Origin: Vicinamibacteria bacterium | Lineage (GTDB): Bacteria; Acidobacteriota; Vicinamibacteria; Marinacidobacterales; Marinacidobacteraceae | Direction of reading: 5' to 3' | Length of the DNA stretch: 64,000 bases | Assembly: GCA_965199715.1 (NCBI GenBank) | Contig: OZ241322.1 | Span: 1,097,226 to 1,161,225 of the forward strand | Shown: piece after piece, positions 1 to 64,000 of the stretch | Position numbering within the stretch: position 1 is the stretch's first letter | Layout: the number at the start of each line of letters is the position of its first letter | The notes under the pieces: model-generated | The model's database searches: none | What the model was told of the DNA's origin: nothing | What the model saw: only the letters and a program-made list of their open reading frames with translations | Translations under genes and position numbers: made by a program

Positions 1-5
1 CGGCG

Positions 6-713
6 ATGACCCGGGACGGCGGCGACTGGACCGTCACCGAGCCGTTCCGGCTGCGCGCCGATCCGTTCTCGGCGGCGCAACTCGCCGCGAACCTCCTCGA
101 CCTGCGGATGACCGCGCTCGCCCAAGGGGACGGCGACTTCGGATTCGCGACGCCCCGGCTCGCCGCGGAGATCACGCTGGCCCGGGGCGAGGAGGTCGAG
201 GCCCGGACCGTGGTCTTCGGCGCGGACCGGCCGCCAGGGGTGTTCGCGAGGGTGGAGGGCGATCCGCTCGTGTTCGTCGTGGCCGAAGAACCGGTGGAAG
301 CGCTCGAGGAGGCGGCGCGCGACGGCCTCGAGTCGGTCCGCTCGCTGCGGCTCTTCGGGTTTTCGGTGTGGGACGTGGACGAGGCCCGCTTCGGCGAGAC
401 CGAGTTCGCGCGCAGCGAGACCGCCGAGGGAACCGAGTGGACGCTGGGCGGCGAGCCGGTGGACGCGAGCGCGGTGGAGGATCTGCTCTACCGGCTCAAC
501 TCGACCGACGCCGACGCGGTCGGCGACGAACCCGGCGACAGCGAGCCCGACTGGGTGCTGCGCGTCGGCGACGAGGAGGTGACGGTGCGCGTGGGCGAGG
601 ACGAGGTCCTGGCGCACCGGGCGGGCGACGAGCGGACGCTCGCGCTGTCGCGGGCGACGTGGGACGGAATCGTGGGGTTGCTGGAGGCCGCGTCCCGCCC
701 GGCGGAGGAGTAG
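6..713 (+). CDS. hypothetical protein, acidic Ala/Glu-rich (DUF4340-like region); probably 5'-truncated by window edge
   Basis: ORF 6..713 with protein-like composition; no catalytic motif recognised; convergent with 721..1113. Confidence 0.4.
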   Translation: MTRDGGDWTVTEPFRLRADPFSAAQLAANLLDLRMTALAQGDGDFGFATPRLAAEITLARGEEVEARTVVFGADRPPGVFARVEGDPLVFVVAEEPVEALEEAARDGLESVRSLRLFGFSVWDVDEARFGETEFARSETAEGTEWTLGGEPVDASAVEDLLYRLNSTDADAVGDEPGDSEPDWVLRVGDEEVTVRVGEDEVLAHRAGDERTLALSRATWDGIVGLLEAASRPAEE

Positions 714-720
714 GCGGGGG

Positions 721-1113
721 TCAGACCGGCGGGAAGAGGATCCGGCGAAATGTCGCGGTCGCGTAGCGGGTCGCCTCGTAGCGCTGGATCTGCTGCTGCG
801 CGAGATCGAGACGGTCAGCGAGGTCTTTCCGGCTCAGGCCGGCGGCGATCCGCGCCTTGTCGAGGGCGTCCCCGAATTCCGCGAGCGAGCTCGTCGGAAT
901 CCGCCCGAGGTTGGCGGAGCCGAGGCCCTCGTGCTCGCCCAGCTCCCTTCGAAGGTCGGCCGGAACGCTCTCCATTCCCTCGCCTTCGGCTCGCAGCCAC
1001 CGCGGATGGACGTCGGCGCGCTCGGGGGCGAAGGCGTGGAACTCCCGGATCGCCCGCTCGATCCGCCGCGCTTGGGTCCGGGTGATCCAGTACTGGCGCT
1101 GGTTCGCGATCAC
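721..1113 (-). CDS. XRE-family HTH transcriptional regulator with C-terminal HTH (HigA/MqsA-like antitoxin-type architecture, no Zn-Cys cluster)
   Basis: C-terminal LSRKDLADRLDLAQQQIQRYE matches HTH_XRE helix-turn-helix; GTG start with GGAGGG ~5 nt upstream; transcribed divergently from res-mod operon. Confidence 0.6.
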   Translation of the reverse strand: MIANQRQYWITRTQARRIERAIREFHAFAPERADVHPRWLRAEGEGMESVPADLRRELGEHEGLGSANLGRIPTSSLAEFGDALDKARIAAGLSRKDLADRLDLAQQQIQRYEATRYATATFRRILFPPV

Positions 1114-1463
1114 GAGACGCCCTCCAGTCGGACGCGCACGACGCCCGACGAATGCAGGTGCGCCGACGACGGCGAGCGCAGTTTGCTGGCCGGTCAGGCT
1201 CGCCCGCAGGTCGTCGGCGCCGATGCGCGGGCGCCCGGGGCGTTCGGCCGGTCGAATCTGGCTCTCGTAATGGGCGGCCTCGCGACCGCCTTCGAATACC
1301 CGGTAGCGAACCTCCGCGTCACCGGTCGCGACGGCGATGATCGCGACGACGACTTCGGGCCTGGCGCGGAGCGTCGGGCATGGGAATCCGCGGGAGGTTA
1401 TCCGAGAGATCGGACATTTTCCGTCACGCTTTCCAAGAAACGGCTGGTAACCTCGCGCCCCGC

Positions 1464-4448
1464 ATGGACAGTCCGGTCAAGGAGCACCACGAGCTACAGC
1501 CGATCCTCCACTCCCCCTACGACGAGCCCGACCGGCACTGGAAGCTGGTCGATCACCAGACGACCGGGGACATCGTCGATCGCCGCCGGCCCGCCGAGGA
1601 GCGCGCCCCGACCCGGCGGCGCCGGCAGAAGGCGCTGCTCGGGGACGACCAGGTGGGCGAGACCGGAACGACGCCCAGCCCCATCGACAACTTGCGCGCG
1701 GAGGTTCGAGAGTGGCGCCGCGCGCAGTGGCCGGGGGTCACCGGAAACACCCGCCGGCTGCTCGAGTACTGGGCGCGTCCGCCGGGCGAAGGGGCGTACC
1801 ACAGCCCCTTCTTCGCCCAGCGCGAGGCCGTCGAGACGGTCGTGTACCTCACCGAGGCAGCCGACTCGAACCATGAGTGCGTGCGGCGCCTGAAGAAGCT
1901 CGGCGACGACTGGAGCGGGGGCCTCACCCGGCTCGCGATCCGCATGGCCACCGGCACCGGCAAGACCACGGTCATGGCGATGCTGATCGCCTGGTACGCG
2001 GTCAACCGCCGCGCGGAGCACCGGGCGGGACGCGGACTCGCGCGCAACGTCGGCATCCTCGTCGTCATCGCCCCCGGCCGGACGATCTCGGGCCAACTTC
2101 GCCGCCGGCTCGACCCGCGCCGCGGCGACAGCCTGTACGACTCGGGCCGCCTGCTGCCGCGGGATCTGCGGCCCCGGCTCAACAACCTCCGGGTGACCGT
2201 CCTGAACTTCGAGAAGCTCCGGCCCCGCCCGGCCGTGGGACTGCGCTCCATCGAGATCGAGGGCAAGGAGGCCATCGGCTGGGCGCGGGCCGAGGAGACG
2301 GCCGAAGTCCCCGAGACCTACGACCAGCTCTGGGACCGGCTGCTCGGCCGCGTGGACCCGCGGCACGGCGACCGGGTCGTGGTCCTGAACGACGAGGCCC
2401 ACCACTGCTGGGAGCGCAAGGCGGGCGCGAAGAAGCGGCGCGACGGCAGCGACCAGGGGGTCTGGATGGAGGCCATCCACGCGCTGGACGACCACCCGCG
2501 GTTCCGCGTCGCGCAGGCCATCGACCTGAGCGCCACGCCGTTCTTCATCGACCCGGCCAACACCCACGTTCCCCCGGACACGAGGATCCCGCGGCGGGAT
2601 CCGCTGGTTCCGTGGATCGTGAGCGAGTTCGCGCTCACCGAGTCCATGGAGGCCGGCCTCGTCACGATCCCCACCCCGCCGCGGAAGACCGACGCCGCGG
2701 AGCCGGACGCGCTCCAGAACCTGTACGAGGACAACGGCGGCCGCAGCCTCGACTCCGCCGCGAACCGGAAGAAGGTGCTGAACGCGGCGCGCCTGCTCTA
2801 CTCCGACTACGAGGCCACTTTCAGGGCGTGGAAGGAGCAGGGCGACCCCTCGATCGGGCGTCCGGTGCTCATCGTCATCGTGAACTCGAAGAAGAACGCG
2901 CGGGCGATGCTCGACATGCTGGGCGGCGCCCGCCGGGGGACCGAGGACGCCTGGGACATGCCGTCGGGGTTCGATCTGCTCTCCAACGTGCCCCACAACG
3001 GCGCGACCGAGCAGGAGTGCCTCGCGCGGCCCGCCCGGACCATCCTCGTGTACAGCAAGGGCCAGGGCGCGGTCGAGAAGAGCGCCGACAGCCGCTTCGA
3101 CCAGGGCGCGATCGGCGTCGAGGAGGTCAAGGACAGTCGCAAGCTGGAGGAGATCCTGCAGACGGTCGCCGAGCCGGGCCGCCCCGGCCAGCACGTGCGC
3201 TGCGTCGTGAGCATCGGCATGCTGACGGAGGGCTGGGACTGCCAGCGGGTCACCCACATCCTCGGCTACCGCAAGTTCGGCAGCCAGTTGCTGTGCGAGC
3301 AGACCACCGGGCGGGCGCTGCGGCGCCACGACTACGAGAACCGGATCGAGGTTCGCCGAAGCGACGACGGGAACGTGACCGAGCGGTTCGAGGCGACGTA
3401 CGCGACGGTGCTGGGCGTGCCGTTCAAGAACTTCGGCCCGCCGCCGGGGCCGACCCCCGGAGTCGTCAAGCCGCGCCGCACGGTCCGCGCGGTCGAGGAG
3501 CGCCGGATCAGCCATCGCATCCGGGTTCCCGACCTGTGCGACTACAAGCTCGTCCACGACACGCCGACGATCAAGCTGGATCCCGACCGGGTGGGCGCGG
3601 CCAAGCTGGCCTCGAGCGGCGACCGGATCGAGATCACCTGGGCGAAGTGCCGCGGGCCGTTCGGCAAGGAGCGCGTGCTCAAGGCGGCTCCCGCCGGACG
3701 GCCGGACGCGGGGGCGTGGAAGCTGGCCGCCGATCTCGCGACCTGGCTCACGAGGCGTCGGAGCGACGACCTGCGCAGCGGCCGCCTCTTCGCGTCCTGC
3801 CTCGTCGCCGTGAGGGCGTGGCTCGCCCACGGGAAGGTCGAATGCGAGCGGCCCGAGGCGCTTCTCCACGACGACGTCCGGCAGGAGGCGCTCCACCAGA
3901 TCCTGCACGCGGTCGTGGACGACCGCGACGCGCCGATCCAGAAGGTCGGAATCGCGACCGACCCCAAGGCGCTGCGCCGCTCGGCGGGCGACTGGGGGCC
4001 GTTCCAGACCACGCTGACCAACGTCGCGGAGGTCGGCAACTCGGAACTCGACCTCGCCGCCTGCCACAACCATTTCGAGACCAGGATCGTGCGAGCGCTC
4101 GACAAGCACCCCAGGGTCGCCGCGGTCGTGCGCAACCACGGCCCCGAGCGGTTCGAGATCCCATACCGCAGCGGCGGACGGTGGGCGCGGTACGTCCCTG
4201 ACTTCATCGTCCGCGCCGAGCCGATCGACGGGGTCACGCCGCACCTGATCGTCGAGGGCAAGGGGCCGCGGGACGGAAAGGCGGCGGACAAGGCGGCGTG
4301 GACGAGGGAGTGGTGGGTTCCCGCCGCGAATCACGCCGCCCGCGACGAGGGCGAGCCGGAGGCCCGATGGGGCTATCTCGAGATCCGATCGCTCGAACGT
4401 CTCGACCAGCAGATCGAGGCGGGCGTCCGGAGGACCGCAGCGTCATGA
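1464..4448 (+). CDS. res: Type III restriction enzyme Res subunit (SF2 helicase + PD-(D/E)xK endonuclease)
   Basis: Walker A MATGTGKTT, DEAH box VLNDEAHHCW, C-terminal nuclease motif VPDFIV...LIVEGKG; ~994 aa from internal ATG 1464 (track ORF starts at 1380 in same frame); stop overlaps mod start (ATGA). Confidence 0.8.
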   Translation: MDSPVKEHHELQPILHSPYDEPDRHWKLVDHQTTGDIVDRRRPAEERAPTRRRRQKALLGDDQVGETGTTPSPIDNLRAEVREWRRAQWPGVTGNTRRLLEYWARPPGEGAYHSPFFAQREAVETVVYLTEAADSNHECVRRLKKLGDDWSGGLTRLAIRMATGTGKTTVMAMLIAWYAVNRRAEHRAGRGLARNVGILVVIAPGRTISGQLRRRLDPRRGDSLYDSGRLLPRDLRPRLNNLRVTVLNFEKLRPRPAVGLRSIEIEGKEAIGWARAEETAEVPETYDQLWDRLLGRVDPRHGDRVVVLNDEAHHCWERKAGAKKRRDGSDQGVWMEAIHALDDHPRFRVAQAIDLSATPFFIDPANTHVPPDTRIPRRDPLVPWIVSEFALTESMEAGLVTIPTPPRKTDAAEPDALQNLYEDNGGRSLDSAANRKKVLNAARLLYSDYEATFRAWKEQGDPSIGRPVLIVIVNSKKNARAMLDMLGGARRGTEDAWDMPSGFDLLSNVPHNGATEQECLARPARTILVYSKGQGAVEKSADSRFDQGAIGVEEVKDSRKLEEILQTVAEPGRPGQHVRCVVSIGMLTEGWDCQRVTHILGYRKFGSQLLCEQTTGRALRRHDYENRIEVRRSDDGNVTERFEATYATVLGVPFKNFGPPPGPTPGVVKPRRTVRAVEERRISHRIRVPDLCDYKLVHDTPTIKLDPDRVGAAKLASSGDRIEITWAKCRGPFGKERVLKAAPAGRPDAGAWKLAADLATWLTRRRSDDLRSGRLFASCLVAVRAWLAHGKVECERPEALLHDDVRQEALHQILHAVVDDRDAPIQKVGIATDPKALRRSAGDWGPFQTTLTNVAEVGNSELDLAACHNHFETRIVRALDKHPRVAAVVRNHGPERFEIPYRSGGRWARYVPDFIVRAEPIDGVTPHLIVEGKGPRDGKAADKAAWTREWWVPAANHAARDEGEPEARWGYLEIRSLERLDQQIEAGVRRTAAS

Positions 4449-5299
4449 GCAAGACCCCGGACGCCTGGGAGCACGGCGGCAAGCGCCCGAACAACCCCAC
4501 CCAGGAAATCGTGGAGACCGCGAAGCCGCGGCGGAGCCGCCAGCACGCGAAGGACGTCCGGGCGCGCAGCGACGCCGAGCCCACGCTGCGCTGGAAGCGC
4601 TCCCGCGAGACGAAGACCGCGGCCGCGCCGATGCTCATGCGGGCCGAGCAGATCGACCCCGAGGCGTGGGTCACGACCCTGAAGCGGGTGCGCGAGCAGG
4701 GCGACCTGTTCGCCCCGTTCAACGCCTTCCGGGAGCCCGGATCGGCGACGCTCGACTGGTACCAGCACGCCGGCAACTGGTCGAACCGGCTCATCCACGC
4801 CGACGCCCGGCGGGCGATGGCGTCGCTGCTGGAGCACGAGCACGCCGCCGGCTCGGTGCAGATGTGCTTCTTCGATCCGCCCTACGGCATGGACTTCGAC
4901 GCAAGGTTCGGCAACGACACGATCCAGCGGCGGGCGTTCGTGGACACCTACGAGAAGGGCGTCCACTCGTATCTCGACGGAATCCGCGAGACCGCGATCC
5001 TCGCCCGGGAGCTGCTGACCGAATCGGGCAGCCTGTTCATGCAGATCGGCGACGTGAACGTCCACCGCTGCGCGATGGTGCTGGACGAGGTGTTCGGGCC
5101 GGAGAACCGGGTGACGACGATCACGATGGCGACGACCGGCGGCGGCAGCAGCACCAAGTCGATCGCGAAGGCGGGCGACTACCTCCTCTGGTACGCGAAG
5201 GACCGCGAGGAAATGGCCTTCCAGGCGCTCTACGAGGAGCAGGACGTCGAGGCGTGGTGCGATGGCCAGACTTTTGCGGGGGGGGGGGGATTTCCCTGA
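4445..5299 (+). CDS. mod: Type III DNA methyltransferase Mod, N-terminal reading frame (motif IV DPPY); terminated by frameshift at G12 tract
   Basis: NRLIHADARRAMASLL / FFDPPYG / ESGSLFMQIGD / MVLDEVFGPENRVTTI / DYLLWYAKD are collinear with EcoP15I-type Mod N-terminus; TGA at 5297 is 8 nt after G12. Confidence 0.8.
   Translation: MSKTPDAWEHGGKRPNNPTQEIVETAKPRRSRQHAKDVRARSDAEPTLRWKRSRETKTAAAPMLMRAEQIDPEAWVTTLKRVREQGDLFAPFNAFREPGSATLDWYQHAGNWSNRLIHADARRAMASLLEHEHAAGSVQMCFFDPPYGMDFDARFGNDTIQRRAFVDTYEKGVHSYLDGIRETAILARELLTESGSLFMQIGDVNVHRCAMVLDEVFGPENRVTTITMATTGGGSSTKSIAKAGDYLLWYAKDREEMAFQALYEEQDVEAWCDGQTFAGGGGFP
5278..5289 (+). repeat. G12 homopolymeric tract inside mod coding sequence (candidate slipped-strand phase-variation site)
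   Basis: cttttgcGGGGGGGGGGGGatttccc read directly; the two mod reading frames switch exactly here. Confidence 0.9.
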
Positions 5300-7022
5300 T
5301 GGAACGCGTCGAGCGCTGAGGCCCGAGGAGCGGCGAGACCCAAAGCGGAATCTCCCGGAAGGCACTGTCCTTTGGGCGATGCGAACGTTGTTGTCGCAGG
5401 GGCCTTCCAGCGGCGAACAGGGCCAACCGTTCACGTGGAACGGAATTCAGTTCGGCCCGCGAGGACTCGAAAAGGACCAGTGGCGTGTGGATCGCGCCGG
5501 CCTCGAGGCCCTCGCCACTGCAGATCGCTTCTGGACAGCGGTGAAGCCAGGGACCCAGACGGCGCGAGCCGCTCAACTCCAGCTACGGATTCTTAGGTCG
5601 GAAATGGCGGGCCGACGCCTCAACAACGTCTGGGCCCGGCAGATCGCCGCGACCGACAAGCGTTATCCCGTCCAGACGGGGGATCTCGCCATCCAGCGCT
5701 GCATGCTGATGACGACCAAGCCGGGCGACCTCGTGCTCGATCCGACCGGTGGCAGCGGCACGACGGCGGTGGTCGCCGAGGAGTGGGGCCGGCGCTGGAT
5801 CGCGATCGACAGTTCCCGGGAGAGCCTCGCCGTCGCCCGGGAGCGCGTGCTCGTGCGCGAGTACCCGGCGCATCTCCTGATCGGAAGCGCCGCCGGGTTC
5901 GCCCGGGAGAACGCGCTGCGCCACGCCGCGGGTCAGGAGCCGCTCGCCGGGCGGCCCCACGGCTCCCGCGATCCCGCCACCGGGATCGTCGTGGGCCGGA
6001 CGCCCTACGTGAGCGCCGCCACGCTCGCCTACCGGGACCGGCCCGACAAGGCCCGAACGCGCGACGTCACGTGGTTCGCGGACCGTCCCGACGGCGGCAA
6101 GAAGGGCGGCCGGATCGCGAGCCGGTTCACCGTCGAGACCGAGCACCTCGAGCAATACCGCAGCCCCGAGGAGCTTCTCAGCCCCCGCGAGCGGCGTCGG
6201 CAGGCGGACTGGAACGAGCGCGTCCTGCGCATGCTCGGCGACAAGGGCGTCGGCTCGAACGAGGGAACCCGCTGGACGCTCGAGGACATCGAGAACGTCG
6301 CCGACCGGCAACCCGAGAGCCGCCCCGGCGCGATCAGCCACCGCTGCCGTCTGATCGACCACGCCACCGGCGCGGCGAAGGACTGCGTCATCGCCATCTG
6401 GCCGCAGGACGCCAAGGTCGGCGTGGGCAACATCCAGCGCAACGTCCGCGAGGCGATCAGCCAGCACGTCGGCGGCGACGACCTCGCGCTGATCGTCGTG
6501 GGCGCGGAGATCGACGGCGGCTCGCACCAGTCGCTCGACGGCGGCCGGTGGCAAATCCCCGTCGCCCGCATCGAGGCGGGGGCCGAGCTGCATCTGAAGG
6601 AGACCCGGCGCAAGGCCGGCGACTCCGAGTCGGCGCTGCTTCTGGTCGCGGAGCCGGACGTGGAGGTCGAGGACGCCGGCGACGGGAAGCGCCGGGTCGC
6701 CGTCAAGGGCTGGCACCAGTTCAACCCGGTGACCGGCGAGTCGGACTTCTACGCCGCCGACCACATCCGCATGTGGCTGCTGGACACCGACTACAACGGG
6801 ACCGAATTCTGCGCCCGCCGCATCCACCTAAGCGCGAAGCTGCGCGCGAAGGAGAACCGGAAGGTGCTCCAGAGGGTCCTCGGGCGCAAGGGCGACCCGG
6901 ACGCGATCCGCGCGGTGTTCGGCTCCCGCAGCGAACCGTTCCCCGCGCCCGAGCAGGGCGAGATCGCCGTGCGCCTGATCGTCGGGAACGGGAGCGTCCT
7001 GAGCTGGCACGGCCCGGCTTAG
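5289..7022 (+). CDS. mod: Type III Mod continuation in +1 frame (AdoMet motif I and ~400-aa C-terminal extension)
   Basis: PGDLVLDPTGGSGTTAVV = motif I (FxGxG) of beta-class N6A/N4C MTase; frame is restored with mod N-part if G tract is 11 or 14 instead of 12. Confidence 0.75.
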   Translation, partial: DFPDGTRRALRPEERRDPKRNLPEGTVLWAMRTLLSQGPSSGEQGQPFTWNGIQFGPRGLEKDQWRVDRAGLEALATADRFWTAVKPGTQTARAAQLQLRILRSEMAGRRLNNVWARQIAATDKRYPVQTGDLAIQRCMLMTTKPGDLVLDPTGGSGTTAVVAEEWGRRWIAIDSSRESLAVARERVLVREYPAHLLIGSAAGFARENALRHAAGQEPLAGRPHGSRDPATGIVVGRTPYVSAATLAYRDRPDKARTRDVTWFADRPDGGKKGGRIASRFTVETEHLEQYRSPEELLSPRERRRQADWNERVLRMLGDKGVGSNEGTRWTLEDIENVADRQPESRPGAISHRCRLIDHATGAAKDCVIAIWPQDAKVGVGNIQRNVREAISQHVGGDDLALIVVGAEIDGGSHQSLDGGRWQIPVARIEAGAELHLKETRRKAGDSESALLLVAEPDVEVEDAGDGKRRVAVKGWHQFNPVTGESDFYAADHIRMWLLDTDYNGTEFCARRIHLSAKLRAKENRKVLQRVLGRKGDPDAIRAVFGSRSEPFPAPEQGEIAVRLIVGNGSVLSWHGPA

Positions 7023-7057
7023 GGCCGGGAGCCTCGCCGCCCTTCTTCACGCCTACA

Positions 7058-7063
7058 GTTTGA
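7058..7063 (+). promoter_or_regulatory. TTGACA -35-like hexamer upstream of three-gene operon (no convincing -10 found)
   Basis: exact TTGACA in intergenic 7023..7084, rare in this GC-rich background. Confidence 0.2.
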
Positions 7064-7084
7064 CAATCCGGGTAACCTTCCGGT

Positions 7085-7831
7085 GTGGCTGCGACGACGC
7101 GAAGCTTCCAAGGCGGCGCAGTGACGGACCCGGCCCGCCCCGTCGACGACAGCGGCTCTGGATTCGAACTCATTGAGCTGTCAGTGGTTTTCGCAACCAC
7201 GTCGAACAACCCGTCAATCATCAATCCGGATTTTCTCGCTCGCGCCGGAATCGTGGGCGAGGACTCGCCACTTAGCGGTGACCCCATCACTACTCCGGTG
7301 TTCTCACTGGTGAAGTACCAAACAGGCCTCGCCGTGCAAGCCGATCCTGAACGGGTCGTGTTGACGGAATCCCCGAATACTGGGAACCGGGTTGGCGCCC
7401 GGTGCGCACGGATGGCGTCGACATACGCGCAGGCGGTCCCGCACGTGGCGTACCGAGGAATCGGCGTCAATCCGAAGTTCTTTTTCCACCTCGTCCCGAC
7501 AGTTCAGGCGGAGATGGCCCGACTGCTGCATGAGCGCGGCGGTTGGCTGGAGTTCAAGGATTGCGAACCCACGGTGCAGCTCAAGGCGGTTTACGCACTC
7601 GACGCTCGCCAGATCACTGTCGATGCGAGCGCCGCCACAAGACGCTTGGGGCAAGGGGCCGAGCAGCGCGGTTTGCTAGTCCAGTGCAACGTGCACCGGG
7701 AGCTCACCGGTGACGCCGAGGAGCGGGCAGACGCCATGGCAACGATTCTTGAGCGGTGGGAGCGCGACATGAAGGACTGCCGAGAAGTGGCGCGGCGCTT
7801 CGCCGGTCGCCTTCAGCAGGAGGCCCAGTGA
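7085..7831 (+). CDS. hypothetical protein A (no recognisable domain), first gene of coupled A-B-C operon; alternative GTG start near 7121
   Basis: 248-aa ORF in lower-GC island; protein-like composition; stop overlaps B start (GTGA). Confidence 0.5.
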   Translation: MAATTRSFQGGAVTDPARPVDDSGSGFELIELSVVFATTSNNPSIINPDFLARAGIVGEDSPLSGDPITTPVFSLVKYQTGLAVQADPERVVLTESPNTGNRVGARCARMASTYAQAVPHVAYRGIGVNPKFFFHLVPTVQAEMARLLHERGGWLEFKDCEPTVQLKAVYALDARQITVDASAATRRLGQGAEQRGLLVQCNVHRELTGDAEERADAMATILERWERDMKDCREVARRFAGRLQQEAQ

Positions 7832-8601
7832 ACGAGACGCCGCTCCAGTCGCCAACGAAACGCCGACTGGTCGCAACCACGGCTCTCCTGACGGGAGATT
7901 TCGGCGAACGCGCTGACGCGACCAGGCCGCCAAGCTTCCCTGAGGAGGCCTTCTTGGCGGCGGAGGTGCGTGTCCCCTACGTCGTGCGTGCCGACCGAGT
8001 CCTGGTGCGGCGGGGTGGGCAGAATGCGACTTCGAGTATGCATGAGAATTTTTGGGCGGGGCTCGTTTCGTCCGGCAGTGCCGTCGGCGAGTTCGATAGC
8101 CCACTGCGCGAGTTCCACACCAACACCCTGAAGCCGGCGTTGAACGTTCTCACGCTTCTGGCACTCGTCAAGGCAACCCAAGCCGAGCACACCCGCGGCA
8201 TGGCCGGAATGCCGGACGCCACCGCCGCTCCGGACGCGAACGCGGACCTGCGAGCCGCCCTGATCGACCTTGATGAAGCGTCGGACGAGGCGCGAGAGGA
8301 AGGGTTCCCAGCGCTTTCCGAGAGGGCTCTAGGCGACGCCAGACGCCTGCTGAAGGACCTCTACCGTATGCACCCTTGCCGACTTGAGGTCTATCCGACG
8401 CCCGATGCCGAGATCGCTCTCGTGGCGCCCGGCGGGGACGATAGATCCGTGATGGTGTTGTGCGCTTCGGATGGCGGCGCTCTATGCACAGTCAACATTG
8501 ACGGGAGACTCCGATACGCACGGTACCCAAGCGCCGCCAGGCTCCCGGACGGCTTTGTCCGTGAAGGCATGCGGGACTTGGTCCGAGCGAGATCGCATTG
8601 A
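7828..8601 (+). CDS. hypothetical protein B (no recognisable domain)
   Basis: GTG start overlapping A stop; 257 aa; stop overlaps C start (TTGA); track ORF 7756..8601 is the same frame extended upstream. Confidence 0.5.
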   Translation: MNETPLQSPTKRRLVATTALLTGDFGERADATRPPSFPEEAFLAAEVRVPYVVRADRVLVRRGGQNATSSMHENFWAGLVSSGSAVGEFDSPLREFHTNTLKPALNVLTLLALVKATQAEHTRGMAGMPDATAAPDANADLRAALIDLDEASDEAREEGFPALSERALGDARRLLKDLYRMHPCRLEVYPTPDAEIALVAPGGDDRSVMVLCASDGGALCTVNIDGRLRYARYPSAARLPDGFVREGMRDLVRARSH

Positions 8602-9029
8602 CGCAGGCGCCGACGGCGATCCATGCCGCTGAGCAGCTTGGACGCGGGGTTTTCTCCGCCAAGGACGCGAAGCGGGCTGCCCGTTCCAAGATTCCACATC
8701 GGGTGTTCCTTACGAAGCCCGGGGTTGTACGCATTTCAGTAGACAGGCTGAATTTGGCTTCCGCGTCGGAAATCGTCACACTGGCCATCGACCGGGCCGA
8801 GAATCGACCGGGACGATTCCATGGCTGGGCCGTCTTGAGCGTGGACAAGGCGATCCGCAAGGGGCGACGCGTCGAGTCCACACCGGCAGAGGGAAATCCG
8901 CATCACGCCGACATCGTGCTTCCCGATCCCGCACGCGAGGATCGGGACGCTCAGATCGCACACGCGAGGGATATGGCTGACGCATCGAATTGGAAGCCGC
9001 GACCTGAAGCGACTTCAAGAGACTCGTGA
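8598..9029 (+). CDS. hypothetical protein C (143 aa, basic; no recognisable domain); TTG start
   Basis: only in-frame start is TTG overlapping B stop; no ATG in first 100 codons. Confidence 0.4.
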   Translation: MTQAPTAIHAAEQLGRGVFSAKDAKRAARSKIPHRVFLTKPGVVRISVDRLNLASASEIVTLAIDRAENRPGRFHGWAVLSVDKAIRKGRRVESTPAEGNPHHADIVLPDPAREDRDAQIAHARDMADASNWKPRPEATSRDS

Positions 9030-9130
9030 TTCACGCTCGCGAGTGATAGCGGCCACGGCTGTCCTCAAGCGGGCACCGGAAAAGCAGGACCGGGTTCTGC
9101 GCCCGTCGCAAGCGACGACCGACCACGGCG

Positions 9131-9370
9131 TCACGGCCCCTCGTCGCGCTTCTCTCGAAAGAACTCCCCGGCGGGCTGTCCGAGCGAGGGCATCGTGGCC
9201 CGGAAGCGCGCCAGATCTTCAACCGCCACGGGTTTCTTGGGGCGAGCTACGGCGGTGAGTCTCGCCACAGTCTTGCCCCGCCGCGTGATCAGAATGTCCT
9301 CACCGGCCTCAACGCGGTTCACGATCTCGCTGAGACGAGCCCTCGCGGCGGAAACGCTGATGGTCGTCAC
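9131..9370 (-). CDS. Phd/YefM-type (VapB-like) antitoxin paralog 3, no intact downstream toxin
   Basis: MTTISVSAARARLSEIVNRVEAGEDILITRRGK matches Phd/YefM N-terminal fold; 4-nt overlap with PIN C-terminal fragment. Confidence 0.7.
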   Translation of the reverse strand: MTTISVSAARARLSEIVNRVEAGEDILITRRGKTVARLTAVARPKKPVAVEDLARFRATMPSLGQPAGEFFREKRDEGP

Positions 9371-9826
9371 GAGAATGCGTGGCCCTGCCAGCTCATGGCG
9401 ATCGGGCCCGCCGTCGTCGGGAGTTCGAGCATTTCGCCGGCGATGAGCATCCCCTTGTCCAAGGTGTAGATGGCGGCGGCATCGTGATTTCGGGCGATCG
9501 CAAGGTGAAGCGCGTCACCCGCTCGCAGCCCGGTCTCGAAGTACCCGAGCCAACTCGCTGCTAACCGGAAATCGTCCTCCGTCGGGGTCAGTCGAACGAA
9601 GGAGTCCCGAACCATGCCTCGTAGCGGGCGCTTACGGCATGGGCCGCCGGGCCGTCAAGCTGGCCCATGCAACCTCGCGCGCAAACGTAGAGGCAACTTC
9701 AACCCCGGTCCAGTCGCTGACCGCAAGTCCCCCCACGCACGGAGCCGCGAAGAACTCAGCTATCGCGAAGCTGTGGGCTTCGTCCAAGAACAGCGGAACC
9801 AGGAAACTCGTGTCGAAGTAGCGCAT
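9367..9826 (-). pseudogene. vapC: vapC (PIN-domain toxin) disrupted by frameshift into two ORFs (9632..9826 N-part, 9367..9615 C-part)
   Basis: N-part MRYFDTSFLVPLFLDE and C-part GDALHLAIA...IYTLDKG contain all four PIN acidic positions but lie in different frames. Confidence 0.6.
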
Positions 9827-9844
9827 TCGACAGCCCGCGGGACC

Positions 9845-10084
9845 TCACCTTCCCTCGTCGCGCATCTCGCGGATGAGCTCCGCCGACGGTCGGCGCAGGC
9901 GTGGCATCGAAGTCCGAAAGCGCTCCAGTTCCTTGAGCGGCAGCGGTTTCTTGGGACGGAGCACGGCGGTGAGCCGGATTGGCTGCTTGCCCCGGCGAGT
10001 GATGACGACATCCTGCGCGTCCGCAAGCTTGTCCAAGACTTCGTCGAGGCGCACCTTCGCCCGATTGAGACTGATCGTGAACAT
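9845..10084 (-). CDS. Phd/YefM-type antitoxin paralog 2 (cognate of the disrupted vapC)
   Basis: MFTISLNRAKVRLDEVLDKLADAQDVVITRRGK; 18 nt upstream of vapC N-part. Confidence 0.7.
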   Translation of the reverse strand: MFTISLNRAKVRLDEVLDKLADAQDVVITRRGKQPIRLTAVLRPKKPLPLKELERFRTSMPRLRRPSAELIREMRDEGR

Positions 10085-10110
10085 CGGAACCTACCCCCAA
10101 GGGCGAGGAG

Positions 10111-10120
10111 TCTAGCGAGG
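10111..10120 (-). promoter_or_regulatory. second copy of operator-like motif upstream of antitoxin paralog 2
   Basis: TCTAGCGAGG 27-36 nt upstream of start at 10084. Confidence 0.3.
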
Positions 10121-10130
10121 ACGGGGGCGC

Positions 10131-10364
10131 TCAGCTCTCCTCGTCGGACACTTCCGGCTCGCGCTCCCCCGACGGCCGGCGTCGCATCGAGGCCCGGAGC
10201 TTGGCCAGTTCCTCGAGCGGCGGCGGCTCCTTGGGACCGAGCACCGCCTTCACGTGCACGGACTCCTTGCCGCGGCGGGTGATGACCACGTCCTCCCCCT
10301 CGGCGAGCTTGTCGAGAATCTCCTCAGGGCGCGACTTCGCCTTCGTGTACGTGATCGTGAACAT
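10131..10364 (-). CDS. Phd/YefM-type antitoxin paralog 1 (directly followed by paralog 2, no toxin between)
   Basis: MFTITYTKAKSRPEEILDKLAEGEDVVITRRGK; GGGAGG RBS; ~75% nt identity to paralog 2. Confidence 0.7.
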   Translation of the reverse strand: MFTITYTKAKSRPEEILDKLAEGEDVVITRRGKESVHVKAVLGPKEPPPLEELAKLRASMRRRPSGEREPEVSDEES

Positions 10365-10390
10365 CGAGAACCTCCCTACCGCAGAAGGAT

Positions 10391-10400
10391 GCTAGCGAGG
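10391..10400 (-). promoter_or_regulatory. conserved operator-like motif GCTAGCGAGG (minus strand CCTCGCTAGC) 27-36 nt upstream of antitoxin paralog 1
   Basis: same motif (TCTAGCGAGG) at identical spacing upstream of paralog 2; contains palindrome GCTAGC. Confidence 0.3.
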
Positions 10401-10415
10401 GCCGAATGCGCCGGT

Positions 10416-10478
10416 TCACCGCCCCTCGCCCCGGATCTCCCGAAAGAACTCCCCGGCCGACTGCCGGGGTGAGGGCGC
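10416..10478 (-). pseudogene. 3' remnant (~20 codons) of a fourth antitoxin paralog
   Basis: translates to ...PSPRQSAGEFFREIRGEGR*, near-identical to C-terminus of paralog 3 (PSLGQPAGEFFREKRDEGP); no N-terminal part. Confidence 0.45.
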
Positions 10479-10571
10479 TCCGGGTAGTTCCCGAGTTGAC
10501 ATTTTTCAGGGGGGATTTCGGAGCAAGGCAGGGGCGAACCACGACGCCGCCCGGCCGACAGGGAGGCCCCG

Positions 10572-10958
10572 ATGCGAAATCTGGTGATTGCGGTGGCCGG
10601 CGTGGTCGCGGTGGGCGCGCTGGCGCTCGGGCTGGCCCGTTGCGACGCTGGCCCCGCCAACCGGCAGGCGGGTGCGGCGGGCGGCGCCGGCGCGGCCCCT
10701 TCCCGGCCTCCCATCCGTGCGGTGACCCCGGAAGACTTCACCATGGAACGCGTGTCGGAGTGGCTGGCCCGGCTCCATGACGCGGGCATCATTTCGGCTG
10801 AATGCTTGCCGCGTTTCACGCGAATCACGCCGGTGTGCGCGACAACGGGCCGAGGCGGACGATTGGAACGGCGATGTGGTGGCTCGGCGTGGTTGGGTAC
10901 TCCGTCCTCTCCGGACTGCTCGGCATGGACGGCGTGCTCCCCTATGGGCTCGCCTTGA
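10572..10958 (+). CDS. small putative secreted/lipoprotein (signal peptide); C-terminal half of ORF doubtful
   Basis: ATG with GGGAGG RBS 7 nt upstream; hydrophobic N-terminus MRNLVIAVAGVVAVGALALGLARC. Confidence 0.3.
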   Translation: MRNLVIAVAGVVAVGALALGLARCDAGPANRQAGAAGGAGAAPSRPPIRAVTPEDFTMERVSEWLARLHDAGIISAECLPRFTRITPVCATTGRGGRLERRCGGSAWLGTPSSPDCSAWTACSPMGSP

Positions 10959-11068
10959 CGATCGTGGGAATCCTCGTCGTCATCGACTGGGGCGATCTGA
11001 TCCGAAACGTGCGGCGTCGGATTTCTCCGCAGACCGAGTTTCCTGCGGTATGGCGGCGCTCGGGGTGA
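10874..11068 (+). CDS. small putative membrane protein (2 TM)
   Basis: MWWLGVVGYSVLSGLLG...ALTIVGILVVIDWG hydrophobic segments; overlaps previous ORF, only one of the two is likely fully real. Confidence 0.3.
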   Translation: MWWLGVVGYSVLSGLLGMDGVLPYGLALTIVGILVVIDWGDLIRNVRRRISPQTEFPAVWRRSG

Positions 11069-11108
11069 CTCTCGTGGGCGTGCGGCGACCCGAACGCCGC
11101 CCGGGGCA

Positions 11109-11846
11109 CTACGGCGTGACCGTCAGCTCCACGATCCGGTCCTCCCCGAGGAAGCTGTCGTCGTTGTGGAAGTACCAGCGCCGGTTCGCCGGGAGGCGCA
11201 GGCCACCGTCCTCGGCCTCCTCGCTCAGGTGGATGTACTCGCCGTCGTTCGCCGCCTCGTCGTGGTAGAAGCGGTAGCCGATCATCCGGGCGGTCTCGGG
11301 GTGGAAGTAGAAGTACCAGATGTCCCCGCCCTCGTAGTGGACCCGGACCTTCTGCGCGTCCTGCCCGTCGTAGGCCTCCGCGACCGGAGCGTCCGCGATG
11401 ATGGCCCCGGGATCGCGCAGCTTCATGGGAAGCCCGTACAGGTACAGGTAGTAGTTCCGAAGTCGCATCACGGTCGCCTCGTCGATCCCGGCCTCCGCGA
11501 ACGCTTCCTCGGTGAGATCGGCGTTCCCATCGACCGAGCGGGCGACCACCTGCTCGCCCTCGACCTCGATGCGGACGGTTCCGTTCTCGGTCTCGCGGCT
11601 GGCCTCCATGGTCCGCCCGCCGCGCCCGAACCTGAGCGTCGTCACCCGGTCGGTTCCGCCGGGCCGCGACTCCTCAAGGCGGAGCGTGATCTCGGCGCTC
11701 CCCCAGACCCCCTCGGGATCGTGGTGCGCAATCGAACGCTCGATCAGGGCTTCCGCATCCGACATCGCCGGCGGGGGCGGCGCGGCCGGCTCCTCCGGCG
11801 GCGGGGCGCCGCAGGCGAGCGCGGCGAGCAGTGGCAAATAACGCAT
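11109..11846 (-). CDS. hypothetical lipoprotein (245 aa)
   Basis: internal ATG 11846 with GGAGG RBS; signal MRYLPLLAALACG; track ORF 11109..12290 has long N-terminal artefact. Confidence 0.6.
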   Translation of the reverse strand: MRYLPLLAALACGAPPPEEPAAPPPPAMSDAEALIERSIAHHDPEGVWGSAEITLRLEESRPGGTDRVTTLRFGRGGRTMEASRETENGTVRIEVEGEQVVARSVDGNADLTEEAFAEAGIDEATVMRLRNYYLYLYGLPMKLRDPGAIIADAPVAEAYDGQDAQKVRVHYEGGDIWYFYFHPETARMIGYRFYHDEAANDGEYIHLSEEAEDGGLRLPANRRWYFHNDDSFLGEDRIVELTVTP

Positions 11847-11857
11847 GGTGGGCCTCC

Positions 11858-13375
11858 TCAGCCGAACTCGATTCCCTGCGCCAGCGGCAGGTCCTTCGAC
11901 CAGTTGACGGTGTTGGTCTGGCGGCGCATGTACGCCTTCCAGGCGTCGGAGCCGGACTCGCGGCCGCCGCCGGTGTCCTTCTCGCCCCCGAACGCGCCGC
12001 CGATCTCGGCTCCCGACGTGCCGATGTTCACGTTCGCGATGCCGCAGTCGGAGCCCCGGGCCGAAAGGAAGGTCTCGGCCTCGCGCAGGCTGTCGGTGAA
12101 GATCGCCGACGAAAGGCCCTGCGGCACGTCGTTGTGGAGCCGGATCGCGTCTTCCAGCGAGTCGGTCTCCAGCACGTAGAGGATCGGGGCGAAGGTCTCC
12201 TCGCGGACGAGATCGGTCTGCGCCGCCATCCGGACGATCGTCGGCTCCACGTGGTGCGGCCCGACGTCGGGACGCCGCTTCCCGCCGCACACGACGGTTC
12301 CGCCGGACGCCACCGCCCGCTCCACCGCCGCTTCCATGCTCCGCACCGCTTCCTCGGAGACGAGCGGCCCCATGAGCGTGCCCTCCTCAAGCGGATCGCC
12401 GAGCGGCACCTGCGCGTAGGCGTCCTGGAGCCGCTCCACCAGCGGGTCCGCGATCCCGCGCTCGGCGAGGATGCGGCGGGTGGTCGTGCATCGCTGGCCC
12501 GTCGTTCCCACCGAGCCGAAGACGATCGCCCGCACGGCGAGGTCCAGATCGGCGTTCTTGCTGACCACGATCGCGTTGTTGCCGCCGAGCTCGAGCAGGC
12601 AGCGCCCGAGCCGCCCGGCGACCTCGGCGGCGACCTTGCGCCCCACCCGGGTGGACCCGGTGAACGAGATCAGCGGCAGCCGCCGGTCGGAAGCCAGCCG
12701 GGCTCCCAGATCGCCGCCGCCGACGGCGAGGTTGAACACGCCGCTGACCCCGTGGTCGGCCATGACCCGGTTCGCGATCCGCTGGACCGCGACCGAGACC
12801 AACGGCGTCAGCTCGGAAGGTTTCCAGATGACCGGATCCCCGCAGACCGCCGCGATCGCCGCGTTCCACGACCAGACCGCGGTCGGGAAGTTGAACGCGG
12901 TGATGACCCCGATCGGCCCGAGCGGGTGCCACTGCTCGAACATCCGGTGGCCCGGGCGCTCGGAGGCCATCGTGAGCCCGTACAACTGGCGGGAGAGTCC
13001 GACCGCGAAGTCGCAGACGTCGATCATCTCCTGGACCTCGCCGTGGCCCTCGGCGCGGATCTTCCCCATCTCCAGCGAGATCAGGTCGCCGAGCGGCTCC
13101 TTGTCCTCGCGCAGCGCCTCGCCCAGGTCGCGGACCATCTCGCCGCGGCGCGGCGCCGGGATCTCGCGGAAGCTGACGAACGCCTCCCGCGCCGCCTCGA
13201 CGACCGTCTCGAGCGCGGCCGCGTTCGCCGGCTCGACGCTCGCGATGGGCTCGCCGGTGGTCGGATTGCGCGAAACGAGCGGCTCCTCGCCGCTCGGGAT
13301 CCAGGATTCGGGACCATGGCAGGCGCCGGGGACGCCGTCCCCGAGACCGAGCCGATCCATGAGGGCGTCGGACAT
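11858..13375 (-). CDS. aldehyde dehydrogenase, ALDH7/antiquitin type (alpha-aminoadipic/piperideine-6-carboxylate semialdehyde dehydrogenase)
   Basis: ALDH glutamate/cysteine active-site regions (ELGGNNAIVV, GQRCTT) and characteristic C-terminus NWSKDLPLAQGIEF. Confidence 0.8.
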   Translation of the reverse strand: MSDALMDRLGLGDGVPGACHGPESWIPSGEEPLVSRNPTTGEPIASVEPANAAALETVVEAAREAFVSFREIPAPRRGEMVRDLGEALREDKEPLGDLISLEMGKIRAEGHGEVQEMIDVCDFAVGLSRQLYGLTMASERPGHRMFEQWHPLGPIGVITAFNFPTAVWSWNAAIAAVCGDPVIWKPSELTPLVSVAVQRIANRVMADHGVSGVFNLAVGGGDLGARLASDRRLPLISFTGSTRVGRKVAAEVAGRLGRCLLELGGNNAIVVSKNADLDLAVRAIVFGSVGTTGQRCTTTRRILAERGIADPLVERLQDAYAQVPLGDPLEEGTLMGPLVSEEAVRSMEAAVERAVASGGTVVCGGKRRPDVGPHHVEPTIVRMAAQTDLVREETFAPILYVLETDSLEDAIRLHNDVPQGLSSAIFTDSLREAETFLSARGSDCGIANVNIGTSGAEIGGAFGGEKDTGGGRESGSDAWKAYMRRQTNTVNWSKDLPLAQGIEFG

Positions 13376-13413
13376 GGCCGCGAATGTTAGGGGGGCGCGA
13401 TAATCCCGGTCCC

Positions 13414-15678
13414 ATGTCCGGGCGCCTCGGCCTCGTCGCCCTCCTCGCCGCCGTCGGATGCGGCGGGGGGAGCGACCCCATCCGGCCGCTGAACGTGGTC
13501 GTGGTCACGCTGGACACGCTGTCGGCCCGGCACCTGAGTCCCTACGGCGCCGAGCGGATCCGCACGCCGGCGTTCGAGCGGGTCGCCGCCGAGGGCGCGC
13601 TGTTCGAGCAGGCCACCGCGAGCGTGCCGCTCACCCTGCCGTCGCACACCACGATGTTCACCGGCACGCACCCGATGTTCCACGGGGTTCGCGACAACGG
13701 CGGCTACTCGGTTCCCGACTCCGCCGAGACCCTCGCCGAGACGCTCCGGGACGCCGGCTGGCGCACCGGCGGGTTCGTGGGCGCCTTCGTCGTGGACTCG
13801 CGCTGGGGGCTCGACCAGGGGTTCGAGCGCTACTTCGACGACTTCGACTTCGGCGAGTTCGACTCGATCAGCCTCGACGCGGTCCAGCGGCCCGGGGACG
13901 AGGTGCTGGACGCCGCGGTCGAGTGGATGGAGGGCGCGCGCGACCAGCGGTTCTTCGCCTGGATCCACCTCTACGACCCGCACTGGCCCTACGAGCCGCC
14001 CGATCCGTGGCCGTCCCGGGTCGGCGACTACCGGGAGGCGCTGTACGACAGCGAGGTGCTGTTCACCGACTCGCTGGTAGGGCGGGTCCTCGACTGGCTG
14101 GACGAACGCTCGCTCGCCGACGACACGCTCGTCGTGCTCATCGCCGACCACGGCGAGAGCCTCGGGCGCCACCGCGAGACCGGCCACGGGTTCTTCATCT
14201 ACGACGCGGCGATGCAGGTCCCCTTCCTCGTCCGCGCCCCGTACCGGCAGATCGAGGGCGGGCGGCGGATCGGCGCGCAGGTGCGCGGGGTCGATCTCAT
14301 GCCCACGGTGCTCGAACTCGTGGGCGTTCCGGTTCCGGACGCGGTCCAGGGCGAGAGCCTCGTCCCGCTGCTCGACGGATCGGCGGACGACCTCGGCCTG
14401 TGGGCCTACAGCGAGAGCCTCTATCCGCGCAACCACTACGGCTGGGCGCCGCTCCACGGCCTGCGCGACGGCCTGCTGCACTTCATCGCGGCCCCGCGCC
14501 CCGAACTCTACGAGGTCGGGACGGACCCGGAGCAGCAGCGGAACCTCGCCGGCGAGCGTCCCGGGCAGGTGGAGCAGCTCCGGCGGCGGCTCGACGGGAT
14601 GATGGCGGAGTTCTCGACCGGCGCCGCGCCCGAGGCCCGGACCGTCGACGAGGACACGCGCGCCCGGCTCGCCGCGCTCGGCTACCTCGGCGGGACGGCT
14701 CCGGTTCCCGTCCGCGACGAGTCGGACCTCGCCGACCCGAAGGACAAGATCCACCTCTACAACCTGCTCAAGCTCGCCGGAACCGACTCGACCGAGGGGC
14801 GGACCGACCTCGCGATGGAGTCGGTGGAGCGGGTCCTCGCCGAGGATCCGGGGATCCTCGAGGCCCACCTGATCCGGGGGAACCTCCACCGGAAGGCCGG
14901 AGCGTGGGACGCCGCCATCGCGGCGTACCGGGACGCGCTGGCGCTCGACGAGAACTACCGCTCGGCGGTGCTCGGGCTCGCCGACGCCTACCGCCTCGCC
15001 GGCCGTCCGCGCGACGCCGAGGCCGGGTACCGCCGCCTCCTCGAACTGGACCCGAGCGACAACGTCGGCTCGTTCCACCTCGCCGGCGTCCTCGCCGAGC
15101 GCGGCGCCTTCGAGGACGCGCTGGAGGTGCTCGAGGGGCTCGAGGAGCGCGGCGACATCCGGGCGCCGGCCCGCAACCTCAAGGGCGAGTGCCTGCTCAG
15201 CCTCGGCCGGCTCGAAGCGGCCGAGGCCGAGTTCCGGCTCGCGCTGGAGATGGACGAGGATCTCTCGGAGGCCTGGTACAACCTCGCGCTGCTCCACGAG
15301 GAGCGGGGCGAGGGCGACCGGGCGATCCGCGCCTACGAGGCCCGGCTCGCGCTCGCGCCCGGCGACTTCCGCTCGCGCTTCAACCTCGCCCGGCTCCACG
15401 GCGCGATGGGCGACCAGGCCCTCATGGAAGCCGGGTTCCGCGAGGCGATCGCGAGCAACCCGGAATTCGCGGTCGGCCACCTCTATCTCGCGAAGGCGCT
15501 CCTCGACCGGGGCGAGCTCCAGGAAGCCGAGTCCCTCGCGCGGCGCGGCCTCGCGCTCGGGCCGGAGCCGGACATGGCTCCCTTCGGCCACTTCGTCCTC
15601 GCCGACGTCTACAACCGCCTCGGCCGGCCCGCCGACGCCCAGCGGGAACTGCGGCGGGGGCAGGCCCTTCGCCGCTGA
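13414..15678 (+). CDS. sulfatase-like hydrolase/transferase fused to C-terminal TPR repeats; lipoprotein signal
   Basis: N-terminus MSGRLGLVALLAAVGCGG; alkaline-phosphatase-superfamily region TLDTLSARH...LTLPSHTTMFTG; multiple TPR-like repeats in C-terminal 300 aa. Confidence 0.7.
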   Translation: MSGRLGLVALLAAVGCGGGSDPIRPLNVVVVTLDTLSARHLSPYGAERIRTPAFERVAAEGALFEQATASVPLTLPSHTTMFTGTHPMFHGVRDNGGYSVPDSAETLAETLRDAGWRTGGFVGAFVVDSRWGLDQGFERYFDDFDFGEFDSISLDAVQRPGDEVLDAAVEWMEGARDQRFFAWIHLYDPHWPYEPPDPWPSRVGDYREALYDSEVLFTDSLVGRVLDWLDERSLADDTLVVLIADHGESLGRHRETGHGFFIYDAAMQVPFLVRAPYRQIEGGRRIGAQVRGVDLMPTVLELVGVPVPDAVQGESLVPLLDGSADDLGLWAYSESLYPRNHYGWAPLHGLRDGLLHFIAAPRPELYEVGTDPEQQRNLAGERPGQVEQLRRRLDGMMAEFSTGAAPEARTVDEDTRARLAALGYLGGTAPVPVRDESDLADPKDKIHLYNLLKLAGTDSTEGRTDLAMESVERVLAEDPGILEAHLIRGNLHRKAGAWDAAIAAYRDALALDENYRSAVLGLADAYRLAGRPRDAEAGYRRLLELDPSDNVGSFHLAGVLAERGAFEDALEVLEGLEERGDIRAPARNLKGECLLSLGRLEAAEAEFRLALEMDEDLSEAWYNLALLHEERGEGDRAIRAYEARLALAPGDFRSRFNLARLHGAMGDQALMEAGFREAIASNPEFAVGHLYLAKALLDRGELQEAESLARRGLALGPEPDMAPFGHFVLADVYNRLGRPADAQRELRRGQALRR

Positions 15679-15691
15679 CCGGAGACACCCC

Positions 15692-17797
15692 ATGAAGACC
15701 CCGCTTCTCGCCCTTCTCCTCGCCGCCGGGTGCGGCGCCGCCCCCGAACCCATGCCGGAAAACCCCCTTCTCGCCGAGAGCGCCCTGCCCTATCGGCTCC
15801 CCCCCTTCGACCTCATCACGGACGACCACTACCTGCCGGCGTTCGAGGAGGGGATGGCCGAGGAGATCGCGCTCATGGAGCGGATCGCGGCCTCGTCCGA
15901 CGATCCGACGTTCGAGAACACGATCGTCCCGATGGAGACCGGCTCGCCGCTGCTGGCGCGGGTCTCGCGGGTGTTCTTCGGGCTTTCCGGAGCGCACACC
16001 AACGACGCGATGAACGCAATCCGCGAGGAGATCTCGCCGAAGCTGGCCGCCCACGCCGACCGCATCCTCCTGAACCCGGATCTCTTCGCGCGGGTCGAGG
16101 CGATCCACGCGGCGCGGGAGTCCAGCGGGCTCGACGCGGAGCAGATCCGGCTGGTGGAGCGGTACCGCCGCAACTTCATCCGCGCCGGCGCGACGCTGTC
16201 CGAGGAGCAGAAGGAGCGGATGCGCGAGATCAACGCCCGGCTCGCGTCGCTCGGGTCCACGTTCACGCGCAACGTGCTGGACGAGGTGAACGCCGCGGCG
16301 GTCGTGGTCGAGGACGAGTCCGAGCTCGCCGGGCTGGACGAGGGAGCGGTGGCGGCCGCGCGGGAGGCGGCGGCCGCCCGCGGCCTCGACGGCCAATTCG
16401 TGATCCCGCTGCTGAACACGAGCGGCCAGCCGGCGCTCGCGAGCCTGACCGACCGGGCGCTGCGCGAGCGCATCATGCGGGCCTCGCTCGGGCGCGGCGG
16501 CAGCGGCGGCGAACACGACAACACCGAGGTCATCACCGAGATCGCCCGGCTGCGGGCCGAGCGCGCCGCGATGCTCGGCTATCCGCACCATGCGGCGTTC
16601 GTGCTCGAGGAGCAGACCGCGGGCGCGGTGGAGGCGGTGCACGAGCGCCTCTCCGCGCTCACCCCGGTGGCGGTCGAGAACGCCCGGCGCGAGGCCGCCG
16701 AACTGGAGCGCGTGGCCCGGGACGGCGGCGAGGACATCCGGGTCGCCGCGTGGGACTGGCAGATCTACACCGAGAAGCTGCGGGCCGAACTCTTCGACTT
16801 CGACGCCTCGGCGCTGCGCCCGTACTTCGAGCTGAACGGCGTGCTGGAGAAGGGAGTCTTCTTCGCCGCGAACCGGCTCTACGGGATGACGTTCGAGGAG
16901 CGCCCCGAACTTCCGGTCTATCAGGAGGACGTGCGCATCTGGGAGGTCTTCGACCACGACGGCTCGGCGCTCGGGCTGTTCATCGGCGACTTCTACGCCC
17001 GCCCGTCGAAGCGCGGCGGCGCGTGGATGAACGCCTACGTGCCGCAGTCGGGCCTGCTCGGGACGAAACCGGTGGTCGGGAACCACCTGAACGTCCCCGA
17101 GCCGCCCGAGGGCGAGCCGACGCTGCTCACGTTCGACGAGGTCATCACCCTGTTCCACGAGTTCGGGCACGCGATCCACGGGCTGTTCTCGGACGTGCGC
17201 TACCCGACGTTCGCCGGAACTTCGGTCCCCAGGGACTTCGTGGAGTTCCCCTCGCAGGTGAACGAGATGTGGGCGACCTGGCCCGAGGTGCTCCAGAACT
17301 ACGCGGTCCACCACGAGACCGGCGAGCCCATCCCCGCCGACCTGCTGGAGCGGGTGCTGTCCAGCCAGACGTTCAACCAGGGGTTCGCGACGACCGAGTA
17401 TCTGGCGGCGACGCTGCTGGACCTCGCGTGGCACGAACTCCAAGCCGACGAGGTTCCCGAGGCCGGGCGGGCGATCGCCTTCGAGGAGGCCGCGCTCGAA
17501 TCGGCGGGGGTCGCGTTCGCCCCGGTTCCGCCCCGCTACCGGAGCACGTACTTCTCCCACATCTGGGGGAGCGGCTACTCGGCGGGCTACTACTCGTACA
17601 TCTGGAGCGAAGTGCTCGACGCCGACACGGTGGAGTGGTTCCGCGAGAACGGCGGCCTGCTGCGCGAGAACGGCGACCACTTCCGGGCGACGCTGCTGTC
17701 GCGCGGCGGCTCGGTCGAGGCGATGCGGCTCTTCCGCGACTTCCGGGGCCGGGACGCCGAGATCGGCCCGCTGCTGAAGCGCCGCGGGCTGGACTGA
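15692..17797 (+). CDS. dcp: M3-family peptidyl-dipeptidase (Dcp/oligopeptidase A-like), lipoprotein signal
   Basis: HEFGHAIH zinc motif, full-length M3 architecture, N-terminal MKTPLLALLLAAGCG. Confidence 0.8.
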   Translation: MKTPLLALLLAAGCGAAPEPMPENPLLAESALPYRLPPFDLITDDHYLPAFEEGMAEEIALMERIAASSDDPTFENTIVPMETGSPLLARVSRVFFGLSGAHTNDAMNAIREEISPKLAAHADRILLNPDLFARVEAIHAARESSGLDAEQIRLVERYRRNFIRAGATLSEEQKERMREINARLASLGSTFTRNVLDEVNAAAVVVEDESELAGLDEGAVAAAREAAAARGLDGQFVIPLLNTSGQPALASLTDRALRERIMRASLGRGGSGGEHDNTEVITEIARLRAERAAMLGYPHHAAFVLEEQTAGAVEAVHERLSALTPVAVENARREAAELERVARDGGEDIRVAAWDWQIYTEKLRAELFDFDASALRPYFELNGVLEKGVFFAANRLYGMTFEERPELPVYQEDVRIWEVFDHDGSALGLFIGDFYARPSKRGGAWMNAYVPQSGLLGTKPVVGNHLNVPEPPEGEPTLLTFDEVITLFHEFGHAIHGLFSDVRYPTFAGTSVPRDFVEFPSQVNEMWATWPEVLQNYAVHHETGEPIPADLLERVLSSQTFNQGFATTEYLAATLLDLAWHELQADEVPEAGRAIAFEEAALESAGVAFAPVPPRYRSTYFSHIWGSGYSAGYYSYIWSEVLDADTVEWFRENGGLLRENGDHFRATLLSRGGSVEAMRLFRDFRGRDAEIGPLLKRRGLD

Positions 17798-17808
17798 GGG
17801 TTCGGGCC

Positions 17809-18858
17809 ATGGATCGCGCCCATGCGGACCGCATCGGCGCCCTCATGGCCCGTCTTCCCTTCGACCTCGATCCGGACATGGAAGCGACCGGCCGTCCGCC
17901 GACGATGGCCGGGTCGCAGTTCCTGACGAATCGAGAACAGGGCGACTGGGCGGAGGAGATCCTCCACGACGCGACCAACGGCCATTCGCCGGACTACGCG
18001 GCGGTCCGGTATGGGCGGGCGGAGTCGCTTCCGGCCGACGATCCCGGTTTCCCCAAGCACTTCGCGGACTACGTCGCCGAACTGAACGCCGTCGGCAAGA
18101 AACCCGACCTGCTCGTCGTTTCCCGGCGAGCCGGCGGCGCGACCGAACCCGCGGAGCGCGCGGTCGCCGGACTCGAAGTCCGCTCCAGCAGCTTTCTCGC
18201 GGACAAGTACGCCCGCTTCATGCGCAGCCGCAACACGGCCGCCGAAGCCGAGTGCCTTCGCCTTCAAGCCATCGTGCTCGGCGATCCCTACGGACCGCTT
18301 CTCCGCGAGAAAGCGCCGGAGACCCACGACCTGCTCTCGCGCGCCACGCGAGGGACGTTTCGGGAGATCACCTTCCGCGCCCGCAACCGGTCCTCGTCGG
18401 CGGCCCTGCGCGAGCTCAGCGAGCACCTCCGGGCGCTGCGGACCGAGATCCGGACCCTACACAAGCGGGACTACCTGAGCATCACGCCGAAGCTGGAGGA
18501 TCTCGTCCTGGTGAACCGTTGGATCCAGCGGTTCGGCGTGCCGCACTACTACGTGCAAGCGTTCTTCGACAGGGCGTTCGTGATCTCGTTCGAAAGCATC
18601 CTGCGCATCGTCGCCCGCCCTGAATGGGAGGGCGAGAAGTTCTCCGTCGAGCGCGACGTCAAGAACCAGCAGAAGACGACGCTCAAGATCGACGTCGGCG
18701 TCGGGCGGGAACTCGTGGGACGCATCGACTTCCCGAGTCACGAGTCGGCGTTGAGAGAGCTCGAGCGCGGACGGCTCCTCTTCTACGTCAGATTCCGCGG
18801 CGGGAGGGGCTATCTCGACGCGGACGCCTTCGAGCAGGAGATCGTCGGTGGGCGTTGA
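17809..18858 (+). CDS. putative Type II restriction endonuclease (unrecognised family) paired with downstream MTase
   Basis: 349-aa ORF whose stop overlaps the MTase start by 11 nt; possible PD-x(n)-ExR core KPDLLVV...GLEVRS; no other family match from sequence. Confidence 0.4.
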   Translation: MDRAHADRIGALMARLPFDLDPDMEATGRPPTMAGSQFLTNREQGDWAEEILHDATNGHSPDYAAVRYGRAESLPADDPGFPKHFADYVAELNAVGKKPDLLVVSRRAGGATEPAERAVAGLEVRSSSFLADKYARFMRSRNTAAEAECLRLQAIVLGDPYGPLLREKAPETHDLLSRATRGTFREITFRARNRSSSAALRELSEHLRALRTEIRTLHKRDYLSITPKLEDLVLVNRWIQRFGVPHYYVQAFFDRAFVISFESILRIVARPEWEGEKFSVERDVKNQQKTTLKIDVGVGRELVGRIDFPSHESALRELERGRLLFYVRFRGGRGYLDADAFEQEIVGGR

Positions 18859-20365
18859 CGCCTCCCGCTACGCGGCGATCGTCGGGGAGGAGCACCGGCG
18901 CAGGTTCGGCCAGTACTTCACTCCGCCCGCCGTCGCCCGGTTCATGGTGGACTGGGCGCTCGGCGGCGGGGCGAAGTCGATCCACGATCCGGGCTTCGGC
19001 CTCGGCGCGTTCCTCGACGCGGCGGACGGGCGGGGGGCGCGCTTTTCGGCGAGCGAGGTGGATCGGCGGGCCGTGCGCTTCTTCCAGGAGTCCTCGCACC
19101 GATGGAACGGCGAGCTTCGGGAGGAGGACTACCTGCTCGTCTGGGGCCGCCGATTCGACGCGATCGTCTGCAATCCGCCGTACCTGCGATTCCAGCGCTT
19201 TCGCGACCGGCACGCCATCCTGGCCGGCTTCCGCAAGAATCTGGGGTTTCGGCTATCCGGATACACGAACTCGGCCTCGGCGTTCCTCGTCAAGTCGCTG
19301 TCGGAACTGACCCCGGGAGGCAGGCTCGCCTACGTGACGCCGCTGGAGTTCCTGAACACCGGCTACGGGATGGGGGTCAAGGAACGGCTCCTCGCGAGCG
19401 GCGCTTCCCTGAGCCTGATCCAGCTCGACTGCGAGAAGGACGTGTTCCCGGACGTCATCACGTCCGTCGGGATCGTGCTGCTGGACACGGGCGCCGCGGC
19501 CGACGCGGTGCGGTTCCATTCGGTGCGATCGCTCGAGGAGCTCGAGGAAACGCTCGGCGGGCCGCCCATCGCTTCCGTCCCGACCGCTGATCTCCGCCCG
19601 GAAGAGCGGTGGATTCCTCACTTCACGGCGCGGTCGATTCGGCCGGACCGCACTCGCGTGGGGTCCATCCTCCAATACGGCCGTTTCACCCGAGGCATCG
19701 CGACCGGCGCCAACGACTTCTTCGTCATGCGACCTTCCCGCGCCCGCGCGCTGTCGCTCGAAGCGGAGGAGACCGCCCGGTGCATCACCAAGAGTCGGCA
19801 AGTCCGCAGCGCGGTCTTCACGAAGCGCGATCTCGCCGCGCTCGCCGACAAGGACGATCCGGTCCTCTTCTTCCGGGCGGGGCCGCGCCCGAGTCCGCCG
19901 GCGGCGACCTACATCGCCCACGGAGAGGAGCGGGGCCTGCATCGCCGCTACCTCCTGCGGCAGCGCCGTCCGTGGTTCAAGAGCGAGACCCGGAATCCGG
20001 CGCCGCTGCTGCTCGGCGTCTTCTCGCGGGGCGACTACAAGGTGGTTCTCAACCGGAGCGGGGCGCTCAACCTGACGTGCTTCCACGGCTTCGTCCCGCG
20101 GCTGCTCGGGCGGAACTACGTGGATCGGTTGTTCCTGTACCTCATCTCCGAGACCGGGCGCGACCTCATGGCCGACCTCGCCCGGCGTTACGGCGATTCG
20201 CTCGTCAAGTACGAGCCGCACGACCTGAACGACGCGCCCGTTCCCGTGCCGGAGGTGCTCGACCAGCTCGGTGCGGACGAAGTGGCCGACGCCGTGGTGC
20301 GCGTCCGCGCCGGAGCGGGCCTGCCCTCGGCCGTCGAGAACCGCTTCCGGGCGCTCGTGGCCTGA
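18848..20365 (+). CDS. gamma-class N6-adenine DNA methyltransferase (TaqI/Eco57I-like)
   Basis: motif X QYFTPPAVARFMVD, motif I HDPGFGLGAFL, motif IV VCNPPYL in gamma order. Confidence 0.8.
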   Translation: MGVDASRYAAIVGEEHRRRFGQYFTPPAVARFMVDWALGGGAKSIHDPGFGLGAFLDAADGRGARFSASEVDRRAVRFFQESSHRWNGELREEDYLLVWGRRFDAIVCNPPYLRFQRFRDRHAILAGFRKNLGFRLSGYTNSASAFLVKSLSELTPGGRLAYVTPLEFLNTGYGMGVKERLLASGASLSLIQLDCEKDVFPDVITSVGIVLLDTGAAADAVRFHSVRSLEELEETLGGPPIASVPTADLRPEERWIPHFTARSIRPDRTRVGSILQYGRFTRGIATGANDFFVMRPSRARALSLEAEETARCITKSRQVRSAVFTKRDLAALADKDDPVLFFRAGPRPSPPAATYIAHGEERGLHRRYLLRQRRPWFKSETRNPAPLLLGVFSRGDYKVVLNRSGALNLTCFHGFVPRLLGRNYVDRLFLYLISETGRDLMADLARRYGDSLVKYEPHDLNDAPVPVPEVLDQLGADEVADAVVRVRAGAGLPSAVENRFRALVA

Positions 20366-20375
20366 GGCCCGCCCG

Positions 20376-21437
20376 TCAGAGGGTCAGCGCGTCGGCCGAC
20401 GGAGGCCCCACGAGGCGGGCGAGGGCCGCGTTGAACGGCCCGGCCTCGAGGAAGTAGTTGGGGTACGCCTCCCGCAGGTCGTTCGCGGACGTCGTCGAGA
20501 CGAGGCAGACCTGAAAGCCGGCGCGGCCCTCGTGCTCCGCTTCCAGCTCGAGGTACCGGGCCTGCGCCTCCTCCAACTGGTGGTTGTGCCATGGGGTCAC
20601 GTCGATCTTCCGGGCGCCCGCGTCGAGCATCATGAGGTACCAGTCGGCGTCCGTCTCGAAGGCGGCGTGGTGGAGCCTTCCCCCCAGCCCGATCAGGATG
20701 TCCCAGACGTTGAGCCGGCGCACCAGGTCCTGAACCTCCTCCCGCAACTCCGGCAGCGCGGCCGGGGTCATGGGCACTGGCGGACGTTCCTCCTCGAGCG
20801 CGAGCACGCTGCCCATGAGGCTGAAGAAGCGGTCCCAGTCCCCGTTGGCGAGCCCGCTGGTCTTGATCGACGTGCCGGCGAGGGCGTCCACCGTCTCGAC
20901 CGCCGTGGCCCATGAATGCTGGTGCTTCGAGCGCGCCTGAATCTCGACGCGCAGGCCGTTCCAGTCCACGTCGTCGGGGTCGGCGTTCCGGTAGCGGAAC
21001 ACGAGATGGACGCTGCGGTATCCAGTGGGCTTGGGTTCGGCGATGTAGTCGTACACGCGGGCCAGGCCGTGCCGGTCCCCGACCTCGCGCAACCGGGCGA
21101 CGAGGCTCTCGGCGGCGGCGGACGAACCGAGGATCGCGCGGCAGCCGCCGAGGTCGTGCATGCGCGACAACTTCATCCGCGGGAACCGCCGCAGCTTCGA
21201 CTCGACGGAAGCGATGCGCTTGAGCCGCTCGGCGATCAGGACTTCCGGGTCGGTATCCCGCGCGCAGTCCTCGAGAAGCCCGCGGATCACGCGGAGCGGA
21301 TGCCCGTGCACGCCCCGCCACTCCTCCACGACCTGCCGCGCCCGCTCCCGATCCGCGTCGCCGGGCGCGGTGACCGCCAGAAGGCGTCCGGCCGCGTCCA
21401 CTTCGCGGCGGCTTCGCGTCGGGCGGCGGTACTCCAT
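20376..21437 (-). CDS. RelA/SpoT-domain protein (small alarmone synthetase-like; candidate fused toxSAS/CapRel-type defense protein)
   Basis: RMKLSRMHDLGGCRAILGS ... YRSVHLVFRY synthetase-fold signature; ~50-aa N-terminal and ~130-aa C-terminal extensions; convergent on the R-M pair; track ORF 20376..22670 merges it with upstream antisense. Confidence 0.65.
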   Translation of the reverse strand: MEYRRPTRSRREVDAAGRLLAVTAPGDADRERARQVVEEWRGVHGHPLRVIRGLLEDCARDTDPEVLIAERLKRIASVESKLRRFPRMKLSRMHDLGGCRAILGSSAAAESLVARLREVGDRHGLARVYDYIAEPKPTGYRSVHLVFRYRNADPDDVDWNGLRVEIQARSKHQHSWATAVETVDALAGTSIKTSGLANGDWDRFFSLMGSVLALEEERPPVPMTPAALPELREEVQDLVRRLNVWDILIGLGGRLHHAAFETDADWYLMMLDAGARKIDVTPWHNHQLEEAQARYLELEAEHEGRAGFQVCLVSTTSANDLREAYPNYFLEAGPFNAALARLVGPPSADALTL

Positions 21438-21448
21438 GACGACTGCGA

Positions 21449-22950
21449 TTATCGCCGCTGCAGCTCCCGGCGCAGTTCCACGCACAGCCCGAACCCGATG
21501 ACCGCTGATCCGACGGCGATCGGCAGGCCGGTCGTCACCGCCGCCGCCTGAAGCGATTCGAGGCTGCCGCCGAGCAGCAGGACGACCGCGATCGCCCCTT
21601 CCGTCAGGCACCAGAAGACGCGCTGCGCGGTCGGGGCGTCCAGCTTGCCGCCGGCGGTGATCGAGTCGATCACGAGCGAACCCGAGTCGGACGAGGTCAC
21701 GAAGAAGATGACCGTCAACAGGATCGCGACGATCGACAGCGCCACCGAGAACGGCAGCGCCTCGAAGAGCCGGAAGAGCGCGAGCTCGGGCCGGGCCTCC
21801 CGCACCGCGTCCGCCGCGCCCGCGTATCCCCCGTCCACGTACTGGTGGAGCGCCGCGCCGCCGAAGACGCTCATCCAGACCACGGCCAGCAACGTCGGCG
21901 CGGCGAGCAGGAACGCGAGCATCTCCCGAACGGTGCGTCCCCGTGAGATGCGGGCGATGAAGATCGCGACCACCGGCGTCCACGCGAACCACCAGGCGAA
22001 ATAGAAGGCGCTCCACTCCTGCAAGAAGGCCGTGTCCGAGCGCCCGACCCAGTTGCTCAGCGGAACCAGGTACGCGGCGTAGGCGACGAGGCTGCGGACG
22101 AACGCGCCGGCGATCGCGGCGGCCGGGCCGAGCGCGACGACGAGAAGCATCAGCCCGACCGCGAGCGTGATGTTCCACTCGCTCAGGCGGCGGACGCCCG
22201 CGTCGAGGCCCGAGAGGACCGAGACGAGCGCGATGAGAGTGACGACCGAGACGATGGCCACGCCGACGACGTCCGTGGCCGGGACTCCGAAGAGGTACTC
22301 GAGCCCGCCCGAGATCTGCCGCGCGCCCAGCCCGAGCGAGGTCGCCAGACCGAAGATCGTCGCGAAGACGGTCACGAAGTCGACGCAGTGGCCCCAAAAG
22401 CCCCAGACCGCGTCGCCCAGCACCGGATGGAACGCGGACCGCAGCGCCAGCGGATACCCACGGTTCCACGCGAAGTACGCGAGGGCGAGCGCCGAAATCC
22501 CGTAGATCGCCCAGCCGTGAACGCCCCAGTGGAAGAGGGTGGCGGCGATCGCGAGTCCCTCCTCGGGCGGGGCGCCGAGCGGCGGGAACAGGAAGTGCTG
22601 CATCGGCTCGGCCACGCCGAAGAACATGAGTCCGATGCCGATGCCGGCGGCGAAGAGCATCGCGCCCCACGTCAGCCGCGAGTACTTCGGTCGTGCGTCC
22701 GGCCCGCCGATCCGGATCCGCCCGAGCGGCGCGACGATCAGGAACAAACAGAACAGCAGCGCGAGGTTGGCGCTGCCGAGGTACAGCCAGTCGAAGCGCG
22801 AGACGAGGAAGGCGTGGACGCTCGCAAACGCGGCCGCCGCCTCGTCCCGGAACACGAGGGCGGCGACGACGAAGACGAGGATCGCCGCCGCCGAGCTGAT
22901 GAAGACCGGCGGGTTGAAGTCCAGCCCGAAGCGGCGGACGTTGCCGCGCC
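21449..22950 (-). CDS. BCCT-family (betaine/carnitine/choline) transporter; start codon unresolved
   Basis: collinear with BetT from NPPVF...LFRD through 12 TM; no ATG/GTG/TTG found between upstream stop (22972) and conserved N-terminus. Confidence 0.75.
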
Positions 22951-22971
22951 CGGGCGCGTGCCGCGCTTCGG

Positions 22972-24588
22972 TCAGGACCGGGCCGTCCGCTGGTGCTGCC
23001 CCACGAACCCGACCACGACGCGACCGCCCTCCTCGCGCTCGAACGCGATGCGGATCGTGTGCCGGGGATTCTTCGCCACGCCCTTGCCGATGTGCTTCCG
23101 CAGCTTCACGGCCTTTCCGTTCACCCGGGTTTCGTACCACGCCGGAGCGCTCCCCATCGTCACTTCCGACTGGTGCGCCGTGTAGGACCAGCCGGGGCAC
23201 GCCTCGCCGATGTCCTGCGCCCCCTCCTGGAATGAGGTCGCGAGCCACGCCAGCGCCTCGAAGACTTCCTGCGGCTTCTCGTACTGCGTGTCCGCGTTGG
23301 ACTTGTTGTTCAACGCGATCACGAGCTGGTCGGGGAACCGGTCGCGGGCGGCCTCGATGGCCTCGCGGACGTTCGTGATCGCGATGGGAAGGTCGTCGGC
23401 TTGCTCGGGCCGCCGGCGTTTCTCCCGCTCGTAGGCGTCCCGCCAGACCGCCTCCTTCCGCCGGGCCTCGGCGACCTCCTCGGTCAGGCGCTTGATCTCC
23501 GCGTCGTTCGCCGACTCGCTGCGGGCGATTTGCTGGCGCAAGGACTCGATCTCCGCCTCGAGGTCGCGATCCGGCTCGGGGGCCTCCTCGACGGCGGGCG
23601 CGGGTTCGGCCTTCTTCGGCTCCTCCCTCGGGGCGGCGGGCGGCGGCGACGCCGCGAGCTCGGTCCATCGGGCGGACATCTTCAGGATGCGCTCCTCGAG
23701 GGCGGTTCGCTGCGCCGCGCGTTCGACCTCTCCCGCGCGGGAGGGGGCCTGGGGCCGGATCCGCCCGTACTCCTCCATGCGCTCCCGCAGTTCCGCCAGG
23801 AACTCCAGCATGCCCCCGCACTCCGAGGGACGGGTCTCGACCACGCGCGGCCACGGATCGGGATCCACGCCGAGATAGCGAAGGTCCGCGTCGAACTCGC
23901 TGCGCAGTCCGGCGCACAGCGCCGCGGCGCGCTCCTTGCCGCGGGCGAGCGCCTCGCGCCGCTTCCGGCCGCGGATGTCCAGCAGCCAGCTCGCGAAGAC
24001 GTCCACGTCGTTCCAGTCGGGAGCGTCCGGATCCAGCCCGTCCAGCGCGTCCTTCCACTCCTCGAACAGATTCGAGGTCAGCGGGGGCGACATCGGGAAG
24101 CGCCCGGCGACCAGGCACAGCATGAGTCCGGCGGCGTCGACCTCGACGGAGTCTTCGGTCCCGGCGAACTCCGCCTGGTGGCGCAGGAAGATTTCGCGCG
24201 GCCAGAACGAGTCGAACTCGCGAAACGACTCCCTGACGGCGACGCCGTTGGCGCGCAGATACGCCGCCGAACGCTCGCGCAGATCCTCCTCCGACTCCGC
24301 CCAGACCGCGAGCACCGCGTTCGCGAGCGTGAACCCGCGGCGATCGATCCGCTCCATCACCGGGCGTAAGAGCGTCTCGGGCTTGCGCACCCGGCTGGCG
24401 TCCCGGTGCCCCTTGACCGGGACGTTGCGCAGCGCCTGCTTCAGCCGCGGATCCGCCTTCTTTCCGTGACGCGCGAGGGCCCGCTTCACGACGGCGCGGC
24501 GCACCTCCTCGCCGACCAGCGGGAAGATGGCCGCGAGCGGGGTAAGGTCGCTTTCCGGGAAGAGCAGCTTCTCCTCGGCGGCGGGCAC
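22972..24588 (-). CDS. hypothetical protein (538 aa) with central Glu/Arg-rich coiled-coil and basic C-terminal domain
   Basis: single long ORF, protein-like; no recognised motif; C-terminus KLRKHIGKGVAKNPRHTIRIAFEREEGGRVVVGFVGQH. Confidence 0.6.
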   Translation of the reverse strand: MPAAEEKLLFPESDLTPLAAIFPLVGEEVRRAVVKRALARHGKKADPRLKQALRNVPVKGHRDASRVRKPETLLRPVMERIDRRGFTLANAVLAVWAESEEDLRERSAAYLRANGVAVRESFREFDSFWPREIFLRHQAEFAGTEDSVEVDAAGLMLCLVAGRFPMSPPLTSNLFEEWKDALDGLDPDAPDWNDVDVFASWLLDIRGRKRREALARGKERAAALCAGLRSEFDADLRYLGVDPDPWPRVVETRPSECGGMLEFLAELRERMEEYGRIRPQAPSRAGEVERAAQRTALEERILKMSARWTELAASPPPAAPREEPKKAEPAPAVEEAPEPDRDLEAEIESLRQQIARSESANDAEIKRLTEEVAEARRKEAVWRDAYEREKRRRPEQADDLPIAITNVREAIEAARDRFPDQLVIALNNKSNADTQYEKPQEVFEALAWLATSFQEGAQDIGEACPGWSYTAHQSEVTMGSAPAWYETRVNGKAVKLRKHIGKGVAKNPRHTIRIAFEREEGGRVVVGFVGQHQRTARS

Positions 24589-24598
24589 GGCGGCGGAC

Positions 24599-25798
24599 CT
24601 ACTGCTCGCGAAGCGCTCCCACGACGCCGCGCCGGGCCGCGCCGATTGCGGGGGCGAGGCCGCCGAAGAATCCGATGACGAGCGCGAGCGTGACGCCCTG
24701 GACCAGCAGCGCCGGGGTGACCCGGAACGCGAACGCGACCTGGCTGAAGGAGGCGAAGTTGATGGTCGCCGCCCGGAAGCCGTCGAAGAGCGCCCACGAG
24801 GCGGCGCCGCCGAGGAGCGCCCCGACCAGCGAGAACGCGAGCGACTCGGTCATCACCGACAGCACCACCGGAATTCGCGCGAACCCGAGCGCGCGCAACG
24901 TCGCGATCTCGCGCGAGCGGCTGGAGACCGCCGCGTACATGGTGTTCAGCGCCGCGAAGATCGCGCCCACGGCCATCATGCTCACGATGAACCAGCCGAG
25001 GACGGTGATGAGCACCTCCATCGGCCGCGACTGCTCGGCGAGGTACTCGGTCTCCGGCTGGACGGCGACGTTGACGCGGGGGTCGTCCTCGAGGAACGTG
25101 CGGAAGCCCTCGTAGGCCTCGGGGTCCGTCAGCCGCACGAGCACCGAATTCGAGGAGTTGCCGCGCTGGTACACGTCGGCGAGGATGCGGTTGTCGGTCC
25201 ATATCTCCGACTCGGAGACGCCGCCCCCGCCGGCGAAATGGCCGACGACCTCCCAGTCCGCCGTTCCCACGTCGATGCGGTCGCCGATGCGCAGGCCCTC
25301 GAACGACTCCACCGCCCCCACGCCGACGATGACCTCGTTGCGCCCCGCCTCGAACATGCGCCCGGCGACCACCTCGACCGAGTCGCGGACTTCCAGCACG
25401 CCCTCGCCCACGCCCCGCAGCGGGACGTTGGCCTGGGTCCCGGTCCCGATCTTCCGCCGGTCGATGACCACGAAGAGCTCGGCGGACGCCGCCGGGCCGG
25501 ACGCGCCGCGCGCCACGCCGGGAGCCTCCTCGACCGCCTGGACCTCCTGCCGGCTGAGGATGCTCATGGACTCGGCGGTCGAGCCGCTGCGAAGCACGAT
25601 CGCGAGGTCGTCGCGCGCCTGCGACTCCGCGACCTGGCGGAACCCGGCCGCCATCGAGAGCACGGCGACGAGCACGCCGACGACGCCGGCGACTCCGAAG
25701 ACCGCGACCGCCGAGGAGGAGCGCCGCTGCCAGATGGTCTGCAGGTTGTAGACGGAGACCGCCCAGCACTGCTTGACGAACGAGGCGATCCGGCGCAT
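24599..25798 (-). CDS. ABC transporter permease, FtsX family (MacB/DevC-like), copy 2
   Basis: N-terminal TM + large periplasmic domain + C-terminal FtsX 3-TM bundle; ATGA overlap with upstream permease. Confidence 0.75.
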   Translation of the reverse strand: MRRIASFVKQCWAVSVYNLQTIWQRRSSSAVAVFGVAGVVGVLVAVLSMAAGFRQVAESQARDDLAIVLRSGSTAESMSILSRQEVQAVEEAPGVARGASGPAASAELFVVIDRRKIGTGTQANVPLRGVGEGVLEVRDSVEVVAGRMFEAGRNEVIVGVGAVESFEGLRIGDRIDVGTADWEVVGHFAGGGGVSESEIWTDNRILADVYQRGNSSNSVLVRLTDPEAYEGFRTFLEDDPRVNVAVQPETEYLAEQSRPMEVLITVLGWFIVSMMAVGAIFAALNTMYAAVSSRSREIATLRALGFARIPVVLSVMTESLAFSLVGALLGGAASWALFDGFRAATINFASFSQVAFAFRVTPALLVQGVTLALVIGFFGGLAPAIGAARRGVVGALREQ

Positions 25799-26958
25799 CA
25801 CAACCGCCTCAGCGCCATCGCGGTCTGGAGTCGCATCGCCTTGCGCGCCGGGAAGACCCCGACGACGACGCCGGTGAGGACCGCGAGGATCACGCCGACG
25901 ACGGCGTCCTGCGGACGCAGGTAGAACGCGGGGAAGAACTGCGCGACCGCGGACGCGAGCGCCTCGCCGGCGCCGATCGCGAGCAGCAGGCCGACCACGC
26001 CGGCGGTCGTCACGAGCACGACCGACTCGAGCAGGACGAGCCGCATCACTTGGTGGCCGCTGAACCCGAGCGCCTTCAGGAGGCCGATCTCGCCGACGCG
26101 CTCGCGGACCGACTGCGCCATGGTGTTGCCGGCGACCAGCAGGATCGTGAAGAAGACCGCTCCGAGGATCGAGGTCACGATGAGGCCGATGTTCCCGATC
26201 TGGTTCGCGAACCCGGCGGCGAACGCGCCTTCGGGCTCCGACTTGGTCTCCGCGGGCGAGTTCTGGAAGAGAGCGTCGATCTCGCCCGCGATCTCGGGCG
26301 CCCGGTCGGGGTCGGCCACCCGGACCATGTACCAGCCGATCTCGCCCCGTCCGAACGAGCGCGCCTCGTCGAACATGTCGTAGCGAAAGATGAACTGGCT
26401 TCGGTCGAAGCCCTCCACCTCGGTGTCGTACACGCCGACGATCTCGAACTCCCACGCCTGGTCCTGCCTGTTCCGCTGCCGCCAGATCGTGGGCTGGATC
26501 GGAATGCGGTCCCCCACTTCCCAGCCGAAGCGCTCGACGAGCCCGCGCCCGACGACGACGCCGTCGCGGGTCTCGGTCCAGCGCTGGCGGGCCGCCTGCG
26601 AGAGATCGATCTCCGGGTACATGTCGAGGTACTCGAGCGGCTTCGCCGGCGACTGCATGAAGAAGTTGGAGGGGTCCTGATAGACGCCGCCGAACCACGT
26701 CATGTGCATGGCGTCCACGACCCCCGGGATTTTCTCGATCTCGGCCTCGTAGGTCTCGGGGAGCATCTGGAACAACGAGACCCGGTGGCGCACCACGAGC
26801 CGCTGCTCGTTCGCGATATCGACCCCGGCGGCGAACGCGGTGCGCAGCATCGAGAGCATCCCGAACATGAAGAACGCCACCAGCACCGACATGAAGGTGA
26901 GCATCGTGCGGGTCTTGCGGCGGCGGAGCGCCGCGCCGATCAGGGGGAGATCTCGCAT
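25798..26958 (-). CDS. ABC transporter permease, FtsX family, copy 1
   Basis: same architecture; start overlaps ATPase gene end. Confidence 0.75.
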   Translation of the reverse strand: MRDLPLIGAALRRRKTRTMLTFMSVLVAFFMFGMLSMLRTAFAAGVDIANEQRLVVRHRVSLFQMLPETYEAEIEKIPGVVDAMHMTWFGGVYQDPSNFFMQSPAKPLEYLDMYPEIDLSQAARQRWTETRDGVVVGRGLVERFGWEVGDRIPIQPTIWRQRNRQDQAWEFEIVGVYDTEVEGFDRSQFIFRYDMFDEARSFGRGEIGWYMVRVADPDRAPEIAGEIDALFQNSPAETKSEPEGAFAAGFANQIGNIGLIVTSILGAVFFTILLVAGNTMAQSVRERVGEIGLLKALGFSGHQVMRLVLLESVVLVTTAGVVGLLLAIGAGEALASAVAQFFPAFYLRPQDAVVGVILAVLTGVVVGVFPARKAMRLQTAMALRRL

Positions 26959-27668
26959 GGCTCATGCTCCTCCGAGCGCAGCCGCCCGTCCTCGAGGTGC
27001 AGCGTCCGCGAGGCCCGCTCGGCGGCCAGCGGATCGTGGGTGACCATCAGGATGGTCTTGCCCTGGTCGCGGTTCAGGATCGCGAGCAGGTCGAGGATCT
27101 CGCCGGTGTTGCGCCGGTCGAGGTCGCCGGTGGGCTCGTCGCAGACCAGGAGGTTGGGGTCGTTCACCAGCGCCCGGGCGATCCCGACTCGCTGCTGCTC
27201 GCCGCCCGACAGTTCGCGGGGATAGTGCTTGCCCCGGTCCGAAAGGCCCACCACGTCGAGCGCGAGGTCCACCCGGCGGCGCCGCTCGCGGGAGGAGAGC
27301 GAGGTCAGCAGCAGGGGCACGGAGACGTTGCCGCGGGCGCTGAGCGCGCCGAGCAGGTTCGCGAACTGGAACACGAACCCGATGTTGCGCGCCCGGAACG
27401 CCGCGAGCCGGCGTTCCGGGAGCGAGTGGATCGGCTGGTCGGCCACGACCACCTCGCCGCTGGTCGGGCGGTCCAGCCCCGCGATGAGGTTGAGGAGGGT
27501 GGACTTGCCGGATCCCGACGGCCCCATCAGCGCGAGGAACTCGCCTTGCGGCATCGCGAGCGTGAGTTCGCGCAGCACCGGCACCTTGCGCTTGCCCTGG
27601 CGGAACGTGCGCGTGACCGATTGGACCCGGACCATCGGCCGGGCTCCATTCTCGGGGTTGTCGGTCAT
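26940..27668 (-). CDS. ABC transporter ATP-binding protein (MacB/LolD-type)
   Basis: Walker A GPSGSGKST, signature LSGGEQQRVGIARAL, Walker B LLVCDEPTGDLD. Confidence 0.85.
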   Translation of the reverse strand: MTDNPENGARPMVRVQSVTRTFRQGKRKVPVLRELTLAMPQGEFLALMGPSGSGKSTLLNLIAGLDRPTSGEVVVADQPIHSLPERRLAAFRARNIGFVFQFANLLGALSARGNVSVPLLLTSLSSRERRRRVDLALDVVGLSDRGKHYPRELSGGEQQRVGIARALVNDPNLLVCDEPTGDLDRRNTGEILDLLAILNRDQGKTILMVTHDPLAAERASRTLHLEDGRLRSEEHEPCEISP

Positions 27669-27680
27669 GTCGTTCCTTTC

Positions 27681-28919
27681 TCAGGAGGAGGTCCGCTCCA
27701 TGACCTCGTCGCCGTCGGCGAGCCCCTCGGGGCCCTCGACGACCACGCGGTCGCCCTCGGCGAGGCCGGAGAGCACGAACACGCTCTCGCCCTGCGCGTC
27801 GCCGATCCGGATGGCGCGCCGCTGGACCCGGCCGTCCCGGACCAGCAGCACGAGATCGCGCCCGGTGTCCGCGAAGACGGCCGCCCGGGGCAGCAACAGC
27901 CCCTCGGGGGCCTCGGATGGGGCCGCCTCGGCCGAGCGGAAGCTCACCTTGACGCCCATGTCGGGGAGGATGCGGTCGTCGAGCTCCTCGAAGCCGATGC
28001 GGACCCGGACGGTGGCGCGATCCCGGTCCGCCGTCGGGATGATCGCGATGACCCGCGCGGGGATCGTCCAGTCGGCGTAGGAGTCGAGGACCGCGTCCAC
28101 CGGCTGCCCGGGAGCGACTCGGTTGATGAACGCCTCGTTGACGTCCACTTCGATCTCCCGCGAGCCCATGTCCACGATGGTGCCGACGCCGGTGCGGGTG
28201 AAGCCGCCGCCGCCCGCGATCGGCGACATCATCTCGCCCGGCTGGGCGTTCTTCGCGGTGATGACCCCGGCGAACGGGGCGCGCACCACGGTGTCGTCGA
28301 TCTGTTGGCGAATCACGTCGATCTGGCGCTCGGCGACTTCGATGTCCTCTTGCTGGCGCGCGACCCGCGCCTCCAGCGTGGCGACCTCGCCGTCCACGCC
28401 GTCGAGGTCGGCCTGCCCGGAGACGCGTTCGGCGACGAGCCGGCGCGTCCGATTCTGACGCAATCGCGCCTCGACGAGCTGCGCCTCGACCTCGGCGACC
28501 ATCTTTCGGGCCGAGGCCGCCCGAGCCCGGGCCAACTGCATGCTGCGGTCGAGGTTGGAGGAATCCAGCCGCGCGAGCGTCTGGCCTTCCTCGACCTCCA
28601 TGCCCTCCTCGATGAGGATCTCGACGATCTGGCCCGCGGCCTTCGAGGACACGGTCGCCCGCCGCCGCGCGGTCACGTAGCCGCTCGCGTTCAGGACGGT
28701 CGTGCCCGCGGACACCGAGGCGGCGCGGACGCGGGCGGTGCGGACCTCCTTGACGTCGGCGTCCGAGGCGAGCAGCGAGAAGGCGGCGACGCCCCCGCCG
28801 AACACCAGCGCGACTCCGACGATGGCCACCCAGATGGCGGCCGCTCGGCTCCCACCGCGTTCCTCCTCGTCGATGCGCAGTTCTCCCAGCCGATCCGCGG
28901 GTCTGGAATCCTTGCTCAC
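27681..28919 (-). CDS. HlyD/MacA-family periplasmic adaptor (membrane fusion protein)
   Basis: N-terminal TM, long coiled-coil, lipoyl/beta-barrel regions typical of MFPs; operon with ABC genes. Confidence 0.8.
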   Translation of the reverse strand: MSKDSRPADRLGELRIDEEERGGSRAAAIWVAIVGVALVFGGGVAAFSLLASDADVKEVRTARVRAASVSAGTTVLNASGYVTARRRATVSSKAAGQIVEILIEEGMEVEEGQTLARLDSSNLDRSMQLARARAASARKMVAEVEAQLVEARLRQNRTRRLVAERVSGQADLDGVDGEVATLEARVARQQEDIEVAERQIDVIRQQIDDTVVRAPFAGVITAKNAQPGEMMSPIAGGGGFTRTGVGTIVDMGSREIEVDVNEAFINRVAPGQPVDAVLDSYADWTIPARVIAIIPTADRDRATVRVRIGFEELDDRILPDMGVKVSFRSAEAAPSEAPEGLLLPRAAVFADTGRDLVLLVRDGRVQRRAIRIGDAQGESVFVLSGLAEGDRVVVEGPEGLADGDEVMERTSS

Positions 28920-29004
28920 GTTGAATTCACGGTACGCCGGAGGACGGGCGAGGTTCCGTTGGCGGGCGGGTCAGTCTATCGCCGGGGGTCGCCCAGCCGT
29001 CCGC

Positions 29005-29235
29005 TCAAGCTGCGAGCCCTCGGGCCTCCGTCGACGCCATTCGCGCGAAATGCGCGAGGTCATTGCGCAGTCGGTGGATCTCCTTGACGTCCTCTCGGTC
29101 CCGTCCGGTCCATTTCAAGGACACCATGGTGGTGTGAAGGTCCGTCACGTCGAGCTCCTCGATCTCCTTTCCTTCGTTCCTGGCGCAGTTCGCGCGGTCG
29201 GCGATGAAGCGTTCGGTCCCGTCGTTGACGACCGG
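29005..29235 (-). pseudogene. HEPN-like (HepT/DUF86-type R-x4-H motif) gene remnant, AT-richer than surroundings
   Basis: frame reads ...ERFIADRANCARNEGKEIEELDVTDLHTTMVSLKWTGRDREDVKEIHRLRNDLAHFARM...* with RNDLAH (Rx4H); local GC ~58% vs ~70%; no credible N-terminal start. Confidence 0.3.
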
Positions 29236-30137
29236 GGCTCCAGCCGGACGGTCTCCCCGAGACCGTTCTCGAAACGGTCGCCCCCGAGCGGGCGCAGCTC
29301 CATGACGGCGGAGCAGTCGTGTATCACGCCGGACCGCCACTTGAGCGGCGACGTTCCGAAAGGTTTGGCCGAGCGCTCGGCGGCGGGGAGGTCGGCCGCC
29401 ATACGGCCGCGCCAGAGGCCGATCGTGGAGGCCGGCGCAGTCGCCTCGAGGCTCTCGAACACGGCGCATTCCCGCGACGCGCCCTCCGGTTCGAGCCTCA
29501 TCAGGAGCAGGCAGGCGTCCACTTCGACCCGGAAGCGCTCCCGGGCGTCGATGAGGTGGTTCGCCGCGTCGCGCACGGCGAACCGCCGCCGCCACGACTC
29601 AAGGAGGACCTTCCGCGCCACCGCCGTCTTGCAGAGGATGGCCAGCCAGCCGTTGCGGCCGTCCGCGCTCTCCAGCAGGCGCACGAGCATCCACCCCGAG
29701 ACGTCGAAGTTGCTCTTTCCGGTCATGGCGTCGAGGCCGTGGAGACGGCCCGCGTTGCTCCTCGGCGGGGAGTTCGTTCCGTCGAGAGCGCCGAGCGCCG
29801 CCGTCGTCACCCATGGGGGGTCGCCGAGGATGACGGTTGGCTCCGGGAGGCGCGCCAGCACGTCGCGCCGGTCGGTCTCGAAGAAGTCCGCTTGGTGGAC
29901 GGCGGCCGTCGGCGCGTCGCGCGCGGCGGTCACGTGCCGGGGGTCCCGGTCGTAGCCGAGTCGCGTCGGGCAGCGGGGGAACGCCGCGGACGCGGCCCGG
30001 AGGAACGAGCCCGCGCCGCAGGTGGGCTCGAGGACCGCTTCGGGCGCGACGCCGACGCGCTTGAGCAACGCGCAGACGCGGCGAGCGAGGGGCGGCGGCG
30101 TCTGGAAGTCGCGGAGCTCGATCCGGCGACGGGTCAC
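29145..30137 (-). CDS. orphan SAM-dependent DNA methyltransferase-like protein (gamma-class, DPPW motif IV)
   Basis: DFQTPPPLARRV (motif X-like), LEPTCGAGSFL (motif I), ILGDPPW (motif IV); GTG start; 3' 90 nt read low-complexity S/T/R and overlap the HEPN-like frame. Confidence 0.55.
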   Translation of the reverse strand: MTRRRIELRDFQTPPPLARRVCALLKRVGVAPEAVLEPTCGAGSFLRAASAAFPRCPTRLGYDRDPRHVTAARDAPTAAVHQADFFETDRRDVLARLPEPTVILGDPPWVTTAALGALDGTNSPPRSNAGRLHGLDAMTGKSNFDVSGWMLVRLLESADGRNGWLAILCKTAVARKVLLESWRRRFAVRDAANHLIDARERFRVEVDACLLLMRLEPEGASRECAVFESLEATAPASTIGLWRGRMAADLPAAERSAKPFGTSPLKWRSGVIHDCSAVMELRPLGGDRFENGLGETVRLEPRSSTTGPNASSPTARTAPGTKERRSRSST

Positions 30138-30826
30138 CGCGGGCGGCGGACCAGGAACGGGGCCGCCACCAGCGCGAACGCCACGAGCCCGACCACCTCC
30201 AGCACCGGCAAGTACCAGGGCCACGGCAGGAAGAAGAATGGGTTCACCGTGCCGGTCGGCGGGGCGCACAGGTACATGTAGTTCGCGTCGAGCGCCAGGT
30301 TGGCGAGCGCCACCGGGACGGCCATCACATGGAGCCAGGCGAACGCCTTCACGAGCGCCCTTCCGGTGGGGCGCATGCCGAGCCCGAAGGTCGCGACGAG
30401 CATGCCGGTGACGATGCCGCCGTGGGCGACGAAGTACTGGAAGAAGCGGTACTGGGGGAAGCCGGCGTCCATGTTGCCGGGGGTGATGAGCGCGATCCCG
30501 GCGCCCGCGACGCCCCAGAACCAGGCGATCTCGTAGGCGCCGCGGCTCCCGCGCACGAGAGTGATCGCGGTCAGGAACACCGCCACGCCGCACAGATGAA
30601 ACGGCAGGTGGTTGCGCAGGAATCCGTCGAGGCCGAGTTGGACGACGCGCACGCTCCACCAGGCGAACTCGTTCAGCAGCAGCGTTCCGGCGAGTCCGTA
30701 GCGGACCGCGTCCCGGACCGGGGCGGGGCCCCGCCGGACCAGCGCGATCAGCGCGACGGCGACGAGGGCGATGACCCCGAGCGCCGCGAGGTGCGGGACT
30801 CCGAAGGTCTGGAACCCGCCGCTCAC
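30134..30826 (-). CDS. conserved integral membrane protein (6 TM, TIGR02206-like)
   Basis: GTG start overlapping GNAT stop (GTGA); multiple hydrophobic segments. Confidence 0.55.
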   Translation of the reverse strand: MSGGFQTFGVPHLAALGVIALVAVALIALVRRGPAPVRDAVRYGLAGTLLLNEFAWWSVRVVQLGLDGFLRNHLPFHLCGVAVFLTAITLVRGSRGAYEIAWFWGVAGAGIALITPGNMDAGFPQYRFFQYFVAHGGIVTGMLVATFGLGMRPTGRALVKAFAWLHVMAVPVALANLALDANYMYLCAPPTGTVNPFFFLPWPWYLPVLEVVGLVAFALVAAPFLVRRPR

Positions 30827-31461
30827 CGCTCGGGCACGTCCGCGCTTCCGGGGAGTTCGAGCAGCGCGCCGTAGCCGGCGCAGACCGGATCGTCCACGTA
30901 GTCCGGGATCAGCCCCTTCGGCCGGAATCCGATGCGAAGTTGGACCGTGATCGTCGGATCGGCGCGTTCGCCGGCGACCAGCTCTTCGTAGTACCGCTTC
31001 GCATCGATGCGCCCGGCGAGCGCGCCGTATCCGGCGAGCAGGCCCACCGTGACCTGCCCCTTGAGGCCGAGCCGCCGGACGAGCCGCTGGCGCGCCGCGT
31101 AGAGCGCCCGCCCGACGCCGCGGCGCCGCCACGCCGGCAGGACTCCGAGATCCGCGCCGTAGAGCCACGCGCCGTCCGAGTCGTGGACCGTCAGCCGGCC
31201 GTCTCCGAAGATCTGCGGGAACGAGTGCCGCCCGCGAGCCAAACTCTCGCCGACGCGCAGCGTCGTGGTCGCGCCGATGACTTCGTCGCCGGCGACGGCG
31301 ACGAGCTGCCCCTCGGGGAACATCCCGATGTGGCTGCGGTAGTGCTCGGCGCAATAGCGCTGGTCGGCGGCGAGCGTCGGAAAGACGACTTCCTGGAGCG
31401 CCGCCAGCGCGTCGGCCTGCTCCGGAGCGGCGCGGACGACCCGGAAGGGCCGGGCGCTCAC
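30823..31461 (-). CDS. GNAT-family N-acetyltransferase
   Basis: acetyl-CoA binding motif A RRRGVGRAL; GTG start overlapping SSF stop. Confidence 0.6.
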   Translation of the reverse strand: MSARPFRVVRAAPEQADALAALQEVVFPTLAADQRYCAEHYRSHIGMFPEGQLVAVAGDEVIGATTTLRVGESLARGRHSFPQIFGDGRLTVHDSDGAWLYGADLGVLPAWRRRGVGRALYAARQRLVRRLGLKGQVTVGLLAGYGALAGRIDAKRYYEELVAGERADPTITVQLRIGFRPKGLIPDYVDDPVCAGYGALLELPGSADVPER

Positions 31462-32936
31462 GCGGGGGGGATGGGCGAGAGCACACCGAGCCGGCCGCGG
31501 GGCGCGACCGGCTTCCCGTCGATGTCCACGATCGGGCGCGGCGGATGGGAGCGCGCGGTGACGAGCGACACGACGACCGTCACGAGGATGGAGACCCCGG
31601 TCGCGACGAGGGCGCCGGGGAAGTTTCCGCCGCTCATCCACGTGATGAGGACGGTCGTCAGCCAGACGCCGACGCCGGCGACGACGCCCGCCACCGCCCC
31701 GGGGCCGTTCGTCCGCTTCCAGTACATCCCGAGCGTGAGCGGGCCGAAGAGCCCGACCATGATGATCGTCCACGACTCGACCATGAGCGCGTACACGCTC
31801 TGGAACACGAGCGCGACGCCGAGCGCCATCCCGCAGAAGAACACGACTCCCATCCGGGCCGCGATGAGGATTTCCCTGGAGTCGAGGTCGGGGGCGAGGT
31901 TCTTCACCACGTTCCGGCCGAAGACGCTCGCCGGGCCGAGGAGGCCGCTGTCGGCGGAGCTCATCAGCGCCGCGAACAGCGCGCCGAGGAAGAGCGCGAA
32001 CCCGAGCGGCGGCAGGTACTGCTGCGCGAGGATCGGGACGATGTGCTCGGGGTTGTCGAGGATCGGGAAGAGGTGCCGTCCGAGGAGGCCGAGGCACACC
32101 GGGATGATCCCGACCCCGACGTACAGCGCGCCGGCGGCGTAGGCGCTCCACTGCGCGACCCATTCGCTCCTCGAGCTCAGCGCCCGCTGCATCAGGTCCT
32201 GCGCGGGAAGGTTGCCGAGGCCGATCACGAGCCAAGCCTGCACGAACAGGCACCACTCGAGGATCCCGCCGGTCGGCGTGAAGCGCGTCTGCATGAACGT
32301 CAGCCGCTCGAGGCTCGGCCCCGCGCCGCCGAGCGCTCCGAACACCTGCGGCAGCAGGATCAGGAGCGCGAGGATGAGCACCGCGCTCTGGAAGACGTCG
32401 GTGATCGTGACGCTCCACATGCCGCCGAGCACCGTGTAGAGCAGCACCGCGCCCGCCGCGACGAGGATCGCCGTCATGGCGTCGAGGTCGGTGAGCGCGG
32501 TGAGGATCGTGCCCACGGCGACGAGCTGGGAGCCCACCCAGCCGATGTAGGCGGGAAAGATGACGAGCGCCGAGAGGATCTCCGCGGCGACGCCGAAGCG
32601 GCTGCGGAAGAAGTCGGAGACCGTGGTCAGCTTCAGCCGGCGCAGGAGGCGCACGTAGAAGGCGCCGGCGAGGAACAGGCAGAGCCCGGCGCCGAAGGGA
32701 TCCGCCACGACCGCCGAGAGTCCGCCCGAGTAGGCGGCGCCCGCCGCGCCGATGAGGGTGCCCCCGCCGAACCACGTGGCGAACAGCGTGAAGGTGCACA
32801 GCACGAACCCGAGCCGCCGCCCGGCCACGACGAAGTCGCTCGCGTCGTTGACGCGGCGCGACGCCCACGCGCCGATGCCGAGCAGGATCGCCAGGTAGAG
32901 GCCGACGATCCCGAGGATCAGCGCGTTTCCGGTCAA
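31458..32936 (-). CDS. sodium:solute symporter family (SSF) transporter
   Basis: 13-14 TM, SSF-type conserved regions, 492 aa. Confidence 0.8.
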   Translation of the reverse strand: MTGNALILGIVGLYLAILLGIGAWASRRVNDASDFVVAGRRLGFVLCTFTLFATWFGGGTLIGAAGAAYSGGLSAVVADPFGAGLCLFLAGAFYVRLLRRLKLTTVSDFFRSRFGVAAEILSALVIFPAYIGWVGSQLVAVGTILTALTDLDAMTAILVAAGAVLLYTVLGGMWSVTITDVFQSAVLILALLILLPQVFGALGGAGPSLERLTFMQTRFTPTGGILEWCLFVQAWLVIGLGNLPAQDLMQRALSSRSEWVAQWSAYAAGALYVGVGIIPVCLGLLGRHLFPILDNPEHIVPILAQQYLPPLGFALFLGALFAALMSSADSGLLGPASVFGRNVVKNLAPDLDSREILIAARMGVVFFCGMALGVALVFQSVYALMVESWTIIMVGLFGPLTLGMYWKRTNGPGAVAGVVAGVGVWLTTVLITWMSGGNFPGALVATGVSILVTVVVSLVTARSHPPRPIVDIDGKPVAPRGRLGVLSPIPPA

Positions 32937-32940
32937 TCCG

Positions 32941-33960
32941 TCAGCCGCCGGTGCGGCTCCGGTACGCCTCGGTCCCGTACACCTCGGGGTTGACGCAGTT
33001 CGGGGCGGGCCGCCGGTTCAGGTGGGCGATCGCGTTCTCGGCGCACATGGTCGCCATGCGGTCGCGGGTGGCCACGCTTCCGCTCGCGATGTGCGGCAGG
33101 ATCACCACCTTGTCCAGCTCGGCGAGGCCGGCCGCCATCGCTGGCTCATGCTCGAACACGTCCAGACCGGCACCGCCGATCTCCCCCTGCTGGATCGCCG
33201 CGACGAGCGCCGCCTCTTCCACCACCGGGCCGCGCGCCGTGTTCACGAGGATCGCCGTGGGCTTCATGAGGGAGAAGGCGCGGGCGTCGAACAGGTGGTG
33301 CGTCGAAGGGTTGAGGTCCGTGTGGATACTGACGAAGTCGCTGCGCCGGAGCAACTCGTCGAACTCGGCGTACTCCACGTCGTCCCGCGCCTCGATGATC
33401 TCCTTCATCGGCGGGTCGAAGGCGACGACGTCCATGTCGAAGCCCTGGGCGCGGCGGTGCATCGCCTGCCCGATCCGCCCGAAGCCGACCACGCCGAGGG
33501 TCTTCCGCCGGCCGTCGCCGCCCGGACTCACGTCGGCGCCGAGCATGAGCGCCGGCCCCCAGATGCGGTACTGGCCGGTGCGCATGTAGCGGTCGGCCTC
33601 GACGACGCGGCGCGCCGTCGCCATGACGAGCGCCCACGCGAGGTCGGCAGTGGAGTCGGTCAGGACGCCCGGGGTGTTGCTGATCGGCACCCCGAGCTCG
33701 GTCGCGGCGGCCACGTCCACGTTGTTGAACCCCACCGCGTAGTTCGCGACGCCAAGCAGCGACGGGATGGAGAGCAGCTCCCGGTCCACCGCCTCGGTGA
33801 GGAGCGAGACGTGGACGTCGGCGGAACGGGCGCCGGCCAGCACCCGGTCCCGGGGCACGGCCTGATCGTCGCCCATCTCGGCGATCTCGACCGCGCCGGC
33901 GGCCTCGAGCATGGAGACTCCGGCGTCGGGGATCTTCCGGGTCACGAAAAAGCGGTTCAT
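32941..33960 (-). CDS. D-isomer-specific 2-hydroxyacid dehydrogenase (glyoxylate/hydroxypyruvate reductase-like)
   Basis: NAD-binding GVVGFGRIGQAM, catalytic region typical of the family; ATGA overlap with aminotransferase. Confidence 0.8.
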   Translation of the reverse strand: MNRFFVTRKIPDAGVSMLEAAGAVEIAEMGDDQAVPRDRVLAGARSADVHVSLLTEAVDRELLSIPSLLGVANYAVGFNNVDVAAATELGVPISNTPGVLTDSTADLAWALVMATARRVVEADRYMRTGQYRIWGPALMLGADVSPGGDGRRKTLGVVGFGRIGQAMHRRAQGFDMDVVAFDPPMKEIIEARDDVEYAEFDELLRRSDFVSIHTDLNPSTHHLFDARAFSLMKPTAILVNTARGPVVEEAALVAAIQQGEIGGAGLDVFEHEPAMAAGLAELDKVVILPHIASGSVATRDRMATMCAENAIAHLNRRPAPNCVNPEVYGTEAYRSRTGG

Positions 33961-35264
33961 GCGGCGACTCCAAGGGCGATCGGATCGTTGAGGAAGCGCT
34001 GGAAGCCTTCCGCGTCGGCGGCGCCGGCGGCGATCCGGGAAATCCCTTCCTTCAGCGAGTCCATGTCCGCGGCGTAGGAAAGGCGCAGGAAGTCCTGTCC
34101 CTCGCTCCCGATCACACCGAAGCTGCGTCGGTCCACGAGCGCGACGCCGTGGAAGTAGAGGAGGAAGCGGGACAGCAGGGTGGAGGGGCTCGTGCGTTTC
34201 CGGACCGACTCGGGCTGGGCGTGGAACCACGCGGTCGCGCCGAGCGCCTCGCAGGCCCCCGAGATGTTCGGGAAGACGTAGAAGGCGCCGAGCGGGTTCG
34301 CGCAGCGGATCCCGGGGATGGCGTTCAGCGCCGGCACGACGTGGTCGCGGCGGCGGCGGAACTCCTCCACCATGCCGCGCACGACCCCGGCAGTGAGGGG
34401 GCTCTCGAGCGCCTCGCGCGCCGCCTCCTGGATGAACGGCGGGGTGCAGCTCACCGTGTTGATGTTGATCTGCTTGAAGCGCACCGCCTCCTCGGCGGTC
34501 GGCAGCACCGTCCAGCCGAGCCGCCAGCCGGTCATCGCGAATCCCTTCGAGTGGCCGCTCGCGATGATCGTGCGCTCGCGCATGCCCGGCATCGACGCCA
34601 TCGACGCGTGCTCGAAGCCGTCGAAGGTGATGTGCTCGTAGATCTCGTCCGAGTAGATGCGGATGTCGGGCCGCGCCCGGCGGCGCACGAGGTCCGCGAC
34701 CTCCTCCAGCAGCTCCCGGGGGAGCACGCCGCCGGTGGGGTTCGACGGCGAGCAGAGCATGAGCACCTTGGTGCGCTCGGTGAGCAGCGCGTCGAGATCC
34801 GCGGCGGTGAACGCGAAGCCGCGCTCCTCCTGGAGCACCAGCGGCTTCGGCGTCCCGCCGAGGTAGGTCACCCACGACTCGTAGATCGGGAAGCCCGGGC
34901 TCGGGTAGATGACCTCGTCGCCGGGGTCCACGTAGGCCATCATCGTGTAGCCGATCGCGGGCTTGGCCCCGGAGAGGACGATGACCTGGTCGGGATCCAC
35001 CGGGATGCCGCGGGTCTCCGAGACGTGCTTCGCGAGCGCGTTCCGCAGCGGCGCGATCCCCGCCGGATCCGTGTAGTGGGTGTCGCCCCGGCGGATCGCG
35101 GCGATCCCGGCCTCGTTGATGTGGGGGGCGCTGTCGAAATCGGGCTCGCCGATCGTGAACGGGATGACGTCGCGGCCCCGGGCGCGGGCGCGGCCCATGT
35201 CCTCCGCGATCTTGAACGCGTTCTCCGTGCCCATGCAGTCGAAGCGCCTGGCGAACAGTGGCAT
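33957..35264 (-). CDS. PLP-dependent aminotransferase class I/II (aspartate aminotransferase-like)
   Basis: fold-type I signature SGHSKGFAMTGWRLGW (Lys in SxxK); 435 aa. Confidence 0.8.
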   Translation of the reverse strand: MPLFARRFDCMGTENAFKIAEDMGRARARGRDVIPFTIGEPDFDSAPHINEAGIAAIRRGDTHYTDPAGIAPLRNALAKHVSETRGIPVDPDQVIVLSGAKPAIGYTMMAYVDPGDEVIYPSPGFPIYESWVTYLGGTPKPLVLQEERGFAFTAADLDALLTERTKVLMLCSPSNPTGGVLPRELLEEVADLVRRRARPDIRIYSDEIYEHITFDGFEHASMASMPGMRERTIIASGHSKGFAMTGWRLGWTVLPTAEEAVRFKQININTVSCTPPFIQEAAREALESPLTAGVVRGMVEEFRRRRDHVVPALNAIPGIRCANPLGAFYVFPNISGACEALGATAWFHAQPESVRKRTSPSTLLSRFLLYFHGVALVDRRSFGVIGSEGQDFLRLSYAADMDSLKEGISRIAAGAADAEGFQRFLNDPIALGVAA

Positions 35265-35354
35265 GCCGGAATCCTTGTCGATCGGGGGAGGAAGGGCGGC
35301 GGCGGGCGCCGGACGGGACGGATGATAAATTGGCCCGCTCATTCGGGTACGGGC

Positions 35355-36719
35355 ATGATGGGATCGCGAGCGCTGCTTCCCGGGGCGCTGCTGCTCGTCG
35401 CGGCGGCGGGCGCGGCGCAGCAGGAGCCGGCCGGCGAATTCCCGTTCGAGGTCTTCGACGACCTGTATCGGGGCACCGAGCCGCAAAGCGCCGACGTGGA
35501 GGGCCAGCTCGGCGTCGCCGACGAGGACTACGTCCCCGAGGTCTTCCAGTACCGGCGCCGCGACGCGCAGCCGCGCCAGGGGGCGATCAGCGGCGAGCAC
35601 CGGTCGGTCGCGATGACCGAGTTCCAGGTGCTGGACCCCATGGTCGCCCCCGGCGAGGTCGTGCGGGCGATCGTCCGGGTGGAGCCCGCGTTCGAGAAGG
35701 GGCGGCGGTTCGTCGCCGAGTTCTGGAGCCAGGAGTACGGGCGGGCGTCGGTGGTGTACGTCAACTTCAAGCCCCATCCCGAGCATCGGACGCTCTACCT
35801 CGGGCGGGGAAGGGTGGACCGCCATCACCCCGGCGGCCGGTACAACGCCGGCTCCACGATGATCACCGACGAGCGCGGGCGCAAGAAGGCGTACTCCGCC
35901 GAGTTCAACCCGGTCATGCGCGACCCGGACGGCGGCCCGGCGCACTTCGTGGTCGAGGACAACCCGGACATGGACGTCCGGCCGCCGGTCCTCCGCTCGC
36001 TCGAGATCCTCACCCCCCGGGCGCGGACCGGCGAGACGATCCGGATCGCAGCCGAGGTCGAGGACGATCTCGCCGGCCCGTCGCAGGCGCGGGCGGTGCT
36101 CGTCAGCCCGTCGGGGGGCCGGCTGATCCGGGCGGACCTCATCGGAGACGTCCGTTCGCCCGGCCGGTTCGTGGGCGCGTTCCCCTTCCCCGAGTGGTAC
36201 GAGGGCGGGGTCTGGACCGTCCAGAAGGTCGAGCTCTTCGACGCGGCGCGCAACAGCGCGCTGCTGTTCGCCGCCACGGAGCCGATGCTGCGGGCGGCGG
36301 AGGTCGAGGTCGAAGCGGACCCGGAGCGGGTGGACGACGAGCCGCCGACGCTGCTGGCGTTGGAGGTGCCGCTGCGGGAGGCCCCGTTCGGCGAGGACGC
36401 GCCGGTGGCGGCGCTCGTCGAGGACGACTTGAGCGGCGTGGACCGGGTGTTCGTGCTGTTCCAAAGTCCGAGCGGGGCCGATCTCGTGCGCGTCGAGCTC
36501 GAGAGCCGGAATCCGCCGCTGAACCGGCCCTCGCTGCTCCCGCAGCCGAACGTGTTCCGGGGGACGCTGAAGCTGGAGGATTTCCGGGAGGGCGGCGCCT
36601 ACCGGGTCACTCGGGTCCACCTCGCCGACCGGGCGCGCAACTACCGGGAGCTGAGCGTCTGGGACGGCGAGATCCCCGATGTGCAGGTCGAGTTTCTCGA
36701 CGAGGGAGAGAGACCATGA
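35355..36719 (+). CDS. secreted hypothetical protein (Sec signal peptide)
   Basis: MMGSRALLPGALLLVAAAGAAQQ; track ORF 34149..36719 is same frame with antisense N-extension. Confidence 0.6.
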   Translation: MMGSRALLPGALLLVAAAGAAQQEPAGEFPFEVFDDLYRGTEPQSADVEGQLGVADEDYVPEVFQYRRRDAQPRQGAISGEHRSVAMTEFQVLDPMVAPGEVVRAIVRVEPAFEKGRRFVAEFWSQEYGRASVVYVNFKPHPEHRTLYLGRGRVDRHHPGGRYNAGSTMITDERGRKKAYSAEFNPVMRDPDGGPAHFVVEDNPDMDVRPPVLRSLEILTPRARTGETIRIAAEVEDDLAGPSQARAVLVSPSGGRLIRADLIGDVRSPGRFVGAFPFPEWYEGGVWTVQKVELFDAARNSALLFAATEPMLRAAEVEVEADPERVDDEPPTLLALEVPLREAPFGEDAPVAALVEDDLSGVDRVFVLFQSPSGADLVRVELESRNPPLNRPSLLPQPNVFRGTLKLEDFREGGAYRVTRVHLADRARNYRELSVWDGEIPDVQVEFLDEGERP

Positions 36720-37906
36720 TCGGGCGACGCGCGTTTCTGGGAACGGCGGCGATGATGGGGGCGAGCCGGCTGGCCGCCGCGCCCCGGGTCGAGACGGTTC
36801 CCGACCGGAGCCTGAGGACGAAGCATCTCGTCGTGATCCTCTACGGGAACGGCTGCCGGAAGAAGGACGTCGTCGAGGATCCGGCGCACGCCCCGCACAT
36901 GGCCCGCATGGCGCGGGAGGGCGCGGTCTGCACCGAGGACTTCGGCGAGACCGCGAACCTCCACGGCTACATGTACACGGAGATGCTCACCGGGCGGGAG
37001 ACGGTCTCCGAGCATCCGCTCTATCCCACGTGGACCGAGATCGCGCGGAAGGAGCTCGGCGGCTCGCCGAACGACTACTGGATGCTCCAGGGCGTGAGCT
37101 ACTACCGCTCGTGGGTCTGGGACCGGAAGCACTGGAGCGCGCATCCCGAGGGCGGGCTGCGGTTCGGAGCCAACTCGCTCACGATGAACAAGGTGTTCCA
37201 CCCGGACGAGACCCGATCGCCGGCGGAGCTGGTCCGCGCCAGCCTCGAGCCGGGGCTCGGCCACACCCGGCGCAGCCTCGCCGACGCCGAGGAGTGGATC
37301 GGCGACGCGGCGCGACGGCGGATCGCCACCCCGGCGTCCACCCGGACTTCGGTCGTCGAGCGCGAGGTGCCCGTGGGGGACGCCCAGTGCTTCGAGATCG
37401 CGAAGCACCTGCTGCGGGACTTCCGCCCGAAGCTCATCACGATCCAGATGCTGGCGCTCGACGACGCGCACGCCGACGCCGGGTTCTGGGACTACGACAC
37501 GGACTTCGGGCAGTACCGGCGGCACATCGCCTTGACCGACGAGCTGATCGGGAACCTGTGGGACTTCATCCAAGCCGATCCGGCGCTGCGCGACACGACC
37601 TCGATCCTGCTGCGGCCCGAGTGCGGGCGGGACGACGAGGTGAACGCGTACGGCCAGTTGCACCACTCGCAGGGGAACTACTACGCCCACAACGTCTGGA
37701 CGCTCGCGGTCGGCCCCGACTTCCAGCCCGGCGCCGTCTTCCCCGAGAAGGTGATGCGCCGCGACTTCTGCCCGACCGTGGTCTATTCGCTCACCGGGCG
37801 GGATCTCGCTCGGCACGCGACCGGCTCGGTGCGCACCCAACTGTTCCGGGAGGAATACGGCTTGCCGCCGTACGTCCTGCGCGACCGGTTCGGAGAGGCG
37901 GTCTGA
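36716..37906 (+). CDS. hypothetical exported protein with twin-arginine (Tat) signal
   Basis: MIGRRAFLGTAAMMGASRLAAAP; ATGA overlap with upstream gene. Confidence 0.6.
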   Translation: MIGRRAFLGTAAMMGASRLAAAPRVETVPDRSLRTKHLVVILYGNGCRKKDVVEDPAHAPHMARMAREGAVCTEDFGETANLHGYMYTEMLTGRETVSEHPLYPTWTEIARKELGGSPNDYWMLQGVSYYRSWVWDRKHWSAHPEGGLRFGANSLTMNKVFHPDETRSPAELVRASLEPGLGHTRRSLADAEEWIGDAARRRIATPASTRTSVVEREVPVGDAQCFEIAKHLLRDFRPKLITIQMLALDDAHADAGFWDYDTDFGQYRRHIALTDELIGNLWDFIQADPALRDTTSILLRPECGRDDEVNAYGQLHHSQGNYYAHNVWTLAVGPDFQPGAVFPEKVMRRDFCPTVVYSLTGRDLARHATGSVRTQLFREEYGLPPYVLRDRFGEAV

Positions 37907-37907
37907 G

Positions 37908-38291
37908 GTGCTGTTGCTGCTGCTCGCGCTGGCGGCGCCGCAGTCGCCGTTGCTGGAGGCGGCGCTGAAGAAGCGGGCCGAGGTGGAGCGGATCCGGGCC
38001 GCCGAAGGCCCCGCCCCCCGGTTCGCCGGCTACGGGAACGCGAGCGACCCCGCGCCCGTTCCGGAGCCTCCCGAGGTCGAGGAGCCCGAAGCGGCTCCCG
38101 TCAGGGCCTCTCCCGACCGCGAGGAGGAGCTTCGGGAGCGGCTGCTCGACCTGGAGGCGGCGCTCGTCTCGATCGGGGCGAGCGGGCTGCCGCTGCCTCC
38201 CCGGAACCCGAACCGCTTCCACGGCGCGCTGGACGCGGCCCGCATCCGCGCCGAGATCGAGGACGTGCGCGAGGAGTTGCGCCGCTACTGA
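37908..38291 (+). CDS. small hypothetical secreted protein
   Basis: GTG start, MLLLLLALAAPQ hydrophobic N-terminus; weak. Confidence 0.3.
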   Translation: MLLLLLALAAPQSPLLEAALKKRAEVERIRAAEGPAPRFAGYGNASDPAPVPEPPEVEEPEAAPVRASPDREEELRERLLDLEAALVSIGASGLPLPPRNPNRFHGALDAARIRAEIEDVREELRRY

Positions 38292-39115
38292 AGGGTCAGC
38301 CGCAGCGGCGGGCGGCCGGCGCGGACGAGGGTCGCCCCCGCCGGCGGCTCCAGTTCGAGGACGGCGTACTCGCCGACGGGATCGCCGGCGCCGGCCATGA
38401 TCGCCTCGCCCCCGAACGCGAACATCGCCCGCACCGCCCCGTCGGTTTCGACGAAGCCCCGCAGCACCGGGGCGACGTCCGTACGCCGAATCTCGGGCGG
38501 ATGGGCCGCGACGGCGACGGGCTGGACCCGCGGGGCGGGCGCAACCGGGGCCGGCGGCGGTTCGTCGAGCCAGGCCAGCAGCGCGTCCAGCCGCGGGTCG
38601 GCGGCGAGCCCGTCGGGATCGGGAGGAGTCCCGGGGTCCGGCCAGAGCACCGAGGCGAAAGCGGTGAGGGTCGCGGGTCCGACGGCGCGCATGGAGAGGT
38701 CGGCGCGGTCGAGGCGGACCGGAAGCCGGCTCGATTCGAGCCGCTCGAGGAACCGGACCAGACTCGCGGCCGGCCCGGCGGCGGTCAGCCGGACGTCCGA
38801 GCCGAGGGCGCCGGTCGGCGGCCGCTGGAGCGGCTCGAAGCGCGTCTCCGGGACCTCCACTCCGGCGGAGCGGGCGAGCGCCAGCAGCGTCTCGCGGGCG
38901 CCCGCGGCGTCCCCGGGGGCCGGAGAGAGCCGGTCCAGCACCTCGGCGAGGCGCTCGCGGCGCGCCTCGGTCTCGCGACTCTCGGCCGCGCCGCGCGCTT
39001 GGGCGGCGGCCCGCTGGCCGATCTCGGCGAGCTCGGCGCGAACGTCCCGCTCGCGGGTTCCGAGCAGCGCGGCGGCCGCCGCGACCAGCGCCAGCAGCAG
39101 GAACCGGAGGCTCAC
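38285..39115 (-). CDS. PilO-like protein with PilP-like C-terminal domain (type IV pilus / T2SS inner-membrane assembly)
   Basis: GTG start VSLRFLLLALVAAAAALLG (TM), coiled coil, C-terminal beta-domain; 4-nt overlap with upstream gene. Confidence 0.4.
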   Translation of the reverse strand: MSLRFLLLALVAAAAALLGTRERDVRAELAEIGQRAAAQARGAAESRETEARRERLAEVLDRLSPAPGDAAGARETLLALARSAGVEVPETRFEPLQRPPTGALGSDVRLTAAGPAASLVRFLERLESSRLPVRLDRADLSMRAVGPATLTAFASVLWPDPGTPPDPDGLAADPRLDALLAWLDEPPPAPVAPAPRVQPVAVAAHPPEIRRTDVAPVLRGFVETDGAVRAMFAFGGEAIMAGAGDPVGEYAVLELEPPAGATLVRAGRPPLRLTLQ

Positions 39116-39609
39116 GGCGCGAGGCGGAAGTCGATGCGGGCCCTGACGCCGCCGTCGGGACGCAGCGTTTCGCTGATGACCGAGGTCTCGCCGCTCTCGC
39201 CGAGGCGGGCGAGGAGTTCGGCCACCGCGCCCGGCCCGTCCGCATCGGCCGCGATCGCGACGCCCATTCCCCGGACCGGGTCGGGGGCCAGCTCGATCTC
39301 GGTGACCCGCGCGCCGGCGGCGGAGGCGTCGAGCACGAGGCGGACCGCGCCGGAGAGCGAGGGCGCGTCGAGCGCGCCGGCGGCGAGCAGCGCGGCGGCG
39401 GCGCCCATGCGCTCGTCGGGTTCGGCCGGCGCCGGCGCCGCCGGAGCCGGAACCGCGCCGGCGGCTTCGAGTTCGCGCGTCGCTTCCCGCAGCCCCCATC
39501 CGAAGAACGCCGCCGCGAGGACGCCGGCGACGATCAGGAGGTCCAGCGCCCGGGCCGTCCCGCGGCGAGGCCGGCGGCCGAGCTGGACGCCCTTCGGGAC
39601 GCGGGGCAC
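39112..39609 (-). CDS. PilN-like protein (single N-terminal TM + periplasmic domain)
   Basis: ALDLLIVAGVLAAAFFGWGL TM then periplasmic region; gene order M-N-O. Confidence 0.4.
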   Translation of the reverse strand: MPRVPKGVQLGRRPRRGTARALDLLIVAGVLAAAFFGWGLREATRELEAAGAVPAPAAPAPAEPDERMGAAAALLAAGALDAPSLSGAVRLVLDASAAGARVTEIELAPDPVRGMGVAIAADADGPGAVAELLARLGESGETSVISETLRPDGGVRARIDFRLAP

Positions 39610-40407
39610 TCAGGTGGCCTTCCGGCGGAGTAGGGCCGAGAGCGCCAGCTCGGGGATCGGGTCGGCGGAGGCCGTGGCGTCGAGCGCCGCGGCGACGGAC
39701 TCGGCCCCCTCCCCTCTCACGAGGATCGAGGCGTCAGGCGGGATCGACTGGCGGACCGCGGTCGCCGCCGGGGCCGGGTCGCCGGCGGACCGCAGCTTGA
39801 AGCGGAACGACTCGACGCAGGCGTCGCGGGCGCCCACGAGGACGAAGTGGCGCCGGTCGAGGAGGACCAGGGCGCGGACGCCGGAACCGGCGGCGAGCCA
39901 CTCGGGCACGAGCGCGAGGCTGCATGCGTCCACCCAGCGCACCGCGACTCCGCACGCCTCGACCGCCCCCTCGTACTGACGGGCGACCGAGGACCGGATC
40001 GCGGCGCCGAGGAGCGCGCGGCGGCCGGGGCCGCGGGTCGCGATCCAGTCGCAGCGGTAGCGCCCGTCGGCGCCCGGGGCCAGATCGTCGAGCAGCCGGG
40101 CGCGCAGCCGGGCCTGGCGAAGCGACCGGGGCCCCTCGACGAGGCGCATGTGCGTCGAGCGGTCCGGGAGCGCGAGCACCGCGCGCTTGAACGACCGGGG
40201 CGCGAGCGCGTGGAGCGCCGACTGGACGAAATGGGCGGCGTCGGCGGTGGAGGCGAGATTCGGGGACTCGGGCGAGGGAGTCAGGAATTTCTCCGGCAGC
40301 GGAACCCGCGCCGAGGCCCCGTCACCGGACAGCGCGACCAGTTCGTCGGGCGCGAAGGCGAGGCCGACGACGCGTTCCGCCGCTCGCTCGCTCAGGGGAA
40401 ACCGCAC
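39610..40407 (-). CDS. PilM/GspL-like cytoplasmic assembly protein (short)
   Basis: position upstream of PilN/O-like genes; no ATP-binding motifs recognised. Confidence 0.35.
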   Translation of the reverse strand: MRFPLSERAAERVVGLAFAPDELVALSGDGASARVPLPEKFLTPSPESPNLASTADAAHFVQSALHALAPRSFKRAVLALPDRSTHMRLVEGPRSLRQARLRARLLDDLAPGADGRYRCDWIATRGPGRRALLGAAIRSSVARQYEGAVEACGVAVRWVDACSLALVPEWLAAGSGVRALVLLDRRHFVLVGARDACVESFRFKLRSAGDPAPAATAVRQSIPPDASILVRGEGAESVAAALDATASADPIPELALSALLRRKAT

Positions 40408-40529
40408 CGGGACACTCGTCGGGGACGCCGCAAGGGTAACCGCCGGCGCGGTGGTAGCATGGCGCGTTTTCCGATCGGGGCCATGGCGGAATCCGCCGCC
40501 CCGCCTTCGTGTCCGCGGACGGGAGAAGC

Positions 40530-42596
40530 ATGGGCGCCTACGAGACGAATGACATCCGCAACGTGATCGTCGCCGGCCACGGGACGGCCGGGAAGACCAC
40601 GCTGGTTTCCGCGCTGCTCCATGCCGCGGGCGCGGCGAACCGCCTCGCCCGGGTCGAGGACGGGAACACGACGACGGACTACGACGAGGAGGAGATCGAG
40701 CGCGGAATCAGTCTCAGCGCCGCCCTCGCCCACTGCGAGTGGAGCGGCGCCAAGCTGAACCTGATCGACACGCCGGGCTACAGCAACTTCATCACCGAGG
40801 CGCGGCTCGCGGCCCCGGTGGCCGACGCGATGCTGATCGCGGTCTGCGCGAGCGACGGGGTCTCGGTGAACACGGAGCGCGTGTGGCGGTTCGCCGAGGA
40901 GGGTCGGCTCGGGGCCGTGCTCGCAGTGACCCGCATGGACCGGGAGCGGGCGTCGTTCTCCGGCGCCGTGGCGCAGATCCAGAACGCGTTCGGGCGCTCC
41001 GCCGTGCCCATCCAGATCCCGATCGGCGAGGGCGAGGACTTCCGCGGCGTCGTGGACCTGATCCGCGGCCGGGCGATTCTCGGGCCGGGACCGGACGGCG
41101 GCGCGCCCGAGGTCGTGGAGATTCCCGCGGATCTGGCGGACGCCGCCGAGGAGGCGCGCGCCGAGCTCATGGAGCTGATCGCCGAGTCCGACGAGACGCT
41201 GCTGGACCTGTTCTTCGACGAGGGAGAGCTGAGCGAGGAGCAGATGGTCGGGGGGCTGAGGACCGCGGTCGCCGCCCGGCAGGTCTTTCCGATCGCGGCC
41301 GCCTGCGGCGGGCGCAACCTCGGAACCACCGCGCTGCTGGACCTGCTCGTCCATTCGTGTCCGGATCCGACCGGACGGGGAGCCCTTCCCGGCGTGGACG
41401 AGAACGGCGAGCCGGCGGAGCGGGCCGTCGATGGCGACGCGCCGACCAGCATCTACGTGTTCAAGACGATCGCCGATCCGTTCGCGGGCCGGTTGAACCT
41501 GTTCCGGGTGATGAGCGGGCGGCTCAGGGCGGACGCGACGCTCGCGAACCTCGCGAGCGGCGAATCGGAGCGGCTCGGCGGCCTGAACACGATGAACGGG
41601 AAGACGATGGAGCCCGTGACGGAGCTCGCCGCCGGCGATCTCGGCTGCGTCGCCAAGCTGAAGGGCACCGGCACTGGCGACACGCTCGCCGACGGCGGCG
41701 GAACCCGCTTCGTGCGTCCCGAGATCCCGCGTCCGGTCATCAGCTTCGCGGTGATTCCGAAGTCGCGCGGCGACGAGGACCGGATCTCGGGGGCGCTCCA
41801 GCGCCTCGCCGAGGAGGATCTGACGCTCAAGTACGCCCGCGACATGGAGCTTCTCCTGTCGGGATCGGGACAGCTTCACATCGAGGTCATCGTCTCCCGG
41901 ATGAAGCGCCGGTTCGGCGTGGAGGTGGAGCTTCGCCGGCCCCGGGTGCCGTACCGGGAGACGATCACGAGGACCGCGGACGCGCACGGACGCCACAAGA
42001 AACAGAGCGGCGGCCACGGCCAGTTCGCCGATTGCCACGTCCGGGTGGAGCCGCTCGAGCGCGGCGGCGACTTCGAGTTCGCGAGCGAGATCGTCGGCGG
42101 ATCGATTCCGCGCCAGTACATCCCGGCGATCGAGAAGGGGTTTCAGGAGGCCCGGCGGAAGGGCGTCCTCGCCGGGCACCCGGTGGTGGACTTCAAGGCG
42201 ACCGTGTTCGACGGCAAGTTCCACGCGGTGGACTCCTCGGAGATCGCGTTCAAGATCGCGGCCTCGCTCGCCTTCAAGGACGCCATGACCAAATGCGGCC
42301 CGGTGCTTCTGGAGCCGATCATGTCGGTCGAGATCCAGATTCCCGAGGACTCCACCGGCGACGTGCTGGGCGACCTGAACTCGAGGCGCGGGCGGACGCA
42401 GGGGATGGAACAGAAGAACGGCCAGACCCACATCACCGCGCAGGCCCCGATGGCGGAGATGCTGACCTACGAGCCGACGCTGACCTCGCTCACCGGCGGA
42501 CGCGGCGGGTTCCACATGGATTTCTCGCACTACGACCCGGTTCCGGGGAACCTGAGCAAGGCCATCATCGAGGCGGCGCAGGCGAAGGACCGATGA
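40530..42596 (+). CDS. elongation factor G family protein (EF-G paralog)
   Basis: G1 AGHGTAGKTT, G3 DTPG, G4 TRMD; full five-domain length 689 aa; distinct from fusA at 58359..60428. Confidence 0.85.
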   Translation: MGAYETNDIRNVIVAGHGTAGKTTLVSALLHAAGAANRLARVEDGNTTTDYDEEEIERGISLSAALAHCEWSGAKLNLIDTPGYSNFITEARLAAPVADAMLIAVCASDGVSVNTERVWRFAEEGRLGAVLAVTRMDRERASFSGAVAQIQNAFGRSAVPIQIPIGEGEDFRGVVDLIRGRAILGPGPDGGAPEVVEIPADLADAAEEARAELMELIAESDETLLDLFFDEGELSEEQMVGGLRTAVAARQVFPIAAACGGRNLGTTALLDLLVHSCPDPTGRGALPGVDENGEPAERAVDGDAPTSIYVFKTIADPFAGRLNLFRVMSGRLRADATLANLASGESERLGGLNTMNGKTMEPVTELAAGDLGCVAKLKGTGTGDTLADGGGTRFVRPEIPRPVISFAVIPKSRGDEDRISGALQRLAEEDLTLKYARDMELLLSGSGQLHIEVIVSRMKRRFGVEVELRRPRVPYRETITRTADAHGRHKKQSGGHGQFADCHVRVEPLERGGDFEFASEIVGGSIPRQYIPAIEKGFQEARRKGVLAGHPVVDFKATVFDGKFHAVDSSEIAFKIAASLAFKDAMTKCGPVLLEPIMSVEIQIPEDSTGDVLGDLNSRRGRTQGMEQKNGQTHITAQAPMAEMLTYEPTLTSLTGGRGGFHMDFSHYDPVPGNLSKAIIEAAQAKDR

Positions 42597-43366
42597 CCGG
42601 ACGCCTCGCGCTGACGCTCGGCCTCGCGCTCGCCGCCGCCGCGTGCGGCTCCGACCCGACCGCTCCGGCCCCGCCGCTCCTGGTGGTCCCGGCGCCGCTG
42701 CCGGAACCGGCGCCCGCTCCCGAGCCCGGCCCCGAGCCGGAACCGGAGCCCGATCCGTCGTGCGCGGCGCCGGCCCGCTACGAAGCCGTGCTCGAGGCGA
42801 TATGGGATGCGACCACGCACGGGAACGAGCCGCCCTTCCCGCTGAGCGCGCACTTCTCGCGAGTGGTCGGGGCGACCCATCTCGAGGACGTCTCGTTCTG
42901 GGCCCGGGGCGACGTCGCCTCGCCGGGCGTCGAGGTCATGGCCGAGACCGGGGGCGTCGGAACGCTCTGCCAGGAGATCCGCGGCGTGTCCGACCAGGGC
43001 CGGAGCAGCACGTGCATCAGCGGCGGCGAGGCCTCGTTCCCGTCGCCCGGCCGGCAGCGGTTCGACTTCAACGTGGATCCGGCGCAGCCGTTCGTGACGT
43101 TCGTCTCGATGATCGCTCCCAGCCCCGACTGGTTCGTGGGGGTGAGCGGATACGACCTGATGGACGAGGACGGCTGCTGGAGGGACCGGGTCCGCATCAA
43201 CCTGATCGGCTACGACGCCGGGACCGACCGCGGCTCGAGCTTCCTCGCCCGCAACGCCGACGCGACGCCGCACGAGCCCATCGGGCTGATCGAGGAACTG
43301 CCGTCCGACGTGCGGACGGAGCCGTTCGCGCGGCTGATCCTGACTCCGCTGGATCCGCCGCAGTAG
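42593..43366 (+). CDS. spondin_N-domain lipoprotein
   Basis: MTGRLALTLGLALAAAACG lipobox; Pro/Glu-rich linker; ATGA overlap with EF-G paralog. Confidence 0.55.
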   Translation: MTGRLALTLGLALAAAACGSDPTAPAPPLLVVPAPLPEPAPAPEPGPEPEPEPDPSCAAPARYEAVLEAIWDATTHGNEPPFPLSAHFSRVVGATHLEDVSFWARGDVASPGVEVMAETGGVGTLCQEIRGVSDQGRSSTCISGGEASFPSPGRQRFDFNVDPAQPFVTFVSMIAPSPDWFVGVSGYDLMDEDGCWRDRVRINLIGYDAGTDRGSSFLARNADATPHEPIGLIEELPSDVRTEPFARLILTPLDPPQ

Positions 43367-43373
43367 TCCCGCG

Positions 43374-43745
43374 CTACTCGGCCCCCGTCTCTCCCTCGAC
43401 CCACTCGATCCGGGCCATCGGCGCTCCGTCGCCCTTGCGCGGGCCGAGCTTCAGGATGCGGGTGTAGCCGCCGGGGCGGGACTCGAAGCGCGGGGCGACC
43501 TCGCTGAAGAGGCGCGCGACCACGTGCCGGTGAGGAAGGATCTGGAGCGCCCGCCGGCGCGCCGCGAGATGGCCGCGGCGGCCCAGCGTGACCAGCTTCT
43601 CGACGAAGGGGCGCAGTTCCTTGGCCTTCGCCAGCGTGGTGGAGAGGTGGCCGTGGGTGATGAGGCTGATCGACAGGTTCCGCAGCAGCGCGATCCGGTG
43701 GGCGGCGTCGCGGCCGAGTTTCCGGTGGCCCATGCGGTGCCGCAT
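43374..43745 (-). CDS. rplQ: 50S ribosomal protein L17
   Basis: MRHRMGHRKLGRDAAHR... conserved; follows rpoA. Confidence 0.85.
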   Translation of the reverse strand: MRHRMGHRKLGRDAAHRIALLRNLSISLITHGHLSTTLAKAKELRPFVEKLVTLGRRGHLAARRRALQILPHRHVVARLFSEVAPRFESRPGGYTRILKLGPRKGDGAPMARIEWVEGETGAE

Positions 43746-44698
43746 CAGTGGTTCACTCCCATGCCGAGGCGCAGGTCCATGTTCGCGAGAACCCGCGAGA
43801 TCTCGTCGATGCTCTTCCGGCCGATGTTCCGCTCCTTGAGGAGGTCCTTGTCGGACTTCAGGACCAGCTCGCCGACCGTGGCGATGTGGGCGTTCTTGAG
43901 GCCGTTGAAGGCCCGGATCGAGAGCTGCTCGGAGAGATCCTCGATGCTCGTGTAGCGGTGCCGCTCGAAGGCGACCTGATCCGGGTTCACCGGCGCGACG
44001 AGCTCGTCGGCGCCGACGTCCTCGCCGACGAAGATGCCGAGCATCTCCCGCAGCAGCCGGGACGCGACGCCGAGCGCGTCGAGCGGGGTCACCGAGCCGT
44101 CGGTGTGGAGCTCGAGCAGCAGCTTGTCGAAGTCGGTGTTCTGGCCGATCCGGGCCGGCTCGACCTTGTAGTTCACCTTGCACACGGGCGAATGGGTCGA
44201 GTCCACCGGGATGAACCCGACCTCGGCGACGTCCTGGCGGTTCTGCTCGGCGGGGACGTGCCCGCGGGCGTTGCGGACGAGCATCTCCACGTTCAGCTCG
44301 CCCTCGTCGGTGAGCGTCGCGATGGGAACGTCGGGGTCGAGCACTTCCACGTTGTGGTCGGTCTGGATGTCCCCGGACGTGACCGGTCCCGGTTTCCTGG
44401 TCTTGATTCGCACGGTGCGGACCTGCGGCCCGTGCACGCGCAGCGGAACCCGCTTCAGGTTCAGGATGATGTCGAGCGTGTCTTCCTTGACGCCCTGGAT
44501 GGTCGAGAGCTCGTGGGGCACGCCCTCGAACTTGACCGCGGTCACCGCGGCGCCCTCGATGGACGAGATCAGGACCCGACGGAGGGCGTTGCCGACGGTG
44601 ACGCCGTAGCCCCGCTCGAACGGGTGGGCCGAGAAGCGGCCGAAACTGGCGTTGCTCTCCTCGACGGTGAGGCCTCGCGGCCGCTGCAATTCGGGCAT
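43745..44698 (-). CDS. rpoA: DNA-directed RNA polymerase alpha subunit
   Basis: conserved N- and C-terminal domains, 317 aa. Confidence 0.9.
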   Translation of the reverse strand: MPELQRPRGLTVEESNASFGRFSAHPFERGYGVTVGNALRRVLISSIEGAAVTAVKFEGVPHELSTIQGVKEDTLDIILNLKRVPLRVHGPQVRTVRIKTRKPGPVTSGDIQTDHNVEVLDPDVPIATLTDEGELNVEMLVRNARGHVPAEQNRQDVAEVGFIPVDSTHSPVCKVNYKVEPARIGQNTDFDKLLLELHTDGSVTPLDALGVASRLLREMLGIFVGEDVGADELVAPVNPDQVAFERHRYTSIEDLSEQLSIRAFNGLKNAHIATVGELVLKSDKDLLKERNIGRKSIDEISRVLANMDLRLGMGVNH

Positions 44699-44719
44699 GG
44701 TGCCGTTCCTCGCTGTTCC

Positions 44720-45352
44720 CTAGCGCGAGTACAGCTCGACGATGAGCTGCTCGCGGATCTTGAGCTGGGGGTCCTCGCCGGTGGGCAAGGCGGTCACGAC
44801 GCCGGTCGCGGCGTCCTCGACGTTGCGCTGAAGCCAGTCGGGCGCCGGACGGGACTCGAGGGCCTCCATGATCGCCTTGAAGAAGTCCTTCTTCCGCGTT
44901 CGTTCGCGGATGCCGACCACGTCGCCCCGGTCCACGACGTAGGACGGGACGTCCACCCGCTTCCCGTTGACCTGGACGTGTCCGTGGCGGACGAAGAGCC
45001 GCGCCGCCGGACGCGAGGAAGCGTAGCCCAACCGGTACACGACGTTGTCGAGCCGCCGCTCCAGCAACTGGAGCAGCGCGGCGCCGGTGACGGCGCGTTC
45101 GCGCTCCGCCCGCTCGAAGCAGAGGCGGAACTGGCTCTCGAGAAGCCCGTAGGCGCGCTTGGCCTTCTGCTTCTCGCGCAACTGCAGGCCGTACCCCTGC
45201 ACCCGCCCGCGCCGCGACTTGCCGTGCTGGCCGGGGGCGAAGTTGCGCTTCTCGATGGCGCACTTCGGGCTCTGGCAGCGATCGCCCTTCAGAAAAAGCT
45301 TGGCGCCCTCCCGCCGGCAAAGCCGGCAGACGGGACCTCGATATCTGGCCAA
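44720..45352 (-). CDS. rpsD: 30S ribosomal protein S4
   Basis: MARYRGPVCRLCRREG zinc-ribbon N-terminus. Confidence 0.9.
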   Translation of the reverse strand: MARYRGPVCRLCRREGAKLFLKGDRCQSPKCAIEKRNFAPGQHGKSRRGRVQGYGLQLREKQKAKRAYGLLESQFRLCFERAERERAVTGAALLQLLERRLDNVVYRLGYASSRPAARLFVRHGHVQVNGKRVDVPSYVVDRGDVVGIRERTRKKDFFKAIMEALESRPAPDWLQRNVEDAATGVVTALPTGEDPQLKIREQLIVELYSR

Positions 45353-45362
45353 ACTCGACCTC

Positions 45363-45761
45363 CTAGTTCCGGCGCCGCTTCGGCGGCCGGCACCCGTTGT
45401 GCGGAATCGGGGTCACGTCCTTGATGGACCGGATCGCGATCCCGGCGGCGTCCACGGCGCGGATGGCGGCCTCGCGCCCCGCCCCCGGTCCGCGGACGCG
45501 GACGTCCACGTGCGAGCAGCCGAGCGAGCGGGCCTCGCGGGCCGCGGCCCCCGCCGCCTGCTGGGCGGCGAACGGCGTCTGCTTCCGCGAGCCGCGGAAG
45601 CCCTGCGCTCCGGCGCTGGACCAGCAGACGACGTTCCCCGCGGGATCGGCGAACGTGATGATGGTGTTGTGGTACGTCGCGTGGATGGACACGACGCCGG
45701 CGGTCAGCGTCCGCCGCTCGCGGCGCTTGGCGGCGCGGCGCTTCGCTTTCTTCTTGGCCAT
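45363..45761 (-). CDS. rpsK: 30S ribosomal protein S11
   Basis: conserved sequence and order. Confidence 0.9.
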
Positions 45762-45767
45762 GATGCC

Positions 45768-46118
45768 CTAGCGGCGGCGCGGTCCGCGGCGGGTCCGCGC
45801 GTTGGTCTTGGTGCGCTGGCCTCGGGCGGGGAGTCCCCGCCGGTGGCGCAGGCCCCGGTAACAGCCGATGTCCATGAGCCGCTTCAGGTCCATGGACAGA
45901 CGCTTCCTGAGATCTCCCTCGACCGCGCCCTCCTCGTCGAGGATGCGGCTGATCTGGCTGACCTCGTCCTGGCTCAGCTCGCTGATCCGACGCGATCCGT
46001 CGATCCCGGCGCGCTCGAGGATGACCTCCGAGCGATGCCGCCCGATCCCGAAGATGCGGGTCAGTCCGATGTCCACCCGCTTGGCGGGCGGCAGATCAAC
46101 GCCGGCGATGCGAGCCAT
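45768..46118 (-). CDS. rpsM: 30S ribosomal protein S13
   Basis: [10 protein letters not shown]... conserved. Confidence 0.9.
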
Positions 46119-46145
46119 GGCGGCCTCCCGTTCGGGTCATGAGCG

Positions 46146-46259
46146 TCATCCCTGGCGCTGCTTGTGGCGCGGGTTCTCGCAGATCACCCGCACCACCCGG
46201 CGGCGGCGGACGATCTTGCACTTCGCGCAGATGCGACGGACCGATGCACGTACCTTCAC
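46146..46259 (-). CDS. rpmJ: 50S ribosomal protein L36
   Basis: GTG start, [37 protein letters not shown]; AGGAGG RBS. Confidence 0.8.
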
Positions 46260-46268
46260 TGTCGCCTC

Positions 46269-46490
46269 CTACTTGCACCGATAGACGATGCGCCCGCGGG
46301 TCAGGTCGTAGGGCGAGAGCTCCACGAGCACCCGGTCCCCGGGCAGGACCTTGATGAAGCTCTTGCGCATCTTGCCTGACACGTGGGCGAGGACCTGATG
46401 GTCCCCGGTGTCGAGCTTCACTCGAAACATGGCGTTCGGCAGCGGCTCCATGACCACCGCCTCAACCGAGATGGCGTCTTCCTTCGACAA
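46269..46490 (-). CDS. infA: translation initiation factor IF-1
   Basis: 73 aa S1-like, conserved. Confidence 0.9.
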
Positions 46491-47268
46491 TGGGTTCCCC
46501 TTGTTGGACGGCCCGGGCGCCGCGGGGCTCGCAGAGCACCCACGGGCCGGACTCGGTGATGGCGATGGACCGTTCGAAATGGGCCGACAGGCTGCCGTCG
46601 GAAGTGACGACCGTCCAGCCGTCGCGCTTCGCGGCGACCTCGGGACCGCCGCAGTTCACCATCGGCTCGATCGCCATGACGTCGCCGGCGGCCAGCCTGG
46701 CTCCCTGTCCCGGCGCGCCGAAATTGGGGACCCACGGCTCCATGTGGAGACTGGTCCCCACGCCGTGGCCGCCATATTCGCGCACGACCGAGTAGCCGTG
46801 CCGCTCGGCCCACGTCTGGACGGCGTGGCCGATGTCGGAAACCCGCCCGCCGGGACGGGCCATCTCGATGCCGGCGTACAGCGACTCCTCGGTGACCTTG
46901 AGCAGCCGGGCGGCCTCGTCGGAGATCGCGCCCACGGGGACGGTCATGGCGTTGTCGCCGTAGTAGCCGTCCACGATGCAGCCGAAGTCGAGGCTGACGA
47001 CGTCGCCTTCCTTGAGCCGCCGCCAGCGGGACGGAATCCCGTGGACGACCTCGTCGTTGACCGAAACGCACAGGCACGCGGGGAAGCCCCGATACCCCTT
47101 GAAGGCGGGCGGCACCCGGTGCCGCTTCAGGTTCCCGGCGGCGATGCGGTCGAGCTGCGCGGTGGTCATGCCAGGCTCGATCCGCTCCCGGATCAGCTTG
47201 AGCGTCTCCACGGTGATCGCGTTCGCCTGGTGCAGCTTGTCCAGCTCGGCGTCGGTGCGGGGGATCAC
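46462..47268 (-). CDS. map: methionine aminopeptidase type I
   Basis: metal ligands D/D/H/E/E positions conserved; 3' end overlaps infA by ~29 nt. Confidence 0.85.
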
Positions 47269-47837
47269 GCCGGAACCTCCGTTTCCTGGAGGGCGGAGCG
47301 CAGCCGCCGGGCGATCTCCTCGGGGGCCCCCACGCCGTCGATCTCGGCGAGGTCGTCCCGGTAGTGGTCGAGGAGGGGACGGGTCTGCGCCTCGTACACG
47401 TCGAGCCGCGCCTCGAAGGCGCTTTCGGAGTCGTCCTGCCGGCCTTCCTCGAGGCGGCGGCCGCGGATGCGGGCGACGAGCTCCTCCCGGGGCACCGCGA
47501 GGTTCAGGACGGCGCTCCGGGCGCCGAGCCGGTCGAGCGCGCCGCCGAGCGCCTCGGCCTGCGCCCCGGTGCGGGGGAACCCGTCGAGCACGGCCCCGCG
47601 CTCGCAGTCGCTGCGGGAGAGGCGCTCCTCCATGATCCCGATCATCGTGGGATCGTCCACGAGCTTCCCGGCGGCCATGACCTCGCGCGCCCGGCGCCCG
47701 AGCTCGGAGTCGCCCGCCGCCGCCTCGCGCAGGATGACGCCGGTGGAGACGTGCGGGATCCCGAGATCGCGCGCCAGGCCGGCGGCCTGGGTGCCCTTGC
47801 CCGCGCCCGGGGGGCCGAGCAGGATGATCGCGAGCAC
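47265..47837 (-). CDS. adk: adenylate kinase
   Basis: P-loop GPPGAGKGT; short LID. Confidence 0.9.
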   Translation of the reverse strand: MLAIILLGPPGAGKGTQAAGLARDLGIPHVSTGVILREAAAGDSELGRRAREVMAAGKLVDDPTMIGIMEERLSRSDCERGAVLDGFPRTGAQAEALGGALDRLGARSAVLNLAVPREELVARIRGRRLEEGRQDDSESAFEARLDVYEAQTRPLLDHYRDDLAEIDGVGAPEEIARRLRSALQETEVPA

Positions 47838-47838
47838 G

Positions 47839-49221
47839 TCAGCGCCGCCCCCGGACCCGTCCGCGCTTCAGGAACCCGTCGTAGTTCCGCATGATGAGCT
47901 GGCTTTCGACCTGTTGCGCGGTGTCCATCGCGACGCCCACCACGATGAGGAGCGAGGTCCCCCCGAAGTAGAACTGGATCCCGAAGCCCTGGGTCACGAA
48001 CGCGGGCAGCATCGACTCGAGCCACGGGCCGATGACCGGCAGCGGCCCGACGTTGAAGCCGCCAATGAGGAAGTCGGGCAGCACCGAGACGGCGGACAGG
48101 TAGAGCGCGCCGACGAAGGTGAGCCGGGTCAGGACCGAGTCGAGGTAGCGGGCGGTCTTGCGGCCCGGGCGGATGCCGGGGATGTAGCCGCCGCTCTTTC
48201 GCATGTTGTCGGCCACGTCCTCGGGCTTGAAGACGATCGCGGTATAGAAGTAGCAGAAGAAGATGATCGCGGTGACGTACAGCAGCGTGTACAGCGGCAT
48301 GCCGAAGCTGAGCTGCTGCACGATGGCCGACATCCAGCGGCTTCCCTGGAAGACCGAGGCGAAGGTCTGCGGGAGCGCGATGATGGACGCGGCGAAGATC
48401 ACCGGGATCACGCCGCCGGTGTTGATCTTGAGCGGGATGTGGGTCGCCTGCCCCTGGTACATCCGCCGGCCCACGAACCGCTTGGCGTACTGGACCGGAA
48501 TCCGCCGCTGGCCGCGCTCGACGAGGACGATGAACGCGAGCACCCCGACCATGAAGGCGAGGAGCGCCAGCACCGCGAGGATCGAGCGCTGCCCGAGGCT
48601 GATCTCGCTGAAGGTGGTCAGGATCGCGGACGGGAAGGCCACGACGATGCCCGCGAAGATGAGCAGCGACATGCCGTTGCCGATGCCGCGCTCGGTGATC
48701 TGCTCGCCGAGCCACATCACGAACACGGTGCCGGCGGTCATCGTGATCACCGTCATCAGGGTGAACGCGACGCCGGGATCGGGGACGAGCTGCATGCCCT
48801 CGCCGAGCGTCTGGCTCTGGAGGAAGATCGCGATGCCCGCCGACTGGATCACCGCGAGGATGACCGTGCCGTAGCGGGTGTACTGGGTGATCTTCTTCCG
48901 GCCGAGGTCGCCTTCCTTGCTGAGCCGCTCGAGGTAGGGCCACACGAGCGTCAGCAACTGCAGGATGATGGACGCGGTGATGTACGGCATGATGCCGAGC
49001 GCGAACACCGTCACCTGCGAGAGGTTGCCGCCGGAGAACATGTCGGCGAACCCGAACCACGTGCCCCGGTTCTGCTCGAAGAACTCCACGAGCGCCCGCG
49101 GATCGACTCCGGGGGTCGGGACGTGGCTGCCGAGGCGGTACACCGCGAGAATCCCGAGGGTGAACAGGATCCGATTCCGGAGGTCCGGAATCCGGGCGAT
49201 CCGCCGCAGGCTGTCGATCAT
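47839..49221 (-). CDS. secY: preprotein translocase subunit SecY
   Basis: 10 TM, conserved SecY regions. Confidence 0.9.
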   Translation of the reverse strand: MIDSLRRIARIPDLRNRILFTLGILAVYRLGSHVPTPGVDPRALVEFFEQNRGTWFGFADMFSGGNLSQVTVFALGIMPYITASIILQLLTLVWPYLERLSKEGDLGRKKITQYTRYGTVILAVIQSAGIAIFLQSQTLGEGMQLVPDPGVAFTLMTVITMTAGTVFVMWLGEQITERGIGNGMSLLIFAGIVVAFPSAILTTFSEISLGQRSILAVLALLAFMVGVLAFIVLVERGQRRIPVQYAKRFVGRRMYQGQATHIPLKINTGGVIPVIFAASIIALPQTFASVFQGSRWMSAIVQQLSFGMPLYTLLYVTAIIFFCYFYTAIVFKPEDVADNMRKSGGYIPGIRPGRKTARYLDSVLTRLTFVGALYLSAVSVLPDFLIGGFNVGPLPVIGPWLESMLPAFVTQGFGIQFYFGGTSLLIVVGVAMDTAQQVESQLIMRNYDGFLKRGRVRGRR

Positions 49222-49223
49222 CG

Positions 49224-49706
49224 TCAGACGGCCTCGAGCACGACCGCGGTTCCGCCCGCGGCCTCGATCTTCCGGCGGGCGCTGGCGCTGAAGGCGTGGG
49301 CCTCGACCGTGAGGCCGCGGTCGATCTCGCCGTCGCCGAGCACCTTGTAGCGGAACGGGCGCGACGAGGCGATCGCGTCGTCCCGGACGTGGGCGTTGCG
49401 CAGCACCCGGGCCTTGACGAGGTCGATTCCGGTGACGGTGGCGCCGGCCTCGAACCGGGCGAGATCGGCGACGTGGACCACCGCGTACTCGCGGCGGAAC
49501 TTGTTGTGGAAGCCGCGCTTCGGAACGCGCCGGATGAGCGGCATCTGGCCGCCCTCGAAGCCGCGCCGGAGCGAGTAGCCGGAGCGCGACTTCGCGCCCT
49601 TGTGGCCCCGCCCGCTGGTCTTGCCCGCGCCCGACCCCGGGCCGCGCCCGACGCGCTTGCGGGGACGGACCGCGCCTTCGGCCGGACTGAGTTCGTGAAG
49701 GCTCAT
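49224..49706 (-). CDS. rplO: 50S ribosomal protein L15
   Basis: conserved. Confidence 0.9.
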
Positions 49707-49915
49707 GCCGATCCTTCCCCCTCGACCACGCGCACCAGATGGGGCACCTTGCGGATCATTCCGCGGGTCATCGCGTTGTCCGGACGCACCGCCGAGCTGC
49801 CGACGCGCCGCAGCCCGAGGCCGCGCACGACCTCCCGCTGGTACTTCGTCGAGCCGGCGAGGCCGCGCACGAGGCGCACGGTCACGGTGGGGCGGTCTTC
49901 CGCTTGCGCGCTCAC
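49703..49915 (-). CDS. rpmD: 50S ribosomal protein L30
   Basis: conserved. Confidence 0.85.
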
Positions 49916-50466
49916 GCCCGGATCTCCGCCTCGATCTCGCTCGCGTCCTTGCCCCGCAGCTCGGCGACGGCGGCGGCGGAGCGGAGCGAGAGCAATCCCC
50001 GCATGGTCGCCTCGACCACGTTCTTCGGGTTCGTGGTTCCGAGCGACTTGGTCAGGATGTCCTTGATCCCCGCGAGCTCGATGACCGCGCGGACCGCGCC
50101 GCCGGCGATCACGCCGGTTCCTTCGGACGCGGGCTTGAGCAGCACCCGTCCGGCGCCGAAGACCCCGACCACCTGATGGGCGATCGTCGTGCCGACGCGG
50201 GGGATGGGCTTCAGGTTCTTCTTGGCGATCTCGATCCCCTTCTTGATCGCCGACGGCACCTCGCGGGCCTTGCCGAGGCCGAAGCCAACCTTGCCGTTCT
50301 CGTTGCCGACGACCACGAGCACCGAGAAGGACAGGTTCTTGCCGCCCTTGACCACCTTGGTGACCCGGTTGATGAAGACGACCTTGTCCTTGAGCTCCGG
50401 ATCTCCGGTCCGCTCAAGCTGGGTGTTGCGAGGGCCCCTCGGGGACCGCCGTCCGCCCGAATCCAT
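49912..50466 (-). CDS. rpsE: 30S ribosomal protein S5
   Basis: conserved; start refined to internal ATG (track ORF extends to 50535). Confidence 0.85.
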
Positions 50467-50468
50467 GC

Positions 50469-50834
50469 TCAGCACCGGACTCCTCCTTCGCGCACCGCGT
50501 CCGCGAGCGCCTTGACCCGGCCGTGGTAGAGACATCCTCCGCGGTCGAAAACCACCTGCTGGAGTCCGGCGGAGCGCAGCCGGCCGGCGATGGCCGATCC
50601 GACCCGGGCCGCGCCGGCGACGTTCCCGCCCTTCGCGCCGTCTTGGGGCAGCTCGGTCTCGAGGCTGGAGGCCGCGGCCAGCGTCCTCCCGTTCACGTCA
50701 TCCACGACCTGGGCGTAGATGTGCTTGAGCGACCGGTACACCGAGAGCCGCGGACGCTCCGGCGTGCCGGACACCTTCCTGCGGACGCGCGCGTGGATGC
50801 GCCGGCGCACCTGCCGACGAGTCATGTTGGCCAT
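50469..50834 (-). CDS. rplR: 50S ribosomal protein L18
   Basis: conserved. Confidence 0.9.
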
Positions 50835-50856
50835 TTCGAATCCTTCGGCTCCCCGG

Positions 50857-51390
50857 TCATCCGGTCTTCTTGCCGGCCTTCTTGACGAGGCGCTCGCCGG
50901 TGTAGCGGACGCCCTTTTGCTTGTAGGGATCGGGTTTGCGCAGCGCGCGCATCCGCGCCGCCACCGCTCCCACGAGCTGCTTGTCGAAGCCGCGCACCAC
51001 GACGTGGGTGTTCTTCTCGATCTCGACCTCGATTCCGTCCGGCAGCGGCACCCGGATCGGATGGGAGTAGCCGAGCGCGAACTCGACCTCGCGGCCGACG
51101 TTCTTGGCCCGGTAGCCGACCCCGACGATGTCCAGCTCCTTCTTGAAGCCCTCGGACACGCCGGTCACCGCGTTCGCGAGCAGCGCCCGGGCGAGGCCCC
51201 AGAACGCGCGGTTGCGGCCCTCGCCGTCCATCGCGGCGACGACGCTCCCCCCGTCCTGCGAGAAGCGGATCCCCGGCGGAATCGGGGTCGTGAGCGAGCC
51301 CTTCGGCCCCTTCACCGCGACTTCGCGGTCGCCGATGGACACGGTCACGCCGGCCGGCACCGGAATCGGCTTCGCGCCTATGCGGGACAT
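50857..51390 (-). CDS. rplF: 50S ribosomal protein L6
   Basis: conserved. Confidence 0.9.
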
Positions 51391-51394
51391 GGAG

Positions 51395-51790
51395 TCACCA
51401 GACCTTGAGCAGCACTTCGCCGCCCACGCCGCGCTCGCGCGCCTCGCGCCCGGTCATCACGCCCCGCGACGTGGAGAGCACGGTGACGCCGAGCCCGCCC
51501 TGCGACTTGGGGATGTTCGCCTTGGCGACGTACACCCGGACGCCCGGGCGCGACACCCGCTGGAGGTCGGTGAGCGCGGCGCGGTTCCCCGGAAGCCGGC
51601 GCAGCCGGATGCGGATCGCGTCCTGCGGCTCCTGCGACACGACTTCCCAGCCGGAGATGTAGCCCTCCTGGGCGAGGATGCGGGCGATCTCCTGCTTGAT
51701 TCCGGAGGACGGCACCTCCACCACGTCGTGCCGCGCCTGGTTGGCGTTGCGCAGCCGGGTGAGCATGTCGGCGATCGGGTCGGACCACAT
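51395..51790 (-). CDS. rpsH: 30S ribosomal protein S8
   Basis: conserved. Confidence 0.9.
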   Translation of the reverse strand: MWSDPIADMLTRLRNANQARHDVVEVPSSGIKQEIARILAQEGYISGWEVVSQEPQDAIRIRLRRLPGNRAALTDLQRVSRPGVRVYVAKANIPKSQGGLGVTVLSTSRGVMTGREARERGVGGEVLLKVW

Positions 51791-51800
51791 GTGAGACTCC

Positions 51801-51995
51801 CTACCAGCTCGCCTTGATGACGCCGGGGATTTCTCCGGCGAGGGCCAGCTTCCGGAAGCAGAGTCGGCAGAGGCCGAACTTCCGGTAATACGCCCGGGGG
51901 CGGCCGCACTGGCGGCAACGGTTGTGCCGCCTCGAGGAATACCGCTTCCAGGTCCTCGGGTTCTTGGACCTCGCGATCAGGGACTTCTTGGCCAA
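51801..51995 (-). CDS. rpsN: 30S ribosomal protein S14 type Z (zinc-binding, 64 aa)
   Basis: [10 protein letters not shown]...CRLC zinc ribbon. Confidence 0.9.
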
Positions 51996-52005
51996 ACCGT
52001 GTTCC

Positions 52006-52554
52006 TCAGGCGTCCGGACGCACGAAGGGCATGCCGAACTTCCGCAGAAGCTCCCTCGCGTCCCCGTCGCGCGTCGCCGTGGTGCAGAAAGTGATGTTCA
52101 TCCCGCGGGTCTTCTCGATCTTGGAGTAGTCGATCTCGGGAAACACCGACTGGTCGGTGAGCCCGAGCGTGTAGTTGCCGCGACCGTCGAAGGAGCGGTC
52201 GGGCACGCCGCGGAAGTCATGGACCCGGGGCAACGCGATGTTGACCAGCCGGTCCAGGAACTCGTACATGCGCACGCCCCGCAGGGTGACCCGGACCCCG
52301 ACCGGCACGCCCTCGCGGATCTTGAAGTTCGCGATGGACCTGCGGGCGCGGGTCACGACCGGCTTCTGCCCGGAGATGAGCGTCAGGTCGGCGACCGCGG
52401 CCTCGATGAACTTGTGCTCGCGCGAGCCTTCCCCGACCCCGATGTTGATGACGATCCGGGTCAGTCGGGGCACGTCGTGGACGCTCGCGATGGCGAGCGT
52501 CTCGCGCAGTTCGCCGGCGATGGTCTCGCGGTAGAGGGTCCGGAGCCGGCTCAC
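52006..52554 (-). CDS. rplE: 50S ribosomal protein L5
   Basis: conserved. Confidence 0.9.
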
Positions 52555-52910
52555 TTGTCGATCACTCCCTCGGAGCGGACGCTCACGCGCACCTTGCGGC
52601 CGTCGGTGAGGCGGCTGCGGCGGATGCGGGTGGGCTGGTTGGACTCCGGATCCACGAGCATCACGTTGCTGACGTGGATCGCGCCCTCGCGCTCCACCAC
52701 GCCGCCCTTGATGTTCTGCCGCGGGTTCGGGCGGGTGTGCCGCTTGATCATGTGGATCCCCTCGACGATCACGCGAAACGTTTCGGGGAACGTCCGGAGA
52801 ACCTTGCCGCGCTTGCCGACGTCCTTGCCGGCCATGACCTGCACGAGGTCGTCCTTCTTGACGTGAAGGCGCCTCGGGGCGGCCCGGGAATCGCGGGTCT
52901 TCTTCGCCAT
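52551..52910 (-). CDS. rplX: 50S ribosomal protein L24
   Basis: MAKKTRDSRAAPRRLHVKKDDLVQV... KOW motif; start refined inside track ORF 52551..53483. Confidence 0.85.
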   Translation of the reverse strand: MAKKTRDSRAAPRRLHVKKDDLVQVMAGKDVGKRGKVLRTFPETFRVIVEGIHMIKRHTRPNPRQNIKGGVVEREGAIHVSNVMLVDPESNQPTRIRRSRLTDGRKVRVSVRSEGVIDK

Positions 52911-52912
52911 GG

Positions 52913-53281
52913 TCACAAGACCTCCGGCGCGAGCGAAACGATCCGCATGAACTGCCGCTCGCGCAGTTCCCGGGCGACCGGCCCGAAGACGCGGGTGCCG
53001 GTGGGTTCGCGCTGCTCGTTGATGAGCACGACGGCGTTGTCGCCGAAGCGGATGTAGGAACCGTCGGGGCGGCGGTGCTCCTTGCGGGTGCGGACGATGA
53101 CCGCGCGCACGACCGCGCCCTTCTTCACCGCGCCGCCGGGCGCGGCCTCGCGGACCGAGGCGGTGATGACGTCGCCCAAGCGGGCGATCTTCCCCACTCC
53201 GCCGCCGAGCGGCAGGATGCAGGTCACCCGGCGGGCGCCCGAGTTGTCGGCCACCTGGAGGACCGACTGCATCTGGATCAT
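52913..53281 (-). CDS. rplN: 50S ribosomal protein L14
   Basis: [17 protein letters not shown]...; start refined inside track ORF 52913..53341. Confidence 0.85.
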
Positions 53282-53523
53282 GAGGCCCGCTCCATGACCC
53301 GCAGCAGCCGCCACCGCTTGGTGCGCGACATCGGCCGGCACTCCTCGATCTGCACCCGGTCGCCGACCTGCCCCTCGTTGCGCTCGTCGTGCACCGAGAA
53401 ACGGGCCGACTGCTTGTAGCGGCGCTTGTAGAGGGGGTGCTCCACGAGACGATCCACCCGGACGGTGATCGACTTGTCGGCACGGTCGGAGACTACGGTC
53501 CCGATCCGAATCAGCTTAGGCAT
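53278..53523 (-). CDS. rpsQ: 30S ribosomal protein S17
   Basis: conserved. Confidence 0.9.
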
Positions 53524-53538
53524 GGCTGGCGTTCATCC

Positions 53539-53760
53539 TCACGAGTCCGATCCGCTCCCGGCGTCACGGATTCCGAGCTCGCGCTCCCGGGCGATCGTGC
53601 GCATCCGCGCCACCGCGCGCCGGAGCGTCCGCACCCGGTGGTTCTGGCCCGACTGGCCGGTCGCCGCCTCGACCCGGGCGTCGAAGAGCTCGCGGATCGT
53701 CTCGTCGCGCTTCCTCAGCAGCTCCTCGTAGGGGAGCTCGCGGATCTCGCTGGCCTTCAC
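53539..53760 (-). CDS. rpmC: 50S ribosomal protein L29
   Basis: conserved. Confidence 0.85.
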
Positions 53761-54179
53761 GACGGCTCCTCCTCGAACCGGCCGAGGAACATGGTCCTGA
53801 CCGGCAGCTTGTGGCTGGCGAGGCGCATGGCCTCGGCGGCGTGCTCCCGGCTGACTCCCTCAAGCTCGAAGAGCACCCGTCCGGGCCGCACCACGGCGAC
53901 CCAGCCCTCGGGTCCGCCCTTGCCCTTGCCCATCCGCGTCTCCTGCGGCTTCCGGGTGAACGGCTTGTCCGGGAAGATCCGGATCCAGACGCGCCCGCTG
54001 CGCTTCACCGAACGGGTGATCGCGACCCGGGCCGCCTCGATCTGCCGGCTGGTGATCCAGCCCGGCTCCAGCGTCTTGAGCCCGTAGTCGCCGAACGCGA
54101 CCGTCTGGCCGGTCCACGACTTGCCCCGCATGCGGCCCCGCTGCTGCTTGCGGTAGCGGGTCTTCTTCGGAGAGAGCAT
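53757..54179 (-). CDS. rplP: 50S ribosomal protein L16
   Basis: conserved. Confidence 0.9.
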
Positions 54180-54191
54180 GATCGTTCAGCC

Positions 54192-54881
54192 TCAGTCGGA
54201 CGCTCGGGAAGGCGCGGCGCGGCGCGGGGGAGGAGGCGGCGGCATCGACGGCTCGCCGACCTCGCCCGGCCCCCGATAGACCCAGCACTTCACGCCGATC
54301 TGCCCGTAGGTGGTCCGGGCCTCGGCGAGGCCGTAGTCGATGTTGGCCTTGAGCGTGTGGAGCGGGAGCTGGCCCTCGAGGTACCACTCGGCGCGGGCGA
54401 TGTCGGCCCCGTTCAGCCGCCCGGCGCAGCGGATCCGCACGCCCTTCGCGCCGTTGCGCATGGTGTTCTCGACCGCCTTGCGCATGGCCCGGCGGAACGC
54501 GATCCGCTTTTCGAGCTGGAGCGCGATGGATTCGGCGACGAGCTGCGGATCCAGCTCCGGCTTGATGACCTCGAGCGGCCGGATGTGGACTTCCTTCCCG
54601 GTCCGCCGCCGGAGCTCCCTCGTGAGCTTCTCGACCTCGGTGCCCTTGCGCCCGATGATGATGCCGGGCCGGGAGGTGTGGATGTAGATGTTCAGGTTGT
54701 TGCCGGGACGCTCGATCTCCACCCGCGAGATCCCGGCGTGGTAGAGCCGCTGCTTCAACAGGCGCCGCAGGTCCAGGTCCTCATGCAGCGAGTCCTGGTA
54801 ATTCCCCGAGGCGTACCAGCGCGAGCGCCACGTCTTGGTGTACCCGAGCCGGAAGCCCAGGGGATGCACTTTCTGGCCCAT
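54192..54881 (-). CDS. rpsC: 30S ribosomal protein S3 (Pro-rich C-terminal tail)
   Basis: [18 protein letters not shown]... KH domain; start refined inside track ORF 54192..55220. Confidence 0.85.
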
Positions 54882-54883
54882 GC

Positions 54884-55249
54884 CTACTGTCCCTCTTCTT
54901 CCTCGGCCCGCACGCGGATCGTGTAGTGGGTGGTTCGGCGGCGGATGCGGCGGATGCGGGCCCGGCGGCCGCTGCGGCCGATGGTCCGGGCCGGCCCCTC
55001 GTCGGCGAACGCCTCGGCCACGACGAGCCGGTCCTCGTCCAGCCGGCGCGCCTCGTCGAGGGCCCGGGTCTGGGCGTTGGCGATCGCCGAACGGAGCACC
55101 TGCTCGATCACCGGCGCCGCGGCGCGGTTCGTGTTCTGGAGGATGGCGATGGCCTTCGCGGCGGACCGGCGCCGGATCAGGTCCAGCACCAGGCGACCCT
55201 TCTGGGCCGATCCCGGGCACGCGCGGGCGCGGGCGACGGCTTCGATCAT
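54884..55249 (-). CDS. rplV: 50S ribosomal protein L22
   Basis: conserved. Confidence 0.9.
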
Positions 55250-55280
55250 CGGACGCCTCCGGAGCGGGGAGCGAGGGCCA

Positions 55281-55565
55281 TCAGCGCCGCCGCCCCGACT
55301 TGTCGGTCTTGACCTTGTGGCCCCGGAAGGTCCGCGTGGGCGAGAACTCGCCCAGCTTGTGGCCCACCATGTTGTCGGTCACGTACACCGGAATGAACTT
55401 CTTGCCGTTGTGGACGGCGAACGTCATTCCGACCATCTCGGGACTGATCGTGGAGCGGCGCGACCAGGTCTTGATGACCGACTGGCGGCGCGCGTCCATG
55501 GCGGACTCCACCTTCTGGATGAGGCTCTCCTCGATGAAGGGGCCCTTCTTGACCGAACGCGGCAT
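55281..55565 (-). CDS. rpsS: 30S ribosomal protein S19
   Basis: conserved. Confidence 0.9.
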
Positions 55566-55574
55566 GAGACCTCC

Positions 55575-56410
<836 letters not shown>

Positions 56411-56411
<1 letters not shown>

Positions 56412-56698
56412 CACACGCCCTTGAAGAGATCGATGGCGTCGCCGTCCCGAAGCGACACGAAGGCCTTCTTCCACGACGGGCGCGGCCCGCGGAAACGCCC
56501 CCACCGCTTCATCTTGCCCTTGCGGTTGGCGGTGCGCACTCCGGTCACCTTCACGTCGAACAGATGCTCGATCGCCTGGCGGATCTCCACCTTGTTCGCG
56601 CCCGGGCGCACCCGGAAGCAGAACGTGTTGCGGGTCTCCTGAAGCCGGTCCGCCTTCTCGGTGGTGAGCGGCCCGAGGATGACCTGATCAGTCCGCAT
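56411..56698 (-). CDS. rplW: 50S ribosomal protein L23
   Basis: conserved. Confidence 0.9.
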
Positions 56699-57341
56699 CG
56701 GACCCTCCCGACTCGCGGTACTTGCGAGAGACCGCCTCGAGCGCGGAGGCGCGGATCACGACCGCGTCCGCCTTGAGGACGTCGTAGCAGTGGAGCCGGC
56801 GCACCGAAACCACCTCGACGCGCTGGAGGTTTCGCGCCGAGAGCTCGAGCTCCCTCGACGGCGCCTCGTCCACGAGGAGCACGCGGCCGCCGCCGAGGCC
56901 CCAGCTCTCGATCCGCTTCGCGAGCTCGCGGGTCGAGGGCTTCTCGAACGCGAGGTCGGCCACCACCCGGACCGCGCCGGCGGCGGCGCGCAGCGAGAGC
57001 GCGGACCGGCCGGCCCCGCGCTGCATGCGCCCGGGGAGGCGGTACGAGTAGTCGCGCGGCTGCGGCCCGAAGACCGTTCCGCCACCGCGCCACAGCGGGT
57101 TCCGGCGGCTGCCCGTGCGGGCGTTGCCGGTGCCCTTCTGCCGCCAGGGCTTGCGGCCGCCGCCCCGGACCTTCGCCCGGTTCTTCGTGGCGTGCGTGCC
57201 GGTGCGCTGGCCCGCCATGCGCTGGCGGACCGCGTCGTAGTGGAGCGCCGGATTCACCTCCACCCCGAACACGGCGGGATCGAGCTCGACCGGAGCTCCG
57301 CCCGGCTCGACCGGGTTCGCGACCAGCGTCGTCTCGCTCAC
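56688..57341 (-). CDS. rplD: 50S ribosomal protein L4
   Basis: GTG start [10 protein letters not shown]...; GTGA overlap with rplC. Confidence 0.85.
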   Translation of the reverse strand: MSETTLVANPVEPGGAPVELDPAVFGVEVNPALHYDAVRQRMAGQRTGTHATKNRAKVRGGGRKPWRQKGTGNARTGSRRNPLWRGGGTVFGPQPRDYSYRLPGRMQRGAGRSALSLRAAAGAVRVVADLAFEKPSTRELAKRIESWGLGGGRVLLVDEAPSRELELSARNLQRVEVVSVRRLHCYDVLKADAVVIRASALEAVSRKYRESGGSDAD

Positions 57342-57952
57342 GACTTCCTCACCTCGACGTAGCCGCCCTTCGGGCCGGGCACCGCGCCGCGCACGAGGAG
57401 CAGGTTCTGCTCCGGATCCACCTTCACCACCCGAAGGTTGCGCACGGTCACGCGGGCGTGGCCGAGGTGGCCGGGAAGCCGGGTTCCCGGAAGCACCCGG
57501 GAAGGCGTGGCGCACATCCCGATCGCGCCCGGCGACCGGTGGAACTTGGAGCCGTGCGACCCGGGGCCGCCGCCGAAGCCGTGGCGGCGCATCACGCCGG
57601 CGAAGCCCTTGCCCTTGCTCACGCCGCTCACGCGCACGCGTTCGTCCGGCGCGAACTGGTCCGCGCCGAGCCGGGTTCCCACTTCGGGATCCTCGCCGTC
57701 CGCCGGACGGAACTCGCGCAGCGGAAACGCCGCCACCTTCGCGGCGGAGCGGCGCATCGCGGCGCGTCCGCGCCGGGTCGTGCGCCCCTGCTGCTCGAGA
57801 CCGACGAGCACCGACCGGTAGCCTTCGCGCTCGGGGGTCTTGCGCTGCAGCACCACGCAGGGCCCAACCCGCAGCACCGTGACCGGGACGACCTTGCCGT
57901 CGTCGGCGAAGTGCTGGGTCATCCCCAGCTTCACGCCAAGCAGTCCTTCCAT
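57338..57952 (-). CDS. rplC: 50S ribosomal protein L3
   Basis: conserved. Confidence 0.9.
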
Positions 57953-57962
57953 GCCGATCCCC

Positions 57963-58301
57963 CTACTCGCCCCCGGGCCTCGTCTCGTCGGCCACCATCG
58001 CCTTGATCTCCACGTGGACCCCGGAAGGGAGATCGAGGCGCGAAAGGGCGTCCACCGTCGTGGGAGTCGAGCCGAGGATATCGAGGAGACGCTTGTGGGT
58101 GCGCATCTCGAACTGCTCGCGCGACTTCTTGTCCACGTGGGGGGAGCGCAACACGGTGTAGCGGTTCTTCACGGTGGGCAGCGGGATGGGGCCCGCCACG
58201 GTGGCGCCGGTACGCCGGGCGGTGTCCACGATCTCGCTGACCGACTGGTCCAGCAGGCGATGGTCGAACGCCTTCAGCCGGATCCGGATCTTCTCGTTCA
58301 T
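57963..58301 (-). CDS. rpsJ: 30S ribosomal protein S10
   Basis: conserved. Confidence 0.9.
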
Positions 58302-58358
58302 ACGGCGGGTTCCTTCCGGCGGAGCCGCGTTTCGCGCGCCGTATGCATGGTCATCTCG

Positions 58359-60428
<2,070 letters not shown>

Positions 60429-60517
60429 GGGCTGAGGGACGCACTCGATTCAACTGGGTCCGGGCGGAGGCGCGAACGCCGGTCCGGGACCGATCTCTCT
60501 CGTGATTCGGTCCTCCC

Positions 60518-60988
60518 CTACCAGCGGTGGTGGGCGAACGCCTTGTTCGCCTCGGCCATCTTGTGGGTGTCCTCGCGCTTCTTCACCGCGCCGCCGCGGT
60601 TGTGGTACGCGTCGAGAAGTTCGCCGGCGAGCTTGTCCGCCATGGTCTTTTCCGGACGCCGGCGGGCGTAGCCCACGATCCAGCGGAGGGAGAGCGAGGT
60701 GCGCCGCTCGGGACGGACCTCGAAGGGCACCTGCACGTTGGTGCCGCCCTTCCGCCGGCTCTTGACCTCGAGCGTGGGCTTCACGTTCTCGACGGCTTGG
60801 CGGAAGACCGTGAGCGCCTCGCCGTCGGTGCGCTCCTTGATCTTGTCGAACGCGCCGTACACGATGTTTTCGGCCTGCGCCTTCTTGCCGTCCAGCATCA
60901 CCTTGTTCACGAACGAGGAGACGAGGACGCTCTGGTAGCGCGGATCGGGCAACGGCTGGCGCTTCTTTACGTCACGACGGCGGGACAC
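60518..60988 (-). CDS. rpsG: 30S ribosomal protein S7
   Basis: conserved. Confidence 0.9.
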
Positions 60989-60999
60989 GGATCAACCCC

Positions 61000-61374
61000 T
61001 CACTTGCCGGGCCGTTTCGCGCCGTACTTGGACCGCGCGTTCTTGCGGCCGTCCACTCCGTGGGCGTCCTGATTTCCCCGGACCACGTGGTAGCGGACTC
61101 CGGGGAGATCCTTCACCCGGCCGCCCCGGATGAGCACGATCGAGTGCTCCTGGAGCGAGTGGCCGACCCCCGGAATGTAGGTGGTCACCTCGATGCCGGT
61201 GGTGAGCCGCACGCGGGCCACCTTTCGCAGCGCCGAGTTGGGCTTCTTGGGGTTCACGGTGAACACCCGGACGCACACGCCCCGTCGCTGCGGGCACTTC
61301 ATCAGCGCCGGCGAGTCGCTGCCGGCGACGAGGCGCTTGCGCCCCTTGCGGACGAGCTGATGGATGGTGGGCAT
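61000..61374 (-). CDS. rpsL: 30S ribosomal protein S12
   Basis: [13 protein letters not shown]... conserved. Confidence 0.9.
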
Positions 61375-61838
61375 GTTGAAGAGAGCGAACCGAAAACGGC
61401 GCAGCCGACACCGAACCGGAACCCCCGGGAGGAAGAACCTCGGGAACGGTGGAAATGCGCGGCCCGGATAGGGGCCGACGCCGCATCGCAGCGGAAGACG
61501 AACCAGCAGGGCGCCGGAATGGACGGAGGATTCTAGGCGCGTGGGCCAGCCGGCGTCAACTGAACGTACGGGCCCAAGGGATTGGGCGGCCAGGCCGGAA
61601 CTCCCGAAGCAACCAGTCGCCGGACCCCGGAATCGGTCCCTCTTCCTCCTCGGGCTCCGCTTCGCGGTTCCGCAGGATCCACGGCGTCAGGGTCAGCGCC
61701 AGCGGCGGCGTCAGGAGCAGGAACAGCGCGGAGGCGATGGTTCGGACATTTTCGACGCGAACGTCTCCATGACCCGCCTCTGCTGGACCCTCATGGTCGC
61801 GCCGGACGGCCGCGGACCGCAACTGCGCGGGGCGCCCG

Positions 61839-63743
61839 CTACACGTCGAGGGTCGCCCGATCCGCGACGCCGCCCGCGATCAATTCCTTGCGCACCGACG
61901 GGTCCTTGCCCATCAGCGCGTTCACCCACGCTCTCGGGTCCATGTCCGCCGGGATCCGGACCTGGATGAGACGCCGGGTCGCCGGGTTCAGCGTGGTCTC
62001 CCACAGCGCGGCGGGCTGCATCTCGCCGAGTCCCTTGAAGCGGGTGAGGACCGACTTCGCGCTGCCGGGCAGCCCGGCGAGGATCGCGTCCCTGGCCGCG
62101 TCGTCGGACGCCCAGCGCACCTCGCCGCCGACCTCGATCCGGTAGAGCGGCGGCTCGGCGACGAAGACCCGCCCCGCCCTCAGGACCGGGAGCATGAGCA
62201 CGACGAAGGCGGTGAGCAGCAGCGTGGTGATGTGATGGCCGTCGGCGTCGGCGTCGGCGAGCAGGATGATCCGCCGGTAGCGGAGACCGTCCGGATCGCA
62301 GGCGGCTCCGGCGCCGCATCCGAGCGCGAGGACGATGTCGGCGATCTCGCGGTTCTTCGCGACGAGCGCGGGGGCCGCCTGGGCCACGTTCAGCACCTTC
62401 CCGCGCAGGGGGAGGATCGCCTGCCGCGCCCGGTCGCGGGCCTGCTTCGCCGAGCCGCCCGCCGAATCGCCCTCGACGAGAAAGATCTCGGTGGAGGCGG
62501 GGTCGCGCAGCGCCGCGTCGCTGAGCTTGCCGGGAAGGACCGCCCGGCCCCGCTTTTCCGGGCGGCGGGAGATCGCGGCGGCCGCCGAACGGGCGGCCTC
62601 CCGGGCGCGCGACGCCAGCAGCACCCGCCCGACGATCCGCTCCGCCGCCGAGCGCGACTGGTGGAGCCAGCGCTCCAGCTCCACCTGCACCGCTCCCCGC
62701 AGCGGCGCTCGCACCCCGGGGTTGTTCAGGCGGTCCTTGGTCTGGCCCTGGAACTGCGGGTCGGGCAGGAAGACGCTGAGCGCCGCGACGACGCCCTCGC
62801 GCACGTCCTCGGCGGCCACCGAAACGCCTCGGGGCGCGAGCGCGTGGGACTCGATGTACCCGCGCACCGCCCGTTCGAGCCCCTCGCGCATCCCCGTCTC
62901 GTGCGAACCGCCCGACGCGGTCGGGATGCCGTTCACGAAGCTGCGGAAGTCCTCGCGCGGAGCCTCGGTCCAGCCCAGCGAGAGCTCCATGCGGGCGCCG
63001 GGGAGGAGGTCGTCGCGCGTCATCTCGAAGACCGACTCGTGCTGGAGGCTGCGCCCGGCGCCCGCGATCCGCTCCTCGACGAAGGCGGCGAGGCCGCGCT
63101 CCTGCTTCCAATCCTCGACGGACTCCCCGTGCGCGAAGCGGAACGCGACGCCGCGGTGCAGGAAGGCGGCCTCGCGGAGCCGGGCGGCGATGCGCCCGGG
63201 GTCGAAGCGCGGGTTCGGGAAGATCTTCGGGTCGGGGAGGAACTGGATGCGCGTCCCGGTGCCCCGCGCCGGCCCCTCGTCGCGGAGTCGGCCCTGCGGC
63301 GCGCCCCGGACGAACTCCATGACCCACTCGCGGCGGTCGCGCCGCACCGACGCCTTCAACCACGCGCTCAGCGCGTTCACCGCCGACGCCCCCACGCCGT
63401 GGAGGCCCCCCGCGGCGCGGTAGGCTCCGTGGTCGAACTTTCCGCCGGCGTGCAGCGTCGTGAGGATCACTTCGAGCGCGGACTTCCCCGACCGGTGGCG
63501 GTCCACCGGGACCCCTCGGCCGTCGTCCTCGACGCTCACCGAGCCGTCCCCGGCGAGCGCGACCTCGATCCGCGAGGCGTGGCCGTTCATGGCCTCGTCC
63601 ACGCCGTTGTCGAGGATTTCCCAGACGAGGTGGTGGAGGCCGTCGGCGTCCACGCCGCCGATGTACATGCCGGGCCGCTTGCGGACCGGATCCAGCCCCT
63701 CGAGGACGGTGATCGCGGAGGCGTCGTATCGATCGGCGGTCAT
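61839..63743 (-). CDS. type IIA topoisomerase B subunit (ParE/GyrB-like, 634 aa)
   Basis: GHKL ATPase, transducer and TOPRIM (EGDSAGGS) regions; short form lacking GyrB insert, so ParE-like. Confidence 0.8.
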   Translation of the reverse strand: MTADRYDASAITVLEGLDPVRKRPGMYIGGVDADGLHHLVWEILDNGVDEAMNGHASRIEVALAGDGSVSVEDDGRGVPVDRHRSGKSALEVILTTLHAGGKFDHGAYRAAGGLHGVGASAVNALSAWLKASVRRDRREWVMEFVRGAPQGRLRDEGPARGTGTRIQFLPDPKIFPNPRFDPGRIAARLREAAFLHRGVAFRFAHGESVEDWKQERGLAAFVEERIAGAGRSLQHESVFEMTRDDLLPGARMELSLGWTEAPREDFRSFVNGIPTASGGSHETGMREGLERAVRGYIESHALAPRGVSVAAEDVREGVVAALSVFLPDPQFQGQTKDRLNNPGVRAPLRGAVQVELERWLHQSRSAAERIVGRVLLASRAREAARSAAAAISRRPEKRGRAVLPGKLSDAALRDPASTEIFLVEGDSAGGSAKQARDRARQAILPLRGKVLNVAQAAPALVAKNREIADIVLALGCGAGAACDPDGLRYRRIILLADADADGHHITTLLLTAFVVLMLPVLRAGRVFVAEPPLYRIEVGGEVRWASDDAARDAILAGLPGSAKSVLTRFKGLGEMQPAALWETTLNPATRRLIQVRIPADMDPRAWVNALMGKDPSVRKELIAGGVADRATLDV

Positions 63744-64000
63744 TCGGCGGGAGGCTCCGGAACCTCGGGCTCGTGTTCGACGTGGGCGAACCCCGCCTTG
63801 TTGACCAAGTGTCCGACCCGGCCGCGGCCGCCCGCGGGGAAGCGGCTGGTCGTGATCTGCCGGCGCCGGCCGCCCGGAGTCACCGCGACGAGCGGCTCGT
63901 GGCGGCGGGCGGCGCGGAAGCCGAGCACCTCGTCGCCCGGGGCGAGCTTGATGACCCGCACGCCCTTCCCCGGCCCGGTCAGCAGGTTCACCTCCTCCAC
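63740..64000 (-). CDS. type IIA topoisomerase A subunit (ParC/GyrA) C-terminal end, 5' part outside window
   Basis: beta-pinwheel-like repeat LTGPGKGVRVIKL...GDEV; ATGA junction with B subunit. Confidence 0.6.
   Translation of the reverse strand: MEEVNLLTGPGKGVRVIKLAPGDEVLGFRAARRHEPLVAVTPGGRRRQITTSRFPAGGRGRVGHLVNKAGFAHVEHEPEVPEPPAE

Follow-up and report, generated by a model that had tools for sequence, protein, structure and literature searches.

The locus described here, which lies in a 64-kb window (the whole stretch of DNA that was analysed), is best read as a phase-variable, two-subunit, ATP-dependent Type III-like restriction–modification (R–M) system, recorded in its OFF state unless a homopolymer was miscounted; the probability of this reading is put at roughly 0.68. 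It comprises a res gene followed by an overlapping mod gene whose reading frame is broken within a run of guanines, and its features are as follows.

1464..4448, + strand: res, encoding the 994-aa predicted helicase–nuclease subunit (ORF open from 1380)
1947..1967, + strand: Res Walker A/helicase motif I (ATGTGKT), Res aa 162
2391..2402, + strand: Res helicase motif II (DEAH), Res aa 310
4197..4262, + strand: Res C-terminal PD-(D/E)xK nuclease motif (PD...EGK), aa 912/931, window positions 4197/4254
4445..4448, + strand: ATGA overlap of the res stop TGA (4446-4448) with the mod ATG (4445-4447), read directly; predicted translational coupling
4445..5299, + strand: mod 5' segment, a 284-aa truncated product as recorded, with the N-terminal region and motif IV DPPY (4874-4885)
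5278..5289, + strand: G12 homopolymer, frameshift point and putative phase-variation switch
5289..7022, + strand: mod 3' segment in the shifted frame, with the target-recognition region, motif I TGGSGTT (5745-5765) and the C-terminal extension
5859..7019, + strand: Mod C-terminal extension (residues 472-858), family-specific and multi-domain

Res is predicted to be an SF2 helicase-like motor followed by a C-terminal PD-(D/E)xK nuclease, and presumably acts enzymatically as such. Its start is likely ATG 1464, because the homologue alignments begin at about residue 31-40 of the 1380..4448 ORF. Within helicase motif I, T163, G164, G166, K167, and T168 are invariant across 75 homologues, and the homologue alignment shows the same invariance for N309, D310, E311, H313, and H314 of motif II, for motif VI, and for P912, D913, and E931 of the nuclease, where K933 is nearly invariant. 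Pfam ResIII matches Res (2.3e-8), and T7 endonuclease I gives a weak profile match at the nuclease motif (E=0.1). An AlphaFold model of Res (pLDDT 82.8) retrieved EcoR124I HsdR, RadD, SauUSI, and EcoP15I Res in Foldseek searches, the last with E=3.5e-6 at rank 28, below the Type I HsdR and RadD entries.

Mod, once its two segments are joined, is predicted to be a beta-class amino-methyltransferase that would provide both sequence recognition and host protection. DPPY lies at aa 144 and motif I at aa 434, as is usual for the beta class, and Pfam N6_N4_Mtase covers residues 138-464 of the reconstructed protein (3e-29). The Mod profile also matches the Type III Mods 6k0w, 4zcf_A, and 7dsu of the PDB over residues 114-298 (4zcf_A, E=5.8e-14), among them those of EcoP15I and Helicobacter pylori. 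Because of the DPPY motif, the product is probably m6A and not the m4C of the m4C-forming Type III systems of Murray et al. 2021. A preliminary description of this DNA had proposed just such a pairing of a Type III-like helicase–nuclease with a beta-class methyltransferase, and the evidence bears it out: the ResIII and N6_N4_Mtase profiles that it named for a check both match, ATGTGKT, DEAH, and PD..EGK are all present in Res, DPPY does come before motif I in Mod, and the stop of the upstream res does overlap the mod start at ATGA.

As recorded, however, mod is not one ORF. A +1 frameshift within the G12 run splits 4445..5299, whose product ends ...TFAGGGGFP at a stop codon, from the mechanically called ORF of the 3' part, 5262..7022, which lies in a different frame. 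The Mod of about 858 aa put forward in the preliminary description thus stands only when one G is deleted from the tract; that description had reconstructed across the break and missed its significance as a hypermutable poly-G tract. With one G removed, Mod agrees with the family consensus at the junction, and the reconstructed junction, TFAGGGDFPDGTRRAL, is identical to that of the intact homologue P0001 (77% identical). Both mod halves have a coding-type GC3 of 0.89-0.90 with no further lesion, and a G11 or G14 tract at 5278-5289 would bring the gene back in frame.

The tract stands out from its surroundings. It is the sole run of at least eight within the 64-kb window, where G/C runs number 109 of length 5, 17 of length 6, 2 of length 7, none of lengths 8-11, and 1 of length 12; simulations under an order-1 Markov model reached that length in only 4% of cases, and GGG makes up just 20-27% of the Gly codons here. 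A survey of phase-variable Type III mod genes uses a mononucleotide tract of at least 9 as its criterion (PMC5909438), and by the criteria of Atack et al. 2018 the mod G12 qualifies as such a repeat.

Homologues from four other lineages, whose proteins are 53-59% identical and whose genomes have 51-70% GC, carry tracts at the same codons: G12 in L084 and L089, G20 in L088, G15 in L091, and G9 in L092. Over 5.8 kb, L088 and L091 share 99.88% identity, and their only five gaps correspond to the difference between G20 (ON) and G15 (OFF). The G12 of L084 is out of frame, that of L089 is in frame in its own context, and the G9 of L092, a Logan assembly of a public sequencing run, is an OFF length; P0136 joins L089 and L088 as an in-frame allele. 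Of the tract-bearing alleles seen, five have OFF lengths and three ON lengths. The P0054 cluster (at least 90% identity) mixes full-length and split versions, and among intact homologues the Gly run ranges from 2 to 6 residues. Repeats are found in mod or res of other family members as well, namely (GA)16, C12, G11, (CCCAA)7, and C10, several of them at frame breaks. In the nearest relatives (76-77% and 68% identical) the Gly codons are interrupted or synonymous and form no tract, which indicates that the tract is patchy and was not inherited by the clade as a whole from its ancestor. A search of the JGI metagenome collection for the tract site, by a degenerate DNA pattern, turned up one spurious match (L087), and viral contigs yielded no match.

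In the proposed mechanism, slipped-strand mispairing in the poly-G tract, at codons 278-282, would set the expression of Mod. Tract lengths of 11 or 14 would yield full-length Mod (ON), while with the recorded G12 translation of Mod would stop after 284 residues, short of both the recognition region and the AdoMet-binding motif I (OFF). Translation of mod would be coupled to termination of res at the ATGA overlap. Since in Type III systems Res depends on Mod to locate DNA, a dependence that we infer for this pair, the OFF state would silence restriction and methylation together without self-killing, and the population would therefore switch reversibly between restricting and methylating cells and naive ones; in the strain of the window, such switching could also bring about a phasevarion effect.

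The frameshift could instead be an assembly or sequencing miscount, with the gene intact (G11 or G14) and the system ON, still switchable through the tract. A single-base difference suffices for this, and the source annotation gave only a 472-aa fragment of mod (P0039), hence no curated check. The ENA contigs of the tract-bearing homologues, L092 excepted, are named in the way usual for long-read metagenome assemblies; if the window also derives from a long-read metagenome, a homopolymer miscount of one base in either direction is plausible and the true state is possibly ON. Against a miscount, the independent homologue L084 has the same out-of-frame G12, an OFF length also occurs in the Logan assembly, and the gap of 5 nt between G15 and G20 is too large for a counting error. 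A recording error at this position is accordingly considered unlikely, if worth keeping in mind.

Decay of mod into a pseudogene, with the frameshift fixed and the system dead, would fit the irreversible lesions seen in relatives: an IS3-family insertion in mod (L086), an insertion of about 110 bp in L085, one of about 980 bp in the res of L088, and a second frameshift in L092. Here, by contrast, there is one lesion only, placed exactly in the hypermutable tract, while both mod halves are otherwise intact and res is intact, which makes decay a very improbable explanation. Still less can be said for programmed recoding, in which slippage of RNA polymerase, or a +1 frameshift by the ribosome, at the G run would produce both truncated and full-length Mod from G12. 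An out-of-frame G12 common to two unrelated genomes (the window and L084), and OFF lengths at least as frequent as ON lengths, would suit it; but in-frame tracts exist too, tract length is not conserved, intact relatives do without any tract, and no stimulatory element was identified, so that recoding is judged extremely unlikely. Phase variation through the tract thus remains the preferred reading.

The preliminary description had regarded the inverted gene order and the oversized Mod as anomalies, and neither holds up as such. Res precedes mod at 59 of 80 species-level genome loci, the reverse order being found at 17, and the closest homologues (L001-L003, L093, and L094) share the arrangement, four of them (L001, L002, L093, and L094) with the same 4-nt overlap. 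Close relatives, which were retrieved individually and apart from the genome-contig scan, are 71-77% identical and keep both order and overlap; in the scan itself, relatives are 29-44% identical among the matches listed. The possibility, raised earlier, that the closest homologues are ordinary mod–res systems and the order an assembly inversion is ruled out by this conservation. Many homologues have a Mod of 855-875 aa, and the res–mod order and a Mod of about 860 aa are thus, judging from these comparisons, the family norm and not oddities of the locus. The gene order, as the norm of a large named family, is therefore no discovery in itself.

The family in question is a widespread, already named, and biochemically unstudied Type III-like group. 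PGAP has a name for the Res family, ‘BPTD_3080 family restriction endonuclease’, and in annotated examples the gene so labelled precedes one called ‘site-specific DNA-methyltransferase’; a literature search on the name ‘BPTD_3080’ found no paper. The NCBIfam model NF046055 (BPTD_3080 family) aligns with Res over profile positions 3-967 of 970 (572 bits, E=2.5e-171); the model is an equivalog with a curated cutoff of 800 bits, and despite the full-length alignment Res falls short of it.

The part of Mod after motif I, about 400 aa that the preliminary description could not assign, indeed matches no Pfam family over residues 472-858 even at E<=10, and a PDB fold search with the extension returned nothing at E<=1e-3 (best MspJI, 4.7e-3), with an AlphaFold model of pLDDT 80.7 and pTM 0.41. 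The extension is nevertheless found in 594 representative clusters, at the C-terminus in every one. The C-terminus of about 390 aa is thus a conserved family-wide region and not a described domain. The phrog_67 profile matches the final ~190 aa of Mod, and tblastn of the Mod C-terminus against phage genomes gave no match.

These features bear on whether the system is Type III in mechanism at all. It could be a distinct helicase–nuclease/methyltransferase defence module, in which the Mod C-terminus has a role of its own, for example in Res docking, extra DNA binding, or sensing. The order of the genes is reversed relative to EcoP1 and EcoP15, the Mod C-terminus has no fold match, phmmer of Res against the PDB found nothing, and the PADLOC Type III REase models barely match Res (E=3.7e-4). 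We infer a Type III mechanism from architecture, because the profile match of Res to EcoP15I Res (4zcf_C) is marginal (E=0.017) and Type I HsdR ranked above it. On the other side, the similarity of Mod to profiles of Type III Mods is strong (PADLOC MTase_III, 8e-93, besides the PDB entries above), the order of motor and then nuclease in Res is that of Type III, the same Mod family also occurs in the mod–res order, and the sources label homologues ‘type III restriction enzyme’. A non-Type III module is accordingly held to be improbable, and the Type III-like reading is retained.

The locus resembles the Type III prototypes EcoP1I and EcoP15I in having two genes, a beta-class Mod in which motif IV comes ahead of motif I and the central region is variable, and a Res whose SF2 motor is joined to a C-terminal PD-(D/E)xK nuclease. 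The EcoP1I and EcoP15I genes are also contiguous and translationally coupled (PMC3874151), but in the order mod–res, and the prototype Mod has 644 aa against 858 aa here, with about 390 extra C-terminal residues. Murray et al. 2021 show that the diversity of Type III systems goes beyond the prototypes: Mod and Res have diverged, and some systems need Res for methylation; four of the systems described there have the prototypical mod and res arrangement (PMC8259958). Within the BPTD_3080 family, Rhodococcus sp. DN22 plasmid p4 likewise has res before mod and a large Mod (911 aa), while identity to the named plasmid examples is about 30% and the Res score lies below the family cutoff.

Phase-variable mod genes with G[n] tracts are exemplified by modH, modJ, and modL of Helicobacter pylori and modU of Campylobacter (PMC5909438). 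Like phasevarion mod genes, the mod described here has a G tract of at least 9 inside its ORF that determines the frame by its length, near-identical relatives include both ON and OFF alleles, and one relative has a broken res with mod ON, which matches the description of phasevarions (PMC3874151). It differs in subfamily and gene order, in the position of the tract, which is in the middle of the gene and borders on the recognition region, and in its host, an apparently free-living or symbiotic diderm of 72% GC and not a small-genome pathogen. The genomic context appears chromosomal and diderm-like; a promoter and terminator scan gave nothing above background, the 64-kb window contains no tRNAs, and the downstream ORFs at 7085-8601 were rejected as parts of the system, having no matches and not being conserved beside the homologues. 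Reversible ON/OFF switching through poly-G is also found in the defence methyltransferase gene pglX of another high-GC bacterium, Streptomyces coelicolor. The Pgl/BREX system to which pglX belongs differs in type, being BREX-like with a gamma-class methyltransferase and lacking a Res helicase–nuclease.

There is evidence that the BPTD_3080-type family has acquired hypermutable repeats again and again: one and the same poly-G site is present in at least five lineages of 51-72% GC, further repeats lie in mod or res of other members, and near-identical contigs carry ON and OFF alleles. This evidence supports a proposal, already published, that environmental bacteria commonly have phase-variable methyltransferases. 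The locus also flags a problem of annotation, as pipelines split such tract-bearing genes into fragments, and it is a concrete candidate for probing the roles of the Mod C-terminus and of the reversed coupling. More tentatively, the BPTD_3080-related systems with res before mod may form a mechanistically distinct Type III-like branch, in which the Mod C-terminus serves a new function, perhaps to hold or gate Res, and either subunit is pervasively switched by repeats in environmental and symbiotic bacteria across phyla. If this doubtful possibility is true, phasevarion-type bet-hedging would extend well beyond host-adapted pathogens.

The restriction–modification locus lies in a region of high GC content (72% for the window), and its two genes are covered by three called open reading frames:

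1380..4448, + strand, open reading frame over res
4298..5299, + strand, open reading frame over the first part of mod
5262..7022, + strand, open reading frame over the rest of mod
4446-4448, + strand, TGA stop of res, read from the sequence
4445-4447, + strand, ATG start of mod, overlapping that stop

The upstream position of res and the overlap of its stop with the mod start are thus as the preliminary description had them. Alignments with Res homologues begin at about residue 31–40 of the first frame, so the ATG at 1464 proposed there is likely the res start, and Res probably comprises 994 residues. The oversized Mod of about 858 residues is not a single reading frame as recorded: the frame from 4445 ends at 5299, and the rest, up to 7022, lies in another frame. 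The change of frame falls within a run of twelve G residues (5278–5289). Removal of one G yields an 858-aa Mod with the junction ...QTFAGGGDFPDGTRRAL..., exactly that of an intact 862-aa homologue (P0001, 77% identical). The first product as recorded stops after 284 residues, and retains motif IV (DPPY, aa 144) without the variable region or motif I (TGGSGTT, aa 434). That mod is a fixed pseudogene is very unlikely, because the only lesion falls precisely within the tract and GC3 stays at a coding level.

The G12 run is the sole homopolymer of at least 8 nt in the 64-kb window, where G/C runs number 109, 17, and 2 at lengths 5, 6, and 7, with none thereafter before 12. An order-1 Markov model predicts approximately 5.7 runs of at least 8 nt and attains length 12 in 4% of simulations; as one such run is seen, homopolymers are depleted in the window and G12 is an outlier. 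GGG makes up only 20–27% of glycine codons in this genome.

Comparison with relatives shows that the poly-G tract is a recurrent site of variable length.

Table. The poly-G site in homologous loci (identity is protein identity to the window's Mod)
L084: 55% identity; genome GC 57%; G12, same codons; out of frame
L089: 58–59% identity; genome GC 61%; G12 then C; in frame
L088: 52–53% identity; genome GC 52%; G20; in frame
L091: same allele as L088 (P0054 cluster of Mod proteins); genome GC 51%; G15; split, 287 + 590 aa
L092 (Logan assembly of a sequencing run): 56% identity; genome GC 70%; G9; out of frame

L091 and L088 are 99.88% identical across 5.8 kb, with five alignment gaps that fit the tract difference, and the P0054 cluster (at least 90% identity) holds full-length versions with 6 or 7 glycines as well as truncated versions of 285 or 287 aa. 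Several database Mod "homologues" of about 545–590 aa begin just past the tract position, which indicates that mod genes are split elsewhere too. Intact homologues carry 2–6 glycines at the site; the nearest relatives lack a tract, their codons here being either interrupted (GGA GGA GGA) or a mixture of glycine codons, so the tract is patchy. In L088, mod is ON (G20) and res is broken by an insertion of about 980 bp (2214–3194) beside a C12 run, while in L091 res is intact and mod is OFF (G15), a pattern which suggests alternative ways to disarm the system. Two other loci carry inserts in mod a few codons past the tract site, both directly after "ERRDPK": an IS3-family element (HTH_21/rve; L086, 4575–6000) and an insert of about 110 bp (L085, 5860–5975).

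Most tract-bearing homologue contigs are named like long-read metagenome assemblies, and the source of the window may be similar; a homopolymer miscount of ±1 in G12 would then be plausible, though it is unlikely overall. Programmed slippage or recoding on the G run is extremely improbable, and the variable tract lengths give it no support.

About 12 of 80 loci among the matches listed have repeats within mod or res or a short way upstream of either, near the share of Type III mod genes in REBASE that contain such repeats (17.4%; PMC5909438). In that study, the criterion for mononucleotide tracts was at least 9, and examples in environmental species were also noted (PMC5909438).

Table. Repeats in homologous loci
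L012: res (GA)16, 4151–4182, at frame break
L081: res C12, 5208–5219, at frame break
L036: mod G11, 7789–7799, at frame break
L049: mod (CCCAA)7, 7418–7452, at frame break
L076: mod C10, 7157–7166, at frame break
L009: res C12, 5238–5249, in frame
L038: mod G16, 7686–7701, in frame
L031: G18, 6011–6028, 5' region of mod
L024: (AG)16, 5912–5943, 5' region of mod
L019: G9, upstream of mod or res
L028: C9, upstream of mod or res
L030: (ACGCC)10+(CGCAC)6, 2440–2520, upstream of mod or res

The inverted gene order and the large Mod, taken initially as peculiarities of this locus, are the norm of a widespread, already named Type III-like family. In all of the closest homologues (L001–L003, 77%; L093, 76%; L094, 68%), a Res of 1018–1023 aa comes first and Mod second, the two genes overlapping by 4 nt. 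Of 80 genome loci at species level, drawn from numerous phyla and taken among the matches listed, 59 have Res upstream of Mod on the same strand and 17 have it downstream, with no Res found in the other 4. The pair also occurs in this order on plasmids annotated by PGAP; in Rhodococcus sp. DN22 p4, for example, a "BPTD_3080 family restriction endonuclease" precedes a 911-aa "site-specific DNA-methyltransferase". As the order is kept in relatives and annotated plasmids, it is neither unique nor an artefact of assembly inversion, which the closest homologues and the 59 loci rule out. Dozens of the intact Mod homologues recovered measure 855–875 aa. Relatives are labelled "type III restriction enzyme" in other sources, and a literature search found no paper under the BPTD_3080 family name. 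Close homologues occur in mobile or defence contexts, adjoining ArdC and a type IV secretion (conjugative) gene set (L001, 12692–22589) or an HEPN_AbiU2 gene (L093, 6749–7504), or close to AbiEii and transposases (L089, 1517–1846).

Res contains the SF2 helicase and nuclease motifs initially described (ATGTGKT, DEAH, and a C-terminal PD...EGK) along with TEGWD and QTTGRALRR; the residues of these motifs are invariant or almost so in 75 homologues, and Pfam matches its ResIII domain. Its N-terminus (window 1464–1545) carries a strongly conserved "P..SPYxEPxRHW". The NCBIfam BPTD_3080 model (NF046055) aligns over the full length of Res (572 bits, E = 2.5e-171), below its curated cutoff of 800, and the PADLOC Type III and Type I endonuclease models scarcely match. 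A phmmer search found no PDB sequence match for Res; a 31-sequence profile reached EcoP15I Res at E = 0.017 and T7 endonuclease I, across the nuclease motif, at E = 0.1. The AlphaFold model (pLDDT 82.8, pTM 0.70) matches the SF2 restriction motors EcoR124I HsdR, RadD, SauUSI, EcoP15I Res (E = 3.5e-6), and LlaBIII, and its order, motor then nuclease, is that of Type III enzymes.

Mod matches Pfam N6_N4_Mtase as anticipated (3e-29, residues 138–464), PADLOC MTase_III (8e-93), and, by profile, the solved Type III Mods of H. pylori (6k0w, 1e-16), EcoP15I (4zcf_A, 6e-14), and Mbo45V. Residues H10, R14, N16, and P18 ("HGxxRxNNPT") are strongly conserved in its first 20 residues (window 4445–4510). 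The C-terminal region of about 390 aa has no Pfam match even at E ≤ 10, and the profile search gave no PDB sequence match past residue ~482. Its model (pLDDT 80.7, pTM 0.41) resolves into several small modules, some alpha/beta and some beta-rich; Foldseek found nothing in the PDB at E ≤ 1e-3, the best match being MspJI (4.7e-3, low TM-score). Exhaustive phmmer with residues 522–858 returned 594 clusters, in every one of which the region sits at the C-terminus of proteins of about 820–970 aa or of fragments, and the last ~190 aa match positions 551–732 of phrog_67, "DNA methyltransferase". The C-terminus, left unassigned in the preliminary description, is conserved and family-specific. The remoteness of Res from EcoP15I Res and this C-terminus would both fit a mechanistically different helicase–methylase module, a quite unlikely reading.

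The window also contains the following features:

15730..18858, open reading frame with an AccI-type restriction endonuclease domain in its 3' part (PF09545, 5e-87)
18848..20365, Eco57I/N6_Mtase-like methylase, overlapping the preceding frame by 11 nt
40509-42596, + strand, EF-G paralogue 1
58359-60428, - strand, EF-G paralogue 2
47839-49221, SecY
61839-63743, GyrB-like gene

The first two form a second restriction–modification pair (17887–20365), unrelated to res-mod. The EF-G paralogues, SecY, and the GyrB-like gene, along with MacB/HlyD efflux genes, place res-mod on the chromosome of a diderm-type, high-GC host. Directly 3' of mod (7000–11000), GC falls from 72% to 63–66%, and no frame carries the high-GC3 signature of the genome. 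Frames 7085..7831, 7756..8601, and 9614..10282 have no Pfam match, the first two no NCBIfam or PADLOC match, and these three, 8598..9026, and 10777..11265 no PHROGs match. Foreign origin or decay may account for this stretch beside the restriction–modification genes.

The noteworthy feature of the locus is a putative phase-variation switch, a mechanism of an already known kind. Mod of this Type III-like enzyme would be switched through slipped-strand mispairing at the G tract, with G11 or G14 as the predicted ON states and G12 as OFF. The overlap at ATGA points to translational coupling of mod to res, in mirror image to what has been described for EcoP1 (PMC3874151). We infer the functional steps of Mod and Res: in characterised Type III enzymes, recognition is by Mod and Res levels rise with Mod expression (PMC3874151), so the OFF state should safely silence restriction and methylation together.

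Follow-up and report, generated by a model that had tools for sequence, protein, structure and literature searches.

Phase-variable Type III DNA methyltransferases are well studied in pathogens. A survey of the Type III mod genes in REBASE treated mononucleotide G tracts of at least 9 bases as potentially phase-variable, and the G[n] tracts that it listed include those of Helicobacter pylori modH, modJ and modL and of Campylobacter upsaliensis modU (PMC5909438). Phase-variable mod examples in environmental species were also flagged there in 2018, their role being left unexplained (PMC5909438). We analysed a 64-kb stretch of genomic DNA (hereafter the window) that contains a mod gene interrupted at a run of 12 G. 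This G12 run satisfies the threshold of at least 9 G and so places the gene in the known class of phase-variable Type III mod genes. The initial annotation of the window had named the tract a candidate phase-variable switch. That reading fits the survey threshold and is strengthened by relatives of the gene, in which both ON and OFF alleles occur at the same codon.

The tract lies in the second gene of what is likely, as judged from its sequence, a translationally coupled, two-gene Type III-like restriction-modification operon in which res precedes mod (Table 1). The stop codon of res overlaps the start codon of mod by 4 nt (ATGA at 4445-4448), and the res-then-mod pairing with the 4-nt overlap recurs on the contigs of relatives. 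The window res has 0 stops and 0 frameshifts. Its product matches the NCBIfam model NF046055 ('BPTD_3080 family restriction endonuclease') collinearly over profile positions 3-967 of 970 with 572 bits (E = 2.5e-171), a score under the 800-bit cut-off of the model, and the homologues of Res carry the source name 'type III restriction enzyme'. We found no match to Res among PDB sequences. Type III Res subunits combine the SF2 helicase motifs with a PD-(D/E)xK endonuclease domain, and no endonuclease domain was detected in the window Res, PF19778 being present only in some homologues of 31% identity. Given these two results, Type III membership is likely, short of fully shown. A literature search on the BPTD_3080 family found no paper.

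Table 1. Features of the restriction-modification operon in the window.
Feature	Position	Strand	Description
res	1380..4448	+	1022-aa SF2-helicase-type restriction subunit, intact; Pfam PF04851 ResIII
mod 5' segment	4445..5299	+	start codon, motif IV DPPY (residues 144-147), poly-Gly codons; premature TGA
G12 homopolymer, candidate contingency (slippage) tract	5278..5289	+	
mod 3' segment, +1 frame	5290..7022	+	DFPDG…EERRDPKRN block, motif I, ~390-aa C-terminal region

The surroundings of the operon were searched as well. No RNA genes were found in the window with Rfam. On the 3' side of mod, the stretch 7000-10300 has a GC content of 60-66%, as compared to ~71% for the window. Four ORFs in this stretch (7085-7831, 7756-8601, 8598-9029 and 9614-10282) had no Pfam match, and for the first, second and fourth of these no match was found in PADLOC or NCBIfam. 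The low-GC stretch and the restriction operon may be parts of one acquired island. A second restriction-modification system is located ~9 kb downstream (15730-20365). It comprises an ORF (15730-18858) with a C-terminal AccI restriction endonuclease domain (PF09545, E = 5e-87, residues 720-1034), followed by an Eco57I/N6_Mtase-type methylase (18848-20365), and a 701-aa ORF (15692-17797) overlaps the long N-terminal part of the AccI-domain ORF.

Counted in the letters of the window, exactly 12 G occupy positions 5278-5289 (ACTTTTGC GGGGGGGGGGGG ATTTCCCTGA). The upstream frame of mod, from the ATG at 4445, reads CDGQTFAGGGGFP and then meets a TGA stop at 5297-5299, while the +1 frame past the tract reads GGGDFPDGTRRAL and is open until 7022, with LDPTGGSGTT of motif I included. 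The run, the early end of the upstream frame and the continuation through motif I were each found as the initial annotation had described them. Its proposed rescue is also borne out: with one G removed (G11) or two G added (G14) the two frames fuse into a Mod of 858 aa. A homologue search found 7,610 matches; many of these are ~860 aa long and align with 99-100% of the fused protein, at a best identity of 77%. Searches with tblastn place the frame change at residue ~280 and revealed 0 lesions in mod besides the tract. Both segments are open and conserved, and the 3' segment matches itself at 100% and homologues of full length at 77% identity.

The G12 run is the sole homopolymer of at least 8 nt within the 64-kb window (70.6% GC), for which a first-order model predicts ~0.04 runs of at least 12. 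From the Gly codon usage of the window mod itself, four GGG codons in a row have a probability of ~8e-4. The earlier statement that such a tract is unusual in a high-GC genome stands for the window, but does not extend to the family, where homologues in loci of 48-71% GC also carry the tract.

An ATG at 5262 lies in the +1 frame 16 nt 5' of the tract, with a GAGG at 5249-5252, 9 nt before it. A start at this ATG could in principle give a separate 586-aa C-terminal fragment in the OFF state. A two-piece methylase made in this way is thought unlikely, as the start is not conserved in relatives. Gene callers in other genomes had to start the 3' part at Met residue 312.

The fused Mod matches Pfam PF01555 (N6_N4_Mtase) in one stretch across the junction (residues 138-464, profile positions 1-219 of 221). 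Its top PADLOC model is MTase_III PDLC03632 (313 bits), and a profile of the Mod family weakly matched PDB structures of EcoP15I Mod and of H. pylori Mod. DPPY (144-147) and LDPTGGSGTT (431-440) are invariant in the Mod alignment A1, and motif IV is thus N-terminal to motif I, the arrangement that, with a recognition region between the two motifs, marks beta-class Type III methyltransferases. The ~390-aa C-terminal region (residues ~470-858; window 5850-7022) is conserved throughout the family, and searches of Pfam and of PDB sequences gave no match for it. Modelling of the fused Mod with AlphaFold2 from 18 aligned sequences gave a structure of low quality (mean pLDDT 51, pTM 0.27).

The junction itself has the form TFA-(G)n-DFPDG in alignment A1, with n = 2-7 among in-frame homologues, and the poly-Gly is directly followed by a conserved block, DFPDGTRRAL..EERRDPKRN. 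The tract had initially been assigned to the start of the target-recognition region. The alignment corrects this location: the tract is not in a variable specificity segment but codes for a poly-Gly linker that is itself conserved, with the conserved block behind it. On this evidence the tract is predicted to encode a flexible linker that joins the catalytic N-terminal part of Mod (DPPY) to the remaining protein. The range of poly-Gly lengths among in-frame homologues indicates that the site tolerates 3-nt steps, and this tolerance makes the linker a safe site for a slippery repeat.

To place the tract in its family, the DNA of 30 related loci was compared; a metagenome scan gave three usable loci. 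We found an uninterrupted G9-G20 run at the same codon position in 11 lineages that share 51-78% amino-acid identity (Table 2). Four alleles are in frame and eight, with the window included, are out of frame. In every out-of-frame allele the frame change occurs at residue 278-281 by tblastn. The window, L019, L021, L023 and L030 have one G too many, and L008, L022 and L024 have one G too few. Some of the OFF alleles were found via truncated proteins starting at residue 312, and the 8:4 ratio of OFF to ON is biased because part of the OFF sample came from this search; unbiased scans gave 4 ON and 1 OFF, the window not being counted. The tract-carrying MAG records bear names such as Alphaproteobacteria, Paracoccaceae and Ca. 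Poriferihabitaceae, and some of these MAGs may be sponge-associated. Our search for papers linking sponge or environmental MAGs to a poly-G tract in mod found none.

Table 2. Alleles of the poly-G tract in mod.
Locus	Source	Tract	Reading frame
L004	Paracoccaceae MAG	G12	in frame
L012	Alphaproteobacteria MAG	G12	in frame
L016	LXNI01003274	G11	in frame
L006	Ca. Poriferihabitaceae MAG	G20	in frame
window		G12	out of frame
L008	Alphaproteobacteria MAG	G12	out of frame
L019	Logan SRR23238410	G9	out of frame
L021	Logan SRR26713616	G15	out of frame
L022	ERZ19489113	G13	out of frame
L023	JGI 3300007115	G11	out of frame
L024	ERZ23495066	G14	out of frame
L030	ERZ25070844	G15	out of frame

In a neighbour-joining tree the tract-bearing genes are interleaved with homologues that code the same glycines by mixed codons, such as GGC GGT GGT GGC GGC in L002 and (GGA)4 in L001 and L028. 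The sequenced relatives in the window's own clade are without a G homopolymer, L001 with its (GGA)4 being one of them. Outside the tract, GGG makes up 14-43% of the Gly codons in tract-bearing genes, and the probability of a run of tract length from codon usage alone is 1e-2 to 3e-5 per lineage (8e-2 for the G9 of L019). The GGG codon fractions rule out the tract as a by-product of G-rich codon usage. Since codon usage leaves the run unexplained, it appears to be maintained or repeatedly regenerated and not to be a compositional accident. A stronger proposal, to which we give even chances, is that the poly-G in mod is a switch of ancient origin, kept by selection at one codon position while the protein diverged to ~50% identity, and shared by several phyla of uncultivated bacteria.

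A different repeat was observed at the same site. An identical GCA(GGA)4GAC occurs in L001 (~1116) and in L028/L029 (~3877), two distant lineages whose identities to the window are 77% and 53%. This repeat would alter the poly-Gly length without a frame shift.

Tract length also differs between near-identical strains. The alignment of L030 with L006 covers 7,405 bp at 99.66% identity and contains 20 mismatches and a single gap, a 5-nt difference in the tract (G15 OFF as compared to G20 ON). The protein of L006 (P0054) belongs to a cluster built at at least 90% identity. Two full-length members of this cluster have the junctions AGGGGGGD and FGGGGGGGD, the second of which, going by the protein sequence, would be a ~G22 ON allele. 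The cluster further holds two halves of a split protein encoded on the same contig (287 aa, with …AGGGGGLS before the stop, plus 590 aa; their DNA is L030) and a 285-aa fragment that ends …TFGGGGFP at a stop, and these protein ends suggest that a ~G11 OFF allele is included. ON and OFF tract-length alleles are thus represented in this sister lineage by L006, L030 and P0121 to P0124; the closest relative of the window Mod has 77% identity. A comparison with related genomes, which the initial annotation had put forward as a check on the tract, has in this way yielded G9-G20 runs in 11 diverged lineages and a change of length between near-identical strains. On this reading, split 'N6_N4_Mtase' gene pairs in such MAGs would be one switchable gene instead of two, and not necessarily pseudogenes.

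With a single lesion in mod next to an intact res, an old pseudogene is a poorer fit than either a switch that can be reversed or an error in the consensus. Of the latter two, we lean towards a reversible slipped-strand poly-G switch in mod, captured here at an OFF length. The poly-G tract, within codons for the flexible poly-Gly linker, would be hypermutable, and slipped-strand mispairing in replication would alter the number of G. Lengths of 11, 14, 17 and so on would yield the full-length 858-aa methyltransferase (ON). At the remaining lengths, the G12 of the assembly included, Mod would end after 284 residues (OFF), and G12 would be the real majority state. Type III Res presumably relies on Mod for DNA recognition, so that the OFF state would silence methylation and restriction together. 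The outcome would be a stochastic, reversible on/off of defence within the population, a presumed benefit, and perhaps methylation-dependent expression of a set of genes would be switched too, as in a phasevarion.

A homopolymer consensus error is an unlikely but serious alternative. In that case the true length is G11 (or G14) and an intact mod is ON, and hypermutability of the tract in nature would be compatible with it. A one-base change gives a perfect full-length mod with 0 other lesions. The source, with a contig of 2.35 Mb, is probably a long-contig MAG comparable to the OZ/CBD long-read MAGs in which homologues occur, and in assemblies of this type long homopolymers are prone to miscounts. 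There is also a background of assembly frameshifts: low-coverage contigs of relatives have scattered frameshifts (L026, labelled '3x'), and split genes are also present in clusters that have no tract. However, OFF alleles recur in assemblies that include JGI 3300007115, an LXNI WGS record, Logan SRR runs, a 'METAG-scaffold' and hifiasm- or metaMDBG-style contigs, and their record names suggest different pipelines, dates and platforms. The difference between G15 and G20 exceeds a typical ±1 miscount, and with one of the two contigs labelled 21x it is hard to explain in that way. Other conserved genes in the window, among them EF-G, ParE/GyrB and a sulfatase, are intact. The best matches to ParE/GyrB are MAG proteins of 79-80% identity, and its matches with a taxon name, at ~56-57%, belong to several phyla.

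The frequency of out-of-frame alleles in the mod family could also be read as a sign of expression bypass, in which RNA polymerase slippage or ribosomal frameshifting would give a share of in-frame product at every tract length and keep the gene constitutively expressed at a lower level. Long homopolymers are sites of RNA polymerase slippage, mainly in A/T runs, and to our knowledge slippage on G runs is poorly documented. The OFF alleles deviate by +1 and by -1 nt, as expected of random slippage and not of a conserved programmed frameshift, and on this ground we reject programmed ribosomal frameshifting as the main explanation. We consider bypass as a whole very improbable.

Parts of the system have been lost or interrupted in several relatives. 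The res gene is degraded in L002 and L026. In L003, res is frameshifted (3905) at a C9 run (residues ~322-331) and mod is without a G tract; this res may be repeat-controlled or mis-assembled. In L006, where mod is ON, res is interrupted by an insertion of ~0.98 kb (3208-4188) relative to L030. The flanks of this insertion overlap by 11 bp, a possible target duplication, and the insert contains an ORF start MKDYLNL, a C12 at 3314 and then a 219-aa signal-peptide-like ORF in a different frame, so that it may be a second homopolymer-controlled gene. In L013, mod breaks off precisely where the tract would be, with G6 left (6840-6846) and unrelated sequence after it, and the remainder of mod was not found within 6 kb. 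An IS with an rve-type transposase (1575-2956) interrupts mod near residue 300 in L020, a 2-kb insertion (3993-6001) lies at residue ~350 of mod in L007, and mod is split near residue 300-312 in L018, which is without a G tract. Several long G/C runs cluster around the operon of one genome, L004, with a C15 upstream of res (1677) and a C12 at the 3' end of mod (8622) that produces the tail …CPPPPIRLSS.

Such decay, with res degraded, frameshifted or interrupted and mod interrupted or truncated, would suit a plain pseudogene in the window, that is, a decaying system with a fixed loss-of-function frameshift that falls by chance in the G run, but this is the least credible of the explanations, as the window genes are otherwise pristine over 1022 + 858 codons with no stops and no other shifts, and the lesion coincides with the single position that is hypermutable family-wide.

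If the poly-G is indeed such an ancient, maintained switch, stochastic on/off of restriction or epigenetic switching would be a normal way of life for non-pathogenic bacteria with large, high-GC genomes, and no longer a speciality of small host-adapted pathogens. The family offers a clean comparative case, with one repeat at one linker position in at least 11 diverged lineages and with both ON and OFF alleles. If reads confirm heterogeneity, long-read metagenomes, in which methylation is recorded as well, could tie tract length to methylation in uncultivated populations, and this link would test defence trade-offs against gene regulation.

Among described systems, EcoP15I (Mod2Res1; PDB 4ZCF) shares with the window operon a Mod with DPPY before motif I and a Res with a ResIII SF2 helicase domain. 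The relationship is very distant, with E ~1e-8 to EcoP15I Mod in the profile search and the window Res without a PDB match. In classical Type III systems mod is upstream of res, whereas the window has the reversed order. Type III cleavage is ATP-dependent, relies on Mod for recognition and takes two unmethylated sites in inverse orientation. Res is a full-length collinear match to NF046055, but at 572 bits as compared to the curated 800 it represents a sister group and not an equivalog.

The closest parallels are the phase-variable G[n] mod genes. As in H. pylori modH, modJ and modL and C. upsaliensis modU, the window mod encodes a beta-class N6-adenine-type methyltransferase (PF01555) with a G run of at least 9 in the ORF, and a Res partner adjoins mod. 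In this family, as in those genes, tract length would set the ON or OFF state, and both states are found among related strains. Unlike the pathogen genes, those described here belong to uncultivated hosts, mostly of high-GC environmental or MAG lineages. The tract is mid-gene, in a conserved poly-Gly linker, and its position is kept at 51-60% protein identity. In addition, res precedes mod, and Mod has an extra conserved C-terminal region of ~390 aa. The locus thus goes modestly beyond the known picture, in a repeat position kept across deep divergence, in uncultivated high-GC hosts, in placement of the repeat within a linker and in the res-mod order.

What the first reader, a model, noticed from the sequence alone, without database searches (positions are those of the whole stretch)
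9131..10480. Decaying tandem array of Phd/YefM-type antitoxin paralogs with a single, frameshifted PIN (vapC) toxin
Three intact antitoxin paralogs of 77-79 aa (10131-10364, 9845-10084, 9131-9370) share the N-terminal ...ITRRGK core and a Pro-Lys-rich C-terminus. A 3' remnant of a fourth lies at ~10416-10478, ending ...AGEFFREIRGEGR* like paralog 3. Only paralog 2 is followed by a toxin, and that PIN gene is split into two frames (9632-9826 and 9367-9615), though all four catalytic acidic positions are still encoded. Antitoxins outliving or outnumbering toxins may act as anti-addiction or cross-neutralising genes. The locus was shaped by tandem duplication and recombination.
Basis: seen in the sequence. 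Interest (0 to 1): 0.6.

Follow-up and report, generated by a model that had tools for sequence, protein, structure and literature searches.

The report
Eroding toxin-antitoxin locus with spare antitoxins
This is a worn-out bacterial toxin-antitoxin locus: the toxin gene is truly broken, while three diverged copies and one stub of its antitoxin gene survive, which is an unusually tidy example of a known kind of gene decay rather than a new system.

Summary
Three intact Phd/YefM antitoxin genes sit in tandem on the minus strand: A1 10131-10364, A2 9845-10084, A3 9131-9370. There is also a 61-nt 3' stub of a fourth, A3-like copy (10416-10476). One PIN/VapC gene (9367-9826) follows A2 after the 18-nt spacer that is typical of the family.

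One correction: the PIN gene lies in three frames, not two. Two 1-nt deletions (9670/9671 and 9615/9616) break it. Repairing both gives a 153-aa VapC that aligns without gaps to 148-149 aa homologues and keeps D5, E43, D105 and D124.

Six independent assemblies of a 99.8%-identical strain share the first frameshift but not the second. The toxin is therefore a real pseudogene, and the window carries one further lesion. A1 is eroding too: it has two Leu-to-Pro changes and a degenerate toxin-binding tail.

The copies arose by old local duplication. The evidence is a 280-nt period and shared residues that are rare or absent elsewhere in the family.

Across 78 related genome loci, 22 keep the antitoxin with a broken or missing toxin. 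None has tandem antitoxins of this family.

The array sits in a 10.4-kb low-GC island, probably in an Acidobacteriota genome. The two nearest relatives lack the array. An anti-addiction role is untested. This is ordinary toxin-antitoxin erosion in an uncommon layout.

The parts
10391..10476 (-). Stub (R) of a fourth, A3-like antitoxin. It comprises the last 20 codons (10476-10419), the stop codon (10418-10416) and about 25 nt downstream.
   Evidence: Aligns with A3 9191-9108 at z = 21.9. 80% identity over 61 nt (D3). The GEFF motif is shared only with A3 (0 of 117 relatives).
10387..10400 (-). Conserved element upstream of A1 (CCTCGCTAGCATCC). It is a possible -10 region (TAGCAT).
   Evidence: Repeats at a 280-nt period with 10107-10120 (D7; p about 0.016). 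It lies in the same position as GCTATCAT / TTACACT upstream of homologous antitoxins. Promoter function is inferred; the sigma-70 scan found nothing.
10131..10364 (-). A1, a 77-aa Phd/YefM paralogue. The ORF is intact but the C-terminal toxin-binding tail is degenerate (RRPSGEREPEVSDEES).
   Evidence: PF02604 36.0 bits. Family HMM 75 bits against 143-164 for members. L13P and L48P relative to the sister strain. C-terminal dN/dS against A2 is 0.86.
10107..10120 (-). Conserved element upstream of A2 (CCTCGCTAGACTCC).
9845..10084 (-). A2, a 79-aa Phd/YefM antitoxin. It is the copy in the canonical position, and its C-terminal tail is close to the family consensus.
   Evidence: PF02604 32.6 bits. 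Up to 66% identity to family members. 18-nt spacer to the PIN start, as in intact modules. Identical in all seven assemblies.
9367..9826 (-). vapC (PIN) pseudogene in three frames: 9826-9671, 9670-9616 and 9615-9367. The 1-nt deletions lie at 9670/9671 and 9615/9616.
   Evidence: Three-frame translation. Gap-free alignment of the repaired protein to 12 homologues at 56-62% identity. 1762 homologues at E<=1e-3. PF01850 45.2 bits after repair. Deletion 1 is shared by six other assemblies and deletion 2 is not.
9131..9370 (-). A3, a 79-aa Phd/YefM paralogue. Its GTG start overlaps the PIN stop (GTGA). Its C-terminal tail is altered (…GEFFREKRDEGP).
   Evidence: PF02604 48.7 bits. dN/dS against A2 is 0.32. 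No toxin remnant downstream.
9105..9130 (-). Sequence downstream of A3 that resembles the junction between the stub and A1 (TCGGTCGTCGCTTGC against TCGGCCCTCGCTAGC).
   Evidence: It forms the tail of the 86-nt stub/A3 alignment. It is not significant on its own (p = 0.15), so this is only suggestive.

Best explanation
This is an eroding chromosomal type II toxin-antitoxin locus of the Phd/YefM-antitoxin plus PIN/VapC-toxin kind, lying in a 10.4-kb horizontally acquired island.

How an intact module works is taken from established knowledge of VapBC and Phd-type systems. The VapC PIN domain is a Mg2+-dependent RNase. The antitoxin's N-terminal domain dimerises and represses the promoter. Its C-terminal tail covers the toxin's active site.

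Here, an ancestral promoter-antitoxin-toxin module underwent old local duplications of the antitoxin segment with a unit of about 280 nt. This produced the order stub, A1, A2, vapC, A3. The toxin was later inactivated by a 1-nt deletion in codon 53, which is fixed in all sampled strains. In the window's strain a second 1-nt deletion followed 54 nt downstream.

Neither toxin fragment carries all four catalytic acidic residues, so no active toxin is made. With the toxin gone, the antitoxins are no longer needed for survival. A1 is already degrading, while A2 and A3 are still intact.

Shown here: the anatomy, the family membership, the reality of frameshift 1, the paralogy of the copies, and the recurrence of toxin loss in this family. 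Inferred: the order of events, loss of toxin activity, and the lack of a present function for the antitoxins.
For: Family and anatomy.

The canonical module of 79-aa antitoxin, 18-nt spacer and 148-149 aa PIN is seen in homologues.

Frameshift 1 is present in six independent assemblies. Frameshift 2 is unique to the window and is the only indel in 17.6 kb.

The PIN deviates at T18H, R41G, F69Y, G116D and G135E, positions where the 12 aligned homologues all agree. It scores 209 bits on a family HMM, against 240-290 for members.

A1 erosion.

Local duplication: repeats D1, D2, D3 and D7 with 280-286-nt spacing, shared derived residues, and the stub matching A3.

Toxin-first loss is common in this family. 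Of 78 assessable GTDB loci, 56 are intact, 14 have a broken PIN and 8 have no PIN. The affected loci include short-read assemblies.

Island context: GC of 0.62-0.67 against 0.70-0.74 in the flanks. The island lies between DUF4340 (3-713) and DUF6503 (11109-11840). Relatives with 86-87% identical AldDH hold only 1.8-2.4 kb there and have no orthologous array.

The literature reports frequent chromosomal TA pseudogenisation, mostly through truncated toxins, and abundant orphan antitoxins (PMC13617665, PMC7192599).
Against: A2 and A3 remain full-length, and pairwise dN/dS is 0.32. They were therefore under purifying selection for most of their divergence and may still be.

The paralogues are far older than the toxin's lesions. 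Several antitoxins thus coexisted with a live toxin for a long time, which simple decay does not explain.

Each of A2 and A3 is closer to foreign homologues (66% and 61%) than they are to each other (51%). Part of the array could therefore come from separate acquisitions.

The dN/dS values rest on genes of fewer than 80 codons, with saturated dS and strong GC3 bias.

No expression or activity data exist.
Confidence: 0.78

Rival explanations
1. The array is a maintained immunity (anti-addiction) battery. Three antitoxin paralogues with diversified C-terminal toxin-binding tails would be kept by selection. They would neutralise VapC toxins of this family arriving on mobile DNA from co-resident symbionts. 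The resident toxin would have been discarded as a liability.
For: A2 and A3 are intact with dN/dS of 0.32. The tails differ among copies: ELIRE, EFFRE and EREPE, against the family consensus ELLRE. The family is highly conserved (79% mean column identity) across hosts labelled Alphaproteobacteria, Gammaproteobacteria, Acidobacteriota, Chloroflexi and others, which implies lateral spread. Many host names point to sponge symbionts; that reading is my own knowledge. Distant relatives occur on 57 plasmids. Orphan antitoxins have been proposed as anti-addiction modules (PMC7192599, PMC7354431), and toxin-antitoxin genes are enriched in sponge symbionts (PMC8163846).
Against: A1's tail has lost the conserved L70, L71 and R72, and A1 is gaining Leu-to-Pro changes. 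None of 92 related loci shows such an array. In this family, antitoxins next to dead or absent toxins score slightly lower than paired ones (median 146-147 against 154, p = 0.001), which suggests decay rather than maintenance. There are no close homologues on plasmids (all below 60% identity) and none in phages. No functional data exist.
Confidence: 0.14
2. The array was built by separate insertions of three or four related modules into one hotspot, each later losing its toxin. It would not come from local duplication.
For: A2 and A3 are closer to foreign homologues than to each other. The site is a variable hotspot that carries a different Phd gene plus a PIN fragment in relatives. [quoted passage not shown]
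Against: A1 and A2 share F2, L20 and A21, each seen in 0 of 117 relatives. All three copies share I4 (7 of 117). A2 and A3 share T39 (2 of 117). A1 and A3 share I16 (4 of 117). The period is a regular 280-286 nt and includes the upstream element. The stub and A3 share a motif unique to them. No toxin remnants lie between the copies.
Confidence: 0.06
3. The frameshifts are assembly errors, or are bypassed by ribosomal frameshifting or by reassembly of the fragments. The locus would then still make active VapC.
For: The second deletion (C missing from GGCCATGG) is seen only in this assembly. A G12 tract elsewhere in the window (5278-5289) coincides with another frame change, so homopolymer length errors cannot be excluded for this assembly.
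Against: Frameshift 1 is identical in seven assemblies from different read sets and is not in a homopolymer. The site GAGGTTGCA is not a slippery heptamer; this comes from the sequence and my own knowledge. Each fragment holds only two of the four catalytic acidic residues.
Confidence: 0.02

Closest known systems
VapBC type II toxin-antitoxin modules with a Phd/YefM-type VapB. Examples are M. tuberculosis VapB46 (6jqy) and VapBC-5 (3dbo), and the PGAP names 'VapC family toxin' with 'prevent-host-death family antitoxin'.
   Same: The gene order is antitoxin then PIN toxin. The domain families are PF02604 and PF01850. The spacer is short and the four acidic PIN residues are present. The N-terminal domain of the antitoxin profile hits Phd, VapB46 and 3dbo chain A. 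Identifying 3dbo as VapBC-5 is from my own knowledge. Plasmid homologues carry these PGAP annotations.
   Different: The toxin ORF is broken by 1-nt deletions: one in all seven assemblies and a second in this window. There are two extra full-length antitoxin paralogues and one stub. One paralogue lies downstream of the toxin with an overlapping start. The PIN family has no close solved structure.
Phd-Doc of phage P1
   Same: The antitoxin N-terminal domain belongs to the same family. The profile hits Phd chains (3hs2, 3hry) at E about 2e-9.
   Different: The partner toxin is a PIN RNase, not a Doc/Fic kinase. The C-terminal tail is unrelated.
Orphan antitoxins and the anti-addiction model. Examples are the 2253 orphan antitoxins in Klebsiella (PMC7192599) and the chromosomal CcdA of Erwinia chrysanthemi neutralising the F-plasmid CcdB (reviewed in PMC7354431).
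   Same: Intact antitoxin genes have no working cognate toxin, and they sit in the context of a degraded pair.
   Different: Several paralogues are arrayed in tandem at a single locus. No neutralisation of any foreign toxin has been shown.
Eroded chromosomal toxin-antitoxin systems (Photorhabdus survey, PMC13617665)
   Same: Toxin-antitoxin systems lie in small variable genomic spots. Pseudogenisation is frequent and mostly affects the toxin ORF.
   Different: The phylum differs (probably Acidobacteriota). Here the lesions are frameshifts, and antitoxin copies have multiplied.
Tandem VapB duplicates upstream of a PIN gene in metagenome contigs L101 and L103
   Same: Two Phd-type antitoxin genes lie head to tail at about a 250-nt period, followed by a PIN gene.
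   Different: They belong to a different subfamily. The copies are nearly identical, so the duplication is recent. The toxin ORF is intact.

Membership tests
Phd/YefM antitoxin family (PF02604 / TIGR01552) | Sequence match at or above the curated cut-off | tested here: met
   A1 36.0, A2 32.6 and A3 48.7 bits against a cut-off of 29.8. TIGR01552 gives 27.8, 21.5 and 41.0 bits against a cut-off of 20.8. The 28-aa stub has no hit.
Phd/YefM antitoxin family (PF02604 / TIGR01552) | Gene lies immediately upstream of its toxin gene in one operon | tested here: inconclusive
   This is met for A2 only, with an 18-nt spacer as in 56 of 78 related loci. A1 is followed by A2. A3 lies downstream of the toxin with a 4-nt overlap.
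Phd/YefM antitoxin family (PF02604 / TIGR01552) | Binds and neutralises the toxin through its C-terminal segment, and represses its own promoter | not testable with these tools
   Only conservation of the tail could be compared. A2 is near the consensus, A3 is altered (FF in place of LL), and A1 is degenerate.
VapC / PIN-domain toxin (PF01850) | PIN domain match at or above the cut-off | tested here: met
   The fragments score 16.8 and 24.6 bits. The protein repaired at both deletions scores 45.2 bits against a cut-off of 23.6, in one stretch covering profile positions 2-114.
VapC / PIN-domain toxin (PF01850) | Four conserved acidic active-site residues | tested here: met
   D5, E43, D105 and D124 lie in invariant columns of the 13-sequence alignment.
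VapC / PIN-domain toxin (PF01850) | Uninterrupted ORF encoding the whole domain | tested here: not met
   There are two 1-nt deletions in the window and one in each of six sister assemblies.
Functional type II toxin-antitoxin module | An active toxin and a cognate antitoxin are both encoded | tested here: not met
   The toxin ORF is broken in all seven assemblies. Activity itself was not testable.
Anti-addiction / cross-neutralising orphan antitoxin | Intact antitoxin without a functional cognate toxin | tested here: met
   A1, A2 and A3 are intact ORFs and the only PIN gene is a pseudogene.
Anti-addiction / cross-neutralising orphan antitoxin | Homologous toxins circulate on mobile elements that reach this host | tested here: inconclusive
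   The family is spread across several phyla, largely in MAGs whose names point to sponge symbionts (my own knowledge), at 79% mean column identity. Plasmid homologues are only about 38% identical. There are none in phages or viral contigs.
Anti-addiction / cross-neutralising orphan antitoxin | The antitoxin neutralises a non-cognate incoming toxin | not testable with these tools
   This requires kill/rescue assays.

The most novel reading that the evidence does not exclude
The three paralogues are a selected 'antitoxin battery'. Their toxin-binding tails would have diversified (ELIRE, EFFRE, EREPE) to protect the host against different variants of one VapC family that spreads laterally among members of its microbial community (sponge symbionts, judging from the MAG names). 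The resident toxin would have been discarded afterwards. The array predates the toxin's death by a long time (paralogue dS of 0.6 to above 1.2, against one or two recent indels). This fits a function for spare antitoxins while the toxin was still alive.
Probability: 0.12. Interest if true: 0.5.

Novelty: new member of a known kind. Interest (0 to 1): 0.25.

Why it matters
The locus is a clean, well-documented snapshot of how chromosomal toxin-antitoxin loci erode. The toxin dies first: one frameshift is fixed and a second is strain-specific. The antitoxins then lose constraint one by one. It also shows that in this uncharacterised VapBC subfamily about 28% of genomic loci (22 of 78) already lack a working toxin.

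The ancestral toxin can be rebuilt by adding two bases, and three natural antitoxin variants sit beside it. The locus would therefore make a convenient test set for antitoxin specificity and for the untested anti-addiction hypothesis.

It does not reveal a new mechanism.

Tried and rejected
- Exact-sequence contig look-ups for A3 and A1 found nothing. The sister strain differs by 1-2 residues and the source contig is not indexed for these genes. Look-ups with A2 and AldDH succeeded.
- Cluster look-up gave no names or accessions.
- The genome-contig scan did not return the source genome, so it is apparently not a species representative there.
- I suspected that the region upstream of A3 (the PIN 3' end) was a former promoter homologous to the regions upstream of A1 and A2. 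This was rejected, with shuffle fractions of 0.52 and 0.998.
- Similarity between the A3 downstream sequence and the A1 upstream sequence is not significant on its own (p = 0.15).
- No PIN remnants were found downstream of A1 or A3 at E<=1.
- The sigma-70 scan found no promoters. The two terminator-like hits lie inside coding sequence and are at chance level.
- No Rfam family matched in 7000-12000. No tRNA was found in 1-25000. No flanking att-like repeats were found.
- PDB sequence searches for the PIN gave no hit with the single sequence. The profile gave only PAE2754 at E = 0.049.
- YN00 dN/dS failed numerically, so only NG86 values are reported.
- The first metagenome pattern for tandem ITRRGK motifs found nothing. 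A looser pattern gave 4 hits, of which 2 were real.
Full report
OBSERVATION

On the minus strand between 9131 and 10476 the window carries three complete small ORFs. They are A1 (10131-10364, 77 aa), A2 (9845-10084, 79 aa) and A3 (9131-9370, 79 aa).
- All three exceed the Pfam gathering score for PF02604 (Phd/YefM antitoxin) and the NCBIfam cut-off for TIGR01552.
- They are 42-54% identical to one another in global alignment.
- Upstream of A1 lies a 3' stub of a fourth copy. Window 10476-10391 aligns with the last 20 codons of A3 plus about 25 nt beyond the stop. The score is 42, against 9.9 +/- 1.5 for shuffles (z = 21.9).
- The repeat finder independently reports 80% identity over 61 nt for this pair.
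- The motif GEFF, shared by the stub and A3, is absent from all 117 other family members retrieved.

THE TOXIN

A2 is followed after 18 nt by a PIN-domain gene.
- Codons 1-52 run from 9826 to 9671.
- The segment RMGQLDGPAAHAVSARYEA lies in a second frame, 9670-9616.
- The remainder runs from 9615 to 9367 in a third frame.

A protein stitched across the three frames found 1762 homologues at E<=1e-3. The best are 148-149 aa, up to 64% identical and cover 92% of the query. It aligns to twelve of them without any gap. Both breaks are 1-nt deletions: one in the Arg53 codon (GTT_GC ATG, 9670/9671) and one in the Ala71 codon (GC_ ATG, 9615/9616). Inserting one base at each site restores a 153-codon ORF. 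That ORF scores 45.2 bits on PF01850, against a cut-off of 23.6. The acidic residues D5, E43, D105 and D124 sit in invariant columns.

IS THE FRAMESHIFT REAL?

The flanking aldehyde dehydrogenase and A2 were used to recover other assemblies. Six contigs came from six different sequencing runs (SRR33960549-54), and they are 99.8% identical to the window.
- Over 17.6 kb there are 31 substitutions and a single indel.
- That indel is exactly the second PIN deletion. The other strains read GAGGCCATGG where the window reads GAGGCATGG.
- All six share the first deletion.

Frameshift 1 is therefore genuine and fixed. Frameshift 2 is either a further real lesion in the window's strain or a consensus error. 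In both cases the toxin ORF is broken, and each fragment carries only two of the four catalytic residues.

The PIN also deviates at five positions where the 12 aligned homologues all agree: T18H, R41G, F69Y, G116D and G135E.

WHAT THE INTACT SYSTEM LOOKS LIKE

In homologous loci the module is a 79-aa Phd-type antitoxin, an 18-nt spacer and a 148-149 aa PIN protein. Sources name these proteins 'VapC family toxin' and 'prevent-host-death family antitoxin'.

The N-terminal half of the antitoxin profile matches the solved structures of Phd, VapB46 and 3dbo chain A. The PIN has no close solved relative.

The family is strikingly conserved, with 79% mean column identity. Its hosts are labelled Alphaproteobacteria, Gammaproteobacteria, Acidobacteriota, Chloroflexi and others. 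Many of the MAG names point to sponge symbionts; that reading rests on my own knowledge. Toxin-antitoxin genes are reported to be enriched in sponge symbionts (PMC8163846).

HOW THE ARRAY AROSE

A1 and A2 repeat with a 280-nt period, at 71% identity over 192 nt. The four 3' ends repeat at spacings of 714, 286 and 285 nt. A 14-15-nt upstream element (CCTCGCTAG..TCC) repeats in register.

Rare residues are shared among the copies:
- A1 and A2 share F2, L20 and A21, each seen in 0 of 117 relatives.
- All three copies share I4 (7 of 117).
- A2 and A3 share T39 (2 of 117) and R37 (7 of 117).
- A1 and A3 share I16 (4 of 117) and G68 (7 of 117).

These shared rare states argue for local paralogy. This holds even though A2 and A3 are each closer overall to foreign homologues (66% and 61%) than to each other (51%). 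All window copies are fast-evolving outliers on a family HMM: A1 75, A2 116 and A3 114 bits, against 143-164 for members.

Rough NG86 estimates give dS of about 0.6 for A1-A2 and at least 1.2 for A3 against either. The duplications are therefore old, and A3 and the stub belong to an earlier split.

dN/dS is 0.32 for A2-A3, which indicates constraint. It is 0.53 for A1-A2 overall, and 0.86 in the C-terminal toxin-binding half.

A1's tail (RRPSGEREPEVSDEES) has lost the conserved L70, L71 and R72. Relative to the sister strain, the window's A1 has two further changes away from the family consensus, L13P and L48P. A1 is thus eroding, while A2 and A3 are still intact.

HOW COMMON THIS IS

I screened 80 loci from species-representative genomes with family HMMs, and 78 were assessable.
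- 56 carry an intact pair.
- 14 carry a full-length antitoxin with a broken PIN.
- 8 carry an antitoxin with no detectable PIN.

The affected loci include short-read assemblies. Antitoxins next to dead or absent toxins score slightly lower than paired ones (median 146-147 against 154, Mann-Whitney p = 0.001).

None of these loci, nor 12 further metagenomic loci, has a second antitoxin of the same family. The tandem layout is therefore unusual for this family.

A DNA pattern scan of metagenomes for two ITRRGK motifs about 280 nt apart found only two genuine cases. Both belong to another VapB subfamily and have near-identical copies and an intact PIN.

The literature already describes abundant orphan antitoxins and frequent erosion of chromosomal toxin-antitoxin systems, mostly through the toxin (PMC7192599, PMC13617665). 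The anti-addiction hypothesis is also established (PMC7354431).

CONTEXT

The array lies in a low-GC stretch (0.62-0.67 against 0.70-0.74 in the flanks). It is bounded by a DUF4340 gene (3-713) and a DUF6503 gene (11109-11840). The island also holds:
- a ResIII helicase-like gene;
- a Type III-like DNA methyltransferase that changes frame at a G12 tract;
- three overlapping genes of unknown function.

The best named hit for the neighbouring aldehyde dehydrogenase is an Acidobacteriota MAG at 85% identity. Two relatives at 86-87% identity have the same flanking genes but only 1.8-2.4 kb between them. One (L093) holds a different Phd gene, and both hold a 92-aa C-terminal PIN fragment. Neither has this array. 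The site is thus a hotspot where toxin-antitoxin modules arrive and decay.

VERDICT

The best explanation is ordinary erosion of a duplicated Phd/YefM-VapC locus (confidence about 0.78).

A maintained anti-addiction role for the spare antitoxins cannot be excluded (about 0.12-0.14) and would need kill/rescue assays.

Novelty is low: this is a new member of a known kind, in an uncommon tandem layout.

Noticed in passing
window 5278-5289 (within 4202-7022, + strand): A G12 homopolymer sits exactly where a Type III-like DNA methyltransferase (PF01555; PADLOC MTase_III) switches frame. The two ORFs are 4202-5299 and 5115-7022. G11 or G14 would restore one ORF. This is either a phase-variable mod gene in the OFF state or a homopolymer length error. 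A ResIII helicase-like gene (1341-4448) lies upstream.
   Followed up: partly
window 8598-9029 (+ strand): This 143-aa ORF is convergent with A3, and its TTG start overlaps the stop of the upstream ORF. It belongs to a conserved family with no Pfam, NCBIfam or PADLOC model. The family has 493 representative clusters at E<=1e-3 and motifs E..LGR.VFS, ISVDRL, F.GWA and NPYHADI.LP. The AlphaFold model is confident (pLDDT 94.4). It has no PDB Foldseek match at E<=1e-3, and one unnamed viral protein matches at E = 1.1e-3. It may be an uncharacterised fold or enzyme in a defence-island setting.
   Followed up: partly
window 7085-8601 (+ strand): Two further overlapping ORFs (248 and 281 aa) lie between the methyltransferase and the 143-aa gene. 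They have no Pfam or PADLOC hit. By eye, the C-terminal part of the 281-aa ORF resembles a 132-aa gene at the same hotspot in relative L094.
   Followed up: partly
window 714-11108; L093 12275-14041; L094 12275-14660: There is a variable hotspot between the DUF4340 and DUF6503 genes. It holds 10.4 kb of low-GC island in the window and only 1.8-2.4 kb in two relatives. One relative (L093) carries a different Phd gene, and both carry a 92-aa C-terminal PIN fragment, so toxin-antitoxin decay recurs at this site.
   Followed up: partly
window 5751-23375 compared with L095: Substitutions between the window and the sister strain are about four times denser in the island than in the flanking core genes. 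There are 19 in 5751-10800 and 12 in 10800-23375.
   Followed up: no
loci L013-L092 (genome-contig scan): In this VapBC subfamily, 22 of 78 assessable genome loci keep a full-length antitoxin with a broken or absent PIN toxin. Judging from the MAG names, the family is concentrated in sponge-symbiont MAGs of several phyla.
   Followed up: yes
L101 1415-1949 and L103 2578-3106: These metagenome contigs carry two near-identical Phd-type VapB genes in tandem. In L101 an intact PIN gene follows them (1032-1490, minus strand); L103 was not examined for one. This is a recent antitoxin duplication in another subfamily.
   Followed up: partly

What the first reader, a model, noticed from the sequence alone, without database searches (positions are those of the whole stretch)
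20376..21437. RelA/SpoT-domain protein convergent on the R-M pair: candidate fused toxSAS (CapRel-like) abortive-infection gene
The 354-aa protein has the alarmone-synthetase fold signature (MHDLGGCRAILGS ... YRSVHLVFRY) plus a ~130-aa C-terminal extension, which could act as an autoinhibitory/phage-sensing domain as in CapRel-type fused toxin-antitoxins. It lies in a defense-rich neighbourhood immediately after the R-M.
Basis: partly seen in the sequence, partly recalled or inferred. Interest (0 to 1): 0.65.

Follow-up and report, generated by a model that had tools for sequence, protein, structure and literature searches.

The report
Fused CapRel-type toxin–antitoxin defence gene
The gene is a clear new member of the known CapRel family, a single-protein anti-phage system that is predicted to shut down translation by modifying tRNA ends when a phage protein is sensed; it sits next to a restriction-modification pair in a strain-variable slot of an acidobacterial chromosome.

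Summary
The ORF is real: 20376..21437 on the minus strand, ATG start, 353 aa. It is not a housekeeping alarmone synthetase.

**Family.** It aligns over its full length with CapRelSJ46, the founding fused toxSAS. The PDB sequence search gave E 8e-38, tblastn to phage SJ46 covered 95% of the query, and Foldseek put 7ZTB first at E 5e-21. It shares the PADLOC model PDC-S33 with CapRelSJ46 (E 2e-98).

**Defining residues.** All sequence features that define CapRel are present:
- the ATP-site arginines R71 and R100
- the G-loop tyrosine Y140
- the catalytic D95 and E165
- a Cys-poor β-β-α-β C-terminal domain, the pseudo-ZFD
- the autoinhibitory YPNY motif (Y325, Y328)

The residues CapRelSJ46 uses to contact its trigger are not conserved, so the trigger here is unknown.

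**Context.** The gene is monocistronic, with gaps of 10–11 nt on both sides. Together with an AccI-type R-M pair it fills a 3.65-kb slot between two conserved convergent genes, M3 peptidase and a BCCT transporter. Three related genomes carry other cargo there (GmrSD, a Schlafen-like ATPase, an IS element).

**Host.** The host is probably a Vicinamibacteria acidobacterium, not an actinobacterium.

**Verdict.** Biochemistry and anti-phage activity are inferred, not shown.

The parts
20376..21437 (-). Complete CapRel-family fused toxSAS gene (353 aa plus stop), monocistronic
   Evidence: ORF and translation. PADLOC PDC-S33 E 2.2e-98 over the full length. PDB phmmer best hit CapRelSJ46 at E 8e-38. 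tblastn to phage SJ46 covers 95% of the query at E 1e-38. PHROG 4773 E 3e-80.
20793..21437 (-). N-terminal helices plus toxSYNTH (RelA/SpoT nucleotidyltransferase) toxin domain, residues 1-215. Catalytic and substrate residues: R71, K73, R74, D95, R100, Y140, H144, E165, Q167, R169.
   Evidence: Pfam RelA_SpoT over residues 70-178. These residues are invariant in 60 homologues. They map to CapRelSJ46 R79, R116 and Y155 (roles from PMC9712102).
20652..20792 (-). Helical linker/anchor region, residues 216-262
   Evidence: AF2 helices 228-241 and 244-248. Collinear with the anchor helices of CapRelSJ46 in alignment A3.
20493..20651 (-). Pseudo-zinc-finger domain (antitoxin/sensor), residues 263-315. 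Topology β266-272, β277-283, α285-301, β308-314, with a single Cys (C311).
   Evidence: AF2 secondary structure at pLDDT about 90. Foldseek full-length alignment to 7ZTB. Less conserved than the core: mean top-residue frequency 0.51 against 0.67. Lacks two inserts of 8 and 9 residues present in CapRelSJ46.
20379..20492 (-). C-terminal helices carrying the autoinhibitory YXXY motif, residues 316-353
   Evidence: A324, Y325, P326, N327 and Y328 are present in at least 90% of 60 homologues. They are identical to CapRelSJ46 A351-Y355.
20454..20465 (-). YPNY (YXXY) motif codons, Y325-Y328
   Evidence: Read directly from the sequence and the residue map.
17809..18858 (+). AccI-type type II restriction endonuclease. 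Neighbouring cargo of the same variable slot, not a conserved partner.
   Evidence: Pfam RE_AccI E 1e-88. PADLOC REase_II E 1.4e-75. No AccI-type R-M lies near any of 80 homologue loci.
18848..20365 (+). Type II N6-adenine DNA methyltransferase (NPPY at residue 109), convergent on the CapRel gene with a 10-nt gap
   Evidence: Pfam Eco57I/N6_Mtase. PADLOC MTase_II E 1.7e-77. NPPY motif.
17798..21448 (.). Strain-variable 3.65-kb insert (R-M plus CapRel), bounded by the stop codons of two conserved convergent core genes
   Evidence: The M3 peptidase and BCCT genes align to within a few codons of their stops in relatives (L085, L086), but the DNA between them carries different genes.
15692..17797 (+). 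M3 peptidase, conserved left flank of the slot
   Evidence: Pfam Peptidase_M3 E 1e-117. 84-88% identical over the tblastn alignment in L084-L086 (83-86% by BLASTP).
21449..22855 (-). BCCT transporter, conserved right flank. Its stop codon lies 11 nt upstream of the CapRel ATG on the same strand.
   Evidence: Pfam BCCT E 3e-159. 77-78% identical in L085 and L086.

Best explanation
The gene encodes a fused, single-polypeptide toxin-antitoxin of the CapRel subfamily of toxic small alarmone synthetase homologues (toxSAS).

**Shown here.**
- Residues 1-215 form a RelA/SpoT-type nucleotidyltransferase with every catalytic and ATP-binding residue intact.
- Residues 263-315 form a cysteine-poor β-β-α-β 'pseudo-zinc-finger' domain.
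- The C-terminal helices carry the conserved YPNY motif.
- The gene stands alone, with no adjacent antitoxin gene.
- It occupies a strain-variable slot together with a type II R-M pair.

**Inferred from the characterised homologue CapRelSJ46.**
- In uninfected cells the C-terminal domain folds back, and the YPNY turn inserts between R71 and R100. This blocks the ATP site, so the protein is autoinhibited.
- During infection a phage protein binds the pseudo-ZFD and anchor region and holds the protein open.
- The toxSYNTH domain then transfers pyrophosphate from ATP to the 3' CCA end of tRNAs. Aminoacylation and translation stop, and the infection is aborted.
- The trigger is unknown and probably differs from those of the enterobacterial CapRels, because the contact residues are not conserved.
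For: **Sequence family.**
- PADLOC PDC-S33 matches over the full length at E 2.2e-98. Two fragments of CapRelSJ46 hit the same model and no other (E 3e-66 and 1.6e-11).
- PDB phmmer gives CapRelSJ46 (7ZTB/9ERV) at E 8e-38, against 3e-7 for RelQ.
- tblastn against 50,697 phage records finds the phage SJ46 RelA/SpoT gene in one collinear piece over residues 9-343.

**Structure.**
- The AF2 model has pLDDT 92.5 and pTM 0.90, with a β-β-α-β C-terminal domain.
- The top three Foldseek hits are the CapRel structures, at E 5e-21 over about 357 columns.

**Residues (roles from PMC9712102).**
- SJ46 A77, R79, R116, Y155, L339, A351, Y352 and Y355 correspond to window A69, R71, R100, Y140, L312, A324, Y325 and Y328.
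- R71, D95, R100, Y140, E165 and Q167 are invariant, and YPNY is at least 90% conserved, across 60 homologues.

**Architecture.** Gaps of 10-11 nt on both sides leave no room for a separate antitoxin gene.

**Mobility and defence context.**
- The slot holds GmrSD plus an AAA_14 ATPase, a Schlafen/AlbA_2 ATPase, or ISL3 cargo in three relatives.
- The nearest homologue is only 57% identical, whereas the flanking peptidase has relatives at 83-86%.
- Homologues have no conserved neighbour. They sit beside IS1595 or IS110 transposases, PIN/Phd pairs and AAA_14/Vsr clusters.

**Chemistry of the family.** CapRel, PhRel2 and FaRel2 inhibit translation. tRNA CCA pyrophosphorylation was shown for FaRel2 and PhRel2 (bioRxiv 10.1101/2021.04.30.441581) and for CapRelSJ46 (PMC9712102).
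Against: - No biochemical or phage data exist for this protein or its clade.
- It is only 28% identical to CapRelSJ46 overall, and 33% in the toxSYNTH region.
- Two interface residues differ: V338 corresponds to C311 and A341 to S314.
- The pseudo-ZFD is shorter, with two deletions of 8 and 9 residues. The trigger-contact residues are absent (L280) or changed (L307 corresponds to K277).
- I could not inspect the model coordinates, so the closed autoinhibited state is not verified. The 9.5 Å rmsd to the open crystal form is only compatible with it.
- No promoter or terminator was detected, so expression is unproven.
- Many immediate neighbours of homologues are ordinary housekeeping genes, so the defence-island association is moderate rather than strong.
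Confidence: 0.8

Rival explanations
1. It is a housekeeping small alarmone synthetase of the RelQ/RelP/RelV type that makes (p)ppGpp for stress signalling, perhaps linked to the osmolyte (BCCT) transporter immediately upstream.
For: It has a RelA_SpoT domain. It lies 11 nt downstream of a BCCT transporter on the same strand, between housekeeping genes.
Against: - NCBIfam YjbM gives 35 bits against a cut-off of 320, and spoT_relA gives 23 against 499.
- RelQ/RelP structures score E 1e-6 to 1e-7, against 8e-38 for CapRel.
- The protein has the CapRel-specific C-terminal domain and YPNY motif.
- The gene is absent from the same locus in three close relatives that keep BCCT.
- The nearest homologue is only 57% identical.
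Confidence: 0.02
2. It is a CapRel-fold toxin with a different chemistry or target, for example (pp)pApp synthesis that depletes ATP as in FaRel and Tas1, rather than tRNA pyrophosphorylation.
For: toxSAS subfamilies differ in product. Tas1 and FaRel2 appear as weak Foldseek hits at E about 1e-3. No assay exists for this clade.
Against: The G-loop Tyr (Y140) and the basic residues shared with tRNA-modifying CapRelSJ46 are conserved. Sequence affinity to CapRel is about 30 orders of magnitude better than to any other RSH. The CapRel members tested inhibit translation specifically.
Confidence: 0.05
3. It is a CapRel-family fused toxin-antitoxin whose main role here is not phage defence. It might stabilise the inserted islet as a selfish addiction module, or respond to a host or stress cue instead of a phage protein.
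For: - It sits in a mobile, strain-variable insert beside another addictive module, the R-M pair.
- The trigger-contact residues are not conserved.
- CapRelEbc is reported to need the host protein FtsZ in its trigger complex (PMC13423816 abstract), so host factors can take part.
Against: A fused single-chain TA cannot work by differential antitoxin decay as easily as a two-gene system. All characterised fused CapRels defend against phages (PMC9712102, PMC11578894). The slot holds bona fide defence genes such as GmrSD in relatives.
Confidence: 0.1
4. It is an inactive relic or a mis-assembled gene.
For: The source is a metagenome-type assembly. A nearby methylase gene is split at a G12 run.
Against: - The 353-codon frame is intact, with GC3 of 0.92.
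- All invariant family residues are present.
- The identical protein and locus were recovered in independent short-read assemblies of three sequencing runs.
- The fold prediction is confident.
Confidence: 0.03

Closest known systems
CapRelSJ46 (Salmonella prophage SJ46; PDB 7ZTB and 9ERV; Zhang et al. 2022, PMC9712102)
   Same: - Same fused architecture over the full length: toxSYNTH, then anchors, pseudo-ZFD and a YXXY helix.
- Conserved ATP-site arginines, G-loop Tyr, YPNY motif and most interface residues.
- Both match the same PADLOC model (PDC-S33).
- Both are single genes on mobile or variable DNA.
   Different: - Only 28% identical.
- The pseudo-ZFD is shorter by two deletions of 8 and 9 residues.
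- Trigger-contact residue L280 is absent and L307 corresponds to K277.
- The gene is chromosomal, in a slot between core genes of a probable Vicinamibacteria acidobacterium, not on a P1-like prophage.
- The trigger and the phages are unknown.
CapRelEbc (Enterobacter chengduensis) and CapRelKp
   Same: Fused CapRel defence proteins whose variable C-terminal domain sets phage specificity (PMC9712102). CapRelEbc senses T7 Gp0.4 together with FtsZ (PMC13423816 abstract).
   Different: I did not compare these sequences directly. They are enterobacterial proteins with known triggers.
Bicistronic CapRel toxSAS (e.g. Mycobacterium tuberculosis AB308 CapRel plus a separate antitoxin; Jimmy et al. 2020, Kurata et al. 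2021)
   Same: Same toxSAS subfamily, and translation-specific toxicity.
   Different: Those have a separate antitoxin gene. Here the antitoxin is fused and there is no adjacent small ORF. According to PMC9712102 the fused form predominates outside Actinobacteria, which fits the acidobacterial host inferred here.
FaRel2 and PhRel2 toxSAS (tRNA CCA pyrophosphokinases) and Tas1/FaRel ((pp)pApp synthetases)
   Same: RelA/SpoT-fold toxins. FaRel2 and PhRel2 share the tRNA-modifying chemistry inferred here.
   Different: The matches are only distant (Foldseek E about 1e-3). Their antitoxins are separate proteins or SAH hydrolases, and they have no pseudo-ZFD.
Housekeeping SAS RelQ/RelP (PDB 5DEC, 6FGK, 6EWZ)
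   Same: Shared synthetase core fold (Foldseek E 3e-6, TM about 0.6 on the target).
   Different: About 200-aa single-domain tetrameric (p)ppGpp synthetases with no C-terminal sensor domain. The window protein scores far below their family thresholds.

Membership tests
CapRel (fused toxSAS toxin-antitoxin) | RelA/SpoT-type toxSYNTH domain with intact ATP-coordinating arginines (SJ46 R79, R116), catalytic acidic residues and G-loop Tyr (Y155) | tested here: met
   Pfam RelA_SpoT E 4.6e-14. R71, R100, D95, E165 and Y140 are present and invariant in 60 homologues.
CapRel (fused toxSAS toxin-antitoxin) | Sequence groups with CapRel rather than with other RSH subfamilies | tested here: met
   phmmer against the PDB gives CapRelSJ46 at E 8e-38, with the next hit (RelQ) at 3e-7. 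It shares PADLOC model PDC-S33 with CapRelSJ46. tblastn to phage SJ46 covers 95% of the query. No formal phylogeny with the RSH subfamily HMMs was possible here.
CapRel (fused toxSAS toxin-antitoxin) | Fused C-terminal pseudo-ZFD: a three-stranded antiparallel sheet with a helix between the second and third strands, lacking zinc-binding cysteines | tested here: met
   AF2 model: β266-272, β277-283, α285-301, β308-314 at pLDDT about 90. Only one Cys (C311) occurs in residues 216-353. Foldseek aligns the model over the full length to 7ZTB.
CapRel (fused toxSAS toxin-antitoxin) | Conserved YXXY autoinhibitory motif and interface residues (SJ46 A77, R116, V338, L339, A341, A351, Y352, Y355) | tested here: met
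   A69, R100, L312, A324, Y325 and Y328 are conserved. V338 corresponds to C311 and A341 to S314, both conservative or small changes.
CapRel (fused toxSAS toxin-antitoxin) | Single-ORF system with no separate antitoxin gene | tested here: met
   There are 10 nt to the methylase stop and 11 nt to the BCCT stop. Homologues have no conserved neighbour.
CapRel (fused toxSAS toxin-antitoxin) | Closed autoinhibited conformation, with YXXY inserted between the two ATP-site arginines | tested here: inconclusive
   The model has pTM 0.90, and its 9.5 Å rmsd to the open crystal form is compatible with a different domain arrangement. The coordinates could not be inspected with these tools.
CapRel (fused toxSAS toxin-antitoxin) | Pyrophosphorylation of the tRNA 3' CCA end using ATP, with translation-specific toxicity | not testable with these tools
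   Inferred from homology only (PMC9712102; bioRxiv 10.1101/2021.04.30.441581).
CapRel (fused toxSAS toxin-antitoxin) | Activation by direct binding of a phage protein, and protection against phage | not testable with these tools
   There are no phage data. The trigger-contact residues of CapRelSJ46 are not conserved.
Housekeeping small alarmone synthetases (RelQ/RelP/YjbM/YwaC) | Reaches the curated family score, with a single-domain protein of about 200-230 aa | tested here: not met
   NCBIfam GTPPhKinYjbM gives 35 bits against a cut-off of 320. The protein is 353 aa with an extra C-terminal domain.
Long RSH (Rel/RelA/SpoT) | HD hydrolase, synthetase and TGS/ACT regulatory domains, about 700 aa | tested here: not met
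   TIGR00691 gives 23 bits against a cut-off of 499. No HD or TGS domain appears in Pfam.
Defence-island / variable hotspot cargo | Present or absent between conserved flanks in related genomes, with other defence genes at the same site | tested here: met
   The slot between M3 peptidase and BCCT carries R-M plus CapRel here, GmrSD plus AAA_14/DUF4143 in L085, ISL3 transposase plus S8 peptidase plus AAA_14 in L086, and downstream of the peptidase in L084 (no BCCT within 10 kb) a SLFN_AlbA_2 ATPase.

The most novel reading that the evidence does not exclude
The acidobacterial CapRel clade has a trimmed pseudo-ZFD and non-conserved contact residues, so it may sense a class of trigger unlike the capsid, Gp54 or Gp0.4-FtsZ triggers known for enterobacterial CapRels.

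In this genome the gene may also have no promoter of its own. It is packed 11 nt behind a core osmolyte-transporter gene and 10 nt from a convergent R-M operon, with no detectable terminator. Its level would then be set by read-through from the BCCT operon and by antisense collision with R-M transcription. That would couple an abortive-infection switch to osmotic state and to the first-line R-M defence.
Probability: 0.07. Interest if true: 0.45.

Novelty: new member of a known kind. Interest (0 to 1): 0.18.

Why it matters
Its value is mainly as annotation. It extends a well-characterised single-protein phage sensor to Acidobacteriota (probably Vicinamibacteria), a soil phylum with almost no experimental phage biology.

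The family is very widespread. At least 573 loci occur in GTDB species representatives, including contigs binned to archaea.

The divergent sensor domain could be used to search for new phage triggers. The slot between the M3 peptidase and BCCT genes, and the second slot upstream, are usable landmarks for finding further defence cargo in this lineage.

None of this changes what is known about how CapRel works.

Tried and rejected
- **Actinobacterial origin.** I first assumed this from the 70% GC. I rejected it because the flanking M3 peptidase's identifiable relatives lie on contigs whose lengths match named Vicinamibacteria MAGs, and one relative is labelled Acidobacteria. This remains indirect.
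- **Conserved partner gene or R-M linkage.** tblastn of all window neighbours against 80 homologue loci found no AccI-type endonuclease or methylase near any homologue. The R-M pair is therefore co-located cargo, not a partner.
- **Island boundaries.** No flanking direct or inverted repeats above chance were found around 17.6-21.7 kb. The window contains no tRNA genes and no Rfam matches.
- **Terminator between the convergent genes.** The consensus scan found none. Folding of 20330-20420 on both strands gave z-scores of +0.31 and -0.17. No sigma-70-like promoter was found either, although that scan may not suit this phylum.
- **Quantifying defence enrichment around homologues.** I scanned 133 immediate neighbours in bulk. 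Only the top 25 families are returned, so I obtained a qualitative picture and not an enrichment statistic. The picture is IS1595 transposases in 9 of 133 neighbours, scattered MADS, PD-T4-6, RmrA-like and type I S subunits, and many housekeeping genes.
- **PDC-S33 in the literature.** The search found no paper.
- **One context look-up failed.** P0006 was not on record.
Full report
**1. The observation**

The window has about 70% GC, so six-frame ORF lists are full of shadows. A codon-position GC filter singles out 20376..21437 on the minus strand as a real gene, with GC1/2/3 of 0.73/0.47/0.92. It starts with ATG at 21437 and ends with TGA at 20376-20378, encoding 353 residues. The longer 764-codon frame in the mechanical list belongs to an upstream gene read in another frame.

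Homologues start at the same position. The identical protein and gene order were recovered in independent assemblies of three sequencing runs. The only correction is that '354 aa' counted the stop codon.

**2. What the protein is**

- Pfam finds a RelA_SpoT domain at residues 70-178 (E 4.6e-14).
- The curated models for housekeeping enzymes fail by a wide margin. YjbM/RelQ gives 35 bits against a cut-off of 320, and spoT_relA gives 23 against 499.
- The PADLOC model PDC-S33 matches end to end: residues 1-343 against profile positions 1-342 of 349, E 2.2e-98.
- PHROG 4773 also matches over the full length (E 3e-80).
- Among all solved structures, the best sequence matches are the two CapRelSJ46 entries 7ZTB and 9ERV, at E 8e-38. 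There are two aligned stretches. Residues 9-216 cover the toxin domain, and residues 272-342 cover the C-terminal domain with an identical AYPNYF. RelQ follows at E 3e-7.
- Two fragments of CapRelSJ46 hit only PDC-S33 in PADLOC (E 3e-66 and 1.6e-11). That 'candidate' model is therefore the CapRel family.
- A tblastn against 50,697 phage records returns essentially one gene, the RelA/SpoT gene of Salmonella phage SJ46. It matches in a single collinear piece over 95% of the query (E 1e-38).

**3. Structure**

An AlphaFold2 model built on 60 homologues is confident, with pLDDT 92.5 and pTM 0.90. After the synthetase fold come helices 200-215, 228-241 and 244-248. Then follow β266-272, β277-283, α285-301 and β308-314, and finally short helices 318-324, 326-329 and 333-343.

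This is the topology described for the CapRel pseudo-ZFD: a three-stranded sheet with a helix between the second and third strands, followed by a C-terminal helical extension (PMC9712102). The C-terminal 138 residues contain a single cysteine, so it is not a zinc finger.

The top three Foldseek hits are the CapRel structures, at E 5e-21 over about 357 aligned columns with TM 0.68. SAS enzymes follow at E 3e-6. The 9.5 Å rmsd is what one would expect if the model is closed and the crystal form open, as reported for CapRelSJ46. I could not inspect the coordinates, so this point stays open.

**4. Functional residues**

I fetched the CapRelSJ46 gene and aligned it with the window protein and seven homologues. 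I then mapped the residues the authors tested.

| CapRelSJ46 residue | Window residue | Role (PMC9712102) |
|---|---|---|
| R79, R116 | R71, R100 | adenine coordination |
| Y155 | Y140 | G-loop |
| A77 | A69 | autoinhibitory interface |
| L339 | L312 | autoinhibitory interface |
| A351 | A324 | autoinhibitory interface |
| Y352, Y355 | Y325, Y328 | YXXY motif |
| V338 | C311 | interface, conservative change |
| A341 | S314 | interface, small-residue change |
| L280 | absent (lies in a segment missing here) | trigger binding |
| L307 | K277 | trigger binding |

Across 60 homologues, R71, K73, R74, D95, G97, G98, R100, Y140, H144, E165, Q167 and R169 are invariant. A324, Y325, P326, N327 and Y328 are at least 90% conserved.

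The pseudo-ZFD lacks two inserts of 8 and 9 residues that CapRelSJ46 has. By region, the pseudo-ZFD is less conserved than the synthetase core (mean top-residue frequency 0.51 against 0.67), while the YXXY block is among the most conserved at 0.91. The authors describe the same pattern.

**5. Genomic setting**

The order of genes is as follows.

| Coordinates | Strand | Gene |
|---|---|---|
| 11858-13375 | - | aldehyde dehydrogenase |
| 13414-15678 | + | sulfatase-TPR protein |
| 15692-17797 | + | M3 peptidase |
| 17809-18858 | + | AccI-type endonuclease |
| 18848-20365 | + | N6-adenine methyltransferase (NPPY at residue 109) |
| 20376-21437 | - | CapRel gene |
| 21449-22855 | - | BCCT transporter |
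| 22972-24588 | - | 538-aa unknown protein |
| 24599-26958 | - | MacB/FtsX permeases |

The gaps around the CapRel gene are 10 and 11 nt, which leaves no room for a separate antitoxin gene. No promoter-like or terminator-like site was found at either end of the gene; the one terminator-like match lies inside the BCCT gene. No stable hairpin lies between the convergent stops, with z-scores near 0.

**6. A strain-variable slot**

The M3 peptidase has relatives at 83-86% identity on three 2.9-3.0 Mb contigs. I fetched those loci and compared them with the window.

The backbone is conserved: DUF4340, aldehyde dehydrogenase, M3 peptidase, BCCT, FtsX, FtsX and an ABC ATPase, at 77-89% identity (56-63% for DUF4340). 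The DNA between the stop codons of the convergent peptidase and BCCT genes differs in every genome.

| Genome | Cargo after the M3 peptidase |
|---|---|
| window | AccI R-M plus CapRel (17798-21448, 3.65 kb) |
| L085 | GmrSD type IV restriction enzyme plus AAA_14/DUF4143 ATPase |
| L086 | ISL3 transposase, S8 peptidase, AAA_14/DUF4143 |
| L084 (no BCCT within 10 kb) | Schlafen/AlbA_2-HATPase protein |

A second slot, between DUF4340 and aldehyde dehydrogenase, also varies. In the window it holds a ResIII helicase, a type III-like methylase and Phd/PIN remnants. In L085 it holds an SfiI-type R-M and a ParA-like/HATPase pair.

The CapRel gene's nearest homologue anywhere is only 57% identical. 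This fits horizontal acquisition. No flanking repeats, tRNA genes or integrase mark the insert.

**7. The family elsewhere**

There are 1265 proteins at E ≤ 1e-5 among the candidates scored. At least 573 loci occur in GTDB species representatives. They come from Acidobacteriota, Proteobacteria, Chloroflexota, Bacteroidota, Nitrospirota and others, including contigs binned as Woesearchaeota, Micrarchaeota and Methanosarcinales.

The 133 immediate neighbours of about 70 homologues show no conserved partner. The commonest families are IS1595 transposase domains (9 of 133). A few are defence proteins (MADS mad3, mad6 and mad8, a PD-T4-6 kinase, PDC-S13, HEC-09, a type I S subunit, an RmrA-like HTH-M78 protein). 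Many are housekeeping genes.

Three close homologues were examined in detail:
- one is a solitary insertion between an FtsX permease and an M28 peptidase;
- one sits at the same site, together with a PIN/Phd pair and an IS110 transposase;
- one sits next to a cluster containing Vsr, AAA_14, AAA_16 and DUF8371.

None has an AccI-type R-M nearby. The picture is a self-contained mobile single-gene system that often, but not always, lands among defence and mobile genes.

**8. Host**

The CapRel homologues closest to the window protein (51-56%) are in Vicinamibacteria MAGs. The vertically inherited M3 peptidase gives stronger evidence. Its 72-74% relatives lie on contigs of 2,908,270 and 7,265,713 bp, the lengths of the named Vicinamibacteria and Vicinamibacterales records. 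One relative is labelled 'Acidobacteria bacterium'.

The window also carries the ribosomal-protein gene cluster at 43-61 kb, so it is chromosomal. The host is therefore probably a small-genome Vicinamibacteria acidobacterium. This fits the statement that the fused CapRel form predominates outside Actinobacteria (PMC9712102).

**9. Mechanism**

*Shown here:* the domain architecture, intact catalytic and autoinhibitory residues, the monocistronic arrangement, and the location in a variable slot.

*Inferred from CapRelSJ46 and other toxSAS:* the YPNY turn blocks the ATP site between R71 and R100. Binding of a phage protein to the pseudo-ZFD and anchors holds the enzyme open. The enzyme then pyrophosphorylates the 3' CCA end of tRNAs from ATP, translation stops, and the infection aborts.

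The trigger cannot be predicted. The contact residues differ, and no phages of this lineage are characterised.

I put the probability that it is a CapRel-family fused toxSAS at about 0.93. I put the probability that it works as an anti-phage tRNA pyrophosphokinase at about 0.75-0.8.

**10. Rivals**

- A housekeeping SAS is excluded by the scores and by the C-terminal domain.
- A different nucleotide chemistry, such as (pp)pApp synthesis, cannot be excluded without an assay but is unlikely.
- A primarily selfish or stress-responsive role is possible but less likely than defence.
- A dead gene is unlikely, given the intact invariant residues and the recovery of the same locus in three independent sequencing runs.

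**11. Novelty and score**

This is a new member of a known kind. Standard defence annotation would already flag it as PADLOC PDC-S33. Modest points of interest are the phylum, the trimmed and divergent sensor domain, the extremely tight packing against core genes, and the two variable defence slots in this lineage. Interest is 0.18.

Noticed in passing
window 4445-7022 (+), junction at 5278-5289: A type III-like DNA methylase is split into two overlapping ORFs, 4445-5299 and 5262-7022. They match consecutive parts of the same PADLOC model, MTase_III PDLC03632 (profile positions 135-325 and 345-557). The split falls exactly at a run of 12 G (5278-5289). This could be a phase-variable mod gene (a 'phasevarion'), a pseudogene, or a homopolymer sequencing error. 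A 994-aa ResIII helicase-like gene (1464-4448) lies directly upstream.
   Followed up: partly
window 22972-24588 (-): A 538-aa protein with no Pfam or PDB match and a coiled-coil-like, charged middle region. It is inserted between FtsX and BCCT in this genome only, and is absent at that site in L085 and L086. There is a weak PADLOC HEC-07 hit on the C-terminal 200 aa (E 1e-7). Only 14 relatives were found in the 5.8-billion-protein search. The three contexts examined are mobile or defence-like: IS110 plus N6_N4 methylase plus ResIII; ParB_N plus AAA_34 helicase, Toprim, AbiJ_NTD3 and SmaI; phage integrase, MobC, a type I S subunit and an M78 peptidase. It is a rare orphan family associated with mobile elements.
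   Followed up: partly
window 7000-10400: A stretch of lower GC (0.64 against about 0.71). It holds three unannotatable ORFs (7085-7831, 7756-8601, 8598-9029), a Phd/YefM antitoxin (9131-9370, -), a truncated PIN toxin that retains only its C-terminal third (9367-9615, -), and two further Phd-like ORFs (9845-10084 and 10131-10364, -). It looks like decayed toxin-antitoxin or mobile-element debris.
   Followed up: partly
window 714-11100, compared with L084 5276-7661 and L085 3663-8359: A second strain-variable slot lies between the conserved DUF4340 gene and the (DUF6503)/aldehyde dehydrogenase genes. The window has an HTH protein, a ResIII helicase, the split methylase and TA debris. L085 has an N6_N4 methylase plus an SfiI-type endonuclease, a CbiA/ParA-like ATPase, a HATPase_c_4 protein and NOV_C. 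L084 has only small unknown ORFs.
   Followed up: partly
L041, L051, L063, L076 (Woesearchaeota); L031 (Micrarchaeota); L068, L074 (Methanosarcinales): Full-length CapRel homologues, 34-38% identical to the window protein, occur on contigs binned as archaeal MAGs, including four independent Woesearchaeota bins. If these are not binning artefacts, the fused CapRel family extends to archaea.
   Followed up: no
window 17797-17809, 20365-20376, 21437-21449, 24588-24599: The inserted genes are packed against the core genes with gaps of only 10-11 nt at four successive junctions. The junctions are peptidase to endonuclease, methylase to CapRel (convergent), BCCT to CapRel, and FtsX to the 538-aa ORF. 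No promoter or terminator was detected at these junctions. This suggests expression by read-through from the flanking core operons.
   Followed up: partly
L088 8001-8858 and L089 8001-9014: In two other Vicinamibacteria-type genomes the CapRel homologue occupies one shared site. The site lies downstream of an aldehyde dehydrogenase, ABC ATPase and 1150-aa FtsX permease, and upstream of M28 peptidases. In one genome it stands alone, and in the other it has a PIN/Phd pair and an IS110 transposase. This is a different slot from the one in the window.
   Followed up: no
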